DNA of 47,141 nt from Candidatus Omnitrophota bacterium (GTDB lineage: Bacteria > Omnitrophota > Gorgyraeia > 2-01-FULL-45-10): assembly GCA_028748925.1 (NCBI GenBank), contig JAQTPE010000003.1, positions 1 through 47,141 on the forward strand, written 5' to 3'. The notes beneath the pieces are model-generated. The model was not told the origin of the DNA, did no database searches, and saw only the letters and a list, made by a program, of their open reading frames with translations. The position numbers and the translations under genes are program-made. Positions 1 to 47,141 of the stretch are shown here, one piece after another. Each line of letters begins with the position of its first letter. The first letter of the stretch is position 1.

Positions 1-67
1 CCTAATATTGCGTTCTTCGTCACGGGCGCGGTAATACTTGTAGTTACTGCCAGGAGGTAAAAAGGTA

Positions 68-1018
68 ATGAGCGATATATACGACATCATAATAATAGGC
101 GGCGGGCCGGCCGGACTTACGGCGGGAATCTACTCTGCGCGCGCCAGAATGAAGACGCTCCTGCTGGAAAAGATGATGTGCGGCGGACAAGTGCTTACCG
201 CCGACCTGATAGAGAACTTTCCGGGGTTTCCGTCCGGCACGAAGGGCCCGGAGCTTGCCGACCTCATGCTTAAGCAGGCCGAGGCAGTTGGCCTTGAAAT
301 ATCCACCTGCGACGTAAAGAAAATAACATTAAAGAAGAGCGAAAAAGACCCTTTTATAATCGAGACGGCCGAAGGCGACATATTTAAATCTCTTTCCATA
401 ATAATATCTACGGGCGCGAATTGGAATGCTTTGGGAGTACCCGGCGAGGATAGGCTAAGGGGCAGGGGCGTCTCTTATTGCGCGACCTGCGACGGCCCGC
501 TCTTCAGGAATAAAGATATAGCGGTTGTGGGCGGGGGCGACACCGCTTTAGGCGACGCAATATTTCTGACGCGTTTCGCGAATAAAGTGACGGTGATCCA
601 CAGGCGGGATAAGTTAAGGGCCGCCCGGATAATACAGGAGAGGGCCCTTATGAACAAAAAAATAGAGCTCTGCCTGAAATCTGTTGTCACTGAAATAATC
701 GGCAATATCAGGGTTGAAAGAATAAAAGTAAAAAACGTGGCCACGAATGAGGAAAAAACAATAAAGGCGGACGGGGTATTTGTGCTTATAGGGTTATCCC
801 CGAATTCAGGCATATTCAAAGGACTGCTTGATCTTGACGAAAAGGGGTATATAAGGTCCGGTGAGGATATGAGTACATCGGTTAATGGGATATTCGCGTG
901 CGGGGATGTCAGAAAGAAGCCCTTAAGGCAGATAGTAACAGCCGCCGGTGAGGGGGCTACGGCCGCTGTCAGTGCCGAACAATACGTCGAGAGGCTTAAG
1001 GGTACCGCATATGAATAG
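68..1018 (+). CDS. trxB: thioredoxin-disulfide reductase
   Basis: 316 aa; N-terminal GGGPAG FAD motif, redox-active CATCDG, second GGGDTA NADPH motif; AGGAGG about 10 nt upstream of ATG. Confidence 0.92.
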   Translation: MSDIYDIIIIGGGPAGLTAGIYSARARMKTLLLEKMMCGGQVLTADLIENFPGFPSGTKGPELADLMLKQAEAVGLEISTCDVKKITLKKSEKDPFIIETAEGDIFKSLSIIISTGANWNALGVPGEDRLRGRGVSYCATCDGPLFRNKDIAVVGGGDTALGDAIFLTRFANKVTVIHRRDKLRAARIIQERALMNKKIELCLKSVVTEIIGNIRVERIKVKNVATNEEKTIKADGVFVLIGLSPNSGIFKGLLDLDEKGYIRSGEDMSTSVNGIFACGDVRKKPLRQIVTAAGEGATAAVSAEQYVERLKGTAYE

Positions 1019-1020
1019 TA

Positions 1021-1049
1021 TTGACTAAGCTATTATTTCATGTTAATTT
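1021..1049 (+). promoter_or_regulatory. sigma70-like promoter candidate upstream of tRNA-Phe
   Basis: TTGACT (1021-1026), 17-nt spacer, TAATTT (1044-1049); by eye only. Confidence 0.35.
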
Positions 1050-1123
1050 ATAAATCCTGCAAAGATAGAATAGACGCTTCGGCGGATTCGCCGGCACGTT
1101 AAAGTTGTATATAGATAGATTAT

Positions 1124-1198
1124 GCCGAGGTAGCTCAGTGGTAGAGCGCCGCGCTGAAAACGCGGGCGTGGGCAGTCCGATTCTGCCCCTCGGCACCA
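1124..1198 (+). tRNA. tRNA-Phe (anticodon GAA), CCA encoded
   Basis: Hand-folded cloverleaf: acceptor GCCGAGG/CCTCGGC, D stem GCTC/GAGC, anticodon stem CCGCG/CGCGG with loop CTGAAAA, T stem GGCAG/CTGCC; T loop TCCGATT is non-canonical at position 55. Confidence 0.9.
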
Positions 1199-1231
1199 TC
1201 CGCCTTCGCATTCAAGGCGAAATAAAAAATA

Positions 1232-1284
1232 GGGACTGTCCCAAAAGCGTGTACAGGGCGTTGACCGGGACTGTCCCATTTTTT
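1232..1284 (+). terminator. intrinsic terminator candidate after tRNA-Phe
   Basis: Two copies of near-palindrome GGGACTGTCCC (1232-1242, 1267-1277) can pair with each other (5+5 bp, central mismatch), followed by a T6 run. Confidence 0.45.
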
Positions 1285-1367
1285 ATTATATACGGCACGT
1301 TGTGCCGTCTTTTGCGATTTCGCATATCTTTAAATTATTTTTGTTTCATATGGTATAATTAACATGT

Positions 1368-2552
1368 ATGGAAGACAAGATAATAACTTTAAGAACCGGG
1401 AAGAAGGGCAAACTGAAGCCCGGACATCCCTGGATATTTAAGGGGCAGACCTTAAAAACCCCTCCCGGCATAAGGCCCGGCGATATAGTGACTATAGTTA
1501 ACGGTAGAGGCGAATTCACCGGCCGGGGTTACTATAATCCTGCCTCAGAGATCACCATCCGGCTCTTCACCTTTGATGATGAACCTATAGACGGGGCTTT
1601 TCTCCGGAATAGAATAGAAAGCGCTATAGCGAAGAGAGACTTCTTGTCCGGGCTCACCAATGCCGCGCGTCTGGTATTCAGCGAGGCGGACGGCCTGCCG
1701 GGGCTTATCGTAGATCGATACAACGAAACTATCGTATTCCAGGTATTCACTCTCGGCATCGAGCGCATGAAAGAGGGCCTGATTAAAATACTTGCGGATA
1801 TAGTGAATCCTAAATACATATATGAGAAGAGCGATTCGCCTTTCAGGAAGAAGGAGGGGCTCAAGACCATAAAGAAGTGGTGGCTCTACGAAGGTAAAAC
1901 GGATATAGAGATATATGAGGGCGATGCGAAATTCATAGTGGATATAGATAATGGGCATAAGACGGGATTCTATCTCGATCAGCGCAGATCGAGACTTGCC
2001 TTAAAAGATATCTCAACCGGCAAGTCGGTCCTCGACCTCTTCTGCTATACGGGAGGGTTTTCCATAAATGCCGCATTAGGGCTGGCCAAAAGAGTGGTGG
2101 GGGTGGATATAAAACAGAAGTGGCTTTCCCTGGCGCGTAAGAACGCGGAGATTAACGGCGTATCGGATGTGATTGAACATAGAGAAGGCGATGTATTTAA
2201 AATATTGAAGGATATTTGTGATTCCGGAGAAAAATTTGATATTATAGTGCTTGATCCCCCTTCATTCGCCAAAGATAAAAGGTCCATAATAACCGCGGCG
2301 AAGGGTTATAAAGAACTGAATACGCTTGCCATGAGAGCTCTTATCGACGGCGGGGTATTGTGCACATTTTCATGCTCTCATAGCATGTCGAATGAAATAT
2401 TTTCCGATATGATAAAGGCGTCGGCCTCCCAGGCCCGTAAAAGCTTAATGATCTTAAAGAGATGTCACCAGGATAAAGATCATCCTATAGTCAGGTCGAT
2501 ACCCCAGACTGAGTATTTAAAAGGACGCTTTCTTAAGGTAAATTCCATATGA
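1368..2552 (+). CDS. rlmI: class I SAM-dependent rRNA methyltransferase, RlmI-like (PUA + methyltransferase)
   Basis: 394 aa; N-terminal PUA-like region (KPGHPWIFKG), SAM motif I VLDLFCYTGGFS, motif IV IIVLDPPSF; length matches RlmI/YccW family. Confidence 0.75.
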   Translation: MEDKIITLRTGKKGKLKPGHPWIFKGQTLKTPPGIRPGDIVTIVNGRGEFTGRGYYNPASEITIRLFTFDDEPIDGAFLRNRIESAIAKRDFLSGLTNAARLVFSEADGLPGLIVDRYNETIVFQVFTLGIERMKEGLIKILADIVNPKYIYEKSDSPFRKKEGLKTIKKWWLYEGKTDIEIYEGDAKFIVDIDNGHKTGFYLDQRRSRLALKDISTGKSVLDLFCYTGGFSINAALGLAKRVVGVDIKQKWLSLARKNAEINGVSDVIEHREGDVFKILKDICDSGEKFDIIVLDPPSFAKDKRSIITAAKGYKELNTLAMRALIDGGVLCTFSCSHSMSNEIFSDMIKASASQARKSLMILKRCHQDKDHPIVRSIPQTEYLKGRFLKVNSI

Positions 2553-2568
2553 TTAACGCGGATAATAG

Positions 2569-3663
2569 ATGAGCAGTTCGAGTGGAGGTATCCTGAAAAA
2601 TTGTTTTTTAGCGATCATAGGCGTTATATCGGCGCTGCTTATAATGGAAGCCGGAGTCAGGATCAGGCAGTATGTGAAATACGGCACAGCCGCATCTTAT
2701 GCCGGAGGGCATATGGAAAAAGACCCCGGCTCCGGTCTGAATATACCCAGTCCGGGAACAGAAACAAGATCCTTAAAGATAAATTCACGTTCTTTTCGAG
2801 GGCCGGAACCGGAAGATCCTAAACCGGCAGATAGAATACGCATAGCTTTTCTGGGATCGTCGACCACTTTTTGCGCGGAAGTGAATGGTGAGGAGAAGAC
2901 CTGGCCGTATCTTGTATGGCGTGATCTTCAAAATGCATATCCGGGAATAAAAATGGATTATGTAAATGCGTCGGTGCCCGGATATTTGGTCTGGAAGGAT
3001 GTTATCAATTTAGAAAGACGCGTCAAACCTCTCCGGCCGGATATAATCATCATCTATGAAGGGCCCAATGATTTAAGCTGGTGGGCGAATGCGCTTGCCG
3101 GGAAACAGGGCAAAGAGATTTATAAGAACGGGTGGCTGGAAAAATATTCGCTCGCTTATGATATAATCAAAAAGAATTTTGTTATTTTTATTACCCAGCA
3201 AAAAGCAAAATCGGAAAGAGAGAGATTAAAATTTAAACCGGGTGAACTATCGGTAAATTTTCGAAAAGAATTGGCAGGGTTGATAGACGCCGCTAAAAGA
3301 ACGGCTCCGGTAGTGGTTATAGCCACTATCTCCTACAAGATGAGGCGCGAACAAACGGATGATGAGAAGCTCAGGAACGCGAATACGGCGCTCTTCTATA
3401 TGCCGTCTATGGGCCTGTCCGGACTGCTCGACGCCCATGAAGAATATAACCGTGTTATCCGCGAAACGGCAAAAGAAAAAGGCGTTATACTGGTGGACAA
3501 AGAGCTCATGATCCCGGGTGAGGACGCTTACTTCGAGGACTCGATCCATTTTTCCGCCAAAGGATGTGAATTGATGGCAAAGAGAGTGGTAGATTCTCTG
3601 TCCGGATCCGCGGAATTTAAAGATTTTTTGCGTTCACGCGGGCAAAAACAGATTAACTCATGA
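2569..3663 (+). CDS. membrane-anchored SGNH/GDSL-type hydrolase family protein
   Basis: 364 aa; N-terminal hydrophobic anchor; block I-like IAFLGSSTT and block V-like DSIHFS (DxxH); 4-nt overlap with next gene. Confidence 0.55.
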   Translation: MSSSSGGILKNCFLAIIGVISALLIMEAGVRIRQYVKYGTAASYAGGHMEKDPGSGLNIPSPGTETRSLKINSRSFRGPEPEDPKPADRIRIAFLGSSTTFCAEVNGEEKTWPYLVWRDLQNAYPGIKMDYVNASVPGYLVWKDVINLERRVKPLRPDIIIIYEGPNDLSWWANALAGKQGKEIYKNGWLEKYSLAYDIIKKNFVIFITQQKAKSERERLKFKPGELSVNFRKELAGLIDAAKRTAPVVVIATISYKMRREQTDDEKLRNANTALFYMPSMGLSGLLDAHEEYNRVIRETAKEKGVILVDKELMIPGEDAYFEDSIHFSAKGCELMAKRVVDSLSGSAEFKDFLRSRGQKQINS

Positions 3664-5471
3664 AGATATTAGGTATCTCATCTTTTTATCACGATAGCGC
3701 GGCTTGCATAGTGAGCGACGGTGAAATCGTTGCCGCCGCGCAGGAGGAGCGCTTTACCCGGAAAAAACACGATGCGGGTTTCCCTGTAAACGCTATTAAC
3801 TATTGCCTTAAGGAAGCGGGCATAGGCGCAAAGGATTTGGATTTTATCGCATTTTATGATAAGCCTTTTATCAAGTTCGAGCGTATTTTAGAGACCTCTA
3901 TCAGTTATGCCCCGGCCGGAATAAGCCAATTTATACAGGCGATACCTGTCTGGCTGAAACAGAAGCTCTGGATCACCGAGATAATCAGGAAGGACCCGGG
4001 CTTTAACGGAAAGATCCTTTTTACCGAACATCATGAAGCGCATGCGGCGAGCGCCTTTTATCCCTCGCCTTTTCAGGAAGCCGCGTTTTTAACTGTAGAT
4101 GGAGTGGGCGAATGGGAGACGGCCAGTTTCGGCGTCGGCAAAGATAATGGTTTGGATATTCGGCAGTATCTCCGGTTCCCGAATTCTTTAGGCCTGTTAT
4201 ATTCGGCGTTTACATATTACACGGGTTTCAGGGTGAATTCCGGAGAGTATAAACTCATGGGATTGGCCCCTTATGGCAGGCCCATATATAAAGATATCAT
4301 CCTTAATGAGCTGATCGACCTGAAGGACGACGGTTCTTTTAAGATGAATATGAAATATTTCGGGTTTTGCGATAGCCTGCGTATGACGAATTCGCGTTTT
4401 AACCGCCTGTTTGGTTTCCCGCTCAGAAAGCCGGAGACGAAGATAACCCAAAATTATATGGATATGGCCGCCTCTATCCAGGAGGTCACGGAGGAGATCA
4501 TGCTTAAGATGGCTCTGCATATTCATAAGGTTACAGGCCAGGATAAGCTATGTCTTGCGGGGGGCGTGGCCTTAAATTGCGTGGGCAACGGCCGCATCTT
4601 GCGGGAGGGCCCGTTTAAAGATATCTGGATACAGCCTGCCGGCGGGGACGCGGGCGGCGCTTTAGGCGCCGCGCTTTTGATCTGGCATAAATATCTGGGG
4701 AATAAGCGCAATGCGGATGGGGTAAATGATTCGCAGAGAGCTTCATTATTGGGCCCGTCTTATAGCGATGATTATATAGAAGCGTTCTTGAAGAAAGAGA
4801 GTATTCCTTACAGGCGCTTAAGTTATAGTGATATTGTAAATGAAGTTTCGGACCTCATCATGGGCGGTAAGGTTATCGGATGGTTCCAGGGCAGGATAGA
4901 ATTTGGGCCGCGGGCACTGGGTTCGAGGAGCATTATCGGCGACGCGCGCAATCCGGATATGCAATCGAAGATGAACCTTAAGATAAAATACCGCGAATCT
5001 TTTCGTCCGTTTGCCCCGACTGTTCTGAAAGAGAAAGCTCCGGAGTGGTTTGAATTAGACAGGGAAAGCCCCTATATGCTTTTGGTAGCGCCTGTAAAAG
5101 ACGATAAAAGGTCCGGGGTTTCCGATGGAGATTCTATAGGATTTGAGAAGCTGAAAAGAGCGCGTTCGCTTATCCCCGCAGTTACCCATGTGGATTATTC
5201 CGCCCGTATCCAGACGGTGAAAAAGTCCGATAATCCGCTCTATTATGATATGATCCGGTCGTTTTCCGATAAGACAGGCTGTCCCGTTATAATAAATACA
5301 TCTTTTAACGTAAGGGGAGAGCCGTTGGTCTTAAGACCCGAAGACGCTTACAGATGTTTTATGCGCACGGAGATGGATTATTTAATGCTCGGGAGCTTCC
5401 TGCTTGACAAGAAGGACCAGTCTCCCGTCGAAAAGGATGTAAACTGGCAAAAGGAATTTGAATTGGACTAA
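3660..5471 (+). CDS. carbamoyltransferase (NodU/CmcH/SxtI family)
   Basis: 603 aa; ILGISSFYHDSAA N-terminus, HHEAHAASAF, C-terminal INTSFNVRGEP, all typical of this family. Confidence 0.9.
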   Translation: MKILGISSFYHDSAACIVSDGEIVAAAQEERFTRKKHDAGFPVNAINYCLKEAGIGAKDLDFIAFYDKPFIKFERILETSISYAPAGISQFIQAIPVWLKQKLWITEIIRKDPGFNGKILFTEHHEAHAASAFYPSPFQEAAFLTVDGVGEWETASFGVGKDNGLDIRQYLRFPNSLGLLYSAFTYYTGFRVNSGEYKLMGLAPYGRPIYKDIILNELIDLKDDGSFKMNMKYFGFCDSLRMTNSRFNRLFGFPLRKPETKITQNYMDMAASIQEVTEEIMLKMALHIHKVTGQDKLCLAGGVALNCVGNGRILREGPFKDIWIQPAGGDAGGALGAALLIWHKYLGNKRNADGVNDSQRASLLGPSYSDDYIEAFLKKESIPYRRLSYSDIVNEVSDLIMGGKVIGWFQGRIEFGPRALGSRSIIGDARNPDMQSKMNLKIKYRESFRPFAPTVLKEKAPEWFELDRESPYMLLVAPVKDDKRSGVSDGDSIGFEKLKRARSLIPAVTHVDYSARIQTVKKSDNPLYYDMIRSFSDKTGCPVIINTSFNVRGEPLVLRPEDAYRCFMRTEMDYLMLGSFLLDKKDQSPVEKDVNWQKEFELD

Positions 5472-5472
5472 G

Positions 5473-5871
5473 ATGGAAAGACTCGATCCGGGAAAGAAGA
5501 CGTTAAAAAAGTTTGGAGTGACTATGGGGATAGCCTTCTTAGTCATCTCGGGCCTCTTTCTTTTTCGCCAGAAACATACCGTTGCCGTATATGGTTTAGC
5601 GGTCTCCTGCGCGTTTTTTATAACGGGATCGCTTCTACCCGCCTTATTAAAACCGGTCTATATAATCTGGATGCGGTTCGCCTTTATTTTAGGATGGATC
5701 AACACGAGAATAATTTTGATCGTTATCTTTTATCTCGTCTTTACACCCGTAGGTCTGTTGATGCGGTTATTGCGGATCGATCCTTTGAAGAGAAGAGGCA
5801 AGTGCGCTACGTATTGGGAAGAAAAAGAAAAAATAGATTTTAATATTTCGAATTACGAAAGGAGATTTTAG
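5473..5871 (+). CDS. SxtJ-like small membrane protein
   Basis: 132 aa from ATG 5473 (track ORF opens at TTG 5458); several hydrophobic helices; sits directly downstream of a carbamoyltransferase as SxtJ-family genes do; recognised from memory, not searched. Confidence 0.5.
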   Translation: MERLDPGKKTLKKFGVTMGIAFLVISGLFLFRQKHTVAVYGLAVSCAFFITGSLLPALLKPVYIIWMRFAFILGWINTRIILIVIFYLVFTPVGLLMRLLRIDPLKRRGKCATYWEEKEKIDFNISNYERRF

Positions 5872-5875
5872 GTCT

Positions 5876-6034
5876 ATGGGCAAATTAAGCATATTGAAGG
5901 AATTCTGGGATTTTTTAAGAGTAAGAAAGAAGTGGTGGCTGGCTCCCATAATCATAATGCTTTTATTGCTCGGAGCTTTAATATTCTTTACTCAAAGCAG
6001 TGCCGTCGCGCCTTTTATCTATACGTTATTTTAG
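5876..6034 (+). CDS. DUF5989-like 52-aa membrane protein (below the ORF-track cutoff)
   Basis: MGKLSILKEFWDFLRVRKKWWLAPIIIMLLLLGALIFFTQSSAVAPFIYTLF; GGAG 8 nt upstream; the KEFW..L..RKK.WL.PI and APFIYTLF ends match my recollection of the DUF5989 family found after SxtJ genes. Confidence 0.65.
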   Translation: MGKLSILKEFWDFLRVRKKWWLAPIIIMLLLLGALIFFTQSSAVAPFIYTLF

Positions 6035-6050
6035 GAGACAGTTTCCTTAT

Positions 6051-6329
6051 ATGAAGAAGATCATCGTTTTATCGCTTCTCTTATCTATCGCCACACCCTC
6101 TTACGCGATGAATATCGTTGAAAAGATGCTTTACAAACCCGTTGTTCTGCGGAATAATAGCGGTGTCACCGTCCTGGTGAATCGCGTAACGGGAAGGGTT
6201 GTTTACGTAATGAGCGGCGGGCAATATGTAGTTATACCGGACGTATATAAGGATCAATTCCAGGCGGTATATGACGCCCAGGAGCGGCAAGATCTTATAC
6301 CGGCCGGAAAACAGCGCGGAAGGCTTTAA
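6051..6329 (+). CDS. hypothetical small exported protein
   Basis: 92 aa from ATG 6051 (MKKIIVLSLLLSIATPSYA signal-like N-terminus); track ORF begins upstream at 6000. Confidence 0.45.
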   Translation: MKKIIVLSLLLSIATPSYAMNIVEKMLYKPVVLRNNSGVTVLVNRVTGRVVYVMSGGQYVVIPDVYKDQFQAVYDAQERQDLIPAGKQRGRL

Positions 6330-7157
6330 ATGATCACCATCGAGATCGATAAAAAGATATGCAATGGCGACGGAAAATGCGTAGAGATATGTCCGATACA
6401 TATCTTGAAGATGAATGAAAAAAAACGCATACCGGAATATATACCCGGCGGCGGGGATCTGTGCATTAATTGCGGCCAATGTTTCGCGTTCTGCCCGCCC
6501 GGTGCCATAAAGCTGTCCACGATGAGCGTGGAAGATTCCATGCCGTTAGATCATTCTAAACTACCGGGCGCGGAGCAGGTTGAGTTGTTTCTAAAAGGAA
6601 GGCGATCTGTGCGATTATATAAAGATACGCCGGTATCAAAAGAGTCGATAGATAAGCTTCTCGATATTGCCAGATACGCTCCGTCTGGGATCAACCGGCA
6701 GCCGGTCAACTGGGCGGTTGTTATGGGCAAAGACAAAGTCCGCGAACTGGGAGGCTTGGTTTCAAAATGGATGGAAGAACTCTTGAGCCAAAAGTCTCCA
6801 TTGGCGGAATCGCTCCATTTCGATCGCCTGGTCGAGTCCTGGAACAAGGGCGAAGACACGATATGCCGGGGTGCGCCCTGCATTGTCGTCGCCTATGGCC
6901 TCAAAGACGATCCTATGGTTCCGCAGTCATGCACGATCGCGGCGACATATCTTGAACTCGCGGCATTCGGTCTCGGATTCGGCGCATGCTGGGCAGGGTA
7001 TGTGAATATAGCGATCAATATGTCGGAGAGCGTGAGGAAATTTGCCGGTATGTCATCCCGCGCGACGGCAGGGGCTGTTATGATGATCGGATACCCGAAG
7101 TATCGTTATAGCCGGATACCTTCGCGCAATCCAGTCAGTGTAAGAATAAAAGATTAG
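6330..7157 (+). CDS. nitroreductase family protein with N-terminal 2x[4Fe-4S]-type ferredoxin domain
   Basis: 275 aa; CNGDGKCVEICP (CxxDxxCxxxCP, Asp replaces the second Cys) and canonical CINCGQCFAFCP, followed by a nitroreductase fold (RRSVRLY, PSGINRQP). Confidence 0.8.
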   Translation: MITIEIDKKICNGDGKCVEICPIHILKMNEKKRIPEYIPGGGDLCINCGQCFAFCPPGAIKLSTMSVEDSMPLDHSKLPGAEQVELFLKGRRSVRLYKDTPVSKESIDKLLDIARYAPSGINRQPVNWAVVMGKDKVRELGGLVSKWMEELLSQKSPLAESLHFDRLVESWNKGEDTICRGAPCIVVAYGLKDDPMVPQSCTIAATYLELAAFGLGFGACWAGYVNIAINMSESVRKFAGMSSRATAGAVMMIGYPKYRYSRIPSRNPVSVRIKD

Positions 7158-7218
7158 TGGCGCACCCTTGAATAGAGCGCCGCTATAAAGCTTTATATCA
7201 TGGAAGGGCAATTTTCTT

Positions 7219-7764
7219 ATGCGTAAATCAATCGATCTGAATATCGCGTACAGGCTTATAGGTTCCGGCCCGCTGGTGCTGGTGAGCTCGCTTTTGGATG
7301 GCAGGGCCGGGCTTACTCCTATAGCCTGGAACATGCCCGTATCGGATGAACCGCCGATAATTGCTTTGGAGATATGGGAAAAACACTTTATCTATAAAGC
7401 GATCCTGGAGACCGGTGATTTTGTAGTCAATATACCTTCCAGCGATATGGCAGAAACATGCAGGAAGCTCGGGAGCGTTTCAGGCGCAAAGGTGGATAAA
7501 TTCGGAGAGTTTGGTCTCGTGAAAGAAGAATCGAAAAAGATCAAATCCCCGCGTCTCGGATCTGCCATAGGCGTCCTGGAATGTAAGCTGCGCAGAGAGA
7601 AGGCCATTTTAGAAAAGTATAATATAGTGCTCGGAGATGTCGTATACGCTGAAGCTGAAGAGAGCGTATTTACCGACAGATGGGTCATCGAATCCGATGG
7701 GCCGCGCATCATGCATCACCTGGGCGGTAAACTGTTCTATGCTCCGGATAGAAGGATAATTTAA
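7219..7764 (+). CDS. flavin reductase-like (FMN-binding split-barrel) protein
   Basis: 181 aa; LVLVSS..GRAGLTPIAWNMPVS..PPII and GDFVVNIPS resemble the flavin reductase-like domain. Confidence 0.75.
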   Translation: MRKSIDLNIAYRLIGSGPLVLVSSLLDGRAGLTPIAWNMPVSDEPPIIALEIWEKHFIYKAILETGDFVVNIPSSDMAETCRKLGSVSGAKVDKFGEFGLVKEESKKIKSPRLGSAIGVLECKLRREKAILEKYNIVLGDVVYAEAEESVFTDRWVIESDGPRIMHHLGGKLFYAPDRRII

Positions 7765-7849
7765 CCGCCGGCTCTGTTTAAAAGTTACAATTTTGCCAAA
7801 ACGGCGCCATTTTCGGACAGTATGGCGCGAATGGAATAAGGAGAAAAAG

Positions 7850-8185
7850 ATGCCGCTAAGAACCGGTATAGTTATTATCGCCGTAATGTTGATGATGGCA
7901 GGAACAGCCATGCATTCTTATTCCGAAGATAGTTCCGGAGAAAATAGAACTATGACTATGCAAGGTAACGTCACCGCCATAGACTGGGTAGGTTCGGTTC
8001 TTACGGTAAACGATATGGTATTTTTCGTTCCATCGAATGTTAAAGTTGTGAAAGGGACCGATAGGATAAATTTTTCCGCTATTAATACAGGTGACAGCGT
8101 AAAGGTCACATATAGCAGAGAAAAGGATGGATCATTAAGGGTGTCCGATATCATTGTAGCCTATTCCGGCAGCTTTCCTGTTTAA
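7850..8185 (+). CDS. hypothetical exported protein
   Basis: 111 aa from ATG 7850 with AAGGAG 6 nt upstream; N-terminal hydrophobic signal; beta-rich C-terminus. Confidence 0.5.
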   Translation: MPLRTGIVIIAVMLMMAGTAMHSYSEDSSGENRTMTMQGNVTAIDWVGSVLTVNDMVFFVPSNVKVVKGTDRINFSAINTGDSVKVTYSREKDGSLRVSDIIVAYSGSFPV

Positions 8186-8225
8186 GATATCACCGTATAG
8201 ACCATCGCCTGTCGTCCGAAACGAA

Positions 8226-8254
8226 TTTACACCTGCCGTAAAATCTGTTATAAT
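8226..8254 (+). promoter_or_regulatory. sigma70-like promoter of the CxxC gene
   Basis: TTTACA (8226-8231), 17-nt spacer, TATAAT (8249-8254); part of a 38-nt block repeated at 14866-14903. Confidence 0.5.
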
Positions 8255-8282
8255 CGCGTAAAAACAGGGGAAAAGGAGTACT

Positions 8283-8750
8283 ATGAAAAAACATAAGAAG
8301 AGCAAAGATACGGGGGTCTCATCAATGATAGAACAGGACGTTGTCGGACTTTTGACGACGCTAGTCCAGAAACTTACATCTTTCGAAGCGAAGATCGATA
8401 TGGTCTATAGTAAACTGCAGGCGGCGCCTGTCGCTATGCAGCAGCAAAGACAGCCAATGCCGGTTCAGGCGCCGCAGGCACGGATCGACTCCAGGCCGAT
8501 GCATAAGGCGATATGCGCGGATTGTCACAAGGAATGCGAGGTGCCGTTCAGGCCGAGCGCGGACAGGCCTGTTTACTGCAAGAAGTGTTACGCGATGCGC
8601 AAGAATAACAGCGGCTTCAAGACGCATGGAAACGTAAGACAGACGAATCGGCCGACCGCGTCCCAGATCCCCGAAAAGCCGCAGGTTCCGGAGCCTGCGA
8701 AAGCCGTGAAACCTGCTAAGAAGAAACGTACAGCCAGGAAGAAGAAATAG
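8283..8750 (+). CDS. CxxC-x17-CxxC domain protein with Lys-rich tail
   Basis: 155 aa; CADC-(17 residues)-CKKC counted directly; C-terminal KPAKKKRTARKKK. Confidence 0.65.
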   Translation: MKKHKKSKDTGVSSMIEQDVVGLLTTLVQKLTSFEAKIDMVYSKLQAAPVAMQQQRQPMPVQAPQARIDSRPMHKAICADCHKECEVPFRPSADRPVYCKKCYAMRKNNSGFKTHGNVRQTNRPTASQIPEKPQVPEPAKAVKPAKKKRTARKKK

Positions 8751-8781
8751 CCGGCAGGGTTTCGTAAAATGAGGTGAAGCC

Positions 8782-9360
8782 ATGGCAGATGAAAAGAAAA
8801 GAACAAAAAACGGAAAAGAGATATTGGGGCATGACGAAGCTGCGGAGTTGTTCAAAGAATCCAATGCGCTGTACAGGGCCATACTCGATAACTTACAAGA
8901 CGCTGTTTATATACTTGATGCCAATGGCCGGTTTTTGCTGTGGAATAGTGTTTTTAACAAGGTAACTGGTTGCAGCGATGAGGAGATAAGCTCAAAGGTC
9001 CCCACAGATTTTATAGTCCCGGGAGACAGGAGTATACTGGCAGCGGCCATCACGGAGGTGTGGGAAACAGGGTTCGCTAAGGCGGAAGTGGGGGTCATTG
9101 CTAAAGATGGCTCATGCGCCATTTATGAATTTGCCAGTTCTTTACTCAAGGATTCCTCCGGGAGGATAGTGGGCCTGTGCGGCAGCGGCAGGGATACCAC
9201 CTTGCGCAAGAAGACGTTGGATGAATTACAGGACAAGATAGGACAGTTGAAAATATTTGCCAAGGCCGCGACCGGTAGAGAAATGCGAATGATAGAACTG
9301 AAGGAAAAAGTTAGAGAATTGGAAGAAAGACTAAAGGTTAAGGGTTCGTTCCAGAAGTGA
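8782..9360 (+). CDS. PAS domain protein with C-terminal coiled coil, no output domain
   Basis: 192 aa; YRAILDNLQDAVYILDANGRFLLWN PAS N-cap and core; heptad-like C-terminus. Confidence 0.7.
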   Translation: MADEKKRTKNGKEILGHDEAAELFKESNALYRAILDNLQDAVYILDANGRFLLWNSVFNKVTGCSDEEISSKVPTDFIVPGDRSILAAAITEVWETGFAKAEVGVIAKDGSCAIYEFASSLLKDSSGRIVGLCGSGRDTTLRKKTLDELQDKIGQLKIFAKAATGREMRMIELKEKVRELEERLKVKGSFQK

Positions 9361-9444
9361 ACAGACATGCGCCGGCGCCCCGCCTGAGGCGTGTTATAGG
9401 AACAGCGGCGGGACTGGCCATGAATAGTGTAATGCCGGGTTTAG

Positions 9445-9588
9445 GCTGGCGTAGCTCCCTACTTCGCAATCAACGTGTGGACCACAAAATGCTTCGTAGG
9501 GCAAGCAGTTGGCCGGTGTGTTTTGAGGTTTCAGAAGTTAGTAGACATAGGCTGGCGTAGCTCAGTTGGTAGAGCAGCGGTTTCGTAA
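9445..9588 (+). repeat. left 144-nt direct repeat (leader + tRNA-Thr positions 1-38)
   Basis: 139/144 identical to 14915-15058, no indels; the 5 differences are all transitions at 9483, 9488, 9509, 9517 and 9548. Confidence 0.9.
9551..9588 (+). pseudogene. truncated tRNA-Thr(CGU), 5' half only
   Basis: Identical to nt 1-38 of the complete tRNA at 15021-15096 (through anticodon loop TTCGTAA), then diverges. Confidence 0.85.
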
Positions 9589-9732
9589 TCGTACCCGACG
9601 AGAAATCGTAACCCACTGAATTCGCTGTAATTACAAGATTTGACAGATAGTTAGGTTAAAGTCACTATTTAGGTAACTTGAGGCATTTTGAGCGATTTAA
9701 ATAGCGTTATAGACACAAATTAGACACATACC

Positions 9733-9768
9733 GGGAGGGTCTTAAATAGCAAGGCTCTCCCATTTTTT
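9733..9768 (+). terminator. intrinsic terminator candidate downstream of the tRNA fragment
   Basis: GGGAGGGTCTT / AAGGCTCTCCC 11-bp stem (two G-U), 7-nt loop, then T6. Confidence 0.45.
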
Positions 9769-9814
9769 ATTTGTGTATCTACTGTACCCCTCTCTACGCA
9801 TAGACTAATTCTCC

Positions 9815-9843
9815 TTGTTGTTAGTTTCCAACCTTGCTATAAT
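9815..9843 (+). promoter_or_regulatory. promoter candidate upstream of the OLD-like gene
   Basis: TTGTTG, 17-nt spacer, TATAAT (9838-9843). Confidence 0.3.
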
Positions 9844-9899
9844 AGTCTCTCGATGGTGAGAATATGAGAATACACAAATATAGAGTTCTATTGATCGAG

Positions 9900-9926
9900 G
9901 CGTTAGATTAATTCTAACGCTTTTTT
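9900..9926 (+). terminator. intrinsic terminator/attenuator hairpin 15 nt before the OLD-like start
   Basis: GCGTTAGA-TTAAT-TCTAACGC perfect 8-bp stem followed by T6. Confidence 0.55.
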
Positions 9927-9941
9927 ATTGGAAAAATATCT

Positions 9942-11456
9942 ATGATAAATGCGTTAAAATTGAAAAATTACAGAGGAATAAAAGAAATTAAGCTCGAGGA
10001 GCTAGGCCACATTAACGTTATATGTGGGAAAAATAGTAGCGGAAAAACATCCCTTGTAGAAGCTATTTGTAATCCTAGCAATTGCATTTTTGGCATGAAA
10101 GTATCAGAACAAGAACACATTAATGAAATAGAAACAACATTTGAAATAATGGCCAAGAGATATACTACGCCAAACCCTGGCAGGACTATTCCATGGTTTA
10201 AAAATAAAATCAAAGAACTAATCAACCAAACTGTATTTATAGACGGATTAGATTCAATTCAACAGCGATGGGGCAATGAGTTTCATAAATGGATTAATCA
10301 TGGAGCAGATACTTTTAAGTTTAGTGAAATTATAAAGATTGCCATAAACAAGCATTCAGGAAATTTTAAACCAATTCTAATTCCCCCAAAACGAGTTTTT
10401 GACACACGTAGTACTATCTCCAATCTCGATCCTTCTATTTCCTCAGAAAATACCCGAATTTTAAACAGATTATTTGAGCTAGGTACTCAAGATGACAAAA
10501 GCCCAGAGTATAAACTTATTGAAACCATAAGAGTTGCATTTCGAGAAATCTCGAGTGGTTGCGAGTTTCATACTTCATTAAAAGGAAAGCACGTTGTTAT
10601 AAAATTTAAGAATGGTCAAGGCGATTGGATTGATGCTGATGCGAGTGGCCTTGGTTTAAGGGAAGTGCTAGTAATTCTTAGCTATCTATTAGATTCCGAC
10701 TATTCTATGATCTTAATTGAAGAGCCAGAAAATCATCTACATCCCGATATGCAACGAAGGCTGCTACAATTCTTTACTAAAGTCAAAGATAAACAATTAT
10801 TTTTAACAACCCACTCGAACATTTTTTTGGATTCTGCCTATATTGACAAAGCATTTTATTTGGAATTTAAAAATGGCGAAGTTACATGTTCTGATGAAAC
10901 ATCAAGAACTAATATACTGACGAATCTCGGGTATTCTACCGTAGATAATCTGGTTTCAGATTTAATTGTCTTCACGGAAGGTGTCCTAGACATACCTGTA
11001 ATCAGAGAGATCTGTAGTAAACTTGGTTTTTTGCATCAATTTAGTATTAAATTATACCCCTTAGGTGGTGATATAATGCACCATCTGGATTTATCAGTGT
11101 TCACAGAAAAAAGCAAGGTAATGGCAATCGTTGATTCAGATCCAGGTAGCCAAGTTATTCGGAATGAATTTGTTGATAAGTGTCATGCGAATAATATCCC
11201 GGTAACAAAGCTTGAAAAATACTCAACAGAGAATTATTTTTCTATCAGAGCGATAAAAGCGATTTATCCTCATCAGCAAATTCCAGCAACCATAACTATA
11301 TTGAATCCGAAGGTAAAAGTTAAAACGCAGCTAGGATTTAGCGTTAAGTCGAAAAGTAGAGAAATAGCCAAAGAGATGTCCTTGGAAGAATTTAAGGATA
11401 CAGATTTGCTCGAGTTCTGTAAAAGTATTCATAAAATATGTCTCGATGAAATTTAA
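9942..11456 (+). CDS. OLD-family / PARIS-merge-like nuclease: ABC-type ATPase fused to TOPRIM (DUF4435-like) domain
   Basis: 504 aa; Walker A GKNSSGKTS, signature-like SGLGLRE, Walker B MILIEEPENHLHP, H-loop TTHSN; C-terminal FTEGVLD ... AIVDSDPG ... STENYF resembles TOPRIM Glu, DxD and the ENY motif. Confidence 0.8.
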   Translation: MINALKLKNYRGIKEIKLEELGHINVICGKNSSGKTSLVEAICNPSNCIFGMKVSEQEHINEIETTFEIMAKRYTTPNPGRTIPWFKNKIKELINQTVFIDGLDSIQQRWGNEFHKWINHGADTFKFSEIIKIAINKHSGNFKPILIPPKRVFDTRSTISNLDPSISSENTRILNRLFELGTQDDKSPEYKLIETIRVAFREISSGCEFHTSLKGKHVVIKFKNGQGDWIDADASGLGLREVLVILSYLLDSDYSMILIEEPENHLHPDMQRRLLQFFTKVKDKQLFLTTHSNIFLDSAYIDKAFYLEFKNGEVTCSDETSRTNILTNLGYSTVDNLVSDLIVFTEGVLDIPVIREICSKLGFLHQFSIKLYPLGGDIMHHLDLSVFTEKSKVMAIVDSDPGSQVIRNEFVDKCHANNIPVTKLEKYSTENYFSIRAIKAIYPHQQIPATITILNPKVKVKTQLGFSVKSKSREIAKEMSLEEFKDTDLLEFCKSIHKICLDEI

Positions 11457-11707
11457 ATTTAGGTGCTAAAAACTATACATAGTATGTATTAACAGACGTT
11501 CTATTTAGGTACAGCCTACTGGGGTGTCACAAAGTAGGGCGTCTGCAAAAACTACATAAAACTACATAGAAGTATGGATATGCCGGAACATGTGTGGGTT
11601 ATAGAAATCAGTTGGCCCGACTTATTCTGTCATGGACGAAAAAAATGTGGTGAAATAATTATTGATTCTACAGCTGATGCAGACTTTATTAGTTATGATA
11701 GTTGAAA

Positions 11708-11759
11708 AGGGACGGTTCTATTTTTTACCCATTTAAACAGGACCATACCTATTTATTCC
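11708..11759 (+). repeat. copy A of a ~55-nt hairpin-containing repeat (degenerate)
   Basis: Shares AGGGACGGTTCTATTT and AAACAGRACCATMCCTATTTATT..CC with 12649-12706. Confidence 0.5.
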
Positions 11760-11766
11760 GAATCTA

Positions 11767-11970
11767 TTATCCAACACTACTTTCCTTGACGTAAATTGCA
11801 AAAGTATTACCCTTTAGCTTTATTCCATATATTTGTGACTTTGGGATCCAAGATTTATTGCCGTTGTCTATCAGTATAGCTTTATCGGTCTCGTGTATGA
11901 TCCGTATCTGTACCCAGATACGCTTTTCTTGAGGATAGATAATATTGCGAATACTAAATGGCATATTCAC
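11767..11970 (-). CDS. hypothetical 67-aa protein translationally coupled to the receiver gene
   Basis: GTG 11970 overlaps the upstream TGA (GTGA); in-frame ATG at 11964; beta-rich sequence with KAILIDNGNKSWIPKSQI; no family recognised. Confidence 0.5.
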   Translation of the reverse strand: MNMPFSIRNIIYPQEKRIWVQIRIIHETDKAILIDNGNKSWIPKSQIYGIKLKGNTFAIYVKESSVG

Positions 11971-12317
11971 AGCTTTGCTATCGTCTCATTCAACTTGCTC
12001 ATGGAAAACGGCTTTGCCATATAATAATCAGCCCCTAAGCGCATAGCCTCTTTTTTATCTTCCTCCAGTGCTGAGCCCGTAATAATTATAATTATGCATG
12101 AAGGCCTTACGCTTTTAACCTTTTTTAATACCTCCAGCCCAAACATATCTTTTAAGCATAGGTCGAGTATGACTATGCTGGGCTTCTCAAGAGTAAAAGC
12201 ATCCAAACCGCCTTGACCTGTTAGGGCATAGATAACCTCATAGCCCATATTACCGAAGAAATCCTTTATCATTTCGCATATATCTATCTCATCATCTATT
12301 ACTAATATTTTAGCCAT
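11967..12317 (-). CDS. stand-alone response-regulator receiver (CheY-like) protein
   Basis: 116 aa; DD pair (VIDDE), phospho-acceptor Asp in VILDLCL, T in IIITGS, K in MAKPF. Confidence 0.85.
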   Translation of the reverse strand: MAKILVIDDEIDICEMIKDFFGNMGYEVIYALTGQGGLDAFTLEKPSIVILDLCLKDMFGLEVLKKVKSVRPSCIIIIITGSALEEDKKEAMRLGADYYMAKPFSMSKLNETIAKL

Positions 12318-12322
12318 AATAA

Positions 12323-12420
12323 ATATCCTCTTTTGGGATATTTTATTATACGTAATATAAGGAAAAAGTCAATATAAATATATCCTAATTTGGGATATTA
12401 TTTATCCTATGATAGGATAT
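12323..12420. promoter_or_regulatory. divergent control region with three 19-bp palindromic operators WTATCC-N7-GGATAT
   Basis: Sites 12323-12341, 12380-12398 and 12402-12420. Minus-strand promoter TTGACT (12372-12367), 16-nt spacer, TATAAT (12350-12345) reads into site 1. Sites 2/3 overlap the plus-strand candidate TTGGGA-17-TAGGAT. Confidence 0.6.
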
Positions 12421-12424
12421 TATC

Positions 12425-12640
12425 GTGAAAACGATATACTCGAAAGAATATAAGGACGTGTTGTTTAAGCTCAAAAAGGCCAGAAAAAAGGCGGGACTTA
12501 CCCAGGTGGACATAGCTAAACTATTAGATAAGCCCCAGTCTTTTGTATCTAAGATAGAGAATGGGGAAAGAAGGCTTGACGTAATAGAGCTGAAGCATAT
12601 AGCTAAATTATATAAGATTGATACGAAAGATCTGCTGTAG
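12425..12640 (+). CDS. XRE-family helix-turn-helix transcriptional regulator
   Basis: 71 aa, GTG start; GLTQVDIAKLLDKPQSFVSKIENGERR is a textbook Cro/C1 HTH. Confidence 0.85.
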   Translation: MKTIYSKEYKDVLFKLKKARKKAGLTQVDIAKLLDKPQSFVSKIENGERRLDVIELKHIAKLYKIDTKDLL

Positions 12641-12648
12641 TAGTCAAT

Positions 12649-12706
12649 AGGGACGGTTCTATTTAGATGGACAAGAAACAGAACCATCCCTATTTATTTT
12701 TATTCC
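12649..12706 (+). terminator. copy B of the repeat; terminator of the XRE gene
   Basis: GGGACGGTTCT (12650-12660) / AGAACCATCCC (12680-12690), 11-bp stem with one C-A mismatch, then a T-rich tail. Confidence 0.5.
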
Positions 12707-12760
12707 AATATGATAGGCTGGCACCGAAAGGACTGTCCCCGATAATTGCAAAACAAAAAC

Positions 12761-12793
12761 TTGACTTCTGGCAAGATGTTAAGTATACTTAAC
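12761..12793 (+). promoter_or_regulatory. promoter with a perfect 16-bp palindrome over the -10 box
   Basis: TTGACT (12761-12766), 17-nt spacer, TATACT (12784-12789); GTTAAGTATACTTAAC (12778-12793) is its own reverse complement. Confidence 0.55.
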
Positions 12794-12819
12794 GATTGTT
12801 AAGGAGACTTAAGATAGCC

Positions 12820-13455
12820 ATGACTGTAGAGAAGAGATTGGACGATATTCTAAATACCAAATCAAAGGTTAAAATAATACGCCTTTTTATCTCAAAAGGG
12901 AGTGAATTTATGGCATCCGGCAGTGATGTCGCAAAATCAGTTGGCCTTACTCCTCCAGCTATCCATGCCTCCTTAAAAGAGCTATACGACCAGAATGTAT
13001 TGCGTCGGGACATAGTAGGCAAGCAACATATCTATAGATTAAACACATCAGGTCGCATTGTTAGGGAAATCTTAAAACCGGCCTTTCAAAAAGAACATTC
13101 AATAAAGGAAGATATAAGTAATTTTTTAATTAAGAAGATAAACGATTGCGGGGTTGCCGGAAACATAAAGTCTTTAATACTTTATGGTAGTCTTGCGCGA
13201 GGTGAAACCCACAATACCAGCGATTGCGATATTGCTATTATTGTCAAGGATTCGCAGTCTAAGAAGAAGGTAGAAGATGTATTTGTAGAGAAGATTTCAT
13301 TCGAATTCTCCGAATATTTCGGGCTATCGCTTGACGCCTACATAAAGACATGCGATGAATTCATAAGTCGTATGAAAAGAAATCTTTCGCCCGTGCCCAG
13401 TCTTATGAAATCATACATAGTGATTTACGGTAAAGACCCGATAGACTATAGGTAA
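12820..13455 (+). CDS. winged-HTH + minimal nucleotidyltransferase (MNT) protein, antitoxin-like
   Basis: 211 aa from ATG 12820 (track opens at TTG 12796); N-terminal wHTH-like region; LYGSLARGETHNTSDCDIAII = GSxxRG..x..DxD nucleotidyltransferase motif. Confidence 0.8.
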   Translation: MTVEKRLDDILNTKSKVKIIRLFISKGSEFMASGSDVAKSVGLTPPAIHASLKELYDQNVLRRDIVGKQHIYRLNTSGRIVREILKPAFQKEHSIKEDISNFLIKKINDCGVAGNIKSLILYGSLARGETHNTSDCDIAIIVKDSQSKKKVEDVFVEKISFEFSEYFGLSLDAYIKTCDEFISRMKRNLSPVPSLMKSYIVIYGKDPIDYR

Positions 13456-13456
13456 T

Positions 13457-13861
13457 ATGGCTCCGAAAAATATAAAAATAAAGCACGAAGATAAATCCGG
13501 CGCTAAGGATTTCCTCAAGAAGGCCGAAGATAACTATATCCAGATGCTTGCGGCCTTGAATACGGGAAACTTCAACGCTGCAGGAACACTCGCTCTCCAA
13601 TGCTCAATCTCATCCGCGGATGCCATATGTGTGCATGAAAAAGGCGTTCGCTCTGTGTCTGATGACCATTTAGACGTATGTGACCTGGTAAGCCCTTTAC
13701 CGGTGCCGGATGCCAAGGAAAAAGCGAATATTCTTAGACGGGTTATCAGAAAGAAAAATCTTATTCAATATGAAAGACGTAATATATTTCAGTCAGAGGC
13801 CGAAGAAATAGTAAAAGCCGCCACCCGATTTTATCAATGGGTTGCAGCACAGGTTCAATAG
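13457..13861 (+). CDS. HEPN domain protein, toxin-like partner of the MNT
   Basis: 134 aa; starts 1 nt after the MNT stop; all-helical; candidate R-x5-H motif RSVSDDH. Confidence 0.7.
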   Translation: MAPKNIKIKHEDKSGAKDFLKKAEDNYIQMLAALNTGNFNAAGTLALQCSISSADAICVHEKGVRSVSDDHLDVCDLVSPLPVPDAKEKANILRRVIRKKNLIQYERRNIFQSEAEEIVKAATRFYQWVAAQVQ

Positions 13862-13960
13862 TCATGAGATTTCGGAAAACATAGGATAGTTTCATGGACG
13901 GTCCATAAAGTGCCACTCCACAAAGTGACACCCTCCCGTAGTTTGTGATGTAATTACCTC

Positions 13961-14194
13961 ATGTCAAAATCACCAGTACCAAAAATCCGTTTAGAAAAAA
14001 GAGCCGGGAAGTTCGTCACTGTCATAGCGGGCCTGCATACTTATGGATCCGGCCGGCTGAATGCAATGGCCAGGGAGTTAAAGTCTATCCTTGCGGCCGG
14101 GGGAACGGTCAAAAACGGAACGATCGAGATCCAGGGCGACAAAGTAGAGCTTATTAAAGCCTGGTTTATCAAAACTAACTCCACATTATCTTAA
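13961..14194 (+). CDS. SUI1/eIF1 (YciH)-family translation factor homologue, short form
   Basis: 77 aa; KFVTVIAGL ... GGTVKNGTIEIQGDKVELIKAW matches the SUI1 core; no obvious RBS. Confidence 0.75.
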   Translation: MSKSPVPKIRLEKRAGKFVTVIAGLHTYGSGRLNAMARELKSILAAGGTVKNGTIEIQGDKVELIKAWFIKTNSTLS

Positions 14195-14339
14195 AATAAC
14201 GCCATATCAATCCCCAAAATACTCACTCAAATAAATTAAGAAAAAAATAGTCAGTTATTCTTTGCAACAATTTCGCCGCTTTTTCCGTCTTATAGTATAG
14301 GGGAACATAACGCCTATATATAGGCAGGAAGGGATATCC

Positions 14340-14858
14340 ATGAAAGAACTGATTACGCAAGAGGTTATTGAAGCGGGAATTTTTATTGTTAGGGGGCATA
14401 AGGTAATGCTAAGCACTCACTTGGCAGATCTTTATGATGTAGAAGCAAAGGTGTTAATCCAGGCGGTTAAAAGGAATATGGATAGATTCCCGAAAGATTT
14501 CATATTTCAATTAACAGAAGATGAATACAAAATCTTGAAGTCACAATTTGTGACTTCAAGTTGGGGAGGTATTAGACGCGCTAATCCATATGCCTTCACT
14601 GAGCAAGGAGTTGCCATGCTCTCAAGCGTTCTTAATAGCAAAAGAGCCGTGCAGGTCAATATTGCAATAATGCGTGCTTTTGTAAGACTTAGAGATGTTC
14701 TTTCTAACCGTAAAGAACTTACCTACAAATTAAAAGAGCTTGAGAGTAAAATTGAAAAACATGATGCTGATATACAAACAATCTTTGAGGCCATACGCCA
14801 ACTCATGGCCCCTCCACCTGAAAAGCCCCGACGCATGATAGGTTTTAAACAGGAGTGA
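14340..14858 (+). CDS. ORF6N (KilA-N-like) domain DNA-binding protein
   Basis: 172 aa; [43 protein letters not shown] and [32 protein letters not shown] are typical ORF6N blocks. Confidence 0.8.
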
Positions 14859-14874
14859 TAGAGCTCGAAACGAA

Positions 14875-14903
14875 TTTACACTCATCATAAAATCTGCTAT
14901 AAT
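14875..14903 (+). promoter_or_regulatory. sigma70-like promoter driving the leader + tRNA-Thr
   Basis: TTTACA, 17-nt spacer, TATAAT (14898-14903); the -10 box ends 12 nt before the right repeat begins; 32/38 identical to 8217-8254. Confidence 0.5.
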
Positions 14904-14914
14904 TCCATTAACAA

Positions 14915-15058
14915 GCTGGCGTAGCTCCCTACTTCGCAATCAACGTGTGGACTACAAGATGCTTCGTAGGGCAAGCAGCTGGCCGGCGTGTTTTGAGGTT
15001 TCAGAAGTTAGTAGACACAGGCTGGCGTAGCTCAGTTGGTAGAGCAGCGGTTTCGTAA
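14915..15058 (+). repeat. right 144-nt direct repeat (leader + 5' part of the intact tRNA-Thr)
   Basis: See 9445-9588. Confidence 0.9.
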
Positions 15059-15096
15059 ACCGCAGGTCGATGGTTCAACTCCATTCGCCAGCTCCA
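15021..15096 (+). tRNA. tRNA-Thr (anticodon CGU), CCA encoded
   Basis: Acceptor GCTGGCG/CGCCAGC, D stem GCTC/GAGC, anticodon stem GCGGT/ACCGC with loop TTCGTAA, T arm GATGG-TTCAACT-CCATT. Confidence 0.9.
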
Positions 15097-15274
15097 TTAA
15101 AACGTTGAGAGCCAAGAGAAAGGAAGAAGCGTATGAAATCGATCAAGCCCGCGTATATGAGGTTGCTGCTCGTCATTATTCTGATATGGCTCAATATTAC
15201 GACGCTTTACATCACCGCCATATATTTGAGACTGGGGAAGATAGAGCATACTTTAGCTCATATAACGTTTAATA

Positions 15275-16039
15275 GTGATTGTGGGCGCTAAAAAATATAT
15301 TTTGCGTAATAGAGCAAAAAATGGATCCGTCACCAATAATCTTTCTGGGAATCTCCGGCGGGTACTGCGACGAAACCGTAACGGCAAAAGAGCTAAGGTC
15401 CTGCGCAGTTTTTTTAAGACCGGACCCGGAGAATACGCCGAAGGCGATATCTTCTTAGGCGTCACAACGCCGGTATTAAGAAAACTCGCGGCGCGGTTCA
15501 AAGATATAGAATTAAAGTCATCGGTCGAATTATTAAGATCTTCTATCCACGAAGAGAGGTTGCTTGCCCTCCTCATCCTTATCCTTAAATATCGCGGCTC
15601 AAATGAAGAGAATAAAAAAAAGATCTACCGTATATATCTCGAGAACTGCGGATACATAAATAACTGGGATCTTGTGGATGTTACAGCCAAGCATATAGTG
15701 GGGGATTACCTGCGCGATAAAGACAGAGGTGTTCTATATGATCTGGCAAGATCCCCTTTGCTTTGGGATAGAAGGATAGCCATTATTTCGACATTCTATT
15801 TTATAGAGAACCGCCAATTTGATGACACTATAAGGATAGCAGGGCTCTTATTGTCGGATAAGCACGACCTTATCCATAAAGCGGTAGGATGGATGCTTAG
15901 AGAGGTGGGCAAACGGGATTTAGAGGCGGAAGAGCGGTTCCTGAAAAAGAATCATACGGCGATGCCCAGGACGATGCTTCGTTACGCCATAGAAAAATTT
16001 CCGGAGCGTAAAAGACGAAGATATTTAAATAAGGTATAA
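15275..16039 (+). CDS. DNA alkylation repair (AlkD-like HEAT-repeat) family protein
   Basis: 254 aa, GTG start uncertain; RSFFKTGPGEYAEGDIFLGVTTPVLRKLA and HKAVGWMLRE match this family. Confidence 0.75.
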   Translation: MIVGAKKYILRNRAKNGSVTNNLSGNLRRVLRRNRNGKRAKVLRSFFKTGPGEYAEGDIFLGVTTPVLRKLAARFKDIELKSSVELLRSSIHEERLLALLILILKYRGSNEENKKKIYRIYLENCGYINNWDLVDVTAKHIVGDYLRDKDRGVLYDLARSPLLWDRRIAIISTFYFIENRQFDDTIRIAGLLLSDKHDLIHKAVGWMLREVGKRDLEAEERFLKKNHTAMPRTMLRYAIEKFPERKRRRYLNKV

Positions 16040-16046
16040 TAATACT

Positions 16047-17306
16047 ATGACACGTTTCAGAGACGTATTGAAGGACCGTAATTTTTTATGCCTGTGGATA
16101 GCGCAAATCATATCCAACTTCGGCGACAGGCTTACACAGATGGCGCTTGTCGCGCTGATATATCAGACGGCCCCCGGTTCCGCCATAGCTCTGGCAAAAC
16201 TTATCTCATTTACGATCATACCCGTATTTCTGATCGGCCCGATAGCCGGGGCATGGGTCGACAGGCTCAACAAAAGAAACGTCATGGTGATATCGGACCT
16301 GCTGCGCGGGATACTGGTGCTTGCCATTCCATTGTTCATTATGCTGCAACAGATACTCCTTGTCTATCTGGCGGTATTCCTGGTATTTTCGCTTTCGCGC
16401 TTCTTTATTCCCTCCAGGATGGCCATAATACCGGATATAGTTTCAAAAGATAAGCTTCTCGTAGCTAATACATTGGCGGATACGACTCACATGCTCGGCA
16501 ATGTCATGGGGCTGGTCGTGGCCGGTGTGCTCGTTAATATAAGATTTATCGGAGCTATAGGCGGGTTTTATATAGACGCTGCGACTTTCTTCGCGTCCGC
16601 CGCTCTTATAGGGATGATAGTGCAGAAGTCTTTTGCTAAAGAGGTACGCGAGGATCTAAAGGTCACAAAAGAGGCGTTCTCCCGCTCAATACGTAAATCC
16701 ATATTTGTCGAGATAAAAGACGGGATAATGTATTTTAAGAAGTACAGCCAGATGCATTTCATAGTATACGTATTCTTTCTTTTAATGGCGGGACTCGGCG
16801 CCATATCGTGCGTCGTGATAGTCTTCATACAGGAGTCTTTCGGGACGGCGACGTTGGATCTCGGGCTTATCGGCATGTTTCTGGCGGGAGGGCTGTTATT
16901 GGGAACTCTGCTATACGGCAAATTGGGCCAGGGGATGGAAAAGCCCCGCACTATACTGCTAAGTTTTATCGGCACGGGTATATCGGTGGTATTATTCGCT
17001 TTCTTTGTGAGGAAGTATCCCAATATACTGGTGAGCGGACTCCTCGCGGGACTTATGGGCATGATGGCAAGTCCCATAATGGTTTCGGTAAATACGATGA
17101 CCCATGAAACGATGCCGGAAGAAGCCAGGGGGCGGACATTCAGTTCTCTGGAATCCGTGATACACCTGGCATTCCTGATATTTATGTTCCTGGCCGCTTA
17201 TGCGGCGAAATACATCGAGAGATTCTGGATACTGATAATAGTAGGCATTATATTTATCATATGCGGATTTACCGGGATGGTCTTAAGAAAAAATGAGAGA
17301 GGATAA
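16047..17306 (+). CDS. MFS transporter
   Basis: 419 aa, about 12 hydrophobic helices; GAWVDRLNKRNVM loop 2-3 motif. Confidence 0.85.
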   Translation: MTRFRDVLKDRNFLCLWIAQIISNFGDRLTQMALVALIYQTAPGSAIALAKLISFTIIPVFLIGPIAGAWVDRLNKRNVMVISDLLRGILVLAIPLFIMLQQILLVYLAVFLVFSLSRFFIPSRMAIIPDIVSKDKLLVANTLADTTHMLGNVMGLVVAGVLVNIRFIGAIGGFYIDAATFFASAALIGMIVQKSFAKEVREDLKVTKEAFSRSIRKSIFVEIKDGIMYFKKYSQMHFIVYVFFLLMAGLGAISCVVIVFIQESFGTATLDLGLIGMFLAGGLLLGTLLYGKLGQGMEKPRTILLSFIGTGISVVLFAFFVRKYPNILVSGLLAGLMGMMASPIMVSVNTMTHETMPEEARGRTFSSLESVIHLAFLIFMFLAAYAAKYIERFWILIIVGIIFIICGFTGMVLRKNERG

Positions 17307-17314
17307 AAAAGAGG

Positions 17315-17488
17315 CTACCTGGGCTTAAGGTCTTTCTCTTCTTTGGATTTTTCCGCTGTGCAGACTTTGAAATAATTGCAAATAGGGCAGCAGGCGTTCT
17401 CTTCCCCTTTTTCCCCGCGATACCACTTGGTCTCACAGGTCCAATATACCTGACAGGTTTCACAGCAATTCATTTTTGAATGATGCAT
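17315..17488 (-). CDS. small Cys-rich protein with duplicated CCxxCx5C motif (not in ORF track)
   Basis: 57 aa MHHSKMNCCETCQVYWTCETKWYRGEKGEENACCPICNYFKVCTAEKSKEEKDLKPR; AGGAGA 7 nt upstream; promoter TTGACA-17-TATTTT on the minus strand. Confidence 0.55.
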   Translation of the reverse strand: MHHSKMNCCETCQVYWTCETKWYRGEKGEENACCPICNYFKVCTAEKSKEEKDLKPR

Positions 17489-17511
17489 AAAATCTTCTCC
17501 TATTCGCCTCC

Positions 17512-17562
17512 AAAATACATCATATCGTTATTGTTGTCAATATAATTGTTGTATGGTAAAAT
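17512..17562. promoter_or_regulatory. back-to-back divergent promoters with overlapping -35 boxes
   Basis: Plus strand: TTGTCA (17534-17539), 17-nt spacer, TAAAAT (17557-17562). Minus strand: TTGACA (17540-17535), 17-nt spacer, TATTTT (17517-17512). Confidence 0.45.
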
Positions 17563-17569
17563 CGATGCA

Positions 17570-17887
17570 ATGCGAGAGATAGTCGATCGTATACTGCAGG
17601 AAGAACAATCCGCGCGCTCCAGGTTAGAGTGCGCACAAAACCAATCCCAGGAAATAATCCTCAAAGCGAAAGAAGAGGCCGCCTCCCTGATACAGGACGC
17701 TATAGACAAGGCCAGAGATCTTGCCAAAAATAATAGAGAAGAATCCGAAAAGGGTTTTCTCCTCGAAAAGGAGAGAATTCTCGTAGAAGCTAAAGAGAAC
17801 GCGGCTCTTTCAAGGAGCCGGAAAGAAAAAGATATCGTACAGACAGCTAAAGATATCTTTTTGAAGATCATAACCATAAAAGGTTAG
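17570..17887 (+). CDS. V/A-type ATPase peripheral-stalk subunit (G/H-like)
   Basis: 105 aa from ATG 17570 (track ORF opens at TTG 17546, inside the promoter); all coiled-coil, Glu/Lys/Ala-rich; first gene of the operon. Confidence 0.45.
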   Translation: MREIVDRILQEEQSARSRLECAQNQSQEIILKAKEEAASLIQDAIDKARDLAKNNREESEKGFLLEKERILVEAKENAALSRSRKEKDIVQTAKDIFLKIITIKG

Positions 17888-17889
17888 TT

Positions 17890-18930
17890 ATGCGCCAGTT
17901 GGCCAAATATGCTTTTGCCAATGCCAAGGTAAGAGCGATGCTTTCATATCTGATAGAGCCCCAGGTTTTTGCCGAGCTCATCGATTCTAAAAACATTTAC
18001 GAGCTGATCGAGATACTTAAGAAGACGCATTATGGGAATATCTTCACTGATACGAGCCCGGATTCGCTTGATCTCCTTTCGCTTGAGAAGAAGCTTCTAT
18101 TAAATGATATTTCGATCTGCGGGAGAGTGCGCGATTCATTATCCGGAAAGAGAGAGAAAGAGTTCGTCTCCATGCTGATGCAGAGATATGAGGTGGAGGA
18201 TCTCAAGGTTATTCTAAGGCTATGGTACAGTAAAGAACCGGTTCGGTATGAAGATTATATATTGGGCCGGACGATAAAGCATGAGATAGACTATAGAAAG
18301 ATAATGTCCGTCGAAACGATCGAGGAGGTTATTCTGCTGCTCGATAAGACCGATTATAAGGAACCGCTCTTATTGGCGCGCGATAAATTCAAATCGACAA
18401 AATCGCTCTTTTTTCTCGAGGCCTCATTGGATAGGGATTACTATAAGAGGCTGCTGGCATCTATAGGCGGATTCTCCGCCACCGACAAGAAAACGGCATC
18501 TAAGATACTCGCCATAGAGGTCGACAGCGAAAACATACAATGGCTAATAAAGATGCGCAAGTACTACAAACTGGCCCTTAGCGATACGCTTGAGTGGTTC
18601 ATGCCGGGCGGTTCTATGATAAATAAGAACGCGCTGAGAGACGCCTATGCTTCGGACGGTATAGCCAGGGTTATCGAATCTGTCTCATTCGGCCCGTATC
18701 TTCCGGTAAAGGAGATGGCCGAAGAGAATATAGATCTGATAGAGAACTTTCTTTACGAGATAATGCTGAAGGAGATAAAGAGGGTGCTTGGCGGCAACCC
18801 TTTCACGATAGGGACCATATTCGGCTATCTAATCCTGAAGAGAAGAGAGACCGCGAATATAATATCTCTGTTATATGCCAGGGCGTGCGGCATAAAAAAA
18901 GAAGAGCTATCGAGATTATTGAACATATAG
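17890..18930 (+). CDS. atpC: V/A-type ATPase subunit C (V0 d-like)
   Basis: 346 aa; size, helical repeat character and operon position. Confidence 0.7.
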   Translation: MRQLAKYAFANAKVRAMLSYLIEPQVFAELIDSKNIYELIEILKKTHYGNIFTDTSPDSLDLLSLEKKLLLNDISICGRVRDSLSGKREKEFVSMLMQRYEVEDLKVILRLWYSKEPVRYEDYILGRTIKHEIDYRKIMSVETIEEVILLLDKTDYKEPLLLARDKFKSTKSLFFLEASLDRDYYKRLLASIGGFSATDKKTASKILAIEVDSENIQWLIKMRKYYKLALSDTLEWFMPGGSMINKNALRDAYASDGIARVIESVSFGPYLPVKEMAEENIDLIENFLYEIMLKEIKRVLGGNPFTIGTIFGYLILKRRETANIISLLYARACGIKKEELSRLLNI

Positions 18931-18940
18931 GATCTATAAT

Positions 18941-20845
18941 ATGTTTACAGCCGAAGCGATGGAGTTGATCACTATAGCCGTCCTGAAAGAACGGGAGGAG
19001 GGCGTAGTCTCGCTTCTTTTGAGATCCGGCGTATTCCATCCGGTAGATATACGCGGTATCGAGAAGGGGATGGAAGATATTTCGCAATTCCAGATCGAAA
19101 AAGAACATTCATTGTATGAATCGCTTCAATCGCGCCTTAGAGATATCGCAAAAAAGACCGGAATGGCCTTGTTACCAAAAAAAGAATTCAGGAATCTCTC
19201 TTATGAAGAGGCCGATAAGAATCTGGGCAAGGCCGAGGAGGCGATCAAGCCGCTTATAGCCGAGAAGGAAGATCTCGTGTCCCGGCTGAATACGAAAGAG
19301 GCGATGTTGTCGCGCCTGGAAGAGTATGTGCCGTTCTCTATAGGCCGGCCTTCGTCTTCCTACTCTTTTTTAAAGGTTGAAGTGGGGAGCCTCGAAGAGA
19401 AGAACCTGCCGCTTCTTAACAGGAGCCTGAAAGATATACCGCATATAGTCTATCCTTTTAAGAAGGAGGGCTCCAGGTCGGCGCTTCTTTTCATAGGATT
19501 GAGGCGGGACAGAGAATTGCTCGACAAAGTGCTGAGAGATCTCGGGTGGATCAAACTCGATCAAGAGCAGGAGCCGCAGGATCTCTCCAGGGAAGTGGTT
19601 AAGAAGATAAAAGATGAAATAGATGTCTGTAAAAAAGATATCGAAGCTGTCGCCGTAAATCTGAGAAAGTTAAAGGATGAGCTATTGGAAGGCCTTTCCG
19701 ATATAGAGACATACGTAACGGTGAAGAAGTCTCTGCTTGAAGCGAAGAAGTATTCGTGTATTACGGAAAAGACGGCCCTGATATCCGGTTGGGTGCCGGG
19801 ATCGGAAAAAGAGAAGATCATAGATGAGGTCAAGAGATTCGACCCGTCTTCCTGCATAGAAGAGAGAATGGCCGAGGATCTGAACATACCTAAAGACGAG
19901 ATACCGGTAAAGCTTCGCAATACCAGGATATTCCGGCCGTTTGAACTCCTGATAGACGCCTATGGCATTCCGCGTTACGGCACCATAGATCCTACGATAT
20001 TTGTTGCTATAAGCTTCCTCATAATGTTCGGCGCGATGTTCGGCGACCTGGGACACGGGCTTGTATTGTCGGCGGTAAGCCTGTTTTTATGGAAGAGTAA
20101 AAAAGAGAACGTGAAGCAGGCGGGCACCCTGATATTTTATTGCGGGATCAGTTCGGAGCTATTCGGTATATTGTACGGGAGCTTTTTCGGATACGAATTC
20201 CCTTCGTTATGGATAAAGCCGATGCATAGCATTATCGAAATATTCAAGATAAGTATATTATTTGGCATAGTCATGATAACCGGAGGCATATTCCTGAATG
20301 TCGTGAATGCGTTCAAGGACAGGGACTATATCAAGGCTTTTTTTGACAAATCCGGCCTGATAGCCGGAGTGATATACTGGACGGGCATAGCCCTTGTAAG
20401 CAAGATGCTCGTATCCAGGACGGCATTTCAGCCGGTATATGTGATAATATTTTTGGCATGCGCGGGGCTCCTCTTTCTTAAGCCGCTGGTAGAGCTGATC
20501 GTAAAAAAGAAACGGGAGCCCGTATTTACGGCATTTATGGAGAGCACGATAGATATACTGGAGATAGTGATGGGCTATCTTGCCAATACCGTATCTTTTA
20601 TACGTATAGCCGCGTTCGCTTTGGCGCACACGGGATTATTCCTGTCGATATTTGAATTGTCGCGTATAATGAAAGGTGTCGGCGGCACCGCGGCGTCTTT
20701 GATAATAATAGTGTTCGGCAATATACTTATAATACTTCTTGAGGGGCTCGTAGTGAGCATACAGAGCCTGCGTTTAAATTATTACGAATTTTTCTCCAAG
20801 TTTTTTATGAGCGGGAAGCGTTTTTATAAACCATTAAAGATGTAA
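18941..20845 (+). CDS. atpI: V/A-type ATPase subunit I (a-like stator)
   Basis: 634 aa; soluble coiled N-half plus multi-TM C-half with conserved RLNYYEFF-type tail (SLRLNYYEFFSKF). Confidence 0.85.
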   Translation: MFTAEAMELITIAVLKEREEGVVSLLLRSGVFHPVDIRGIEKGMEDISQFQIEKEHSLYESLQSRLRDIAKKTGMALLPKKEFRNLSYEEADKNLGKAEEAIKPLIAEKEDLVSRLNTKEAMLSRLEEYVPFSIGRPSSSYSFLKVEVGSLEEKNLPLLNRSLKDIPHIVYPFKKEGSRSALLFIGLRRDRELLDKVLRDLGWIKLDQEQEPQDLSREVVKKIKDEIDVCKKDIEAVAVNLRKLKDELLEGLSDIETYVTVKKSLLEAKKYSCITEKTALISGWVPGSEKEKIIDEVKRFDPSSCIEERMAEDLNIPKDEIPVKLRNTRIFRPFELLIDAYGIPRYGTIDPTIFVAISFLIMFGAMFGDLGHGLVLSAVSLFLWKSKKENVKQAGTLIFYCGISSELFGILYGSFFGYEFPSLWIKPMHSIIEIFKISILFGIVMITGGIFLNVVNAFKDRDYIKAFFDKSGLIAGVIYWTGIALVSKMLVSRTAFQPVYVIIFLACAGLLFLKPLVELIVKKKREPVFTAFMESTIDILEIVMGYLANTVSFIRIAAFALAHTGLFLSIFELSRIMKGVGGTAASLIIIVFGNILIILLEGLVVSIQSLRLNYYEFFSKFFMSGKRFYKPLKM

Positions 20846-20876
20846 AAATTGTTGTGGATAAAAAAGGAGGTAACAG

Positions 20877-21101
20877 ATGGATCCTAGTACGGTAAAATGG
20901 GCTTTTCTGTCGGCCGCTATGGCTACAGGTTTGAGCGCTGTCGCCGCGGGTGTGGCGGTGGCTTATGTCGGAGCGGCAGCCGTCGGGGCGATGAGCGAAA
21001 AGCCGGAGATAGCCGGTAAGGCGCTCATATACGTGGGCCTCGCCGAAGGCATAGCTATCTACGGGCTGATAATCTCAATAATGATACTGGGCAGAGTATA
21101 G
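20877..21101 (+). CDS. atpK: V/A-type ATPase proteolipid subunit K (c), single hairpin
   Basis: 74 aa, two TM helices, single carboxylate in GLAEGIAIYGLI. Confidence 0.85.
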   Translation: MDPSTVKWAFLSAAMATGLSAVAAGVAVAYVGAAAVGAMSEKPEIAGKALIYVGLAEGIAIYGLIISIMILGRV

Positions 21102-21102
21102 A

Positions 21103-21408
21103 ATGCGATTTTTCTGTATCGCCGATAGAGCGAGCAGCCTGGGGTTTAAGCTTGCGGGCGTCGATACGCGCGAAGTATCAGTGCGCAGTGAGGCGCTGGA
21201 AGCGCTTAAAGTGGCCGTTTCGTCCGAAGACGTCGGTATATTACTTATTACGCAAAAGGCCGCATCGTTTATAGAGGGAGAGCTGGATGAGCTATTATAC
21301 AGCAAGCCGCTTCCCCTGGTGCTTGAGATCCCGTCGCGCGGTATCGATACAAAAAAGCCGAAAACCGCGGGGGAGGTTCTGAAGAAGGCCATAGGAATAA
21401 GTATATGA
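21103..21408 (+). CDS. atpF: V/A-type ATPase subunit F
   Basis: 101 aa; FFCIADRASSLGFKLAGV start typical of subunit F. Confidence 0.8.
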   Translation: MRFFCIADRASSLGFKLAGVDTREVSVRSEALEALKVAVSSEDVGILLITQKAASFIEGELDELLYSKPLPLVLEIPSRGIDTKKPKTAGEVLKKAIGISI

Positions 21409-22010
21409 AAAGTAAGAAAGATATTTCAAAGATAAACAACGCCAACGCCGAGGAGATATGTTCCAGGATAAGGGAGGAATCATCTGAAGACGCGGAGTCT
21501 CTCCTGGGCAAGGCCCATAAAGAGAGAGAACGTATTTTATCCGAGGCTTCCAGGGAGGCTCAAGTAAAGGCACAGGCCATATTGTCGGCCGCGGAAAAAG
21601 AGACGGGAGAGAAGAAGGCGAGGATATTCTCTACTATTGCTATAGAGAGGAGAAGAGTGGATCTGGAGGCCAGGAGCCTGTTCATAGCGGATGTTATTAC
21701 TGCCGTGAAGAGAGAGGCTGAAAACTTCCGCGGAAGTCCCGATTATACGAAATTTTTAAGAGAAGCGATCCTCGAAGGCGTCAGGATAATCGATGATAAA
21801 AGAGCGCAGGTATTTTATTCTCATTTTGACGAAGGAGTGATATCCCGGTTCAGCGATCTGCCCGTTGAATTCAAGAAGAGCGACTTCGCGGAGATGGGTG
21901 TTATAGTTCAATCGCAAGACGGCAGGCTGTTATTCGATAACAGGTTCTCCGCGCGCCTTAAGAGAGCGTATGATGAAATCTATATCAAGCTGCTGAAAGA
22001 GGCTTTTTAA
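21405..22010 (+). CDS. atpE: V/A-type ATPase subunit E
   Basis: 201 aa; long N-terminal helix plus globular C-terminus; operon position. Confidence 0.7.
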   Translation: MKSKKDISKINNANAEEICSRIREESSEDAESLLGKAHKERERILSEASREAQVKAQAILSAAEKETGEKKARIFSTIAIERRRVDLEARSLFIADVITAVKREAENFRGSPDYTKFLREAILEGVRIIDDKRAQVFYSHFDEGVISRFSDLPVEFKKSDFAEMGVIVQSQDGRLLFDNRFSARLKRAYDEIYIKLLKEAF

Positions 22011-22013
22011 TAT

Positions 22014-23771
22014 ATGTCCAGCATAGCCGGAAAGATATACAGGGTTGTGGGGCCCGTCGTAGAGGCGGAAGAGGCCGTATCTTTAAGGATGCTCGATATG
22101 GTTGAAGTCGGCGAAGACCATCTCATAGGAGAAGTTGTGAGGATAAAGGCTGACAGGGCTTTTATACAGGTCTATGAAGATACGACTTCACTGAAGGCGG
22201 GAGATTTTATATATACCCAGGGCACTCCTTTATATGTGGAGCTCGGACCGGGGCTTTTAGGCAATATATACGATGGCATACAGCGGCCTCTAGAGATTAT
22301 AAAGGAGAGAGAAGGGTTCTATATCCAAAAAGGCGTGCACATAGAGGCGCTCGACAGGAAGAAGAAGTGGCGTTTTCTACCGCGCCGGAAGGCGGGCGAC
22401 AATTTAAGAAGCGGAGAGCAGATAGGCGAAGTACAGGAGACAGATCTTATAATGCATAAGATATTGATCCCTCCGGCTATTAGCGGATCGTTAAAGTGGC
22501 TGGCTCCGGAAGGCGATTATTCTCTTTTGGAAAAGATAGCCGTTGTAACGAAAGGCGGCGTCGATATAGATATCTTTATGTACCAGCGCTGGCCGGTACG
22601 TAAAAGCAGACCTTACGGTGAGAGGCTGACTGTAAACGAGCCGCTAATTACGGGCCAGCGCGTTATAGATACGCTCTTCCCGGTGGCCAAGGGCGGGTGC
22701 GTTGCTATTCCCGGAGGGTTTGGTACGGGCAAGACCGTCGTGCAGCATCAGATAGCAAAATGGAGCGATGCGGAGGTTGTGATATTCGTAGGATGCGGTG
22801 AGCGCGGCAATGAGATGACGGATGTACTGTTGAATTTTCCAAAACTGATCGATCCGAGAACGGGCAGGCCGCTCTCCGAAAGGACGATATTCATAGCGAA
22901 TACATCCAATATGCCGGTCGCCGCCCGTGAAGCGAGCATATATACCGGGATCACTATGGCGGAGTATTACCGCGACATGGGATACAATGTCGCACTCATG
23001 GCCGATTCCACGTCCAGGTGGGCGGAGGCGTTGAGGGAGCTTTCAGGCAGATTGGAAGAGATGCCGCTTGAAGAGGGCTTCCCCGCATATCTGCCTTCGC
23101 GGCTGGCGGAGTTTTACGAAAGGGCCGGCAGGGTGAGAACATTGGGCGGCGAGAACGGCTCCATTACTATCATAGCGTCCGTCTCGCCTCCGGGCGGTGA
23201 TTTTTCCGAGCCTGTAACGTCGCATACAAAAAGATTCATTCGCTGCTTCTGGGCGCTCGACAGGGATCTCGCCAATGCCAGGCACTATCCTTCCATAGGA
23301 TGGATCGAGAGCTATTCCGAATATTTGGATGATATAAAGAGATGGTGGCAGGACAAAGTAAGCGCCCAATGGCTGGAATCGCGTTATATAATAATGGAGC
23401 TTTTACAAAAAGAACAGAAGCTCCTGCAGGTGGTGAAGCTTGTGGGGCCGGAAGTATTGCCGCAGACACAGCGCCTTATATTGGAGACATGCTATATATT
23501 CAAGAACGCGTTTCTCCAGCAGAACGCTTTCGATAAAGTGGATACATATTCATCGGCGAAGAAGCAGCTGCTGATGCTCAAAGCGATAATAACTTTCTAT
23601 CAGGCCGGCGAGGTTATTGTTAAGAAAGGCATATCTGTCAATGAAATAAAGGTACTGCCGGTCTGCCATGAGCTTATGAGGATGAAGACGGATTATACCG
23701 AAGACGACCTTGACAGGCTGGAGAAGATGCCGGAAAAGGTAGCCGAAGCGCTTAAGGAGCTCGATTTTTGA
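22014..23771 (+). CDS. atpA: V/A-type ATPase catalytic subunit A
   Basis: 585 aa; P-loop GGFGTGKTV, non-homologous-region insert, [13 protein letters not shown]. Confidence 0.95.
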
Positions 23772-25159
23772 TGCATGAATATAGTTTAAGAGAATATTTG
23801 GGCTTGAATGAGATCGTCGGGCCGTTATTCATAATACGGAATATACATAACGTCGGATATAACGAGGTCGTGGAGGTTATGGATAACGAAGGGCGCTCGC
23901 GCTTCGGAATAACGCTCGAGGTCGGAAAGGGGTATGCCGTAGTGCAGGTATTGGGCGGCACCGGCGGAATGAGCCTGAATAACTGCAAAGTCCGGTTCAA
24001 AGAGACGCCCTTGATGATAGGCGTCTCAGAGGAGATGCTGGGCAGGGTTTTCGACGGGCTCGGCAACCCGTTAGACGGTATGCCGAAACCCGCATACGAC
24101 GAACAGCTCGATGTTAATGGCATGCCCATTAATCCCACCGCCAGAGATTACCCAAAAAATATAATAGAGACCGGCCTATCTTCCATAGACGTTATGAATA
24201 CGCTCGTTCGCGGGCAAAAATTACCGATATTCTCCGGATCGGGGTTGCCGCACGATATGATAGCCGCGCAGATAGCGAGACAGGCGCGCGTAAAGAATGA
24301 AAGCTTCTGCGTAGTCTTCGCCGCGATGGGAGTGAAGTACGACACGGCGCGTTTCTTTATAAAGAGTTTCGAGGAGTCCGGCGTGCTCGACAGGGTCTCT
24401 CTCTTCCTTAGCCTTGCCGACGCCCCGTCTATAGAAAGACTTCTTACGCCAAAGCTGGCGCTCACGTGCGCCGAATATCTGGCGTTCAAAAAAGGTATGC
24501 ATGTCCTCGTTATAATGACGGATATGTCGAACTATTGCGAAGCGTTGAGAGAGCTCTCCACGGTGCGCGGTGAGATTCCCGCGAGAAAAGGTTATCCCGG
24601 ATACCTCTACAGCGATCTCGCGAGTATCTATGAAAGGGCCGGTATGATAAAAGGAGTGCCCGGCTCGATCACTCAATTGCCGATATTGACAATGCCTAAC
24701 GACGACATAACGCATCCTATTCCCGACCTGACCGGTTATATAACGGAAGGACAGATCGTCCTCGAGAGAGAGTTATATTCCAGGGGCGTCTATCCTCCGA
24801 TAGCGGGCCTGCCGTCGCTCTCGAGACTCATGAAGGACAATATCGGTAAAGGAATGACACGCGAGGACCATCCGGCTCTTGCCAGCCAATTATTCGCGGC
24901 TTACGCGCATGTTAAGGATATAAGAGCGCTCGCCTCGATCATAGGCGAGGAAGAGCTTACGCCGCTCGATCTGAAATACCTGAAATTCGGCGATGAGTTC
25001 GAAAAGAGGCTCCTTACCCAGAATTATCATGAGAGGCGCACGGTAGAGGAGGGGCTCGATCTGGGATGGGATATCATCTCCATTTTGCCGCGCGAGGAAC
25101 TTATAAGAATAAAAGAAGAAGAGTTGGCTAAACACTACCGGAAGAGGGATGAAACTTAA
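23768..25159 (+). CDS. atpB: V/A-type ATPase subunit B
   Basis: 463 aa; [14 protein letters not shown]-like [34 protein letters not shown]. Confidence 0.95.
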
Positions 25160-25775
25160 TATAGCGGCAACGAAGACGAATCTTCTGAGCGTAAAGAAGT
25201 CGCTCGCTCTTACGAGGGAAGGGTACGAACTCCTTGATGAGAAGCGGAAGATACTGATCAATGAGTTGAATTCCGTTATAGATATCGCGGAAAAGCTTGA
25301 GAGGGACCTGAATAAAATGCTTAAAGACGCTTATGCGACTGTCGATAGAGCCGTTGTGGTCATGGGCAGGTCCCGGGCGGAATCTTTAAGTTTTGCCGGC
25401 GGTATAAAGAACGAGATATCTATATCGAACAGGCGTGTTATGGGTGTGGATATCCCTATGATAAAATTGGATATTACGGACGATCCTCCGCATCACAGCC
25501 CTTATGGAGTGAGTCTTTATCTGGAAGAGGCGATAGTTAAATTTAAGGAAGTCTTGAAACTCGCCGCCCAGCTTGTCGAGAAGAAGACGGCGCTCTTGAG
25601 GATAGCGGAAGAAGTGTTCAGGACAATAAGAAAGGTTAACGCGCTGGAAAAGATATATATTCCCAATTACGAAGATACGTTCAAGAGTATAAGCGAAAGA
25701 CTGGATGAAGAGGGCAGAGAATCTTTCTGCATGTTGAAGATGATAAAGGAGCGTCTTAAAGAACAGAGGGCTTGA
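25149..25775 (+). CDS. atpD: V/A-type ATPase central-stalk subunit D
   Basis: 208 aa; [30 protein letters not shown] start typical of subunit D. Confidence 0.9.
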
Positions 25776-25779
25776 GATT

Positions 25780-26259
25780 ATGGCTATAAAGAATATAATG
25801 GTATGTGTTGCCGCGGAAGGCATATCGTTGATAACCGTGAAGTATGCTATAGCGCTCGCGAAGATACTTCAGGCCAGGCTTTCGGCCATATATGTTGTCA
25901 ACGAAAGACTGTTGCGAGAGCTTCTTAAGTCGAAAGTGCTTGTGGATGTTGAGGCGCGAGGTTACGAGAAGGAGCTTGAGGAACAAGGGAGCCGTTTTAT
26001 AGAGAGGATAAAGTCGATGTCCGAAAAGAAGGGTGTGGTCTGTGACGCCGTTGTTTTAAAGGGTATTGTACATGAAGAGGTAATGAAACAGGCGGGCGTT
26101 TTGAATCCGGACATGCTTGTAATGGGAGAGCTTAGAGAAGTATTATCGCTCAAAGAGACTTTCTACGACGAAGGAGAGAGGATATTCCGTGAAGCGCCAT
26201 GCCCCGTGGTGGTGGTAAAGAATGCGTCTTTAGTTGAAAAATTATACAATGAGTTGTAA
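25780..26259 (+). CDS. universal stress protein (UspA family)
   Basis: 159 aa; IMVCV ... AIYVV ... MLVMGE ... PCPVVVVK pattern. Confidence 0.8.
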   Translation: MAIKNIMVCVAAEGISLITVKYAIALAKILQARLSAIYVVNERLLRELLKSKVLVDVEARGYEKELEEQGSRFIERIKSMSEKKGVVCDAVVLKGIVHEEVMKQAGVLNPDMLVMGELREVLSLKETFYDEGERIFREAPCPVVVVKNASLVEKLYNEL

Positions 26260-26268
26260 TATATAAAT

Positions 26269-27585
26269 ATGTCTTATAAATTCTACGGCGGCGTACATCC
26301 TTCCCAGCTTAAGAATCTCACATCGGACGGGGCTATAAAGAGGATCTTCGTGCCTAAAAGGGTGGTCCTGCCGCTCTCCCAGCATACCGGTTCGCCCGCT
26401 GAACCGGTTGTGAAAGCGGGCGAACAGGTGAAGGCGTATATCGAGATCGCGAAGGCCACGGGATTCGTATCGAGTCCTGTCCATGCGTCTATAAGCGGCA
26501 AGGTTACAAAGATCTCATATTCGCCCACTCCCGTGTCCAATAGAGCGCTTTCCGTATTTATAGAATCTCAGGATGATGAAGACAGGGATTTTAAGATCAA
26601 AGAGCATCGTGATCCGAATGGTCTCCCGGCCGAAGAACTGATCTCAATAATAAGAGACGCCGGGATAGTCGGTTTAGGCGGCGCGGCGTTCCCGACGCAT
26701 GTGAAACTATCGCCGCCAAAAAATAAGTCTATAGATACCGTCATATTGAACGGCGCCGAGTGCGAGCCCTATCTTACCTGCGACCAGCGCATAATGATGG
26801 AGAACCCTAAAGAGATATTGAGTGGGCTGGAAGTAATTTTAAAGATCCTGAACGCAAAGAACGCTTATATTGCCATCGAAGATAACAAACAACCCGCGAT
26901 TTACGCGATGGAAAAAGCGTTAAAATCTTTCAGCTTTCATCTTCCGGATATCAGCGTAAAGATCGTTAATTTAAGGACAAAATATCCGCAGGGCGCGGAG
27001 AAGCAGATAATAAAGTCTATATTAAACAGAACCGTCCCTTTCGGCGGACTTCCTATGGATGTAGGGTGTGTTGTTCAGAATGTACAAACGGTATATGCCA
27101 TATACGAGGCGGTATATTCAGGCAAGCCTTTAATAGAACGCTCCATAACCCTTACCGGTTCCTGCCTGAAAGAGCCCGTAAATATACGTGTCAGGATAGG
27201 CACCGTAATAAAGGATCTCGTGGATTTTATAGGCGGATTCAAGAAGGAACCCAAAAAGATAATTATGGGCGGGCCGATGATGGGGCTCGCCCAATATACG
27301 ATGGACGTTCCGATAGTAAAAGGGACGGGCGGCGTGTTGTTTCTGTCGGAGGAAGAAAATCCGCGAACCGAAGAATCGGTGTGCATACGCTGCGGTAAAT
27401 GTATCGAAGTCTGTCCTATGCAGCTGGCTCCGACGGCGCTTATGTACAGGGTGAAGAGAGAATTTTTCGATGAAGCGAAGGATATGGGGATAGCCGGTTG
27501 TTTCGAGTGTGGAGCATGCGCTTACGAATGCCCGGCCAAGATACCGCTTCTGGACTATATGAAATATGGTAAGGCGAGAATATGA
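26269..27585 (+). CDS. rnfC: Rnf complex subunit C
   Basis: 438 aa; GGVHPS start, GLGGAAFPTHVK NADH/FMN region, two CxxCxxCxxxCP motifs. Confidence 0.93.
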   Translation: MSYKFYGGVHPSQLKNLTSDGAIKRIFVPKRVVLPLSQHTGSPAEPVVKAGEQVKAYIEIAKATGFVSSPVHASISGKVTKISYSPTPVSNRALSVFIESQDDEDRDFKIKEHRDPNGLPAEELISIIRDAGIVGLGGAAFPTHVKLSPPKNKSIDTVILNGAECEPYLTCDQRIMMENPKEILSGLEVILKILNAKNAYIAIEDNKQPAIYAMEKALKSFSFHLPDISVKIVNLRTKYPQGAEKQIIKSILNRTVPFGGLPMDVGCVVQNVQTVYAIYEAVYSGKPLIERSITLTGSCLKEPVNIRVRIGTVIKDLVDFIGGFKKEPKKIIMGGPMMGLAQYTMDVPIVKGTGGVLFLSEEENPRTEESVCIRCGKCIEVCPMQLAPTALMYRVKREFFDEAKDMGIAGCFECGACAYECPAKIPLLDYMKYGKARI

Positions 27586-27659
27586 ACCCCGTTACACCTC
27601 TTAAAGTTAATTTATTAGGTGTGAAGGGCAATAGAGTTTAGTTGGAGGTGTAACGGGGT
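27586..27659 (+). promoter_or_regulatory. 15-bp perfect inverted repeat enclosing the rnfD RBS and start codon
   Basis: ACCCCGTTACACCTC (27586-27600) / GAGGTGTAACGGGGT (27645-27659), 44-nt loop; the 3' arm contains most of the GGAGG RBS and part of GTG 27658. Confidence 0.6.
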
Positions 27660-28617
27660 GAATAATCCGTTAATAGTTTCCGTGGGGCCGCATATGCGCG
27701 CCAAGATTTCTACAAGAAGTATTATGTGGACGGTCAATCTGGCCCTGTTACCGGCCGGCGCGGCGGGTGTATTTATATTCGGGATCCATTCGCTCTATGT
27801 GATAGCGGTATCAGTCCTTTCGGCCGTAGTTACCGAATGGGCTATTCTATCTTTCAGAAAAAAGGAGATAGTTATTTTTGACGGCAGCGCTGTCCTTACA
27901 GGATTATTACTGGCATATAATCTTCCGCCCGGAGTTCCTTTATGGCTTCCCGCCGCAGGTTCGTTCTTCGCGATAGCGATAGGCAAGCAGGTCTTCGGCG
28001 GCCTCGGTCACAATATATTTAATCCCGCGCTGGCGGGGAGAGCATTCCTGATGGTCTCCTGGCCTGTATATATGACTACATGGCAGAATCCCAGATGGCA
28101 GGTGGACGCAATAACTACCGCTACGCCTCTGGCGCTGCTCAAACATAGCCAATTCGACCTTTTGAAGGGTACGACTTATATGGATCTCTTTTTAGGCAAC
28201 CGCGGTGGTTGCATTGGAGAAGTCTGCATCGCGGCTCTTCTCATAGGGGCGGCATATCTATTTTTGAAAAAATATATAACCTGGCACATACCGTTAACAT
28301 ATATATCTTCAGTCGCTTTTTTAAGTCTGGCCTTTAACGGGCCGGGAGGCCTATTCACCGGCGACGCGCTCTTCTTTGTGCTTTCCGGCGGACTTGTGCT
28401 TGGCGCGTTATTTATGGCGACCGATTATGTGACGAGCCCTTTGAGCAATAAGGGCAAGATAATATTCGGTATCGGCTGCGGCGTATTGACTTTTGTTATC
28501 AGAAAATTTTCCGGATATCCTGAGGGTACCTCATACGCGATACTTATAATGAACGCATTCGTTCCCGTGATAGACAGGTTTACATATCCGAAATGGTTTG
28601 GTTGGAGGAAAAAATGA
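27658..28617 (+). CDS. rnfD: Rnf complex subunit D
   Basis: 319 aa polytopic membrane protein; MATDYVTSP FMN-attachment region. Confidence 0.92.
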   Translation: MNNPLIVSVGPHMRAKISTRSIMWTVNLALLPAGAAGVFIFGIHSLYVIAVSVLSAVVTEWAILSFRKKEIVIFDGSAVLTGLLLAYNLPPGVPLWLPAAGSFFAIAIGKQVFGGLGHNIFNPALAGRAFLMVSWPVYMTTWQNPRWQVDAITTATPLALLKHSQFDLLKGTTYMDLFLGNRGGCIGEVCIAALLIGAAYLFLKKYITWHIPLTYISSVAFLSLAFNGPGGLFTGDALFFVLSGGLVLGALFMATDYVTSPLSNKGKIIFGIGCGVLTFVIRKFSGYPEGTSYAILIMNAFVPVIDRFTYPKWFGWRKK

Positions 28618-29156
28618 ATCAATTGTTAAAATTTGGACTGGTCCTCGGAGTGATATGCCTGGCGGCCACGCTTGTGTTGGCTGTGACATATGAGGTTACA
28701 AAGCCCAAGATCGAGGAACAGCTTAAAGCTGAAGAGCAGAGCGCCTTAAAATCGATAATGCCGTCGGCGGACTCCTTTGTCGAAAAGACTCTGGACGGAA
28801 TAGAATATTTCGAAGCGCTTAAAGGCAGGACGGTTGCCGGATATTGCGTAAGAGTTACGGGAAACGGGTACAACGGACCTATAAGGATGATAGCGGGTGT
28901 GGATTTAGACGGCACCATTGAGGGGGTCTCTGTCCTGGAGAATAGCGAGACTCCGGGACTTGGCGCCAAGATAAACGAGATAAGGCCCGGTGAGAGCGAG
29001 CCGTGGTTTCTTAAGCAGTTTAAGGGCAAGTCCGCCGGTACCATAGCTATCAAGAGTAATATAGACGCGATAACCGGAGCGACGATCTCAAGCAAGGCCG
29101 TCACGGACGCCATACGTAAAACTGTGGACGATCTATTGGGCAAATTAAAGAAATAG
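28614..29156 (+). CDS. rnfG: Rnf complex subunit G
   Basis: 180 aa from ATG 28614 (ATGA overlap with rnfD, GGAGG 5 nt upstream); FMN-binding DAITGATISSKAV. Confidence 0.9.
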   Translation: MNQLLKFGLVLGVICLAATLVLAVTYEVTKPKIEEQLKAEEQSALKSIMPSADSFVEKTLDGIEYFEALKGRTVAGYCVRVTGNGYNGPIRMIAGVDLDGTIEGVSVLENSETPGLGAKINEIRPGESEPWFLKQFKGKSAGTIAIKSNIDAITGATISSKAVTDAIRKTVDDLLGKLKK

Positions 29157-29159
29157 GAT

Positions 29160-29759
29160 ATGGAAAAGACCGGACTATTCGGAGAATTCGTAAAGGGCTT
29201 ATGGAAAGAGAATCCCACTTTCAGGATAGTGCTCGGCCTTTGTCCGACGCTGGCCGTCTCTACCAGCGTTAATAACGGTATAGGGATGGGAGTGGCCGCC
29301 ACCTTCGTACTGGTGGGCGCTAATATATTCATATCGCTTGTACGCAATGTGATACCGGAGAAAGTGCGCATACCCTGTTTTGTGGTAGTAATCGCGACCT
29401 TCGTCACGATAGTCGAGCTTGCGATGAAGGCATACGCGCCTCTATTATCGAGGTCTTTGGGAATATATGTGCCGCTGATAGTGGTTAATTGCATAGTCTT
29501 GGGCCGGGCAGAGGCGTTCTCTTCAAAACATCCGCCCATAAGGTCCATACTAGATTCGCTGGGAATGGGGCTGGGGTTCACCTGGGCGCTTGTAGTCATA
29601 TCCTTTATAAGAGAATCGCTGGGTAACGGCACCGTATTGGGTTTCTATATAAACAGGTCTTTTGAACCGGCGCTCTTTATGATATTGGCGCCGGGAGCGC
29701 TGCTTACGATAGGGATCCTGATAGGGGCGATCAACTACTTCATGAGCAAGAGAAGATAA
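29160..29759 (+). CDS. rnfE: Rnf complex subunit E
   Basis: 199 aa; NPTFRIVLGLCPTLAV motif. Confidence 0.92.
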   Translation: MEKTGLFGEFVKGLWKENPTFRIVLGLCPTLAVSTSVNNGIGMGVAATFVLVGANIFISLVRNVIPEKVRIPCFVVVIATFVTIVELAMKAYAPLLSRSLGIYVPLIVVNCIVLGRAEAFSSKHPPIRSILDSLGMGLGFTWALVVISFIRESLGNGTVLGFYINRSFEPALFMILAPGALLTIGILIGAINYFMSKRR

Positions 29760-30367
29760 TGGATCTATCCGCATATATAGCCATAATAATCAGCACCGTA
29801 TTCATAAATAACTTTATACTGTCCAGGTTTCTGGGGCTCTGCCCTTTCATAGGGGTTTCAAAGCATACCGGCCCGGCCATCTCGATGGGCATCGCCGTCA
29901 CGTTCGTTACTACTATGGCCTCCATTATAACGTGGCTGCTGTATAAATTTGTACTCCTTCCATATAATCTCCAATATCTGCGCACATTGAGTTTTATACT
30001 GGTCATAGCCGCATTTGTTCAATTCGCCGAAATAATAATACAGAAGAAGTCTCCGGCGCTGTACAGGACACTCGGTATCTACCTGGCGCTCATAACCACG
30101 AACTGCGCGGTCTTCGGAGTGGCGATATTGAATACGGATATGTTCTTTATTAATAACAAGGCCGTCGCCGGAAGCTTTTTCATGTCGGTTCTGCAGGGAT
30201 TCGGAGCCGGCGCCGGATTTACCCTGGCCATGTTTCTTATGTCCGGCATAAGAGAGAGGCTGGAGTTCTCGGATGTTCCTAAATGCTTTAAAGACGCTCC
30301 TGTCACTTTTATAATAGCGAGTCTTATGTCGCTTGCGTTCCTGGGTTTTAGCGGATTTAAAATATAG
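29759..30367 (+). CDS. rnfA: Rnf complex subunit A
   Basis: 202 aa; NNFILSRFLGLCPFIGVS motif. Confidence 0.92.
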   Translation: MDLSAYIAIIISTVFINNFILSRFLGLCPFIGVSKHTGPAISMGIAVTFVTTMASIITWLLYKFVLLPYNLQYLRTLSFILVIAAFVQFAEIIIQKKSPALYRTLGIYLALITTNCAVFGVAILNTDMFFINNKAVAGSFFMSVLQGFGAGAGFTLAMFLMSGIRERLEFSDVPKCFKDAPVTFIIASLMSLAFLGFSGFKI

Positions 30368-30406
30368 TCTTCACCGTGGCGGTGAAAGTACCGGTGGTCT
30401 CAAACT

Positions 30407-31198
30407 ATGATAATGAATTTATTGATTCCTATAGCGGTGATGGCATTGATGGGCCTCGTATCCGGTGCGGCCCTTGCGTATGTGTTGAAACTTTTCGGGA
30501 TAAAGGCAGATCCCGCTATATCTATGATCCTTGCGCGCCTTCCGGGCTCGAACTGCGGCGCGTGCGGCAGGGCCGGATGCGCCGGATTCGCGGAAGCGCT
30601 CAAAAAAGGTGAAGCGATGCCGTCGGGCTGCGTAGTAAGTAACGAAGCGGCCAGAATTTCTATTGCGGAAATTCTGGGAATAGATTATAATCCGAAAGTC
30701 AAAACTATCGCGGCAGTTCTTTGTAACGGCGGCAAGCGCGCCAAAGATAAATACGCGTACAGAGGTATAAGAAGCTGCAAAGCCGCGTCGCTCGTATTCG
30801 GCGGCCAGAAGGCGTGCGCGTTCGGATGCTTAGGCCTTGGGGATTGCGCCGATATCTGTCCGTTCGATGCCATAACGATGGGCGCAGACGGACTTCCCGT
30901 GGTGGACGCGTATAAATGCACAGCCTGCGGTAAGTGCGTTGCAACGTGTCCGAAGAAGCTTTTCGAACTGATACCGGTCGATAAATCCTATTATGTGAAA
31001 TGCAGTTCTAAAGATACGGGAGCGGTAGTTACGAAAGTGTGTTCCGCGGGATGCATAGCGTGCAGAAAGTGCGAAACGGTTTGCCCCGCAGGCGCTATAA
31101 AAGTAGAGAATAATTTATCAAAAATTGATTACGGGAAGTGTCAAAACATGGGGAAATGTTTTGAAGTCTGCCCGACTAAAGTAATATTAAAGAGGTAG
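30407..31198 (+). CDS. rnfB: Rnf complex subunit B
   Basis: 263 aa; N-terminal TM, CGACGRAGCAGFAEA cluster, several ferredoxin-type Cys motifs. Confidence 0.9.
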   Translation: MIMNLLIPIAVMALMGLVSGAALAYVLKLFGIKADPAISMILARLPGSNCGACGRAGCAGFAEALKKGEAMPSGCVVSNEAARISIAEILGIDYNPKVKTIAAVLCNGGKRAKDKYAYRGIRSCKAASLVFGGQKACAFGCLGLGDCADICPFDAITMGADGLPVVDAYKCTACGKCVATCPKKLFELIPVDKSYYVKCSSKDTGAVVTKVCSAGCIACRKCETVCPAGAIKVENNLSKIDYGKCQNMGKCFEVCPTKVILKR

Positions 31199-31207
31199 AG
31201 GTATCAT

Positions 31208-31531
31208 ATGGTAGAGATAAACAGCGGCAATTTTGGTAAAGAGGTATTGGGTTCGGATAGGCTCGTCCTTGTGGATTTCTGGGCGCCGTGGTGCGTACCG
31301 TGCAAGGTGATAGCCCCCGCGGTGGAAAGGATAGCCGAGGAGCGGAGAGCCAGCGTAAAGGTCGCGAAGGCTAATGTAGACGACAGTCCGGAGTTGGCAA
31401 CGGAATTATCCATATTTAATATTCCGACGATAGTATTCTTTAAATCCGGTAAGGAACATTCCCGCCTTGTCGGCGTTAATACCAAAGAGGCCATCGACGC
31501 CAAGATAGAGAAGATAGCAAACGAGGAGTAA
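31208..31531 (+). CDS. trxA: thioredoxin
   Basis: 107 aa; active site WAPWCVPCK (WCxPC). Confidence 0.92.
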   Translation: MVEINSGNFGKEVLGSDRLVLVDFWAPWCVPCKVIAPAVERIAEERRASVKVAKANVDDSPELATELSIFNIPTIVFFKSGKEHSRLVGVNTKEAIDAKIEKIANEE

Positions 31532-31550
31532 AAGGAAGGTTGCCAACGGG

Positions 31551-33687
<2,137 letters not shown>

Positions 33688-33690
33688 GAA

Positions 33691-33753
33691 GGGTCAGGCG
33701 CTTTTTTGGAAAAGGTGCCACATATACTCCAAAAAAGCGCCTGGCCCCTTTTA
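33691..33753 (+). terminator. long-stem intrinsic terminator ending the rnf-eno-ftsB transcription unit
   Basis: GGGTCAGGCGCTTTTTTGG / CCAAAAAAGCGCCTGGCCC, 19-bp stem (one G-U), then CTTTT. Confidence 0.7.
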
Positions 33754-33769
33754 CTGTTAGTAATAAAGC

Positions 33770-33797
33770 TTGCAAACGGCAAAATCTCTGTTATAAT
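33770..33797 (+). promoter_or_regulatory. promoter of initiator tRNA-Met
   Basis: TTGCAA, 16-nt spacer, TATAAT; the -10 box ends 11 nt before the tRNA. Confidence 0.55.
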
Positions 33798-33807
33798 GGA
33801 GCTACAT

Positions 33808-33884
<77 letters not shown>

Positions 33885-33888
33885 AAAT

Positions 33889-33945
33889 AAAAAAGGGTCA
33901 GACCCATTCACGATGTAATAGACATGTTGGGTCAGACCCTTTTTT
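33889..33945. terminator. bidirectional terminator between tRNA-Met and the convergent decarboxylase gene
   Basis: A6-GGGTCAGACCC ... GGGTCAGACCC-T6; the two near-palindromic 11-mers and the A/T runs pair. Confidence 0.6.
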
Positions 33946-33982
33946 ATTTTTCATAGGGGAAACGCTTCGGCGAGATCTGTGA

Positions 33983-35110
33983 CTATTTGTTAATGTGAAC
34001 GACTTTCGCGGGTGGAAACCCGTTAAAGTAGGTGCTCGAGGCTATCGAGTAAGCGCCGATATTTTCGGCGTACAGGTAGTCGCCAATCTCAAGATCCGGA
34101 AGTTCCTCAGCTACGGATATCGTGTCGAACGCGTCGCACGTGGGACCGAATACGGAACACACCTTCTTTTCGCCATCCTTAAATGCCTTAAGAGGGTAGA
34201 CGCAATGATCGAATACTATCCCTGAAAATGTGTGATAAACCCCGTCATCCAGATAATAGCATGTCTTGCCGTCGCGGACAGCTTTCCCTATTATCTTCGT
34301 GACCAGAGTCGCGGCATTGGCCACCATGAATCTCCCTGGTTCGGCGAGTATCTCCATCGTCTTTGGGAATAGCCGGTCTATCTCGGTGTTCAATTTCCTG
34401 GCGAGGGTCTTGAAGGATTTCACTTTGTTGTTATATTTCACAGGAAATCCGCCGCCTATATCGAGTATATTGATCTTATGGCCGCGCGATTCAGCCTCTT
34501 TCAATATCGATGAGGCGAGTTGGATCGCCTGCATGTAGTTCTCGAAATTATTACACTGGCTTCCCACATGGAAGCTTATCCCTTCTACAATGAGGCCTAT
34601 CTTGAATGCTTCAAGTATCAGATCAACCGCCTCGCCCGGATGGGCGCCGAACTTGGATGAGAGCTCGACCATTGAGCCCGTATTCGGGACGCGTATTCTC
34701 AAAACGAGCCCGGCATGGGGGCAGTGCTTCTTTATCTTTTTAAGTTCATCGATATTATCATATGTGACGAGCGGTTTATATTGGTCGAGCTTTCTTAAAG
34801 TCTCTTCCTGTTTTATAGTATTGGCGTAGATTATCTTATCCCATATGAAATCCTGCCTATTCTTTTTTGACAGGTTCTTTATATTCTCATGCACTATCAT
34901 GAACTCCGGGAACGAGGCGACATCGAAGCTTGCGCCCATTTTGTAAAGAGTTCTGACTATCTCGGGATTGGAGTTTGCTTTTACCGCATAGTATGCCTGG
35001 ACTCTCGGAAGGGCTTCTTTGAACTCCCTGTAGTTCTCTCTTATCTTCTTGTGGTCGAGTATGAATACGGGAGTTCCTTTTTTCTTAGCTATCTTTAAGA
35101 TATCAGCCAA
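33983..35110 (-). CDS. type III PLP-dependent decarboxylase (ornithine/lysine decarboxylase-like)
   Basis: 375 aa; YAVKAN PLP-lysine motif, GGGFP, EPGRF, CDAFD substrate-site Cys. Confidence 0.85.
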   Translation of the reverse strand: MADILKIAKKKGTPVFILDHKKIRENYREFKEALPRVQAYYAVKANSNPEIVRTLYKMGASFDVASFPEFMIVHENIKNLSKKNRQDFIWDKIIYANTIKQEETLRKLDQYKPLVTYDNIDELKKIKKHCPHAGLVLRIRVPNTGSMVELSSKFGAHPGEAVDLILEAFKIGLIVEGISFHVGSQCNNFENYMQAIQLASSILKEAESRGHKINILDIGGGFPVKYNNKVKSFKTLARKLNTEIDRLFPKTMEILAEPGRFMVANAATLVTKIIGKAVRDGKTCYYLDDGVYHTFSGIVFDHCVYPLKAFKDGEKKVCSVFGPTCDAFDTISVAEELPDLEIGDYLYAENIGAYSIASSTYFNGFPPAKVVHINK

Positions 35111-35121
35111 TTTATTCTCCT

Positions 35122-36576
35122 TTAGTCTTTGAACAAGAAATTATTGAAAGACCATATATTCTTCTCATCAAGATATGCGTTTGGATTCTCTCTAAAGAAT
35201 ACCCTGTAATTTTTTAAAGGCGTCCAGTCTGACGGAAGAGAGGCCAGATTCCCCAGATAAGGTTTTGCTATAGCCAGTATATAATCATGTGGCAGGTCGT
35301 CGGGGATGCAGACGCCTTTACGGGGGTTCTCTATCATCCACATCGCGGCCGAGACGACGCCTATGGCCACCTGCATGGTTGTGGCATTCTGGTGCGGCAC
35401 CAATCTTCTCGATTCATCGATAGAGAGGATGCTTCCCGTCCACCATGAATTATATTTATGCCCCATAAGAAGCGCGCCGAGTATGTCATCGCCCGTTTTT
35501 ATCTCATCGCTCATTATCCTTAAATTCGGCTGCAGTTCATAATTTCTGCAACGCAGTTCATAGAGCGAGGATATAGTTTCATGACACGGCATATAAGCAT
35601 AATGGACGGTCGGCCTGTATACGGCTTTCCCGTCCTTCCATACGGTGAGCTTATCGGATATCGAGAAAGCTTCGCCGTGTCTTATTACCATACCTATTAT
35701 CTCCTGATGCGGTATCCAGCTCCTCACCCATGTATTTATTCCCATCTGCGACAAGAATATCTGGTTTTTCGGGCCATATGGAGGTTTATTCGCCAACGGT
35801 GGAAGAGTCTTCTCGTGAGTGCCCCAGCCCATTTCGGCGGGGGATATGCCCTCTTCCCTTAAACCTTCTATGCTCCATGTTCCGACGAATTCATCCACTT
35901 CTTTGGGCCTGTTTGTAATCTGGGTATCCCTTTCGCTGCAGTGGATCACCTTTATACCGAGCTTGTAAGCGAGATCCGGGTACGATTTTGTACGCAGCAG
36001 TTTCTCGAGCCCTGAGGCCTCTCTCTTTGGCGTCGTCTTGTCGCGTATCATCTTTTCTGCTATGTCGACTATACCTTTTTTGGTGAAATGCGAGATGAGA
36101 CCCGGATTGGCGCCGTGATCCACTACGGCGGTGATAGAGTCGTTATCCCATTTGGAGATCATTTCGCGGATCAGCATTTGGCGGTAGTAGAGCGATTTTT
36201 TAAACGGACTCTTATTGTGGATGCCTGCGTAGGGGTCCCATTCTTCAACCGAGGTGTTTATATAAAGCACTTTGTTTTCATGGCACCACGTCAGTATATC
36301 GTTACAACCGATATTCCATCCGAGGTCTATGATGAGCCCGCCGGCGGATACATATTTGGAGAGCACCTGGGATATGTTTATCGGAGTGATCTTCTCCTGA
36401 GAATAGTGCACGCCTTTTTTGATCCAGTCTTTCAGCTCGCCGCGCTTATTGGCAAAATCTACTATAGTTATGTTTTTGCATGGGATATCCACATGTTTTA
36501 AAAGTATCGGCAGGGTGCATTTAGAGACAGAACCGTAGCCGATAATAAGAACCTTGTTCCTGAACTTCAACATCAT
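35122..36576 (-). CDS. hss: homospermidine synthase
   Basis: 484 aa; N-terminal Rossmann IIGYGSVSKCTLPILLKH; size and overall pattern as in bacterial HSS; GGAGG upstream favours the second ATG (36573). Confidence 0.75.
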   Translation of the reverse strand: MMLKFRNKVLIIGYGSVSKCTLPILLKHVDIPCKNITIVDFANKRGELKDWIKKGVHYSQEKITPINISQVLSKYVSAGGLIIDLGWNIGCNDILTWCHENKVLYINTSVEEWDPYAGIHNKSPFKKSLYYRQMLIREMISKWDNDSITAVVDHGANPGLISHFTKKGIVDIAEKMIRDKTTPKREASGLEKLLRTKSYPDLAYKLGIKVIHCSERDTQITNRPKEVDEFVGTWSIEGLREEGISPAEMGWGTHEKTLPPLANKPPYGPKNQIFLSQMGINTWVRSWIPHQEIIGMVIRHGEAFSISDKLTVWKDGKAVYRPTVHYAYMPCHETISSLYELRCRNYELQPNLRIMSDEIKTGDDILGALLMGHKYNSWWTGSILSIDESRRLVPHQNATTMQVAIGVVSAAMWMIENPRKGVCIPDDLPHDYILAIAKPYLGNLASLPSDWTPLKNYRVFFRENPNAYLDEKNIWSFNNFLFKD

Positions 36577-36601
36577 CTTTCCTCCATTTTTAATTTTGCC
36601 T

Positions 36602-36646
36602 ATTTTACGTTAATAAATTGACATTGTCAATTTCATAGTGTAACAT
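36602..36646. promoter_or_regulatory. divergent promoters sharing the palindrome TTGACATTGTCAA
   Basis: Plus strand: TTGACA (36618-36623), 17-nt spacer, TAACAT (36641-36646). Minus strand: TTGACA (36630-36625), 17-nt spacer, TAAAAT (36607-36602). Confidence 0.5.
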
Positions 36647-36654
36647 ATCAACTT

Positions 36655-37197
36655 ATGGTGAAGAAGATAGCGGGATTTGTTTTTATAGGAGCTCTCCTGG
36701 CCGGGATCGCTTATAGCGATATCGAGCCTAAAGAGGATATGACCGCGCAGGATCTTTCCGCGCTGCGTAAAAAAATGAGCCGCGTGAAACGCGAGATGGA
36801 TCTTCTTATAAAAGACATGGTATCGGGCGCGTCCGCGGCCAGCGACGTTGTTTTAAAGGATTTTGCCGGCGACGTCAGTATCGACGTACTGCAGAATGAA
36901 AAAAATGTTATAGTGAAGGCCGACCTTCCCGGCATGGAAAAGGATAAGATAAATATAGCGCTGGAGAGCGGGAGATTCTTAAAGATATCCGGGTCGCGTG
37001 ATGTACTTAAGAGCCGGAACTCGCCGGGTGTTGTAAGACAGGAGAGATTCTTCGGGAGTTTTGAGAAGACCGTGGAACTTCCGTGTGAAGTCGAGAATTT
37101 TGGAATAAACGCTACCTATAAGGATGGTGTTCTGGAGATCACGATCCCGAAGAAGGCCCCGGCGAAAGAGAATAAGGTAAAGATAAGCGTTAAATAA
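36655..37197 (+). CDS. Hsp20/alpha-crystallin small heat-shock protein with N-terminal signal/anchor
   Basis: 180 aa; MVKKIAGFVFIGALLAGIAYS hydrophobic N-terminus; classic ACD (VKADLPGMEKDKINI ... GVLEITIPKK). Confidence 0.85.
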   Translation: MVKKIAGFVFIGALLAGIAYSDIEPKEDMTAQDLSALRKKMSRVKREMDLLIKDMVSGASAASDVVLKDFAGDVSIDVLQNEKNVIVKADLPGMEKDKINIALESGRFLKISGSRDVLKSRNSPGVVRQERFFGSFEKTVELPCEVENFGINATYKDGVLEITIPKKAPAKENKVKISVK

Positions 37198-37208
37198 AGG
37201 AGGAGCAA

Positions 37209-37367
37209 ATGGTTGAGCGCAGTGATTATAATGGTAAGCCCATTCTGGTTTTGAGACGTAGCGAGGATGATAAATTCCCGTTCTCATTTGGCATCAACAA
37301 AGCAAAGTTGATACTGGAAAACCTCGAAGAGATAAAGAAATTCGTAGCGGAGAATACACAAGAGTAA
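37209..37367 (+). CDS. hypothetical 52-aa protein (not in ORF track)
   Basis: MVERSDYNGKPILVLRRSEDDKFPFSFGINKAKLILENLEEIKKFVAENTQE; AGGAGGAG with its core about 5-6 nt upstream; followed by a strong terminator. Confidence 0.5.
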   Translation: MVERSDYNGKPILVLRRSEDDKFPFSFGINKAKLILENLEEIKKFVAENTQE

Positions 37368-37388
37368 AAATTAATACAATATGCGATA

Positions 37389-37434
37389 GGGGTCAGGCGC
37401 TTTTTAGTAAAAAAGCGCCTGACCCCTTTTCTTT
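37389..37434 (+). terminator. intrinsic terminator
   Basis: GGGGTCAGGCGCTTTTT-AGT-AAAAAGCGCCTGACCCC perfect 17-bp stem, then TTTTCTTT. Confidence 0.85.
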
Positions 37435-37488
37435 GCTATTTTTATATGATATACTTGTAATCGACAGTTAGGATTACCTGTTGAAAAA

Positions 37489-37604
37489 GGCAAACCAAGA
37501 GTAATCTTGGGACGCAAAGCCATAGGGCCCGTTGAGAAACGGGAAGCCTGGTTGCCAAAGGGGTGGAAGCTTAAAGACCCTAAGGTTTTTGCCTTAGGGT
37601 TTTT
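37489..37604 (+). promoter_or_regulatory. c-di-GMP-I (GEMM-I) riboswitch aptamer (37489-37556) plus terminator expression platform (37577-37604)
   Basis: GGCAAACC-AAGA-GUAA-UCUU-GGGACGCAAAGCC-AUAGGG-CCCGUU-GAGA-AACGGG-AAGCCUGGUUGCC. P1 is GGCAA(A)CC/GGUUGCC, P2 has a GNRA loop, and the GACGCAAAGCC core is invariant. Then ACCCTAAGG-TTTTTG-CCTTAGGGT-TTTT. Confidence 0.8.
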
Positions 37605-37652
37605 CGCTTTCATATGCCCTTCGGCCTCCTCTTTTAGGATGGGGGTGAGCCG

Positions 37653-38222
37653 ATGGTCGGTCATAATGCCGCAATTCTTATATACCGGAACGCATTAGCG
37701 CTATTCTGCGCAGCTGGTATAACCGTATCTCCGGCCGCAATATCAAAAGAGACGCCTCTCCCAAAACCATCATTGTCAATAAGCCTTCCCGGAGAGAGGA
37801 CCTATACATTTTCAAAGACGGAATTATGGCGTTATTTGAGAGCGGGTATAAATTATCTTGAAGTCTCGGGCAGGGATGTCCCTGTTTATTATAAACATCC
37901 CGGCGGAAAGGCTTACGGTCCGCTGGCATTAACGCCCATAGCCGTTAAAGATGTAAAACTTCATTACCCGCAATTGTCGGCTTATACGTTTGATAACGTG
38001 TTGTCGGATCATGAGCTCTATGAGAAATTCGCCGCGGCCTACGCCGAACTTCTCCTGAAACATTATCTTAAGATCGATTATTTCGGTATGACTAAAGAGG
38101 ATGTTTTTGAGGCGCTCCAGAAAGGATGGTTTCTCGGTCCGACTCTCTATAAGAAAGGCCATCCTGTTATAATTTCCCGCCAAAAACGGGCCGCCGAATA
38201 TATCCGGTCAATGAGTGTTTGA
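37653..38222 (+). CDS. hypothetical exported protein downstream of the riboswitch (weak lytic-transglycosylase-like motif)
   Basis: 189 aa; hydrophobic N-terminus; LEVSG ... YGPLALTPIAV loosely resembles the ES...GLMQLMP pattern of SLT domains; function not established. Confidence 0.6.
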   Translation: MVGHNAAILIYRNALALFCAAGITVSPAAISKETPLPKPSLSISLPGERTYTFSKTELWRYLRAGINYLEVSGRDVPVYYKHPGGKAYGPLALTPIAVKDVKLHYPQLSAYTFDNVLSDHELYEKFAAAYAELLLKHYLKIDYFGMTKEDVFEALQKGWFLGPTLYKKGHPVIISRQKRAAEYIRSMSV

Positions 38223-38291
38223 TAAATACTATCATCTATGTTACAATTAAAACATATTTCGTATGCGCAGGAAATACGAACGATATCGGTC

Positions 38292-38383
38292 GGAGAGGTC
38301 GCCTAGTGGCCTAGGGCGGCGGTTTGCTAAACCGCTATATGGGTAATACCGTATCGAGAGTTCAAATCTCTCCCTCTCCGCCA
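38292..38383 (+). tRNA. tRNA-Ser (anticodon GCU), long variable arm, CCA encoded
   Basis: Acceptor GGAGAGG/CCTCTCC, anticodon stem GCGGT/ACCGC with loop TTGCTAA, ~20-nt variable arm, T arm GAGAG-TTCAAAT-CTCTC. Confidence 0.9.
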
Positions 38384-38440
38384 TTTTTACTTTATTTTAT
38401 CTGGTTAGAAATGAGTTTTTGTGATATATTTGTTTAAGAT

Positions 38441-38830
38441 ATGATACTGCATAATCGCAAAGGATTTACTCTCGCGGATATTATTTTAATCCTGATAGTG
38501 GTCGCTATAATGGCGGTATCGGGACTGGGTTTTTATTCATTGCTCTTTCAGCAACAGCAGAGGATCGTTCAGCAGATGACGGGCATAAATCTGGTGATGG
38601 CGCAGATAGAGGACCTGCTTGCCGAAGATTATAGCGCGGACGACCTGTTGCAAGGAAACAACAAAACTCCTACAATAAGTCCCATACCGGATGGGTATAC
38701 ATCCACTTCCTACACCGTAGAAGACCGAACTTATAACGGAATGTCATACAAGCGGATAACCGCGACGACGACTACTCCCGCTCCGGTATCGAGAACAATT
38801 CAACTGATAGGGTTCAAGGTGGACCAATGA
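38441..38830 (+). CDS. prepilin-type N-terminal domain (pilin/pseudopilin-like) protein
   Basis: 129 aa; NRKGFTLADIILILIVVAIMAV = class III signal-like G/FTL with Asp at +5, followed by a hydrophobic helix. Confidence 0.65.
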   Translation: MILHNRKGFTLADIILILIVVAIMAVSGLGFYSLLFQQQQRIVQQMTGINLVMAQIEDLLAEDYSADDLLQGNNKTPTISPIPDGYTSTSYTVEDRTYNGMSYKRITATTTTPAPVSRTIQLIGFKVDQ

Positions 38831-39231
38831 CAGCCAAATATTCCAAAAAAGGCTTTATCAGTATATTCTGGATAGCGGTGATGATGCTTATTACGACCGC
38901 GATCATGGTAACAGCCACATATATGTTCAGCACCTTTGCCGCAACTCCTGCTGAACAGCTATTGGTTCCGCTCCAGAATTACTATAACGCTGAATTCGGG
39001 ATATCATATGGAAATTTTAAAATTCCCACAGATCCGAACATAGTAAACCTATTTCAAAACTCAAGCTATACATATAATATCCCTTCCGCTATTATCGGGG
39101 CCGATCTTACCGTCACTATCACACGTCTTCATCCCGATGGATCGCCTAAACTTTATACGATTAGATCCACCGCAAATAACAGGATTATCACCGCTACCTG
39201 GAATAACGGCATCCTTACCCAGATAAATTAA
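38827..39231 (+). CDS. pilin-like hypothetical protein (atypical, no acidic +5)
   Basis: 134 aa; SKKGFISIFWIAVMMLITTAIMV; 4-nt overlap with the previous gene. Confidence 0.45.
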   Translation: MTAKYSKKGFISIFWIAVMMLITTAIMVTATYMFSTFAATPAEQLLVPLQNYYNAEFGISYGNFKIPTDPNIVNLFQNSSYTYNIPSAIIGADLTVTITRLHPDGSPKLYTIRSTANNRIITATWNNGILTQIN

Positions 39232-39364
39232 TCCTTAACGCTTGCCAAAGAAATTGTTTCGTGTTATACTTTGATAATACAATAGTTATTTTATTATATT
39301 GCATAGGGGTTATCTTTATATAATCTTAAATGTTAAAGCGAAACTGGATTAAAATATCGCTCAA

Positions 39365-39407
39365 AGACGCGAGTCTACAAACTCGGTTTGTACTTGCGTC
39401 TCTTTTT
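39365..39407 (+). terminator. intrinsic terminator between the pilin pair and the assembly genes
   Basis: AGACGCGAGT..ACAAAC-TCG-GTTTGT..ACTTGCGTCT compound hairpin, then CTTTTT. Confidence 0.6.
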
Positions 39408-39445
39408 ATGCCCATTATTTCTACTCTGTATATCGAAAAGGAGGA

Positions 39446-40186
39446 ATGTTGATAAAACTAACTATTTGGCGCATTTTGGCCGCAATGGCAATATTAGCTC
39501 TATTAGCGGTGACCTGGTATATGTTTATGTTAAACAAGAATATAAGCGCTAATAATGTGCGCCTGACCGAACAAAAACGGTATATTGAAAGAGAGCTTGA
39601 AGAACTCTATAAACAAAAAAAGGCGCTCGAAATAGAATTTGACAACGCGAAGAAAGAGAAAGAAGATCTCATAGACAAGATAGGTGATTATGAGACCATG
39701 GTAGAGAGGATGAAGTCCGAAAGCGAATCCAGGGCGAGAGGCCAGGAAGCCGAACTGAATAGAATAAAGGCCCTGCTGGCTCAAAGAGAGAAAGATCTTC
39801 CCGCGAAAGACGCTGAAATAAATTCATTGAAAGAGGCTTTGAGGCCAAGCAGGGAGAAGATAGAAGAGTTGACTAAGAAATTGAACAAGGCATCAAGGAA
39901 AATTATGACCAACGGCGGGATAAGCCTTCAGCCGATAACGGTCACGGCCGGCAAGGGTAAAATAAACGGTAAGGTGCTTGAGGTAAACCACGGATATGGT
40001 TTTCTCGTTGTAGATGTCGGGACCAGGGCAGGAGTCGAAAAAGGCGATACGCTCTTTGTGCTTAGAGATAACAAGCTCCTGGGGAAAATAGTCGTAGAGA
40101 GAACCGGTTACGATGTATGCGTGGCAAAGATACTGTATAAAGCGCTGGCCGACGCGGTTAAGAAAGGCGACCTGGTTTGCAACTGA
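39446..40186 (+). CDS. membrane-anchored coiled-coil protein with C-terminal beta-barrel-like domain
   Basis: 246 aa; TM helix, ~130-aa heptad region, C-terminal GKVLEVNHGYGFLVVDVG...GDTLFVLRDNKLLGKIVV; start may be TTG 39449. Confidence 0.55.
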   Translation: MLIKLTIWRILAAMAILALLAVTWYMFMLNKNISANNVRLTEQKRYIERELEELYKQKKALEIEFDNAKKEKEDLIDKIGDYETMVERMKSESESRARGQEAELNRIKALLAQREKDLPAKDAEINSLKEALRPSREKIEELTKKLNKASRKIMTNGGISLQPITVTAGKGKINGKVLEVNHGYGFLVVDVGTRAGVEKGDTLFVLRDNKLLGKIVVERTGYDVCVAKILYKALADAVKKGDLVCN

Positions 40187-40191
40187 TATAG

Positions 40192-41721
40192 ATGGAACCC
40201 CTCTTAGCGTTTAAAAAGATATTTTTTTCAAGTACCGCTATATACGTCAGTGAAGATTTCATAGACGTGGCGGAAGGCTCTACCGTATTCGGCGGCATGA
40301 AGATCTCCCTGCTGAAACGCTTTCCCATCGAGAAAAACACAAAAGGCCTGTCGTATGTGGATACAAATGTCGAGATAGGCAAGCTCATCGTGAAGCTCTT
40401 TCCCAAAGAGGAAGACAGGCCCTACAGGATAGCTATCAATGTACCCAACGCCCGTCTTATTTTGCGCCGATTTTCTATAAAAGGCGTTTCCAAAAACGAG
40501 ATCGACCAATCTATCGTCTTTGAAGCGCAGAAATATATCCCGTCGCTTATAGATAACCTTACCTATGGTTTTAAATCATATGTTTTAAGGCCCGGCCTGC
40601 GCGAGATAGTCTTCGCGGCGGTAGAGACGAAGAACATCCGTGAAACGATCGATTTCTTTTCCGAAAACAATATACATGCGTCTACGATCGAGCCTGTACC
40701 GGCATTGCTTGCCCGCTCGCTCAGCCTGAAGAAAAACCTGAGTAAAAAAGGCGCATATGTGTTTATACATTATGAACCGCATAACCGTGTTATCTTATGT
40801 GAAATATCGCACCGCTATCCTTACTTTTTCAAGGAACTTGTCATACCTCAGGTCGAAGCCGGTAAGAATGAGAACGGCTTAAGCTATCCTACATTGAAGG
40901 CAGTCTGGCCGCATATCGAGAAAGATGTGATAGGCGGCATAGACTATCTGAGAAAAGAGGCAAAAGAAAGAGTAGACGAGATACTCATCTCCGGTTTCGA
41001 ACCATCCGCCGATGAATTGGATCTGTCGCGGGAATTCGGCGTGCCTTTTGCGCGGCCAGATATGTCGTTCTTTAAAAATACAGATGAAAAGATAAAGGAC
41101 AGGCATCTGCCCGTCCTGATGCTGCTGCATGATCTGCAGAATAAGCCGTTTTTGAATATGGCGCCCGAAGACGTCGTTAAAAATGACCTGTGGATATTGA
41201 AAAAGGTGGCGATGAGATCGTTGATCATATTCCTGGTTATCATTGTTGCGCACCTCTTCCTTCTGGGAATAAATAACGCCAAGGCGGGCCGGGTGGCGAA
41301 CGCGCAGAAAGGCCTGGCGGCATACGAAGGCATTTCGGGAACCATCTCAAGGGAAGATATTCTGCGTTATAAAGATACGCTCACCGGCAAGGCGGCTCTG
41401 ATAAATACGCTTATAGATAAAAAATATTATCTTACGGAAAAACTGACGCAACTCAACGCGGCGTTACCGGAGGAATGCTGGGTAGACAATATCAGCTATG
41501 TCAATAAGACGTCCGCGGAACCCGCCGCCCCCGTTCTAACGGTGCGGGGATTCGTCTTTGCGGCGACGCCCTCAAGCAATACGGATCCCAATAAGATATT
41601 GGAAGCGATCAAACAGAATAAAAAGATAATGAGCGGATTTAAGAGCATAGAACTGGTCTCTGTAACGAAAAAGGAATACCTTAAGAACGAAATAACGGAA
41701 TTTGAGATCGTATTAAAATGA
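40192..41721 (+). CDS. PilM-like / PilN-like fusion protein (GspL-like architecture)
   Basis: 509 aa; ~330-aa cytoplasmic actin-like-sized domain, one TM (MRSLIIFLVIIVAHLFLLGI), ~150-aa periplasmic domain. Confidence 0.6.
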   Translation: MEPLLAFKKIFFSSTAIYVSEDFIDVAEGSTVFGGMKISLLKRFPIEKNTKGLSYVDTNVEIGKLIVKLFPKEEDRPYRIAINVPNARLILRRFSIKGVSKNEIDQSIVFEAQKYIPSLIDNLTYGFKSYVLRPGLREIVFAAVETKNIRETIDFFSENNIHASTIEPVPALLARSLSLKKNLSKKGAYVFIHYEPHNRVILCEISHRYPYFFKELVIPQVEAGKNENGLSYPTLKAVWPHIEKDVIGGIDYLRKEAKERVDEILISGFEPSADELDLSREFGVPFARPDMSFFKNTDEKIKDRHLPVLMLLHDLQNKPFLNMAPEDVVKNDLWILKKVAMRSLIIFLVIIVAHLFLLGINNAKAGRVANAQKGLAAYEGISGTISREDILRYKDTLTGKAALINTLIDKKYYLTEKLTQLNAALPEECWVDNISYVNKTSAEPAAPVLTVRGFVFAATPSSNTDPNKILEAIKQNKKIMSGFKSIELVSVTKKEYLKNEITEFEIVLK

Positions 41722-42305
41722 GCGACAGTATAAGAAAGATACTTGACGACAGGGAGAGATTTTCATTCGCGGTATTTATATTTCTGCTTTTAGTGTTCGC
41801 TTTCTTCTTATTGGTAAAATATGATCTGGGCACGTTCTTCCGTATGGACCGTATTCTCAAAGAGACGCATGAGAATCTTAATACTCTGGCAAATACGGTC
41901 GATTATAAAAACTACATAAATCAATTCGACTCGCAATTTGTCGGTACGGGAAACACGAGCGGGCTCATGGAGATCCTGACGGATCTTGTCAATGAGAAGA
42001 ATGTGACTCTGGAAAGCATAAAACCGCTGGAGAGTTATTCTGTGTTGGGATACAGGATAATCGGAGTAACCGCCGAAGGCACAGCTTCTTATCCGAGCAT
42101 CTTAAGTCTGTTATTCAGCATAGAAGACTATAGTAAATATATCCGTGTTGAATCGTTAACCATAAACGCGGGCAGGAAGTCGACCGATTTCCCCGATCCT
42201 TTTGTCGGGCGAGGCTTAATGCCGCCGCATATGCGGCCCGAACAGCCCGAAGCGCGTAAAACAAAATTCACATTGACTATAGTGTCCCCTGCAAGAGAGA
42301 TATGA
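41718..42305 (+). CDS. PilO/GspM-like pilus assembly protein
   Basis: 195 aa; N-terminal TM, coiled segment, ferredoxin-like C-terminus (VTLESIKPLE...IGVTAEGTASYPSILSLLFSIE). Confidence 0.55.
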   Translation: MSDSIRKILDDRERFSFAVFIFLLLVFAFFLLVKYDLGTFFRMDRILKETHENLNTLANTVDYKNYINQFDSQFVGTGNTSGLMEILTDLVNEKNVTLESIKPLESYSVLGYRIIGVTAEGTASYPSILSLLFSIEDYSKYIRVESLTINAGRKSTDFPDPFVGRGLMPPHMRPEQPEARKTKFTLTIVSPAREI

Positions 42306-42787
42306 TAGAATCCAGAAAAAAAGCGATAGAGATCGGTATAATAATCGTCGGCGTCCTTGTGCTCGTATTCCACGCTTTTAAGGTGACGGTGGCAAGAAAG
42401 AACAGCGAGAGCCGGATCACGATCGAAGTCCCGGCAAATTTTAATTTAGCGGAGGCAAAAAATACCCTGGCCGATATGGGTGGGGCGCGCCAAAAGAAGG
42501 AGCATCTGGAAGAACACCTGCGCGACATATTTCAGAAGCCGCTTAAGTTGACGGAGCTCGAACAGAGAAATTTAAGCGGAGCGATAGAAGACCAGGCATC
42601 CGTCCCGGAGGAAGAGAAACTTACGCTCGAAGGAATAATGTTCGGCGCAAGTGAAGGCAATATAGCCATAATTTCGGGTAAAGTCGTCAGGGAAGGCGAT
42701 ATGATAGGCCGCGCGGAAGTTAAAAAGATAGAGCCGGACAGGGTAATACTTTTAAAGAATGGTTCTCTGCAGGAACTAAAAAGATGA
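42302..42787 (+). CDS. PilP/GspC-like protein
   Basis: 161 aa; TM anchor; C-terminal LEGIMFGASEGNIAIISGKVVREGDMIG..V..IEPDRVILLKNG, typical of secretin-interacting HR domains. Confidence 0.5.
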   Translation: MIESRKKAIEIGIIIVGVLVLVFHAFKVTVARKNSESRITIEVPANFNLAEAKNTLADMGGARQKKEHLEEHLRDIFQKPLKLTELEQRNLSGAIEDQASVPEEEKLTLEGIMFGASEGNIAIISGKVVREGDMIGRAEVKKIEPDRVILLKNGSLQELKR

Positions 42788-44466
42788 GGTATAAGATGAG
42801 AGCAAAAAAGATTTTTGTTGTCGCGGGTGTTTTGTTTATCTGTTTTACGGCTGTATTGGCCGCCTTCGCCGTTGAAACGGCAAAGATGTATGATATTAAC
42901 GGTCATGCCGTTACCGGCCCGGTCTATGATAAGGACGCCGTCGTATCGCTCGACTTCGAAAATGCGGATCTCAAGAATGTTCTCAAAGCGTTTTCTATGC
43001 AGACCGGCATCAATTTTATCGCAAGCGATATAATCGAGGACAAGAAGATCACAGTATTCTTAAGCGGCGTTTCGGTCGAATCCGCTTTATTGTCCATGCT
43101 GGAGGCCAACGGCCTATTATATGAGAAGCAGCCCGGTAATGTCTATATGATCAAACCCACCGGCAAAGGCAATATCAAGACGATGACCAGGGTCTTCAGG
43201 ATGAACTATCTGCAGGTTTACAAGATGGCCGAAGCCATCGGAGCTACCGGAACGACTTCAAATATAACTATCATCGGACAGCCTGCCATAGCGCAGGCAG
43301 GGTCGGTCTCGTCGTCAACGGCTAATTCGGCCGCGACAGGCGGCCAGACGGGCGGCGGCGATGGCCAGGCGAAAAATATTATAGACATAATCCGAAGCCT
43401 GATGTCAAAATACGGCTCGATAATCGCGGACAGGAGAAGCAACAGTCTTATAATCACCGATATACCCGATGTTTTCGAAACCATAGAAGAGGTCGTAAAG
43501 AAACTTGATATAGAGCCGATCCAGATAGTGATCCAGGCCGAGATCATCGAAACTACCACTTCGGGCTTAAAGAGGATAGGCGCGGAATACGGTTCGGAGA
43601 CCCAGTTATTCAAGGCTACGTACACCGGAGCTTCAGATACCACGGCCGGTGCGACAAATTCCGAGAGCCCTACTTTTCCGACGCCGTTCCCGTTTACGCA
43701 ATCATTCCTGAAAAATACTTATGGGGCGACCCTTGCTAATTCGCCTTTTAGTTATGGTACGCTTACGATCGACGACATGGATTTTGTATTAAAATTATTG
43801 GCGCAGGACAGCGATACCAAATACTTATCGCGTCCGAAGATAATGACTATAAATAATGAACCTGCCATTATCAAAGTATCGGCCAACACGGCGATAGGTA
43901 CCAACAATACGAGCGTTTCGCAAACCGCTCAGAACATTACGACCGCCGAAAGAGCGGAGACGGGCATAATCCTTAAGGTGACGCCCCAGGTGAATGATAA
44001 TGGCGATATATTTATGTTCATCGAGCCGTCTGTTTCCAGGGCCGTTCCGTCGACCCTCTCCGCGTCTTTTTACGATCCAAGTTATCGCAGCGCGGCGAGC
44101 ACCGTCATGGTACGCGATATGGATACGGTCGTAGTGGCGGGACTGATAGAGACCAATAATTTCAAGACTACGCGGAAGATACCTTTTCTCGGAGATATAC
44201 CTTTAATAGGCGAGGCGTTCAAGTCGAAATATAATAAGACCGAGGATACCGAACTTTTGATGTTTATCACGCCCCGTGTAATTAAAAAACGTGACGCCGA
44301 AATTATAACCCCTCCCAACATGAGCGATCGCGGATATATGATAGACAAAACATTGGCGCAATATACTGAAAAAGTACCGGAACAGGATGATCTGAAACGC
44401 GACGCTGAGATAACGAAAGCGCTTAAGAAATACCCCGCTCTTACGGGTAAACCCAAAAAGAAATAG
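42784..44466 (+). CDS. secretin (PilQ/GspD family)
   Basis: 560 aa; signal peptide, N0/N1-like VSLDFENADLKNVLKAF and IADRRSNSLIITD, C-terminal secretin domain (TRKIPFLGDIPLIGEAFK...LMFITPRVI). Confidence 0.88.
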   Translation: MRYKMRAKKIFVVAGVLFICFTAVLAAFAVETAKMYDINGHAVTGPVYDKDAVVSLDFENADLKNVLKAFSMQTGINFIASDIIEDKKITVFLSGVSVESALLSMLEANGLLYEKQPGNVYMIKPTGKGNIKTMTRVFRMNYLQVYKMAEAIGATGTTSNITIIGQPAIAQAGSVSSSTANSAATGGQTGGGDGQAKNIIDIIRSLMSKYGSIIADRRSNSLIITDIPDVFETIEEVVKKLDIEPIQIVIQAEIIETTTSGLKRIGAEYGSETQLFKATYTGASDTTAGATNSESPTFPTPFPFTQSFLKNTYGATLANSPFSYGTLTIDDMDFVLKLLAQDSDTKYLSRPKIMTINNEPAIIKVSANTAIGTNNTSVSQTAQNITTAERAETGIILKVTPQVNDNGDIFMFIEPSVSRAVPSTLSASFYDPSYRSAASTVMVRDMDTVVVAGLIETNNFKTTRKIPFLGDIPLIGEAFKSKYNKTEDTELLMFITPRVIKKRDAEIITPPNMSDRGYMIDKTLAQYTEKVPEQDDLKRDAEITKALKKYPALTGKPKKK

Positions 44467-44484
44467 GTAAAGGGATAATATAGA

Positions 44485-46191
44485 ATGGCCGGAGTGGACA
44501 GAAGGCGTATCGGCGATATACTGATAGAAGATGGCATGATTACGCCCGAACAACTGAATGAGGCCCTGGAACTTCAAAAAGGGTCGATAGACGATATAGC
44601 TATAGGAGAGGTTCTTATACAGCTCGGGCATCTCTCGGAAGAGGGGCTGTCGTTATCTTTATCTAAAAAACTGAAGATAAAATATCTTTCCTTCAGTGAT
44701 TATTCGCTCGAGATAAGATACGACCAGGGGCTCGACAAACTTATAGGAGAAGAGTTCGCGAGAATGCATCTCGTCCTGCCTATATCAAAGACCCAAAAAG
44801 CGATCTCGATCTCGATGTGGGATCCGCTCAATTTTGTCTGCATAGATAATATAAAAAGGATGACGCTCCTTGATGTTACGGTGTATTGCAGTACGAAAAA
44901 GGATATACTCGAGGGTATCGAAAGGCTTTATGTATTGAAAGGGCCGCCCGTGAACGGCTATGCGGCATCCGCGATAACGGTGGACCAGAAGCCGCCGGTA
45001 GCGAGAAAAGAGGAGGTCGAACAGCTTAAGATGAAGGCCTCCGAGCCGCCCATTATAAAATTGGTCAATATGATAATCCAGCGCGCCATTAAAGATAAGG
45101 CCAGCGATATACATATAGAGCCGACTGAAACCGGTATCGATATAAGATACAGGATAGACGGTATATTATACGCCATAGATACGCCATCCAAAGACATGTA
45201 CGCGCCGATAGTATCGAGAATAAAGATACTATCGCGGCTTGACATAGCGGAAAAGCGTCTGCCGCAGGACGGCGGTTTCTCTATAAAGATAGATAACAGA
45301 ACCGTCGATTTTCGCGTATCTACCATACCGACGATATACGGTGAAAAAATAGTCATAAGGATCCTGGATAAAGAAAAGATGGGATTCGATCTTAGCTCTA
45401 TCGGAATGTCAAAGCCGGATTTCCTCAAAGTCTCTACGGCCATAAAGAAACCTTACGGACTGATCTTTATAACAGGCCCCACAGGAAGCGGAAAGACGAC
45501 GACGCTCTACTGCATACTCAACTCTATAAAATCGCCTCAAAAGAATTTGATCACTATAGAAGATCCTGTGGAATACAAGATAGAGGGTGTTAACCAGGTC
45601 CAGGAGATGTCGAGTATAGGATTGAGCTTCGGCCGCGGCCTTCGGGCATTCCTGCGGCAGGATCCGGATATAATCATGGTTGGCGAGGTCAGGGACCTGG
45701 AGACGGCCGAAATGGCGGTGCGCTCCGCGCTTGTAGGAAGGCTCATATTGAGCACTCTGCATACAAACGACGCCGTCGGCGCCATATCGAGACTTCTCGA
45801 TATGGGCATAGAACCGTTTCTCGTAAGTTCGACGCTGATAATGGTTATAGCCCAGAGGCTTGTGCGCAGGCTCTGCCCCGAGTGTAAAAAACGCGTCAAA
45901 AATATCGATAAAACCACCATCGATAAATATAAACTCGCCGGCGCAACGCTTTATGAGCCTAAAGGATGCTCCAAGTGCAATAATCGCGGGTTCTCCGGCA
46001 GGATCGCTGTATTCGAAATATTGATAGCCGACCCGGAGATACAGGAGCTTATAGAGAAGAGGGCCGACATAACGGTCATAAAAAGCGCTCTTATAAAAAA
46101 AGGGATGAAGCTGCTTCGCGACGACGCGATGGAAAAGGTTCGTGAGGGCCAGACAACATTGAATGAAGCCATAATAGCTACAATGGAGTGA
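44485..46191 (+). CDS. type IV pilus/T2SS assembly ATPase (PilB/GspE/MshE family) with MshEN-type N-domain
   Basis: 568 aa; Walker A GPTGSGKTTT, Asp/His boxes, tetracysteine CPEC...CSKC, N-terminal RIGDILIEDGMITPEQLNEALELQ. Confidence 0.93.
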   Translation: MAGVDRRRIGDILIEDGMITPEQLNEALELQKGSIDDIAIGEVLIQLGHLSEEGLSLSLSKKLKIKYLSFSDYSLEIRYDQGLDKLIGEEFARMHLVLPISKTQKAISISMWDPLNFVCIDNIKRMTLLDVTVYCSTKKDILEGIERLYVLKGPPVNGYAASAITVDQKPPVARKEEVEQLKMKASEPPIIKLVNMIIQRAIKDKASDIHIEPTETGIDIRYRIDGILYAIDTPSKDMYAPIVSRIKILSRLDIAEKRLPQDGGFSIKIDNRTVDFRVSTIPTIYGEKIVIRILDKEKMGFDLSSIGMSKPDFLKVSTAIKKPYGLIFITGPTGSGKTTTLYCILNSIKSPQKNLITIEDPVEYKIEGVNQVQEMSSIGLSFGRGLRAFLRQDPDIIMVGEVRDLETAEMAVRSALVGRLILSTLHTNDAVGAISRLLDMGIEPFLVSSTLIMVIAQRLVRRLCPECKKRVKNIDKTTIDKYKLAGATLYEPKGCSKCNNRGFSGRIAVFEILIADPEIQELIEKRADITVIKSALIKKGMKLLRDDAMEKVREGQTTLNEAIIATME

Positions 46192-46194
46192 TGG

Positions 46195-47121
46195 ATGCCG
46201 TATTATATATATACAGCGCGCGATAAAAAAGGCAGGCAGGTGAAGAGCCAGGGTTTTGCCGTAACCAAGCAGCAGCTTATAAAGAATCTTCAGGAAGACG
46301 GTTTCCTGATACTTTCTATGAAAGAGACGTCGGCGGCGGCGGATTACAAAAAAATATCGCTGCATAAGAAGGCGAAGACGAGCGACCTGATACTATTCGC
46401 GAAGGAATTCGCCGTGCTTCTGGAAAACGGCATTCCTATAATGGAAGCCCTCGATGTGCTACTGAAACAGATGAATAGCATTGCCCTGATGAATGCGACG
46501 AGGGCGATAAGAAAAGACCTGGAGAACGGTTCCACGCTCTCTAACGCGATATCGAAACACCCCCATGTCTTCGGTAATCTATGGCAATATCTCACAGAGG
46601 CGGGCGAGGCCTCGGGACAGCTCCCTTTCATCTTAAAACAGATGGTCATGTATATGGAATCGAGCGAGTTGATTCGCAAAAAAACAGTTACAGCATTACT
46701 CTATCCGGGAGTACTCATGCTGGCAGCCATAAGCGCGGTTCTATTATTTACACTTAAGATAGTTCCTATATTTAAAGGCATATATATATCGTTTGGCGCC
46801 CAAAACAAGTTGCCGCCCTTAACTATGTTCATAATCGGTATAAGCGATATCCTGATACATTATTATATGATCATCATCATTATTATAGTTCTATCAGCAT
46901 TGATAGTAAGACAGATAATCGCTACAAAAGCAGGCAAGCGTTTATACGAAAGCATGTTAATGCATACTCCCGCTATAGGTAATCTGTATACGGCGCTGGC
47001 TATAGAGCGGTTTGCGTCTACATTAAAGGTGCTTTTAAAGAGCGGCATACCTATAATTAAAGCTATGGAGATGGCGTCCAGGACTTCCCAGAGTATGCAT
47101 TTCGCGCAGACTATAGAAGAG
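46195..47121 (+). CDS. PilC/GspF platform protein, 3'-truncated by the contig end
   Basis: 309 codons open from ATG 46195 to the adapter junction; not in the ORF track because there is no stop; LILFAKEFAVLLENGIPIMEAL and repeated ...LKSGIPIIKAME are GspF-domain hallmarks. Confidence 0.85.
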
Positions 47122-47141
47122 AGATCGGAAGAGCGTCGTGT
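47122..47141. other. Illumina TruSeq adapter remnant (assembly artefact)
   Basis: AGATCGGAAGAGCGTCGTGT is the first 20 nt of the standard adapter AGATCGGAAGAGCGTCGTGTAGGGAAAGAGTGT. Confidence 0.9.

Follow-up and report, generated by a model that had tools for sequence, protein, structure and literature searches.

Islands that integrate into tRNA genes are recognised in Islander by a rule of configuration, whereby a 5′ fragment of the gene lies upstream of the intact copy or a 3′ fragment lies downstream of it (Hudson, Lau & Williams 2015; PMC4383910). In that collection 159 of 3919 islands are in the 5′-fragment-upstream configuration, and the anticodon-loop class of attP site, the commoner of the two classes tabulated, accounts for 2083 of the 3919. 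The crossover sublocations recognised are the anticodon loop, the T-loop and the 3′ end. In Klebsiella, islands that carry clade I.d integrases insert on the upstream side of tRNA-Arg (arg2), and a D-loop sublocation is described (bioRxiv 10.1101/2020.11.02.365908). The upstream, 5′-fragment configuration is uncommon but already known; an earlier note on the DNA described here had presented it as a departure from classical islands, and while the configuration is real at this locus it had already been catalogued in both of these sets, so the novelty is modest. CIMEs, the cis-mobilisable elements of streptococcal ICEs, have att-like direct repeats and cargo only, with no integrase or transfer genes. 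Islands at dusA must equip their target with expression signals and a new 5′ end. Farrugia et al. 2015 (PMC4482086) describe dusA-specific integrases, whose islands enter the target gene at its 5′ end.

The window analysed here is a stretch of DNA of 47,141 nucleotides, and positions 9445-15058 of it are probably a non-autonomous (integrase-less) genomic island in tRNA-Thr(CGU), in mirror-image configuration. By class it is best read as a tDNA island of the anticodon-loop type with the 5′ fragment upstream, either non-autonomous or decayed. As in Islander, the island lies between an intact tRNA gene and a fragment in the same orientation, the fragment is a 5′ one lying upstream, the crossover would fall in the anticodon loop and the gene would be restored. 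Gene and fragment, configuration, sublocation, length (5470 nt, for a range of 2-200 kb) and foreign character (GC 0.35 vs 0.45-0.50) all agree with an Islander entry, but the tyrosine integrase that Islander demands inside or overlapping the island is absent (no PF00589 match). The locus differs further in that identity runs 106 nt past the tRNA 5′ end into a leader that starts with tRNA positions 1-13, and in that the host is from an uncultivated lineage.

The Klebsiella arg2 islands also lie upstream of their target tRNA gene, and 13-mer fragments at the present locus end at the D-stem/D-loop boundary, resembling the D-loop sublocation in position; those islands carry an integrase, whereas the main junction here is in the anticodon loop and not the D-loop. 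With CIMEs the locus shares att-type direct repeats and cargo only, with neither recombination nor transfer genes, but no cognate autonomous element with these ends was found; contig Ga0233425_10001189 carries the same ends, and the outer parts of its island were covered. The dusA islands differ in having a protein gene as target, and hence a different target family, and in having an integrase. Finally, clustered defence-type systems and cargo that varies at one locus between near-identical strains recall tRNA-adjacent defence hotspots, although the present one has tRNA-derived repeats as its borders, arranged in the upstream configuration.

The locus is a clean, comparatively documented case of the minority upstream mode of tRNA-gene island, which demands that the element bring the 5′ part of the gene together with a promoter. 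It suggests that such a site can outlast its integrase and serve as a hotspot of defence genes that vary between strains, and it would escape tools that need an integrase or seek 3′ fragments only. Beyond these points the current understanding of integrative elements is unchanged.

The repeat and the tRNA-Thr gene

A repeat finder and base-by-base comparison identified positions 9445-9588 and 14915-15058 as a direct repeat of 144 nt at 97% identity, with 139/144 bases shared, its copies 5470 nt apart from start to start. The five mismatches are all transitions (9483/14953 C/T, 9488/14958 A/G, 9509/14979 T/C, 9517/14987 T/C and 9548/15018 T/C) and all lie upstream of the tRNA part (9551-9588 in the left copy). 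A single intact tRNA-Thr(CGT) was found by ARAGORN and Rfam on the right, at 15021-15096 (70.8 bits). Its positions 1-38 are the final 38 nt of both copies, and identity stops exactly at position 38, which closes the anticodon loop on its 3′ side; beyond it the left copy continues with TCGTACCC and the right copy with ACCGCAGG, the 3′ anticodon stem. The bases preceding the repeat (..GGGTTTAG vs ..CATTAACAA) also differ, so both edges are sharp. The left, attL-like repeat (9445..9588, + strand) consists of a 13-nt copy of tRNA 1-13, a leader bearing a hairpin (motif CTACTTCGC..GCTTCGTAG at 9459-9499) and tRNA-Thr 1-38; the right, attR-like repeat (14915-15058) runs into the sole intact gene (together 14915..15096, +). 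The earlier note had described the repeat with its five upstream transitions, the stop at position 38 and the complete tRNA in the right copy only, and each of these was reproduced.

It had overlooked that the first 13 nt of the 106-nt leader reproduce tRNA positions 1-13 exactly. This 13-mer, GCTGGCGTAGCTC, is present at 9445, 9551, 14915 and 15021, where 0.05 matches would be expected by chance. The segment is more than a leader: it starts with tRNA 1-13, belongs natively to this locus in relatives and is tandemly doubled in one of them; in L091 and L093 the tandem duplications of leader units have their boundaries at the 13-mer.

No fragment of the tRNA 3′ half was found elsewhere in the whole window, so that simple interruption of a complete second tRNA did not occur. 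In attL the anticodon stem has no clear inverted counterpart to the right of the crossover, and no core-type binding site is therefore evident there.

Ends, promoters and chromosomal flanks

The left chromosomal flank contains a PAS-domain gene (8782..9360, +; Pfam PAS_4/PAS), which strains L084 and L085 share at 98% identity. Directly before the left repeat is the native upstream flank of the tRNA-Thr unit (9411..9444, +), identical in L084 and homologous to what immediately precedes the one leader and tRNA of relative L092. This bears out the proposal that the displaced piece is the native leader and 5′ half. On the right the flank carries an AlkD-like DNA alkylation repair gene (15275..16039, +; Pfam DNA_alkylation, 1e-61).

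Inside the left repeat the island begins with a conserved non-coding end (9589..9740, +), a candidate recombination arm with TCGTA repeats and two GACACA repeats. It is homologous to positions 1491-1640 of L093, which in that other genome come after the tRNA 5′ fragment, and these ~150 nt are conserved although the adjoining sequence is otherwise unalignable between the genomes; CCCGACGNNAAATCGTAAC was found at these left-end junctions only. A terminator-like hairpin follows (9733..9771, +) which would stop transcripts leaving the truncated tRNA.

At the opposite end, the strong promoter that had been proposed before the right copy is well supported: 14875-14903 reads TTTACA-17-TATAAT, is preceded by a TG and agrees with the consensus at 11 of 12 positions. 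It has a paralogue in the promoter of the zf-PAS operon (8217..8254, +), which forms a 38-nt repeat with 14866-14903 at 84% identity, likewise reads TTTACA-17-TATAAT with 11/12 consensus positions, and is probably the native promoter of tRNA-Thr. Among 96 loci, AAAATCTGNTATAAT is confined to the zf-PAS promoter and to island right ends. The same promoter stands at the right end of a like architecture in another genome, in agreement with the idea that the right copy has an element-borne promoter.

Composition and cargo

GC content is 0.35-0.36 at 9.5-12.5 kb, 0.40-0.43 at 13-15 kb and 0.45-0.51 in the flanks, confirming that the 5.3-kb block between the repeats is AT-richer. The first gene (9942..11456, +) encodes an ABC-type ATPase with a Toprim-like C-terminal part (Pfam AAA_21, AAA_15), which PADLOC matches to ATPase-Toprim_I-B over residues 5-477 and also to AriA, GajA and NsnB; its product is a candidate OLD/GajA/AriA-like defence nuclease. 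A two-gene unit on the opposite strand (11767..12317, −) comprises a response-regulator receiver protein (11967-12317; Pfam Response_reg, 8.6e-23) and a 67-aa protein (11767-11970; phrog_8389). Next comes an XRE-type HTH regulator (12425..12640, +; Pfam HTH_3), preceded by palindromic operator-like repeats (family D2, 12323-12421), and then an MNT-like nucleotidyltransferase gene (12796-13455) with a HEPN gene (13457-13861), together 12796..13861 on the + strand (Pfam NTP_transf_2/Polbeta and HEPN; PADLOC PDC-M05A), a putative toxin-antitoxin or defence pair. The right part of the island (13888..14914, +), shared with L090/L095, contains Pfam matches to SUI1 (13961-14194) and ORF6N (14340-14858; also PADLOC PDC-S05, 5e-58) and the promoter region, 14866-14903. 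Judged by family matches, at least two defence-type systems appear to be clustered here: the ATPase-Toprim_I-B/AriA/GajA-like protein, PDC-M05A (MNT) and PDC-S05 (ORF6N), plus the Pfam HEPN.

Comparison with related strains

The locus behaves as a defence-gene hotspot: between near-identical strains the left 4.4 kb of cargo varies, but the strains keep the repeats and the module at the right end (SUI1, ORF6N, promoter). Sister-strain loci L090, L095 and L096, with flanks 99% identical to the window, carry an R.Pab1 endonuclease with Eco57I-like and N6_N4 methylases to the left of the equivalent of 13888. In this 98-99% identical strain a type II restriction-modification system has replaced the ATPase-Toprim, response-regulator, HTH and MNT-HEPN genes, and SUI1-ORF6N-promoter-leader-tRNA is retained. 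Homology of L090/L095 to the window begins at 13888 and is 98-99.8% identical, the same level as the core flank. The matches to defence families, the foreign composition and this variation uphold the earlier description of an island with defence and toxin-antitoxin cargo. Its movement as a single 5.4-kb unit is unsupported, since in the sister strain replacement is limited to the cargo left of 13888.

A second genome (contig Ga0233425_10001189, locus L093) has a similar layout with different cargo. Its repeat is 335 nt long at 94% identity, the ~150-nt left end is homologous to that of the window and the same promoter motif stands at the right end. The tRNA part of its partial copy likewise ends at position 38; gapless repeat identity halts at about position 29, where a ~47-nt palindromic insert splits the partial copy. 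Because the left ends are homologous, the position-38 junctions of the two genomes represent one ancestral event and not two insertions. Within each genome the repeat copies share lineage-specific features (unit number, inserts), which fits better with in-situ copying or within-species exchange than with arrival from a distant donor.

An empty site, with the PAS gene followed directly by one leader, tRNA and AlkD, was proposed as a check. The single-copy state of leader and tRNA is present in L092, but no empty site was found among the contigs of close strains.

Search for a recombinase

Phage_integrase, Resolvase, Recombinase and transposase domains were absent from the annotated ORFs (Pfam). 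No recombinase was detected in the six-frame translation of 9361-15096 with Pfam, nor with PHROGs, in line with the earlier reading, nor among 36 scanned window ORFs of at least 150 aa; 11 ORFs lay outside that scan, namely V-type ATPase operon genes (locus L002), frames overlapping scanned genes, and ORFs 28593-29156, 41718-42305 and 42302-42787. Scanned viral contigs yielded no match to the leader, to the double 13-mer or to the junction, and no integrase of this island family was seen in the sequences examined, which for the Ga0233425_10001189 island comprised its outer parts. GTAG-flanked hairpins had raised the idea of an IS200/IS605 or REP-RAYT system, which was rejected as the island contains no Y1_Tnp. 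A Y1_Tnp gene was seen only in a distant relative, L086, where it adjoins the PAS gene.

Origin of the locus

In the reading that we favour, the island would lie upstream of the functional gene and provide a promoter, leader and tRNA 1-38, joined at a crossover in the anticodon loop to chromosomal positions 39-76. The leader and 5′ half native to the site, with their upstream flank, would have been pushed 5.4 kb leftward, with the terminator halting transcription into them. We infer that the original junction was made at the anticodon stem-loop by a tyrosine-type integrase, since lost or acting in trans. Present-day loss or exchange could need no dedicated recombinase, since homologous recombination might act on the two 144-nt repeats or through the conserved flanks. 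This reading is supported by the repeat, the intact tRNA, the sharp edges, the position-38 stop and the native flank at the left copy, and also by the layout of the second genome, the cargo swap, low GC, defence-family matches, the lack of a recombinase and independently assembled junctions. Against it count the missing empty site in close strains, the fact that no integrase was seen, the lack of an evident core-type binding site, the single shared ancestral junction, the lineage-matched repeat copies and the core-like divergence of SUI1-ORF6N.

Another reading is a recombinase-free cassette, in which a circle or donor segment with a captured promoter, leader and 5′ half enters or is exchanged purely by RecA-dependent recombination (Campbell-type or via the flanks) and the position-38 edge is simply the end of the captured copy. 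The long homology (144 nt, and 335 nt in the second genome), the matching of repeat copies to their lineage, the absent integrase and the exchange of only part of the island between strains are consistent with this, and the paralogy of the island promoter to that of the host zf-PAS operon suggests capture from this lineage. However, neither the exact end at the loop edge, a boundary that site-specific tDNA islands show, nor the conserved non-coding left end is explained, and we regard such an origin as unlikely. A broader conjecture, which we hold only tentatively, is that an uncultivated lineage, which may be Omnitrophota, harbours an integrase-free family of cargo cassettes with a portable promoter-leader-tRNA(1-38) module at one end and the conserved ~150-nt arm at the other. 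Defence genes would be inserted or swapped upstream of tRNA-Thr by homologous recombination via this long module or by a hijacked recombinase whose gene lies elsewhere, and the 13-mer-initiated leader units would be accumulated scars.

A local rearrangement with no mobile element, in which microhomology at the 13-mer mediated a duplication upstream of the tRNA and foreign DNA then entered one copy, seems distinctly improbable. The repeat does begin exactly at the 13-mer, leader units are duplicated at its boundaries in L091 and L093 and the right-hand interior genes are core-like in divergence, but there is no 3′-half fragment in the window, the single-copy state exists in L092, and conserved ends with an element-borne promoter beside different cargo in the second genome point to a defined element.

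An assembly artefact, a misjoin at the 144-nt repeat of what would really be an empty chromosome and a 5.47-kb circle bearing promoter, leader and 5′ half, is very improbable: short-read contigs of SRR22315508 do break within the repeat (L001 stops at 9474, L003 begins at 9559), and therefore linkage across it in this strain rests on the window's own assembly, but the five differences let assemblers phase the copies, the promoter-leader-intact tRNA-AlkD stretch is contiguous in two independent sister-strain assemblies (JGI and ENA contigs), and both junction types share one 60-kb contig in another genome. The junction of the 5′ half with the left end was also assembled independently, in Logan contig L003.

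Results

The window holds a single tRNA-Thr(CGU) gene, at 15021-15096 (ARAGORN; Rfam tRNA, 70.8 bits), and a repeat finder returned 9445-9588 and 14915-15058 as a direct repeat of 144 nt with 97% identity, the right copy running into the tRNA. Base-by-base comparison gave five differences between the copies, all transitions, at repeat positions 39, 44, 65, 73 and 104, each upstream of the 38-nt tRNA part. The repeat starts sharply, since the preceding bases differ between the copies, and identity runs as far as tRNA position 38, where the anticodon loop ends. Beyond this point the left copy reads TCGTACCCGACG and the right copy ACCGCAGG, the 3' anticodon stem; the attL-like junction is tRNA-Thr(CGU) positions 1-38 followed by TNGNNCCCGACGNNAAATCGTAAC. 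The earlier note had described this repeat with its five transitions, the edge at position 38, an AT-rich interior and a promoter, and all of these were present on recheck. Its division of the repeat into a leader and a tRNA 5' part was also confirmed, but it overlooked a copy of tRNA 1-13 at the opening of the leader. This 13-mer, GCTGGCGTAGCTC (exactly tRNA positions 1-13), occurs four times, at 9445, 9551, 14915 and 15021, where chance would give 0.05. It opens the 106-nt leader, and the repeat unit is therefore tRNA 1-13, then 93 nt, then tRNA 1-38.

The DNA between the repeats is foreign in composition: its GC content is 0.35-0.36 at 9.5-12.5 kb and 0.40-0.43 at 13-15 kb, and that of the surroundings 0.45-0.51. 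The interior was annotated by Pfam, PADLOC and PHROGs. The leftmost gene encodes an ABC-type ATPase of 504 aa (a full-length PADLOC ATPase-Toprim_I-B match, also matching the AriA and GajA models). To its right follow, on the minus strand, a response-regulator receiver protein and its 67-aa partner, and then an XRE-type HTH regulator with palindromic repeats upstream, a nucleotidyltransferase/HEPN pair whose nucleotidyltransferase matches PDC-M05A, a SUI1-domain protein of 77 aa and an ORF6N protein (PADLOC PDC-S05, 5e-58; PHROGs anti-repressor). The gap that separates the XRE-type HTH gene from the divergently transcribed response-regulator operon holds three 20-nt palindromes (ATATCC-N8-GGATAT; 12323-12421), which the HTH regulator probably uses as operators.

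None of the interior ORFs has a domain of an integrase, resolvase, large serine recombinase or transposase, and a Pfam scan of the six-frame translation of 9361-15096 with stops masked gave none either; the earlier statement that no recombinase is recognised in any frame is upheld. Of the 47 ORFs of at least 150 aa in the window, 36 were scanned, and the other large ORFs among them contained no recombinase (they are housekeeping genes, e.g. Rnf, enolase and secretin/T2SSE). The remaining 11 are V-ATPase genes, frames overlapping scanned genes, and the short ORFs 28593-29156, 41718-42305 and 42302-42787. The V-type ATPase operon was recognised via the Pfam families listed for comparison locus L002. 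A second tRNA-linked island was not found in the window, 5' and 3' fragments of tRNA-Phe, tRNA-Met and tRNA-Ser forming no direct repeats. Past the tRNA-Ser gene, the segment 38292-40000 is richer in AT (GC 0.40-0.42), and two ORFs that match no Pfam family lie near that gene (37653-38222 just before, 39446-40186 after); no direct tRNA-Ser fragment was found, so there is no evidence of an island at 38292-40000.

The island carries its own promoter ahead of the restored tRNA, TTTACA-17-TATAAT with a TG (11/12), at 14875-14903. Over 38 nt the island promoter (14866-14903) is 84% identical to that of the adjacent zf-PAS operon (8217-8254), and this resemblance suggests that the tRNA-restoring module began as a copy taken from some host of this lineage. 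There is no separate strong promoter ahead of the left leader copy, so that zf-PAS and the native tRNA may at one time have shared a transcript. In L091, a locus of a second genome considered below, the promoter lies about 110 nt upstream and has AAAATCTG-N-TATAAT in common with window 14889-14903; among 96 loci this element is confined to island right ends and the zf-PAS promoter.

Public sequence data hold little from this organism. The only exact matches to its PAS, MFS, ATPase and HEPN proteins were in short contigs of the same strain. A PAS homologue search gave four proteins only, and in 5.8 billion sequences the PAS protein has just three relatives; the distant PAS relatives L086 and L088 have no tRNA-Thr after PAS. 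No match was found to the exact AlkD protein (two start codons tried). A scan of genome contigs for AlkD-like homologues returned 80 loci from many phyla, at ≤62% identity, and is uninformative on synteny because none of them had this tRNA. A distant homologue of one cargo protein carries the NCBI label Candidatus Omnitrophota. Metagenomes were scanned once for the 17-mer GCTGGCGTAGCTCCCTA followed by YT; the six loci returned, together with look-ups, provided four informative comparisons: L092; L090/L096/L095; L084; and L093/L091.

In the more distant relative L092, one leader (13-mer, hairpin and GC-rich palindromic insert) is directly joined to one intact tRNA-Thr, so the single-copy state exists. 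Furthermore, the approximately 35 nt before this leader are homologous to window 9411-9444, ahead of the left copy. The leader is therefore native to the tRNA locus, and the left copy in the window has retained the native upstream context.

A sister strain, represented by L090/L096 (JGI) and L095 (ENA), is 98-99.8% identical to the window from 13888 rightwards, through the SUI1 and ORF6N genes, promoter, leader, tRNA and the AlkD, MFS and V-ATPase genes. Left of 13888 it carries an R.Pab1-type restriction endonuclease, an Eco57I-like methylase, two small proteins and an N6_N4 methylase, and the ATPase-to-HEPN genes of the window are missing there; the left cargo is thus strain-variable. The right-end module (SUI1, ORF6N, promoter) diverges between strains at the level of core DNA. 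A reading of the L095 right repeat as a mosaic of the two window copies, made by gene conversion, was dropped, since 3 differences in 144 nt are about the ordinary strain divergence of 1-1.5%.

L084, from the same ENA assembly as L095 (ERZ27247363), matches window 7007-9461 at 98% and leaves window homology directly after the 17-mer GCTGGCGTAGCTCCCTA, entering DNA with an HTH_17 (excisionase-type) gene; the segment L084 2439-3208 corresponds to window 9445 onward. The start of the leader is therefore itself a junction in that strain. Since the one assembly holds both this junction and the contig with restriction-modification cargo (L095), the island of that strain may be bounded by only 17-nt repeats. 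The 17-mer plus T is also present at 1474-1492 of L094 (WNFR01114456.1), an unrelated GC-rich contig otherwise dissimilar to the window, where it could be chance or another junction.

A different genome appears to have the same architecture, known from two separate stretches, L093 and L091, of one 60-kb contig (Ga0233425_10001189; 60,475 nt). In L093 two 151-nt leader units stand in tandem, both opening with the 13-mer. Next comes a tRNA 5' part, broken by a GC-rich palindromic insert of about 47 nt and ending at position 38, and then a stretch of about 150 nt with homology to window 9589-9740. In L091 an intact tRNA follows two leader units, and the L091 and L093 copies have 335 nt in common at 94% identity. 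By sequence, the non-coding ends are homologous to those of the window, the left end being conserved in both genomes, and such cargo as can be seen is different (a B12-binding-domain protein and a transglutaminase-like protein). A homologue search aimed at the interior of this island gave only matches at ≤62% identity, on contigs (L097, L098) unrelated to the locus.

Every leader unit starts with an exact copy of tRNA-Thr 1-13: window 9445-9457 and 14915-14927, L092 6674-6686, L091 1080 and 1233, L093 1094 and 1245. In the L091/L093 genome the units, of 151-153 nt, stand in tandem pairs whose boundaries are the 13-mer. Such units may be the scar of older D-arm integrations, or the 13-mer may have seeded copying by microhomology. 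Within the 93-nt part lies a hairpin, CTACTTCGC...GCTTCGTAG, which has GTAG at its flanks on both strands and looks REP-like. It occurs once per leader unit (window 9459-9499 and 14929-14969; L091 1094-1132 and 1247-1285) and was not seen elsewhere in the window. L091 has two more copies, one before the island promoter (835-876) and one, in inverted orientation, beyond the tRNA (1678-1721, minus strand). Its inner stem is GCA..TGC in the window and L092 versus GCT..AGC in L091 and L093, a compensatory change between lineages. As an RNA, the leader had no Rfam match at E ≤1, and its folding z-scores (-0.49; -1.84 with the tRNA) were not significant. That it is a decayed copy of the tRNA 5' half is speculation only, local alignments scoring no better than shuffles. 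GC-rich palindromic inserts (..CCTTCG..GGCTTCGGA..GTCCCGAGC..) break up the displaced tRNA fragment and leaders (L093 1421-1467; the L092 and L091 leaders) and recur in intergenic DNA of relatives (L086 1300-1390; L084 2570-2620).

Discussion

These observations are consistent with a genomic island that occupies a tRNA gene in the mirror-image configuration, with crossover at the anticodon loop. The element would bring promoter, leader and tRNA positions 1-38, and the native leader and 5' half would be displaced to the far end of the island. We infer that the junction was made by a tyrosine integrase, because the edge of identity is the edge of the loop and because, of the two classes of attP site that Islander tabulates (PMC4383910), the anticodon-centred one is the commoner. 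Since the junction and the homologous left ends are common to two genomes, the position-38 edge is to be counted as one ancestral event. Present-day loss or exchange could proceed by homologous recombination, through the 144-nt repeats or conserved flanks.

Alternatively, the island could be a purely homologous, Campbell-type cassette. Long, lineage-matched repeats and a missing integrase are both accounted for in this way, but the boundary at the loop edge and the conserved 150-nt arm are left unexplained. Local duplication seeded by the 13-mer is disfavoured: the tRNA 3'-half fragment is absent elsewhere in the window, and the island ends are conserved in another genome. Misassembly is unlikely: two independent assemblies run unbroken from promoter through leader and tRNA to AlkD, and a Logan contig contains the 5' half joined to the left end. 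For linkage across the repeat in this strain, however, the window's own assembly is the sole source.

The locus belongs to a known kind of island, with some unusual details. The earlier note had placed duplication of the 5' half outside the classical pattern; it is indeed the minority pattern, but one already catalogued, Islander listing 159 islands with a 5' tDNA fragment vs 3760 with a 3' fragment and explicitly permitting a "5' fragment upstream" configuration (PMC4383910). A Klebsiella survey (bioRxiv 10.1101/2020.11.02.365908) describes integrases with islands on the upstream side of tRNA-Arg, and a D-loop sublocation is among its findings. By the Islander criteria the present locus lacks only the integrase, and it resembles integrase-less att-flanked elements in this respect. 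No cognate autonomous element for these ends was found: viral contigs scanned for the leader, the double 13-mer and the attL junction gave no matches, and ORF6N relatives are common in viral contigs, none of which has the tRNA motif. What is unusual is that the block of identity extends 106 nt beyond the gene (335 nt in the other genome), that the leader opens with tRNA 1-13, and that the locus persists as a defence hotspot.

Two further observations concern the relatives. In L086 an IS200-like Y1 transposase gene adjoins the PAS gene, and the 48 nt upstream of the transposase gene (1453-1500) are 90% identical to window 14261-14307, upstream of ORF6N, whereas L086 coding DNA is only about 75% identical to the window; the stretch may be a promoter common to the two genes or an upstream module that is mobile. 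In L091 the final 21 nt of the tRNA are repeated without mismatch 165 nt further downstream (1442-1462 and 1607-1627), and an Abi_2 gene (1960-2847, minus strand) follows. This second copy is a classical 3'-fragment scar, and both sides of the tRNA-Thr gene of the second genome have been used as insertion sites.

Follow-up and report, generated by a model that had tools for sequence, protein, structure and literature searches.

The stretch of DNA analysed here (the window) comprises 47,141 nucleotides of a contig from Candidatus Omnitrophota, to our knowledge a phylum without cultured, genetically tractable members. On the forward (+) strand, a promoter-like block (37447–37461) is followed by a riboswitch aptamer with a lineage-specific extended P1 helix (37476–37564), an intrinsic terminator termed T1 (37573–37604), a hairpin involving the ribosome binding site (RBS; 37622–37652), and an open reading frame (ORF) of 189 amino acids (37653–38222). 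Further downstream, a tRNA-Ser gene (38292–38383) and a cluster of type IV pilus/T2SS-like genes (38441–46191) are found. A scan of the whole window with cmscan and Rfam 15 assigns positions 37479–37559 (+) to the family RF01051 (c-di-GMP-I), with a score of 71.8 bits and an E-value of 3e-12. The gathering score of this family is 35, and the match spans model positions 1–87 of 87 and is not truncated. It is the only riboswitch at gathering thresholds in the window, the other Rfam matches being four tRNAs. Our own covariance model R1 gives the aptamer 103.9 bits. The original prediction had identified a c-di-GMP-I (GEMM-I) riboswitch, and the letters that it quoted for 37489–37556 are found there exactly as written. 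A score of about twice the threshold, obtained by a check of the cmsearch type named in that prediction, supports this identity, as do the canonical contact bases, the compensatory changes among 25 distinct relatives, and the conservation of the terminator in the relatives examined.

G20, A47, and C92 are ligand-contacting residues of the Vc2 aptamer (PMC4744006; PMC5888326). G20 touches one of the ligand guanines (PMC4744006; PMC5888326), and C92 forms a Watson-Crick pair with the second (PMC5888326). Up to position 47, the numbering of Vc2 corresponds to window numbering with 37470 as position 1. Alignment to the Rfam consensus places the equivalents of these residues at 37489 (G), 37516 (A), and 37555 (C) of the forward strand. 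The equivalents of G45 and C46 (37514–37515) pair with the GC at 37490–37491, forming the pairs G21-C46 and C22-G45, which are kept in 100% of the 25 relatives. The C44 equivalent (C, 37513) has its interhelical partner in the G83 equivalent (G, 37546), a tertiary pair that is assigned at sequence level. An interhelical C-G pair is universally conserved in the c-di-GMP-I class (PMC4744006).

For pair counts, 25 distinct aptamers were aligned independently with MAFFT. In the helices of the Rfam type, 85.6% of cells are paired, and both partners have changed in 10 pairs. The score for covariation amounts to 0.289, versus 0.140 in shuffles (none of 500 reaches the observed value), and lies far above all slid controls. 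The first hairpin, P1b (CCAAGA-GUAA-UCUUGG, 37495–37510, with the GNRA tetraloop GUAA at 37501–37504), had been described as P2 in the original prediction. It is present as proposed, with 100% pairing and changes on both sides in 5 of its 6 pairs. The second hairpin (P2/P3, AGCC..AGGGCC-CGUU-GAGA-AACG-GGA-AG-CCU-GGUU, 37518–37553, following the Rfam alignment) is short and has no recognisable 11-nt receptor at sequence level. Its base helix, formed by AGCC (37518–37521) and GGUU (37550–37553), is 99% paired, and one of its pairs switches from G-C (17 sequences) to C-G (6 sequences). The P1 helix for which we find support consists of the strands ACCUGUUG (37476–37483) and CAAAGGGGU (37556–37564). 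A different P1 (GGCAA(A)CC/GGUUGCC) had been proposed earlier and has to be given up: it displays no covariation, its last pair breaks in 17 of the 25 sequences, it uses the same CC as the P2 of that very proposal, and the column of its G81 equivalent covaries with the base of the second hairpin instead. Judged by its sequence, the riboswitch is a genuine and canonical member of the c-di-GMP-I class with a terminator platform, and would be expected to bind c-di-GMP.

A different ligand, either cGAMP (GEMM-Ib) or that of a variant of the c-di-GMP-I-GGC type, appears very unlikely to us. It might be suggested by the fact that 5 of 10 genome loci score best with RF03167 (c-di-GMP-I-GGC; 61–64 bits, gathering score 59), and that GGC stands in place of GAC just 5′ of C44-G45-C46 in most relatives. 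However, the base that defines RF03167, a G after GACGC at position 47 (consensus GACGCGAAgCc), is an A in the window and in all relatives, which rules out this variant, and the window itself prefers RF01051 by a wide margin. A47, G20, and the C equivalent to C92 are kept in all 36 aligned aptamers, including those of the five loci labelled RF03167. Since these bases are canonical throughout, the labels are a side effect of overall similarity; what they pick up is the short second hairpin and the P1 pairing of that model, not the binding site. For annotation pipelines, this is a warning that an RF03167 label can land on sequences that lack the defining base of the variant. The cGAMP riboswitch (GEMM-Ib, the Geobacter subtype) carries A instead of G at position 20. 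The G at 37489 and the invariance of G20 in 25 aligned relatives speak against this subtype.

Upstream of the aptamer, the promoter-like block consists of an extended −10 element, TGATATACT (37447–37455), followed by TGTAAT (37456–37461). Nearly all relatives carry the motif TG(A/G/T/C)TATA(C/G)T 5′ of their aptamer, and the extended −10 (TGnTATACT) is followed by T-n-TA-(A/G)-T and then by (T/C)GACA(A/G)TTAGGA up to the start of P1. A promoter of the form TTGCTA-17-TGTAAT had been put forward for this region. Both hexamers are present (37433–37438 and 37456–37461), but TTGCTA as a −35 element is not conserved, whereas the extended −10 is. Transcription probably starts just downstream of the extended −10 element, judging from its conservation. 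A further terminator is located at 37388–37427, 5′ of the promoter-like block. Two ORFs that overlap the riboswitch, one of 86 amino acids on the reverse strand (37404–37664) and one of 63 amino acids on the forward strand (37507–37698), run through the conserved RNA structure and are hence treated as spurious.

The intrinsic terminator T1 (AAAG-ACCCUAAGG-UUUUUG-CCUUAGGGU-UUUU, 37573–37604) begins 8–12 nt after the aptamer. Its arms are ACCCUAAGG (37577–37585) and CCUUAGGGU (37592–37600), separated by the loop UUUUUG and followed by UUUU (37601–37604). The 9-bp hairpin with UUUU at 37577–37604 that had been read from the sequence is thus present, and RNAfold extends it to 11 pairs with −17.4 kcal/mol. 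It was not listed by a simple terminator scan of the window, presumably because upstream A residues pair with the U tract in the extension of the stem. A terminator is found at the same place in the relatives examined, its stem sequence differing between lineages. None of 200 dinucleotide shuffles of the whole leader (37470–37660) reaches its folding stability (z = −4.4).

T1 is followed by an RBS hairpin (37622–37652), in which the Shine-Dalgarno-like GGGGGUGA pairs with CCUCC and which ends directly at the AUG. Its arms vary in relatives (CCUCC/GGGGG, GAGCC/GGCUC, AGCUC/GAGCU), with one pair scored as compensatory. In addition, a helix enclosing T1 is predicted, in which AGGGGUGGAAGC (37559–37570) pairs with GCUUUCAU..CCCU (37606–37620). 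This helix is part of the minimum free energy (MFE) structure of the window and close relatives and of the RNAalifold consensus of 10 relatives, with support that comes mostly from invariant positions or one-sided changes. Its 5′ strand overlaps the 3′ strand of P1, and it abuts the RBS hairpin. In the folding models, it would compete with P1 in the full-length RNA.

Scans of genome and metagenome collections with a family profile yielded 53 loci with a homologous ORF, and aptamers were searched with a covariance model built from nine aptamers. In 35 of the 53 loci, of which about 25 are distinct, the aptamer immediately precedes the homologous ORF. Among the other loci, a contig end interrupts the aptamer or leader in three, the upstream region is unrelated in another three, and four (L020, L021, L023, L024) have kept the promoter block and the RBS hairpin but have lost both aptamer and terminator; for the remainder, upstream sequence is missing. 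Since these four relatives have retained the gene without the aptamer, some lineages can dispense with this control. L001, L002, L004, L015, L017, L018, and others share the upstream order odc-hss-hsp20-orf52-aptamer-ORF, the four genes encoding an ornithine/DAP decarboxylase-like protein, a saccharopine-dehydrogenase-like protein, Hsp20, and a conserved ORF of 52 amino acids. The downstream genes differ between relatives. The ORF of L001 (an ortholog with 78% identity) has purB-purC-purM-purD (adenylosuccinate lyase, SAICAR synthetase, AIR synthase, GAR synthetase) on its downstream side, and that of L008 sits between two genes with PilZ domains. With conserved genes upstream and differing genes downstream, the conserved regulatory unit consists of the aptamer and the 189-aa gene.

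The 189-aa ORF belongs to a family restricted to Omnitrophota. It has 75 homologs, all of them unnamed, and those with a label derive from Candidatus Omnitrophota/Omnitrophica MAGs. With only 50 cluster representatives in a set of 1.84 billion proteins, the family is very small. Searches with 30 members found no Pfam or NCBIfam family at E ≤ 10, and the family profile found no PDB chain at E ≤ 10 and no sequence-profile link to SLT. An AlphaFold model based on 68 sequences has a pLDDT of 82 overall and above 90 for residues 56–189; it replaced a first model based on 30 sequences (pLDDT 68.6), which gave only non-significant fold matches. The top 30 or so Foldseek matches of the newer model in the PDB have the lysozyme fold, namely MltE, MltC, Slt70, MltF, gp144 of phage phiKZ, Cj0843, and invertebrate lysozymes; probabilities run up to 1.0, but the E-values are no better than 0.04–0.1 and the TM scores are 0.4–0.49. 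E70 and S72 are invariant and form a Glu-x-Ser motif at the start of the conserved domain. SLT enzymes carry an E-S motif. The protein has a hydrophobic N-terminus in which a Cys is nearly invariant, and one remotely homologous domain occurs in fusion with a peptidoglycan amidase (Amidase_2). The protein is probably an exported enzyme resembling lytic transglycosylases, which is meant as a hypothesis based on the fold model and not as a family assignment. The regulated family has thereby gained a testable functional guess, in that it may cleave peptidoglycan.

The riboswitch had been placed at the head of a pilus region. In its strongest form, this would make it the regulatory head of a type IV pilus/T2SS-like operon (38441–46191) with the 189-aa gene as the first cistron. 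The cluster encodes pseudopilin-like, PilM-like, GspM-like, and GspC-like proteins, a secretin, and a GspE/PilB-type ATPase (44485–46191). All genes from 37653 to 46191 lie on the forward strand, the terminator scan detected no terminator-like site in the interval 38222–38441, and an enzyme that cuts peptidoglycan would suit a machine that spans the envelope. Moreover, the ATPase matches the model of an MshE-related c-di-GMP-binding motif with 49.6 bits (cut-off 38), and its start RRIGDILIEDGMITPEQLNEALELQ fits what we take to be the MshEN consensus. In known systems, c-di-GMP activates pilus assembly through the MshEN motif. On the other side, the tRNA-Ser gene separates the 189-aa ORF from the cluster and has a promoter-like site of its own (TTGATA-17-TACAAT with TG, 38219–38247). 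In relatives with orthologs that are 68–78% identical and with identical upstream synteny, the ORF is followed by the pur genes (L001) or other genes, and in the relatives examined neither a homolog of any gene of the pilus cluster nor a tRNA-Ser gene was found within 5 kb of the ORF. The adjacency to the pilus region is thus found in this window only, the aptamer of relatives always preceding the 189-aa ORF. Read-through into the pilus cluster is not supported, and we consider it improbable that the riboswitch heads such an operon.

The MshEN motif of the ATPase bears on another point. The aptamer had been called the only direct sign of c-di-GMP signalling in the window, a statement that does not stand, as this motif is another feature related to c-di-GMP. 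The accompanying statement that the window encodes no diguanylate cyclase or phosphodiesterase agrees with a crude motif search in six frames of the window (as distinct from a profile search), which did not find the GGDEF, EAL, and HD-GYP signatures. Taken together, the riboswitch, the MshEN-type ATPase, and the PilZ neighbours in L008 indicate active c-di-GMP signalling in these organisms.

A possible switching mechanism is suggested by a resemblance within the leader. The loop and 3′ half of T1 (UUGCCUUAGGGU, with UUUGCCUU at 37588–37595) resemble the 3′ tail of the aptamer, UUGCCAAAGGGGU; in direct comparison, UUGCC-UU-AGGGU in T1 corresponds to UUGCC-AAA-GGGGU in the aptamer tail. The mimic UUUGCCUUAGGGU (37588–37600) is a candidate partner for antitermination, being complementary to the aptamer 5′ strand in two blocks, AAGGCAAA (37487–37494) and ACCU (37476–37479). 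Within it, UGCCUU is invariant in T1 of 24 relatives, though often located in the unpaired terminator loop; its complement in the aptamer, AAGGCA, does not vary either. As AAGGCA is invariant for ligand binding, this complementarity is beyond the reach of covariation. RNAduplex predicts the bipartite duplex in all 24 relatives, with energies between −9 and −16 kcal/mol; the z-scores versus shuffles are modest, with a mean of −2.4 and values above −2 in 10 of the 24. When the 5′ arm of T1 is blocked in folding, the mimic duplex is the partner chosen in most relatives, and it is part of the unconstrained MFE structure in L022, L005, L045, and L038. An antiterminator formed by the 3′ tail of P1 and the 5′ arm of T1 was also considered, but comprises only 3–5 bp that are not kept across relatives and is not favoured.

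We hypothesize that, in the ligand-free RNA, the aptamer 5′ strand (ACCU...AAGGCAAA, which includes G20, G21, and C22) would be free to pair with UUUGCCUUAGGGU. This pairing would block the T1 hairpin, such that RNA polymerase may continue into the ORF. Binding of c-di-GMP would lock P1 and the junction, T1 could form, and transcription would stop. Given that AAGGCAAA holds G20 and the G21/C22 pairs that are fixed by the ligand, an OFF switch is the simplest model. That the ligand promotes termination appears to us fairly probable from the arrangement of these segments.

The reverse direction, an ON switch in which c-di-GMP would suppress termination at T1, open the RBS hairpin, or do both, so that high c-di-GMP induces the gene, is the alternative to be weighed. 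For the window, folding gives −49.8 kcal/mol to the terminator conformer and −36.6 to the antiterminator conformer, a difference of 13 kcal/mol, so that read-through would need kinetic control under the OFF model, and a terminator that is the thermodynamic default is what would be expected of a default-off, ligand-on design. An antiterminator that captures the 3′ arm of T1 must also outcompete the nearby 5′ arm, an observation that speaks against the OFF model. An ON response could come about if the ligand stabilised a P1-like helix with the mimic in T1 instead of the native 3′ tail, and the mimic has the same UUGCC as the native tail, including the C92-like C. As the 3′ tail of P1 takes part in the helix enclosing T1, which touches the RBS hairpin, the ligand could also act on translation, and co-induction would be coherent with the neighbouring ATPase with its MshEN motif. 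However, the aptamer and T1 occupy separate segments, and both arms of T1 therefore stay free when the ligand is bound with P1 in its native form. No antiterminator that the ligand could release lies between P1 and T1, where there are only 8–12 nt with a best pairing of 4 bp, and this linker is likewise too short for a three-hairpin scheme of the ON type. Furthermore, the native tail is transcribed before the mimic. We therefore regard an ON switch as unlikely and retain the OFF switch as our working model; the likelihood left by these two falls to more complex or translational control.

With high confidence, we thus describe the locus as a class I aptamer in the leader of what looks like a monocistronic gene for a 189-aa protein, predicted to be exported and lysozyme-like, with T1, an RBS-occluding hairpin, and a proposed OFF logic. 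A further-reaching proposal combines two elements: a platform that works by molecular mimicry, in which c-di-GMP would determine which of two almost identical partners the 5′ strand pairs with, and an Omnitrophota regulon centred on the lysozyme-like family. This combination is tentative and, taken as a whole, somewhat doubtful. If true, the regulon would comprise unrecognised, lineage-specific enzymes, possibly for envelope remodelling or for attack on host cells. Irrespective of this, a well-supported lineage of c-di-GMP-I riboswitches in Candidatus Omnitrophota is added, tied to one small, phylum-restricted protein family. Literature searches found no description of this regulated family for c-di-GMP-I riboswitches, nor of a case in Omnitrophota or upstream of a lytic transglycosylase. 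The known working of GEMM-I riboswitches is unchanged by these findings.

Among known systems, the regulated protein is most similar to MltE and MltC of E. coli and other family-1 lytic transglycosylases (SLT), which are its best and most consistent structural matches and are of similar size. The hydrophobic N-terminus with its Cys is a further point of agreement, and the Glu-x-Ser motif resembles the E-S motif of SLT enzymes. Unlike these enzymes, it has no detectable sequence-profile similarity to SLT, the Foldseek E-values being those given above. As for the aptamer, Vc2 and RF01051 share with the window a match over the full length of the model, the junction AAAGGCAAAC...GACGCAAAGCC, the residues G20/A47/C92, the interhelical C-G pair, and two hairpins of which the first has a GNRA loop. 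When its loop is GUAA, Vc2 binds c-di-GMP at 2.2 nM (PMC5888326). Unlike in Vc2, the second hairpin here is short, is capped by GAGA, and shows no obvious 11-nt receptor for the tetraloop, P1 is extended by ACCU/GGGU, and the host belongs to the Omnitrophota.

Regarding the expression platform, Cd1 of Clostridioides difficile (the flgB leader) is a c-di-GMP-I riboswitch that acts as an OFF switch via an intrinsic terminator. The window has the same succession of an aptamer and a Rho-independent terminator, with increased termination in the presence of ligand being proposed here as well. In contrast to Cd1, the proposed antiterminator would be formed by the aptamer 5′ strand and the loop and 3′ half of T1, the mimic of the aptamer tail. 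The long platform of the c-di-GMP-I riboswitch Bc1 of Bacillus thuringiensis contains two terminators and combines control of transcription with that of translation (PMC11218506). More distant relatives of the present leader (L029, L031, L038, and others) similarly display two tandem terminators after the aptamer, and the window and its close relatives have a terminator followed by an RBS-occluding hairpin. Unlike Bc1, the leader in the window has a single terminator, and the two platforms are without sequence relationship.

One sublineage of the related loci (L-numbered, drawn from genome and metagenome collections, each carrying a homolog of the 189-aa ORF) lacks the aptamer and the terminator and retains the promoter block, the RBS hairpin and the gene itself. 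In its leaders (L020:500-730, L021:390-610, L023:480-710 and L024:3920-4150) a leftover GGAAAAAGGC is fused to the post-terminator sequence. This sublineage is a case of riboswitch deletion in nature.

Other relatives have enlarged the aptamer. An insertion of 45-75 nt, forming one or two additional hairpins, separates the C44 equivalent (Vc2 numbering) from the G45-C46 pair at L036:4594-4737, L010:3726-3872 (L050 being identical) and L039:2820-2971 (L040 being identical), and probably at L017:~4040-4221. These variants were detected, at ~52 bits, only by the custom covariance model built from nine related aptamers; the L010 aptamer, the sole one at an insertion locus to be scanned against Rfam, gave no match at gathering score. 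Labelling is a further matter: the orthologous aptamers of L001, L002, L004, L005 and L008 receive the Rfam label RF03167 (c-di-GMP-I-GGC) with scores barely over the gathering score, and the position that defines this variant is occupied by A in these aptamers, not by G. Mis-annotation in metagenome pipelines is a likely result.

Between hsp20 and the riboswitch lies a conserved 52-aa ORF (37209-37367, + strand), which keeps its position and 73-94% identity in many relatives, matches no Pfam or NCBIfam family, and probably encodes a genuine small protein. Two mechanical ORFs running through the riboswitch and terminator, of 86 aa (37404-37664, - strand) and 63 aa (37507-37698, + strand), would be false if called as genes.

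Within the pilus/T2SS-like cluster, the secretion ATPase of GspE/PilB type (44485-46191, + strand) carries an N-terminal MshEN-type c-di-GMP-binding motif, RRIGDILIEDGMITPEQLNEALELQ, which matches NF053729 with 49.6 bits (cut-off 38). The motif makes the ATPase a predicted second c-di-GMP receptor in the window, at the protein level. At L008, genes for PilZ-domain proteins, likewise c-di-GMP receptors (L008:4049-4513 and L008:5564-5920), stand on either side of the riboswitch and the 189-aa homolog. At the front of the cluster stand two pseudopilin-like genes (38441-39231, + strand), whose family matches are weak or absent. A tRNA-Ser(GCU) gene (38292-38383, + strand) sits precisely where synteny with the relatives stops and the cluster starts, and this junction may be the trace of a rearrangement or of an insertion at the tRNA.

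Regarding the 189-aa family, remote matches to its domain occur in two larger proteins, adjoining an Amidase_2 peptidoglycan amidase domain in P0118 (777 aa) and a PA14 domain in P0117 (596 aa). These partners hint at a cell-wall or carbohydrate context.

In more distant relatives (L029, L031, L006, L008, L035, L038, L045, L036 and L039) the aptamer is followed on its 3′ side by two tandem terminator hairpins. In several of them, such as L029, L035, L038 and L045, GUUUGCC is also found within the second terminator, where it is complementary to GGCAAAC of the aptamer. The tandem arrangement is reminiscent of Bc1 from Bacillus, which has a dual terminator (PMC11218506).
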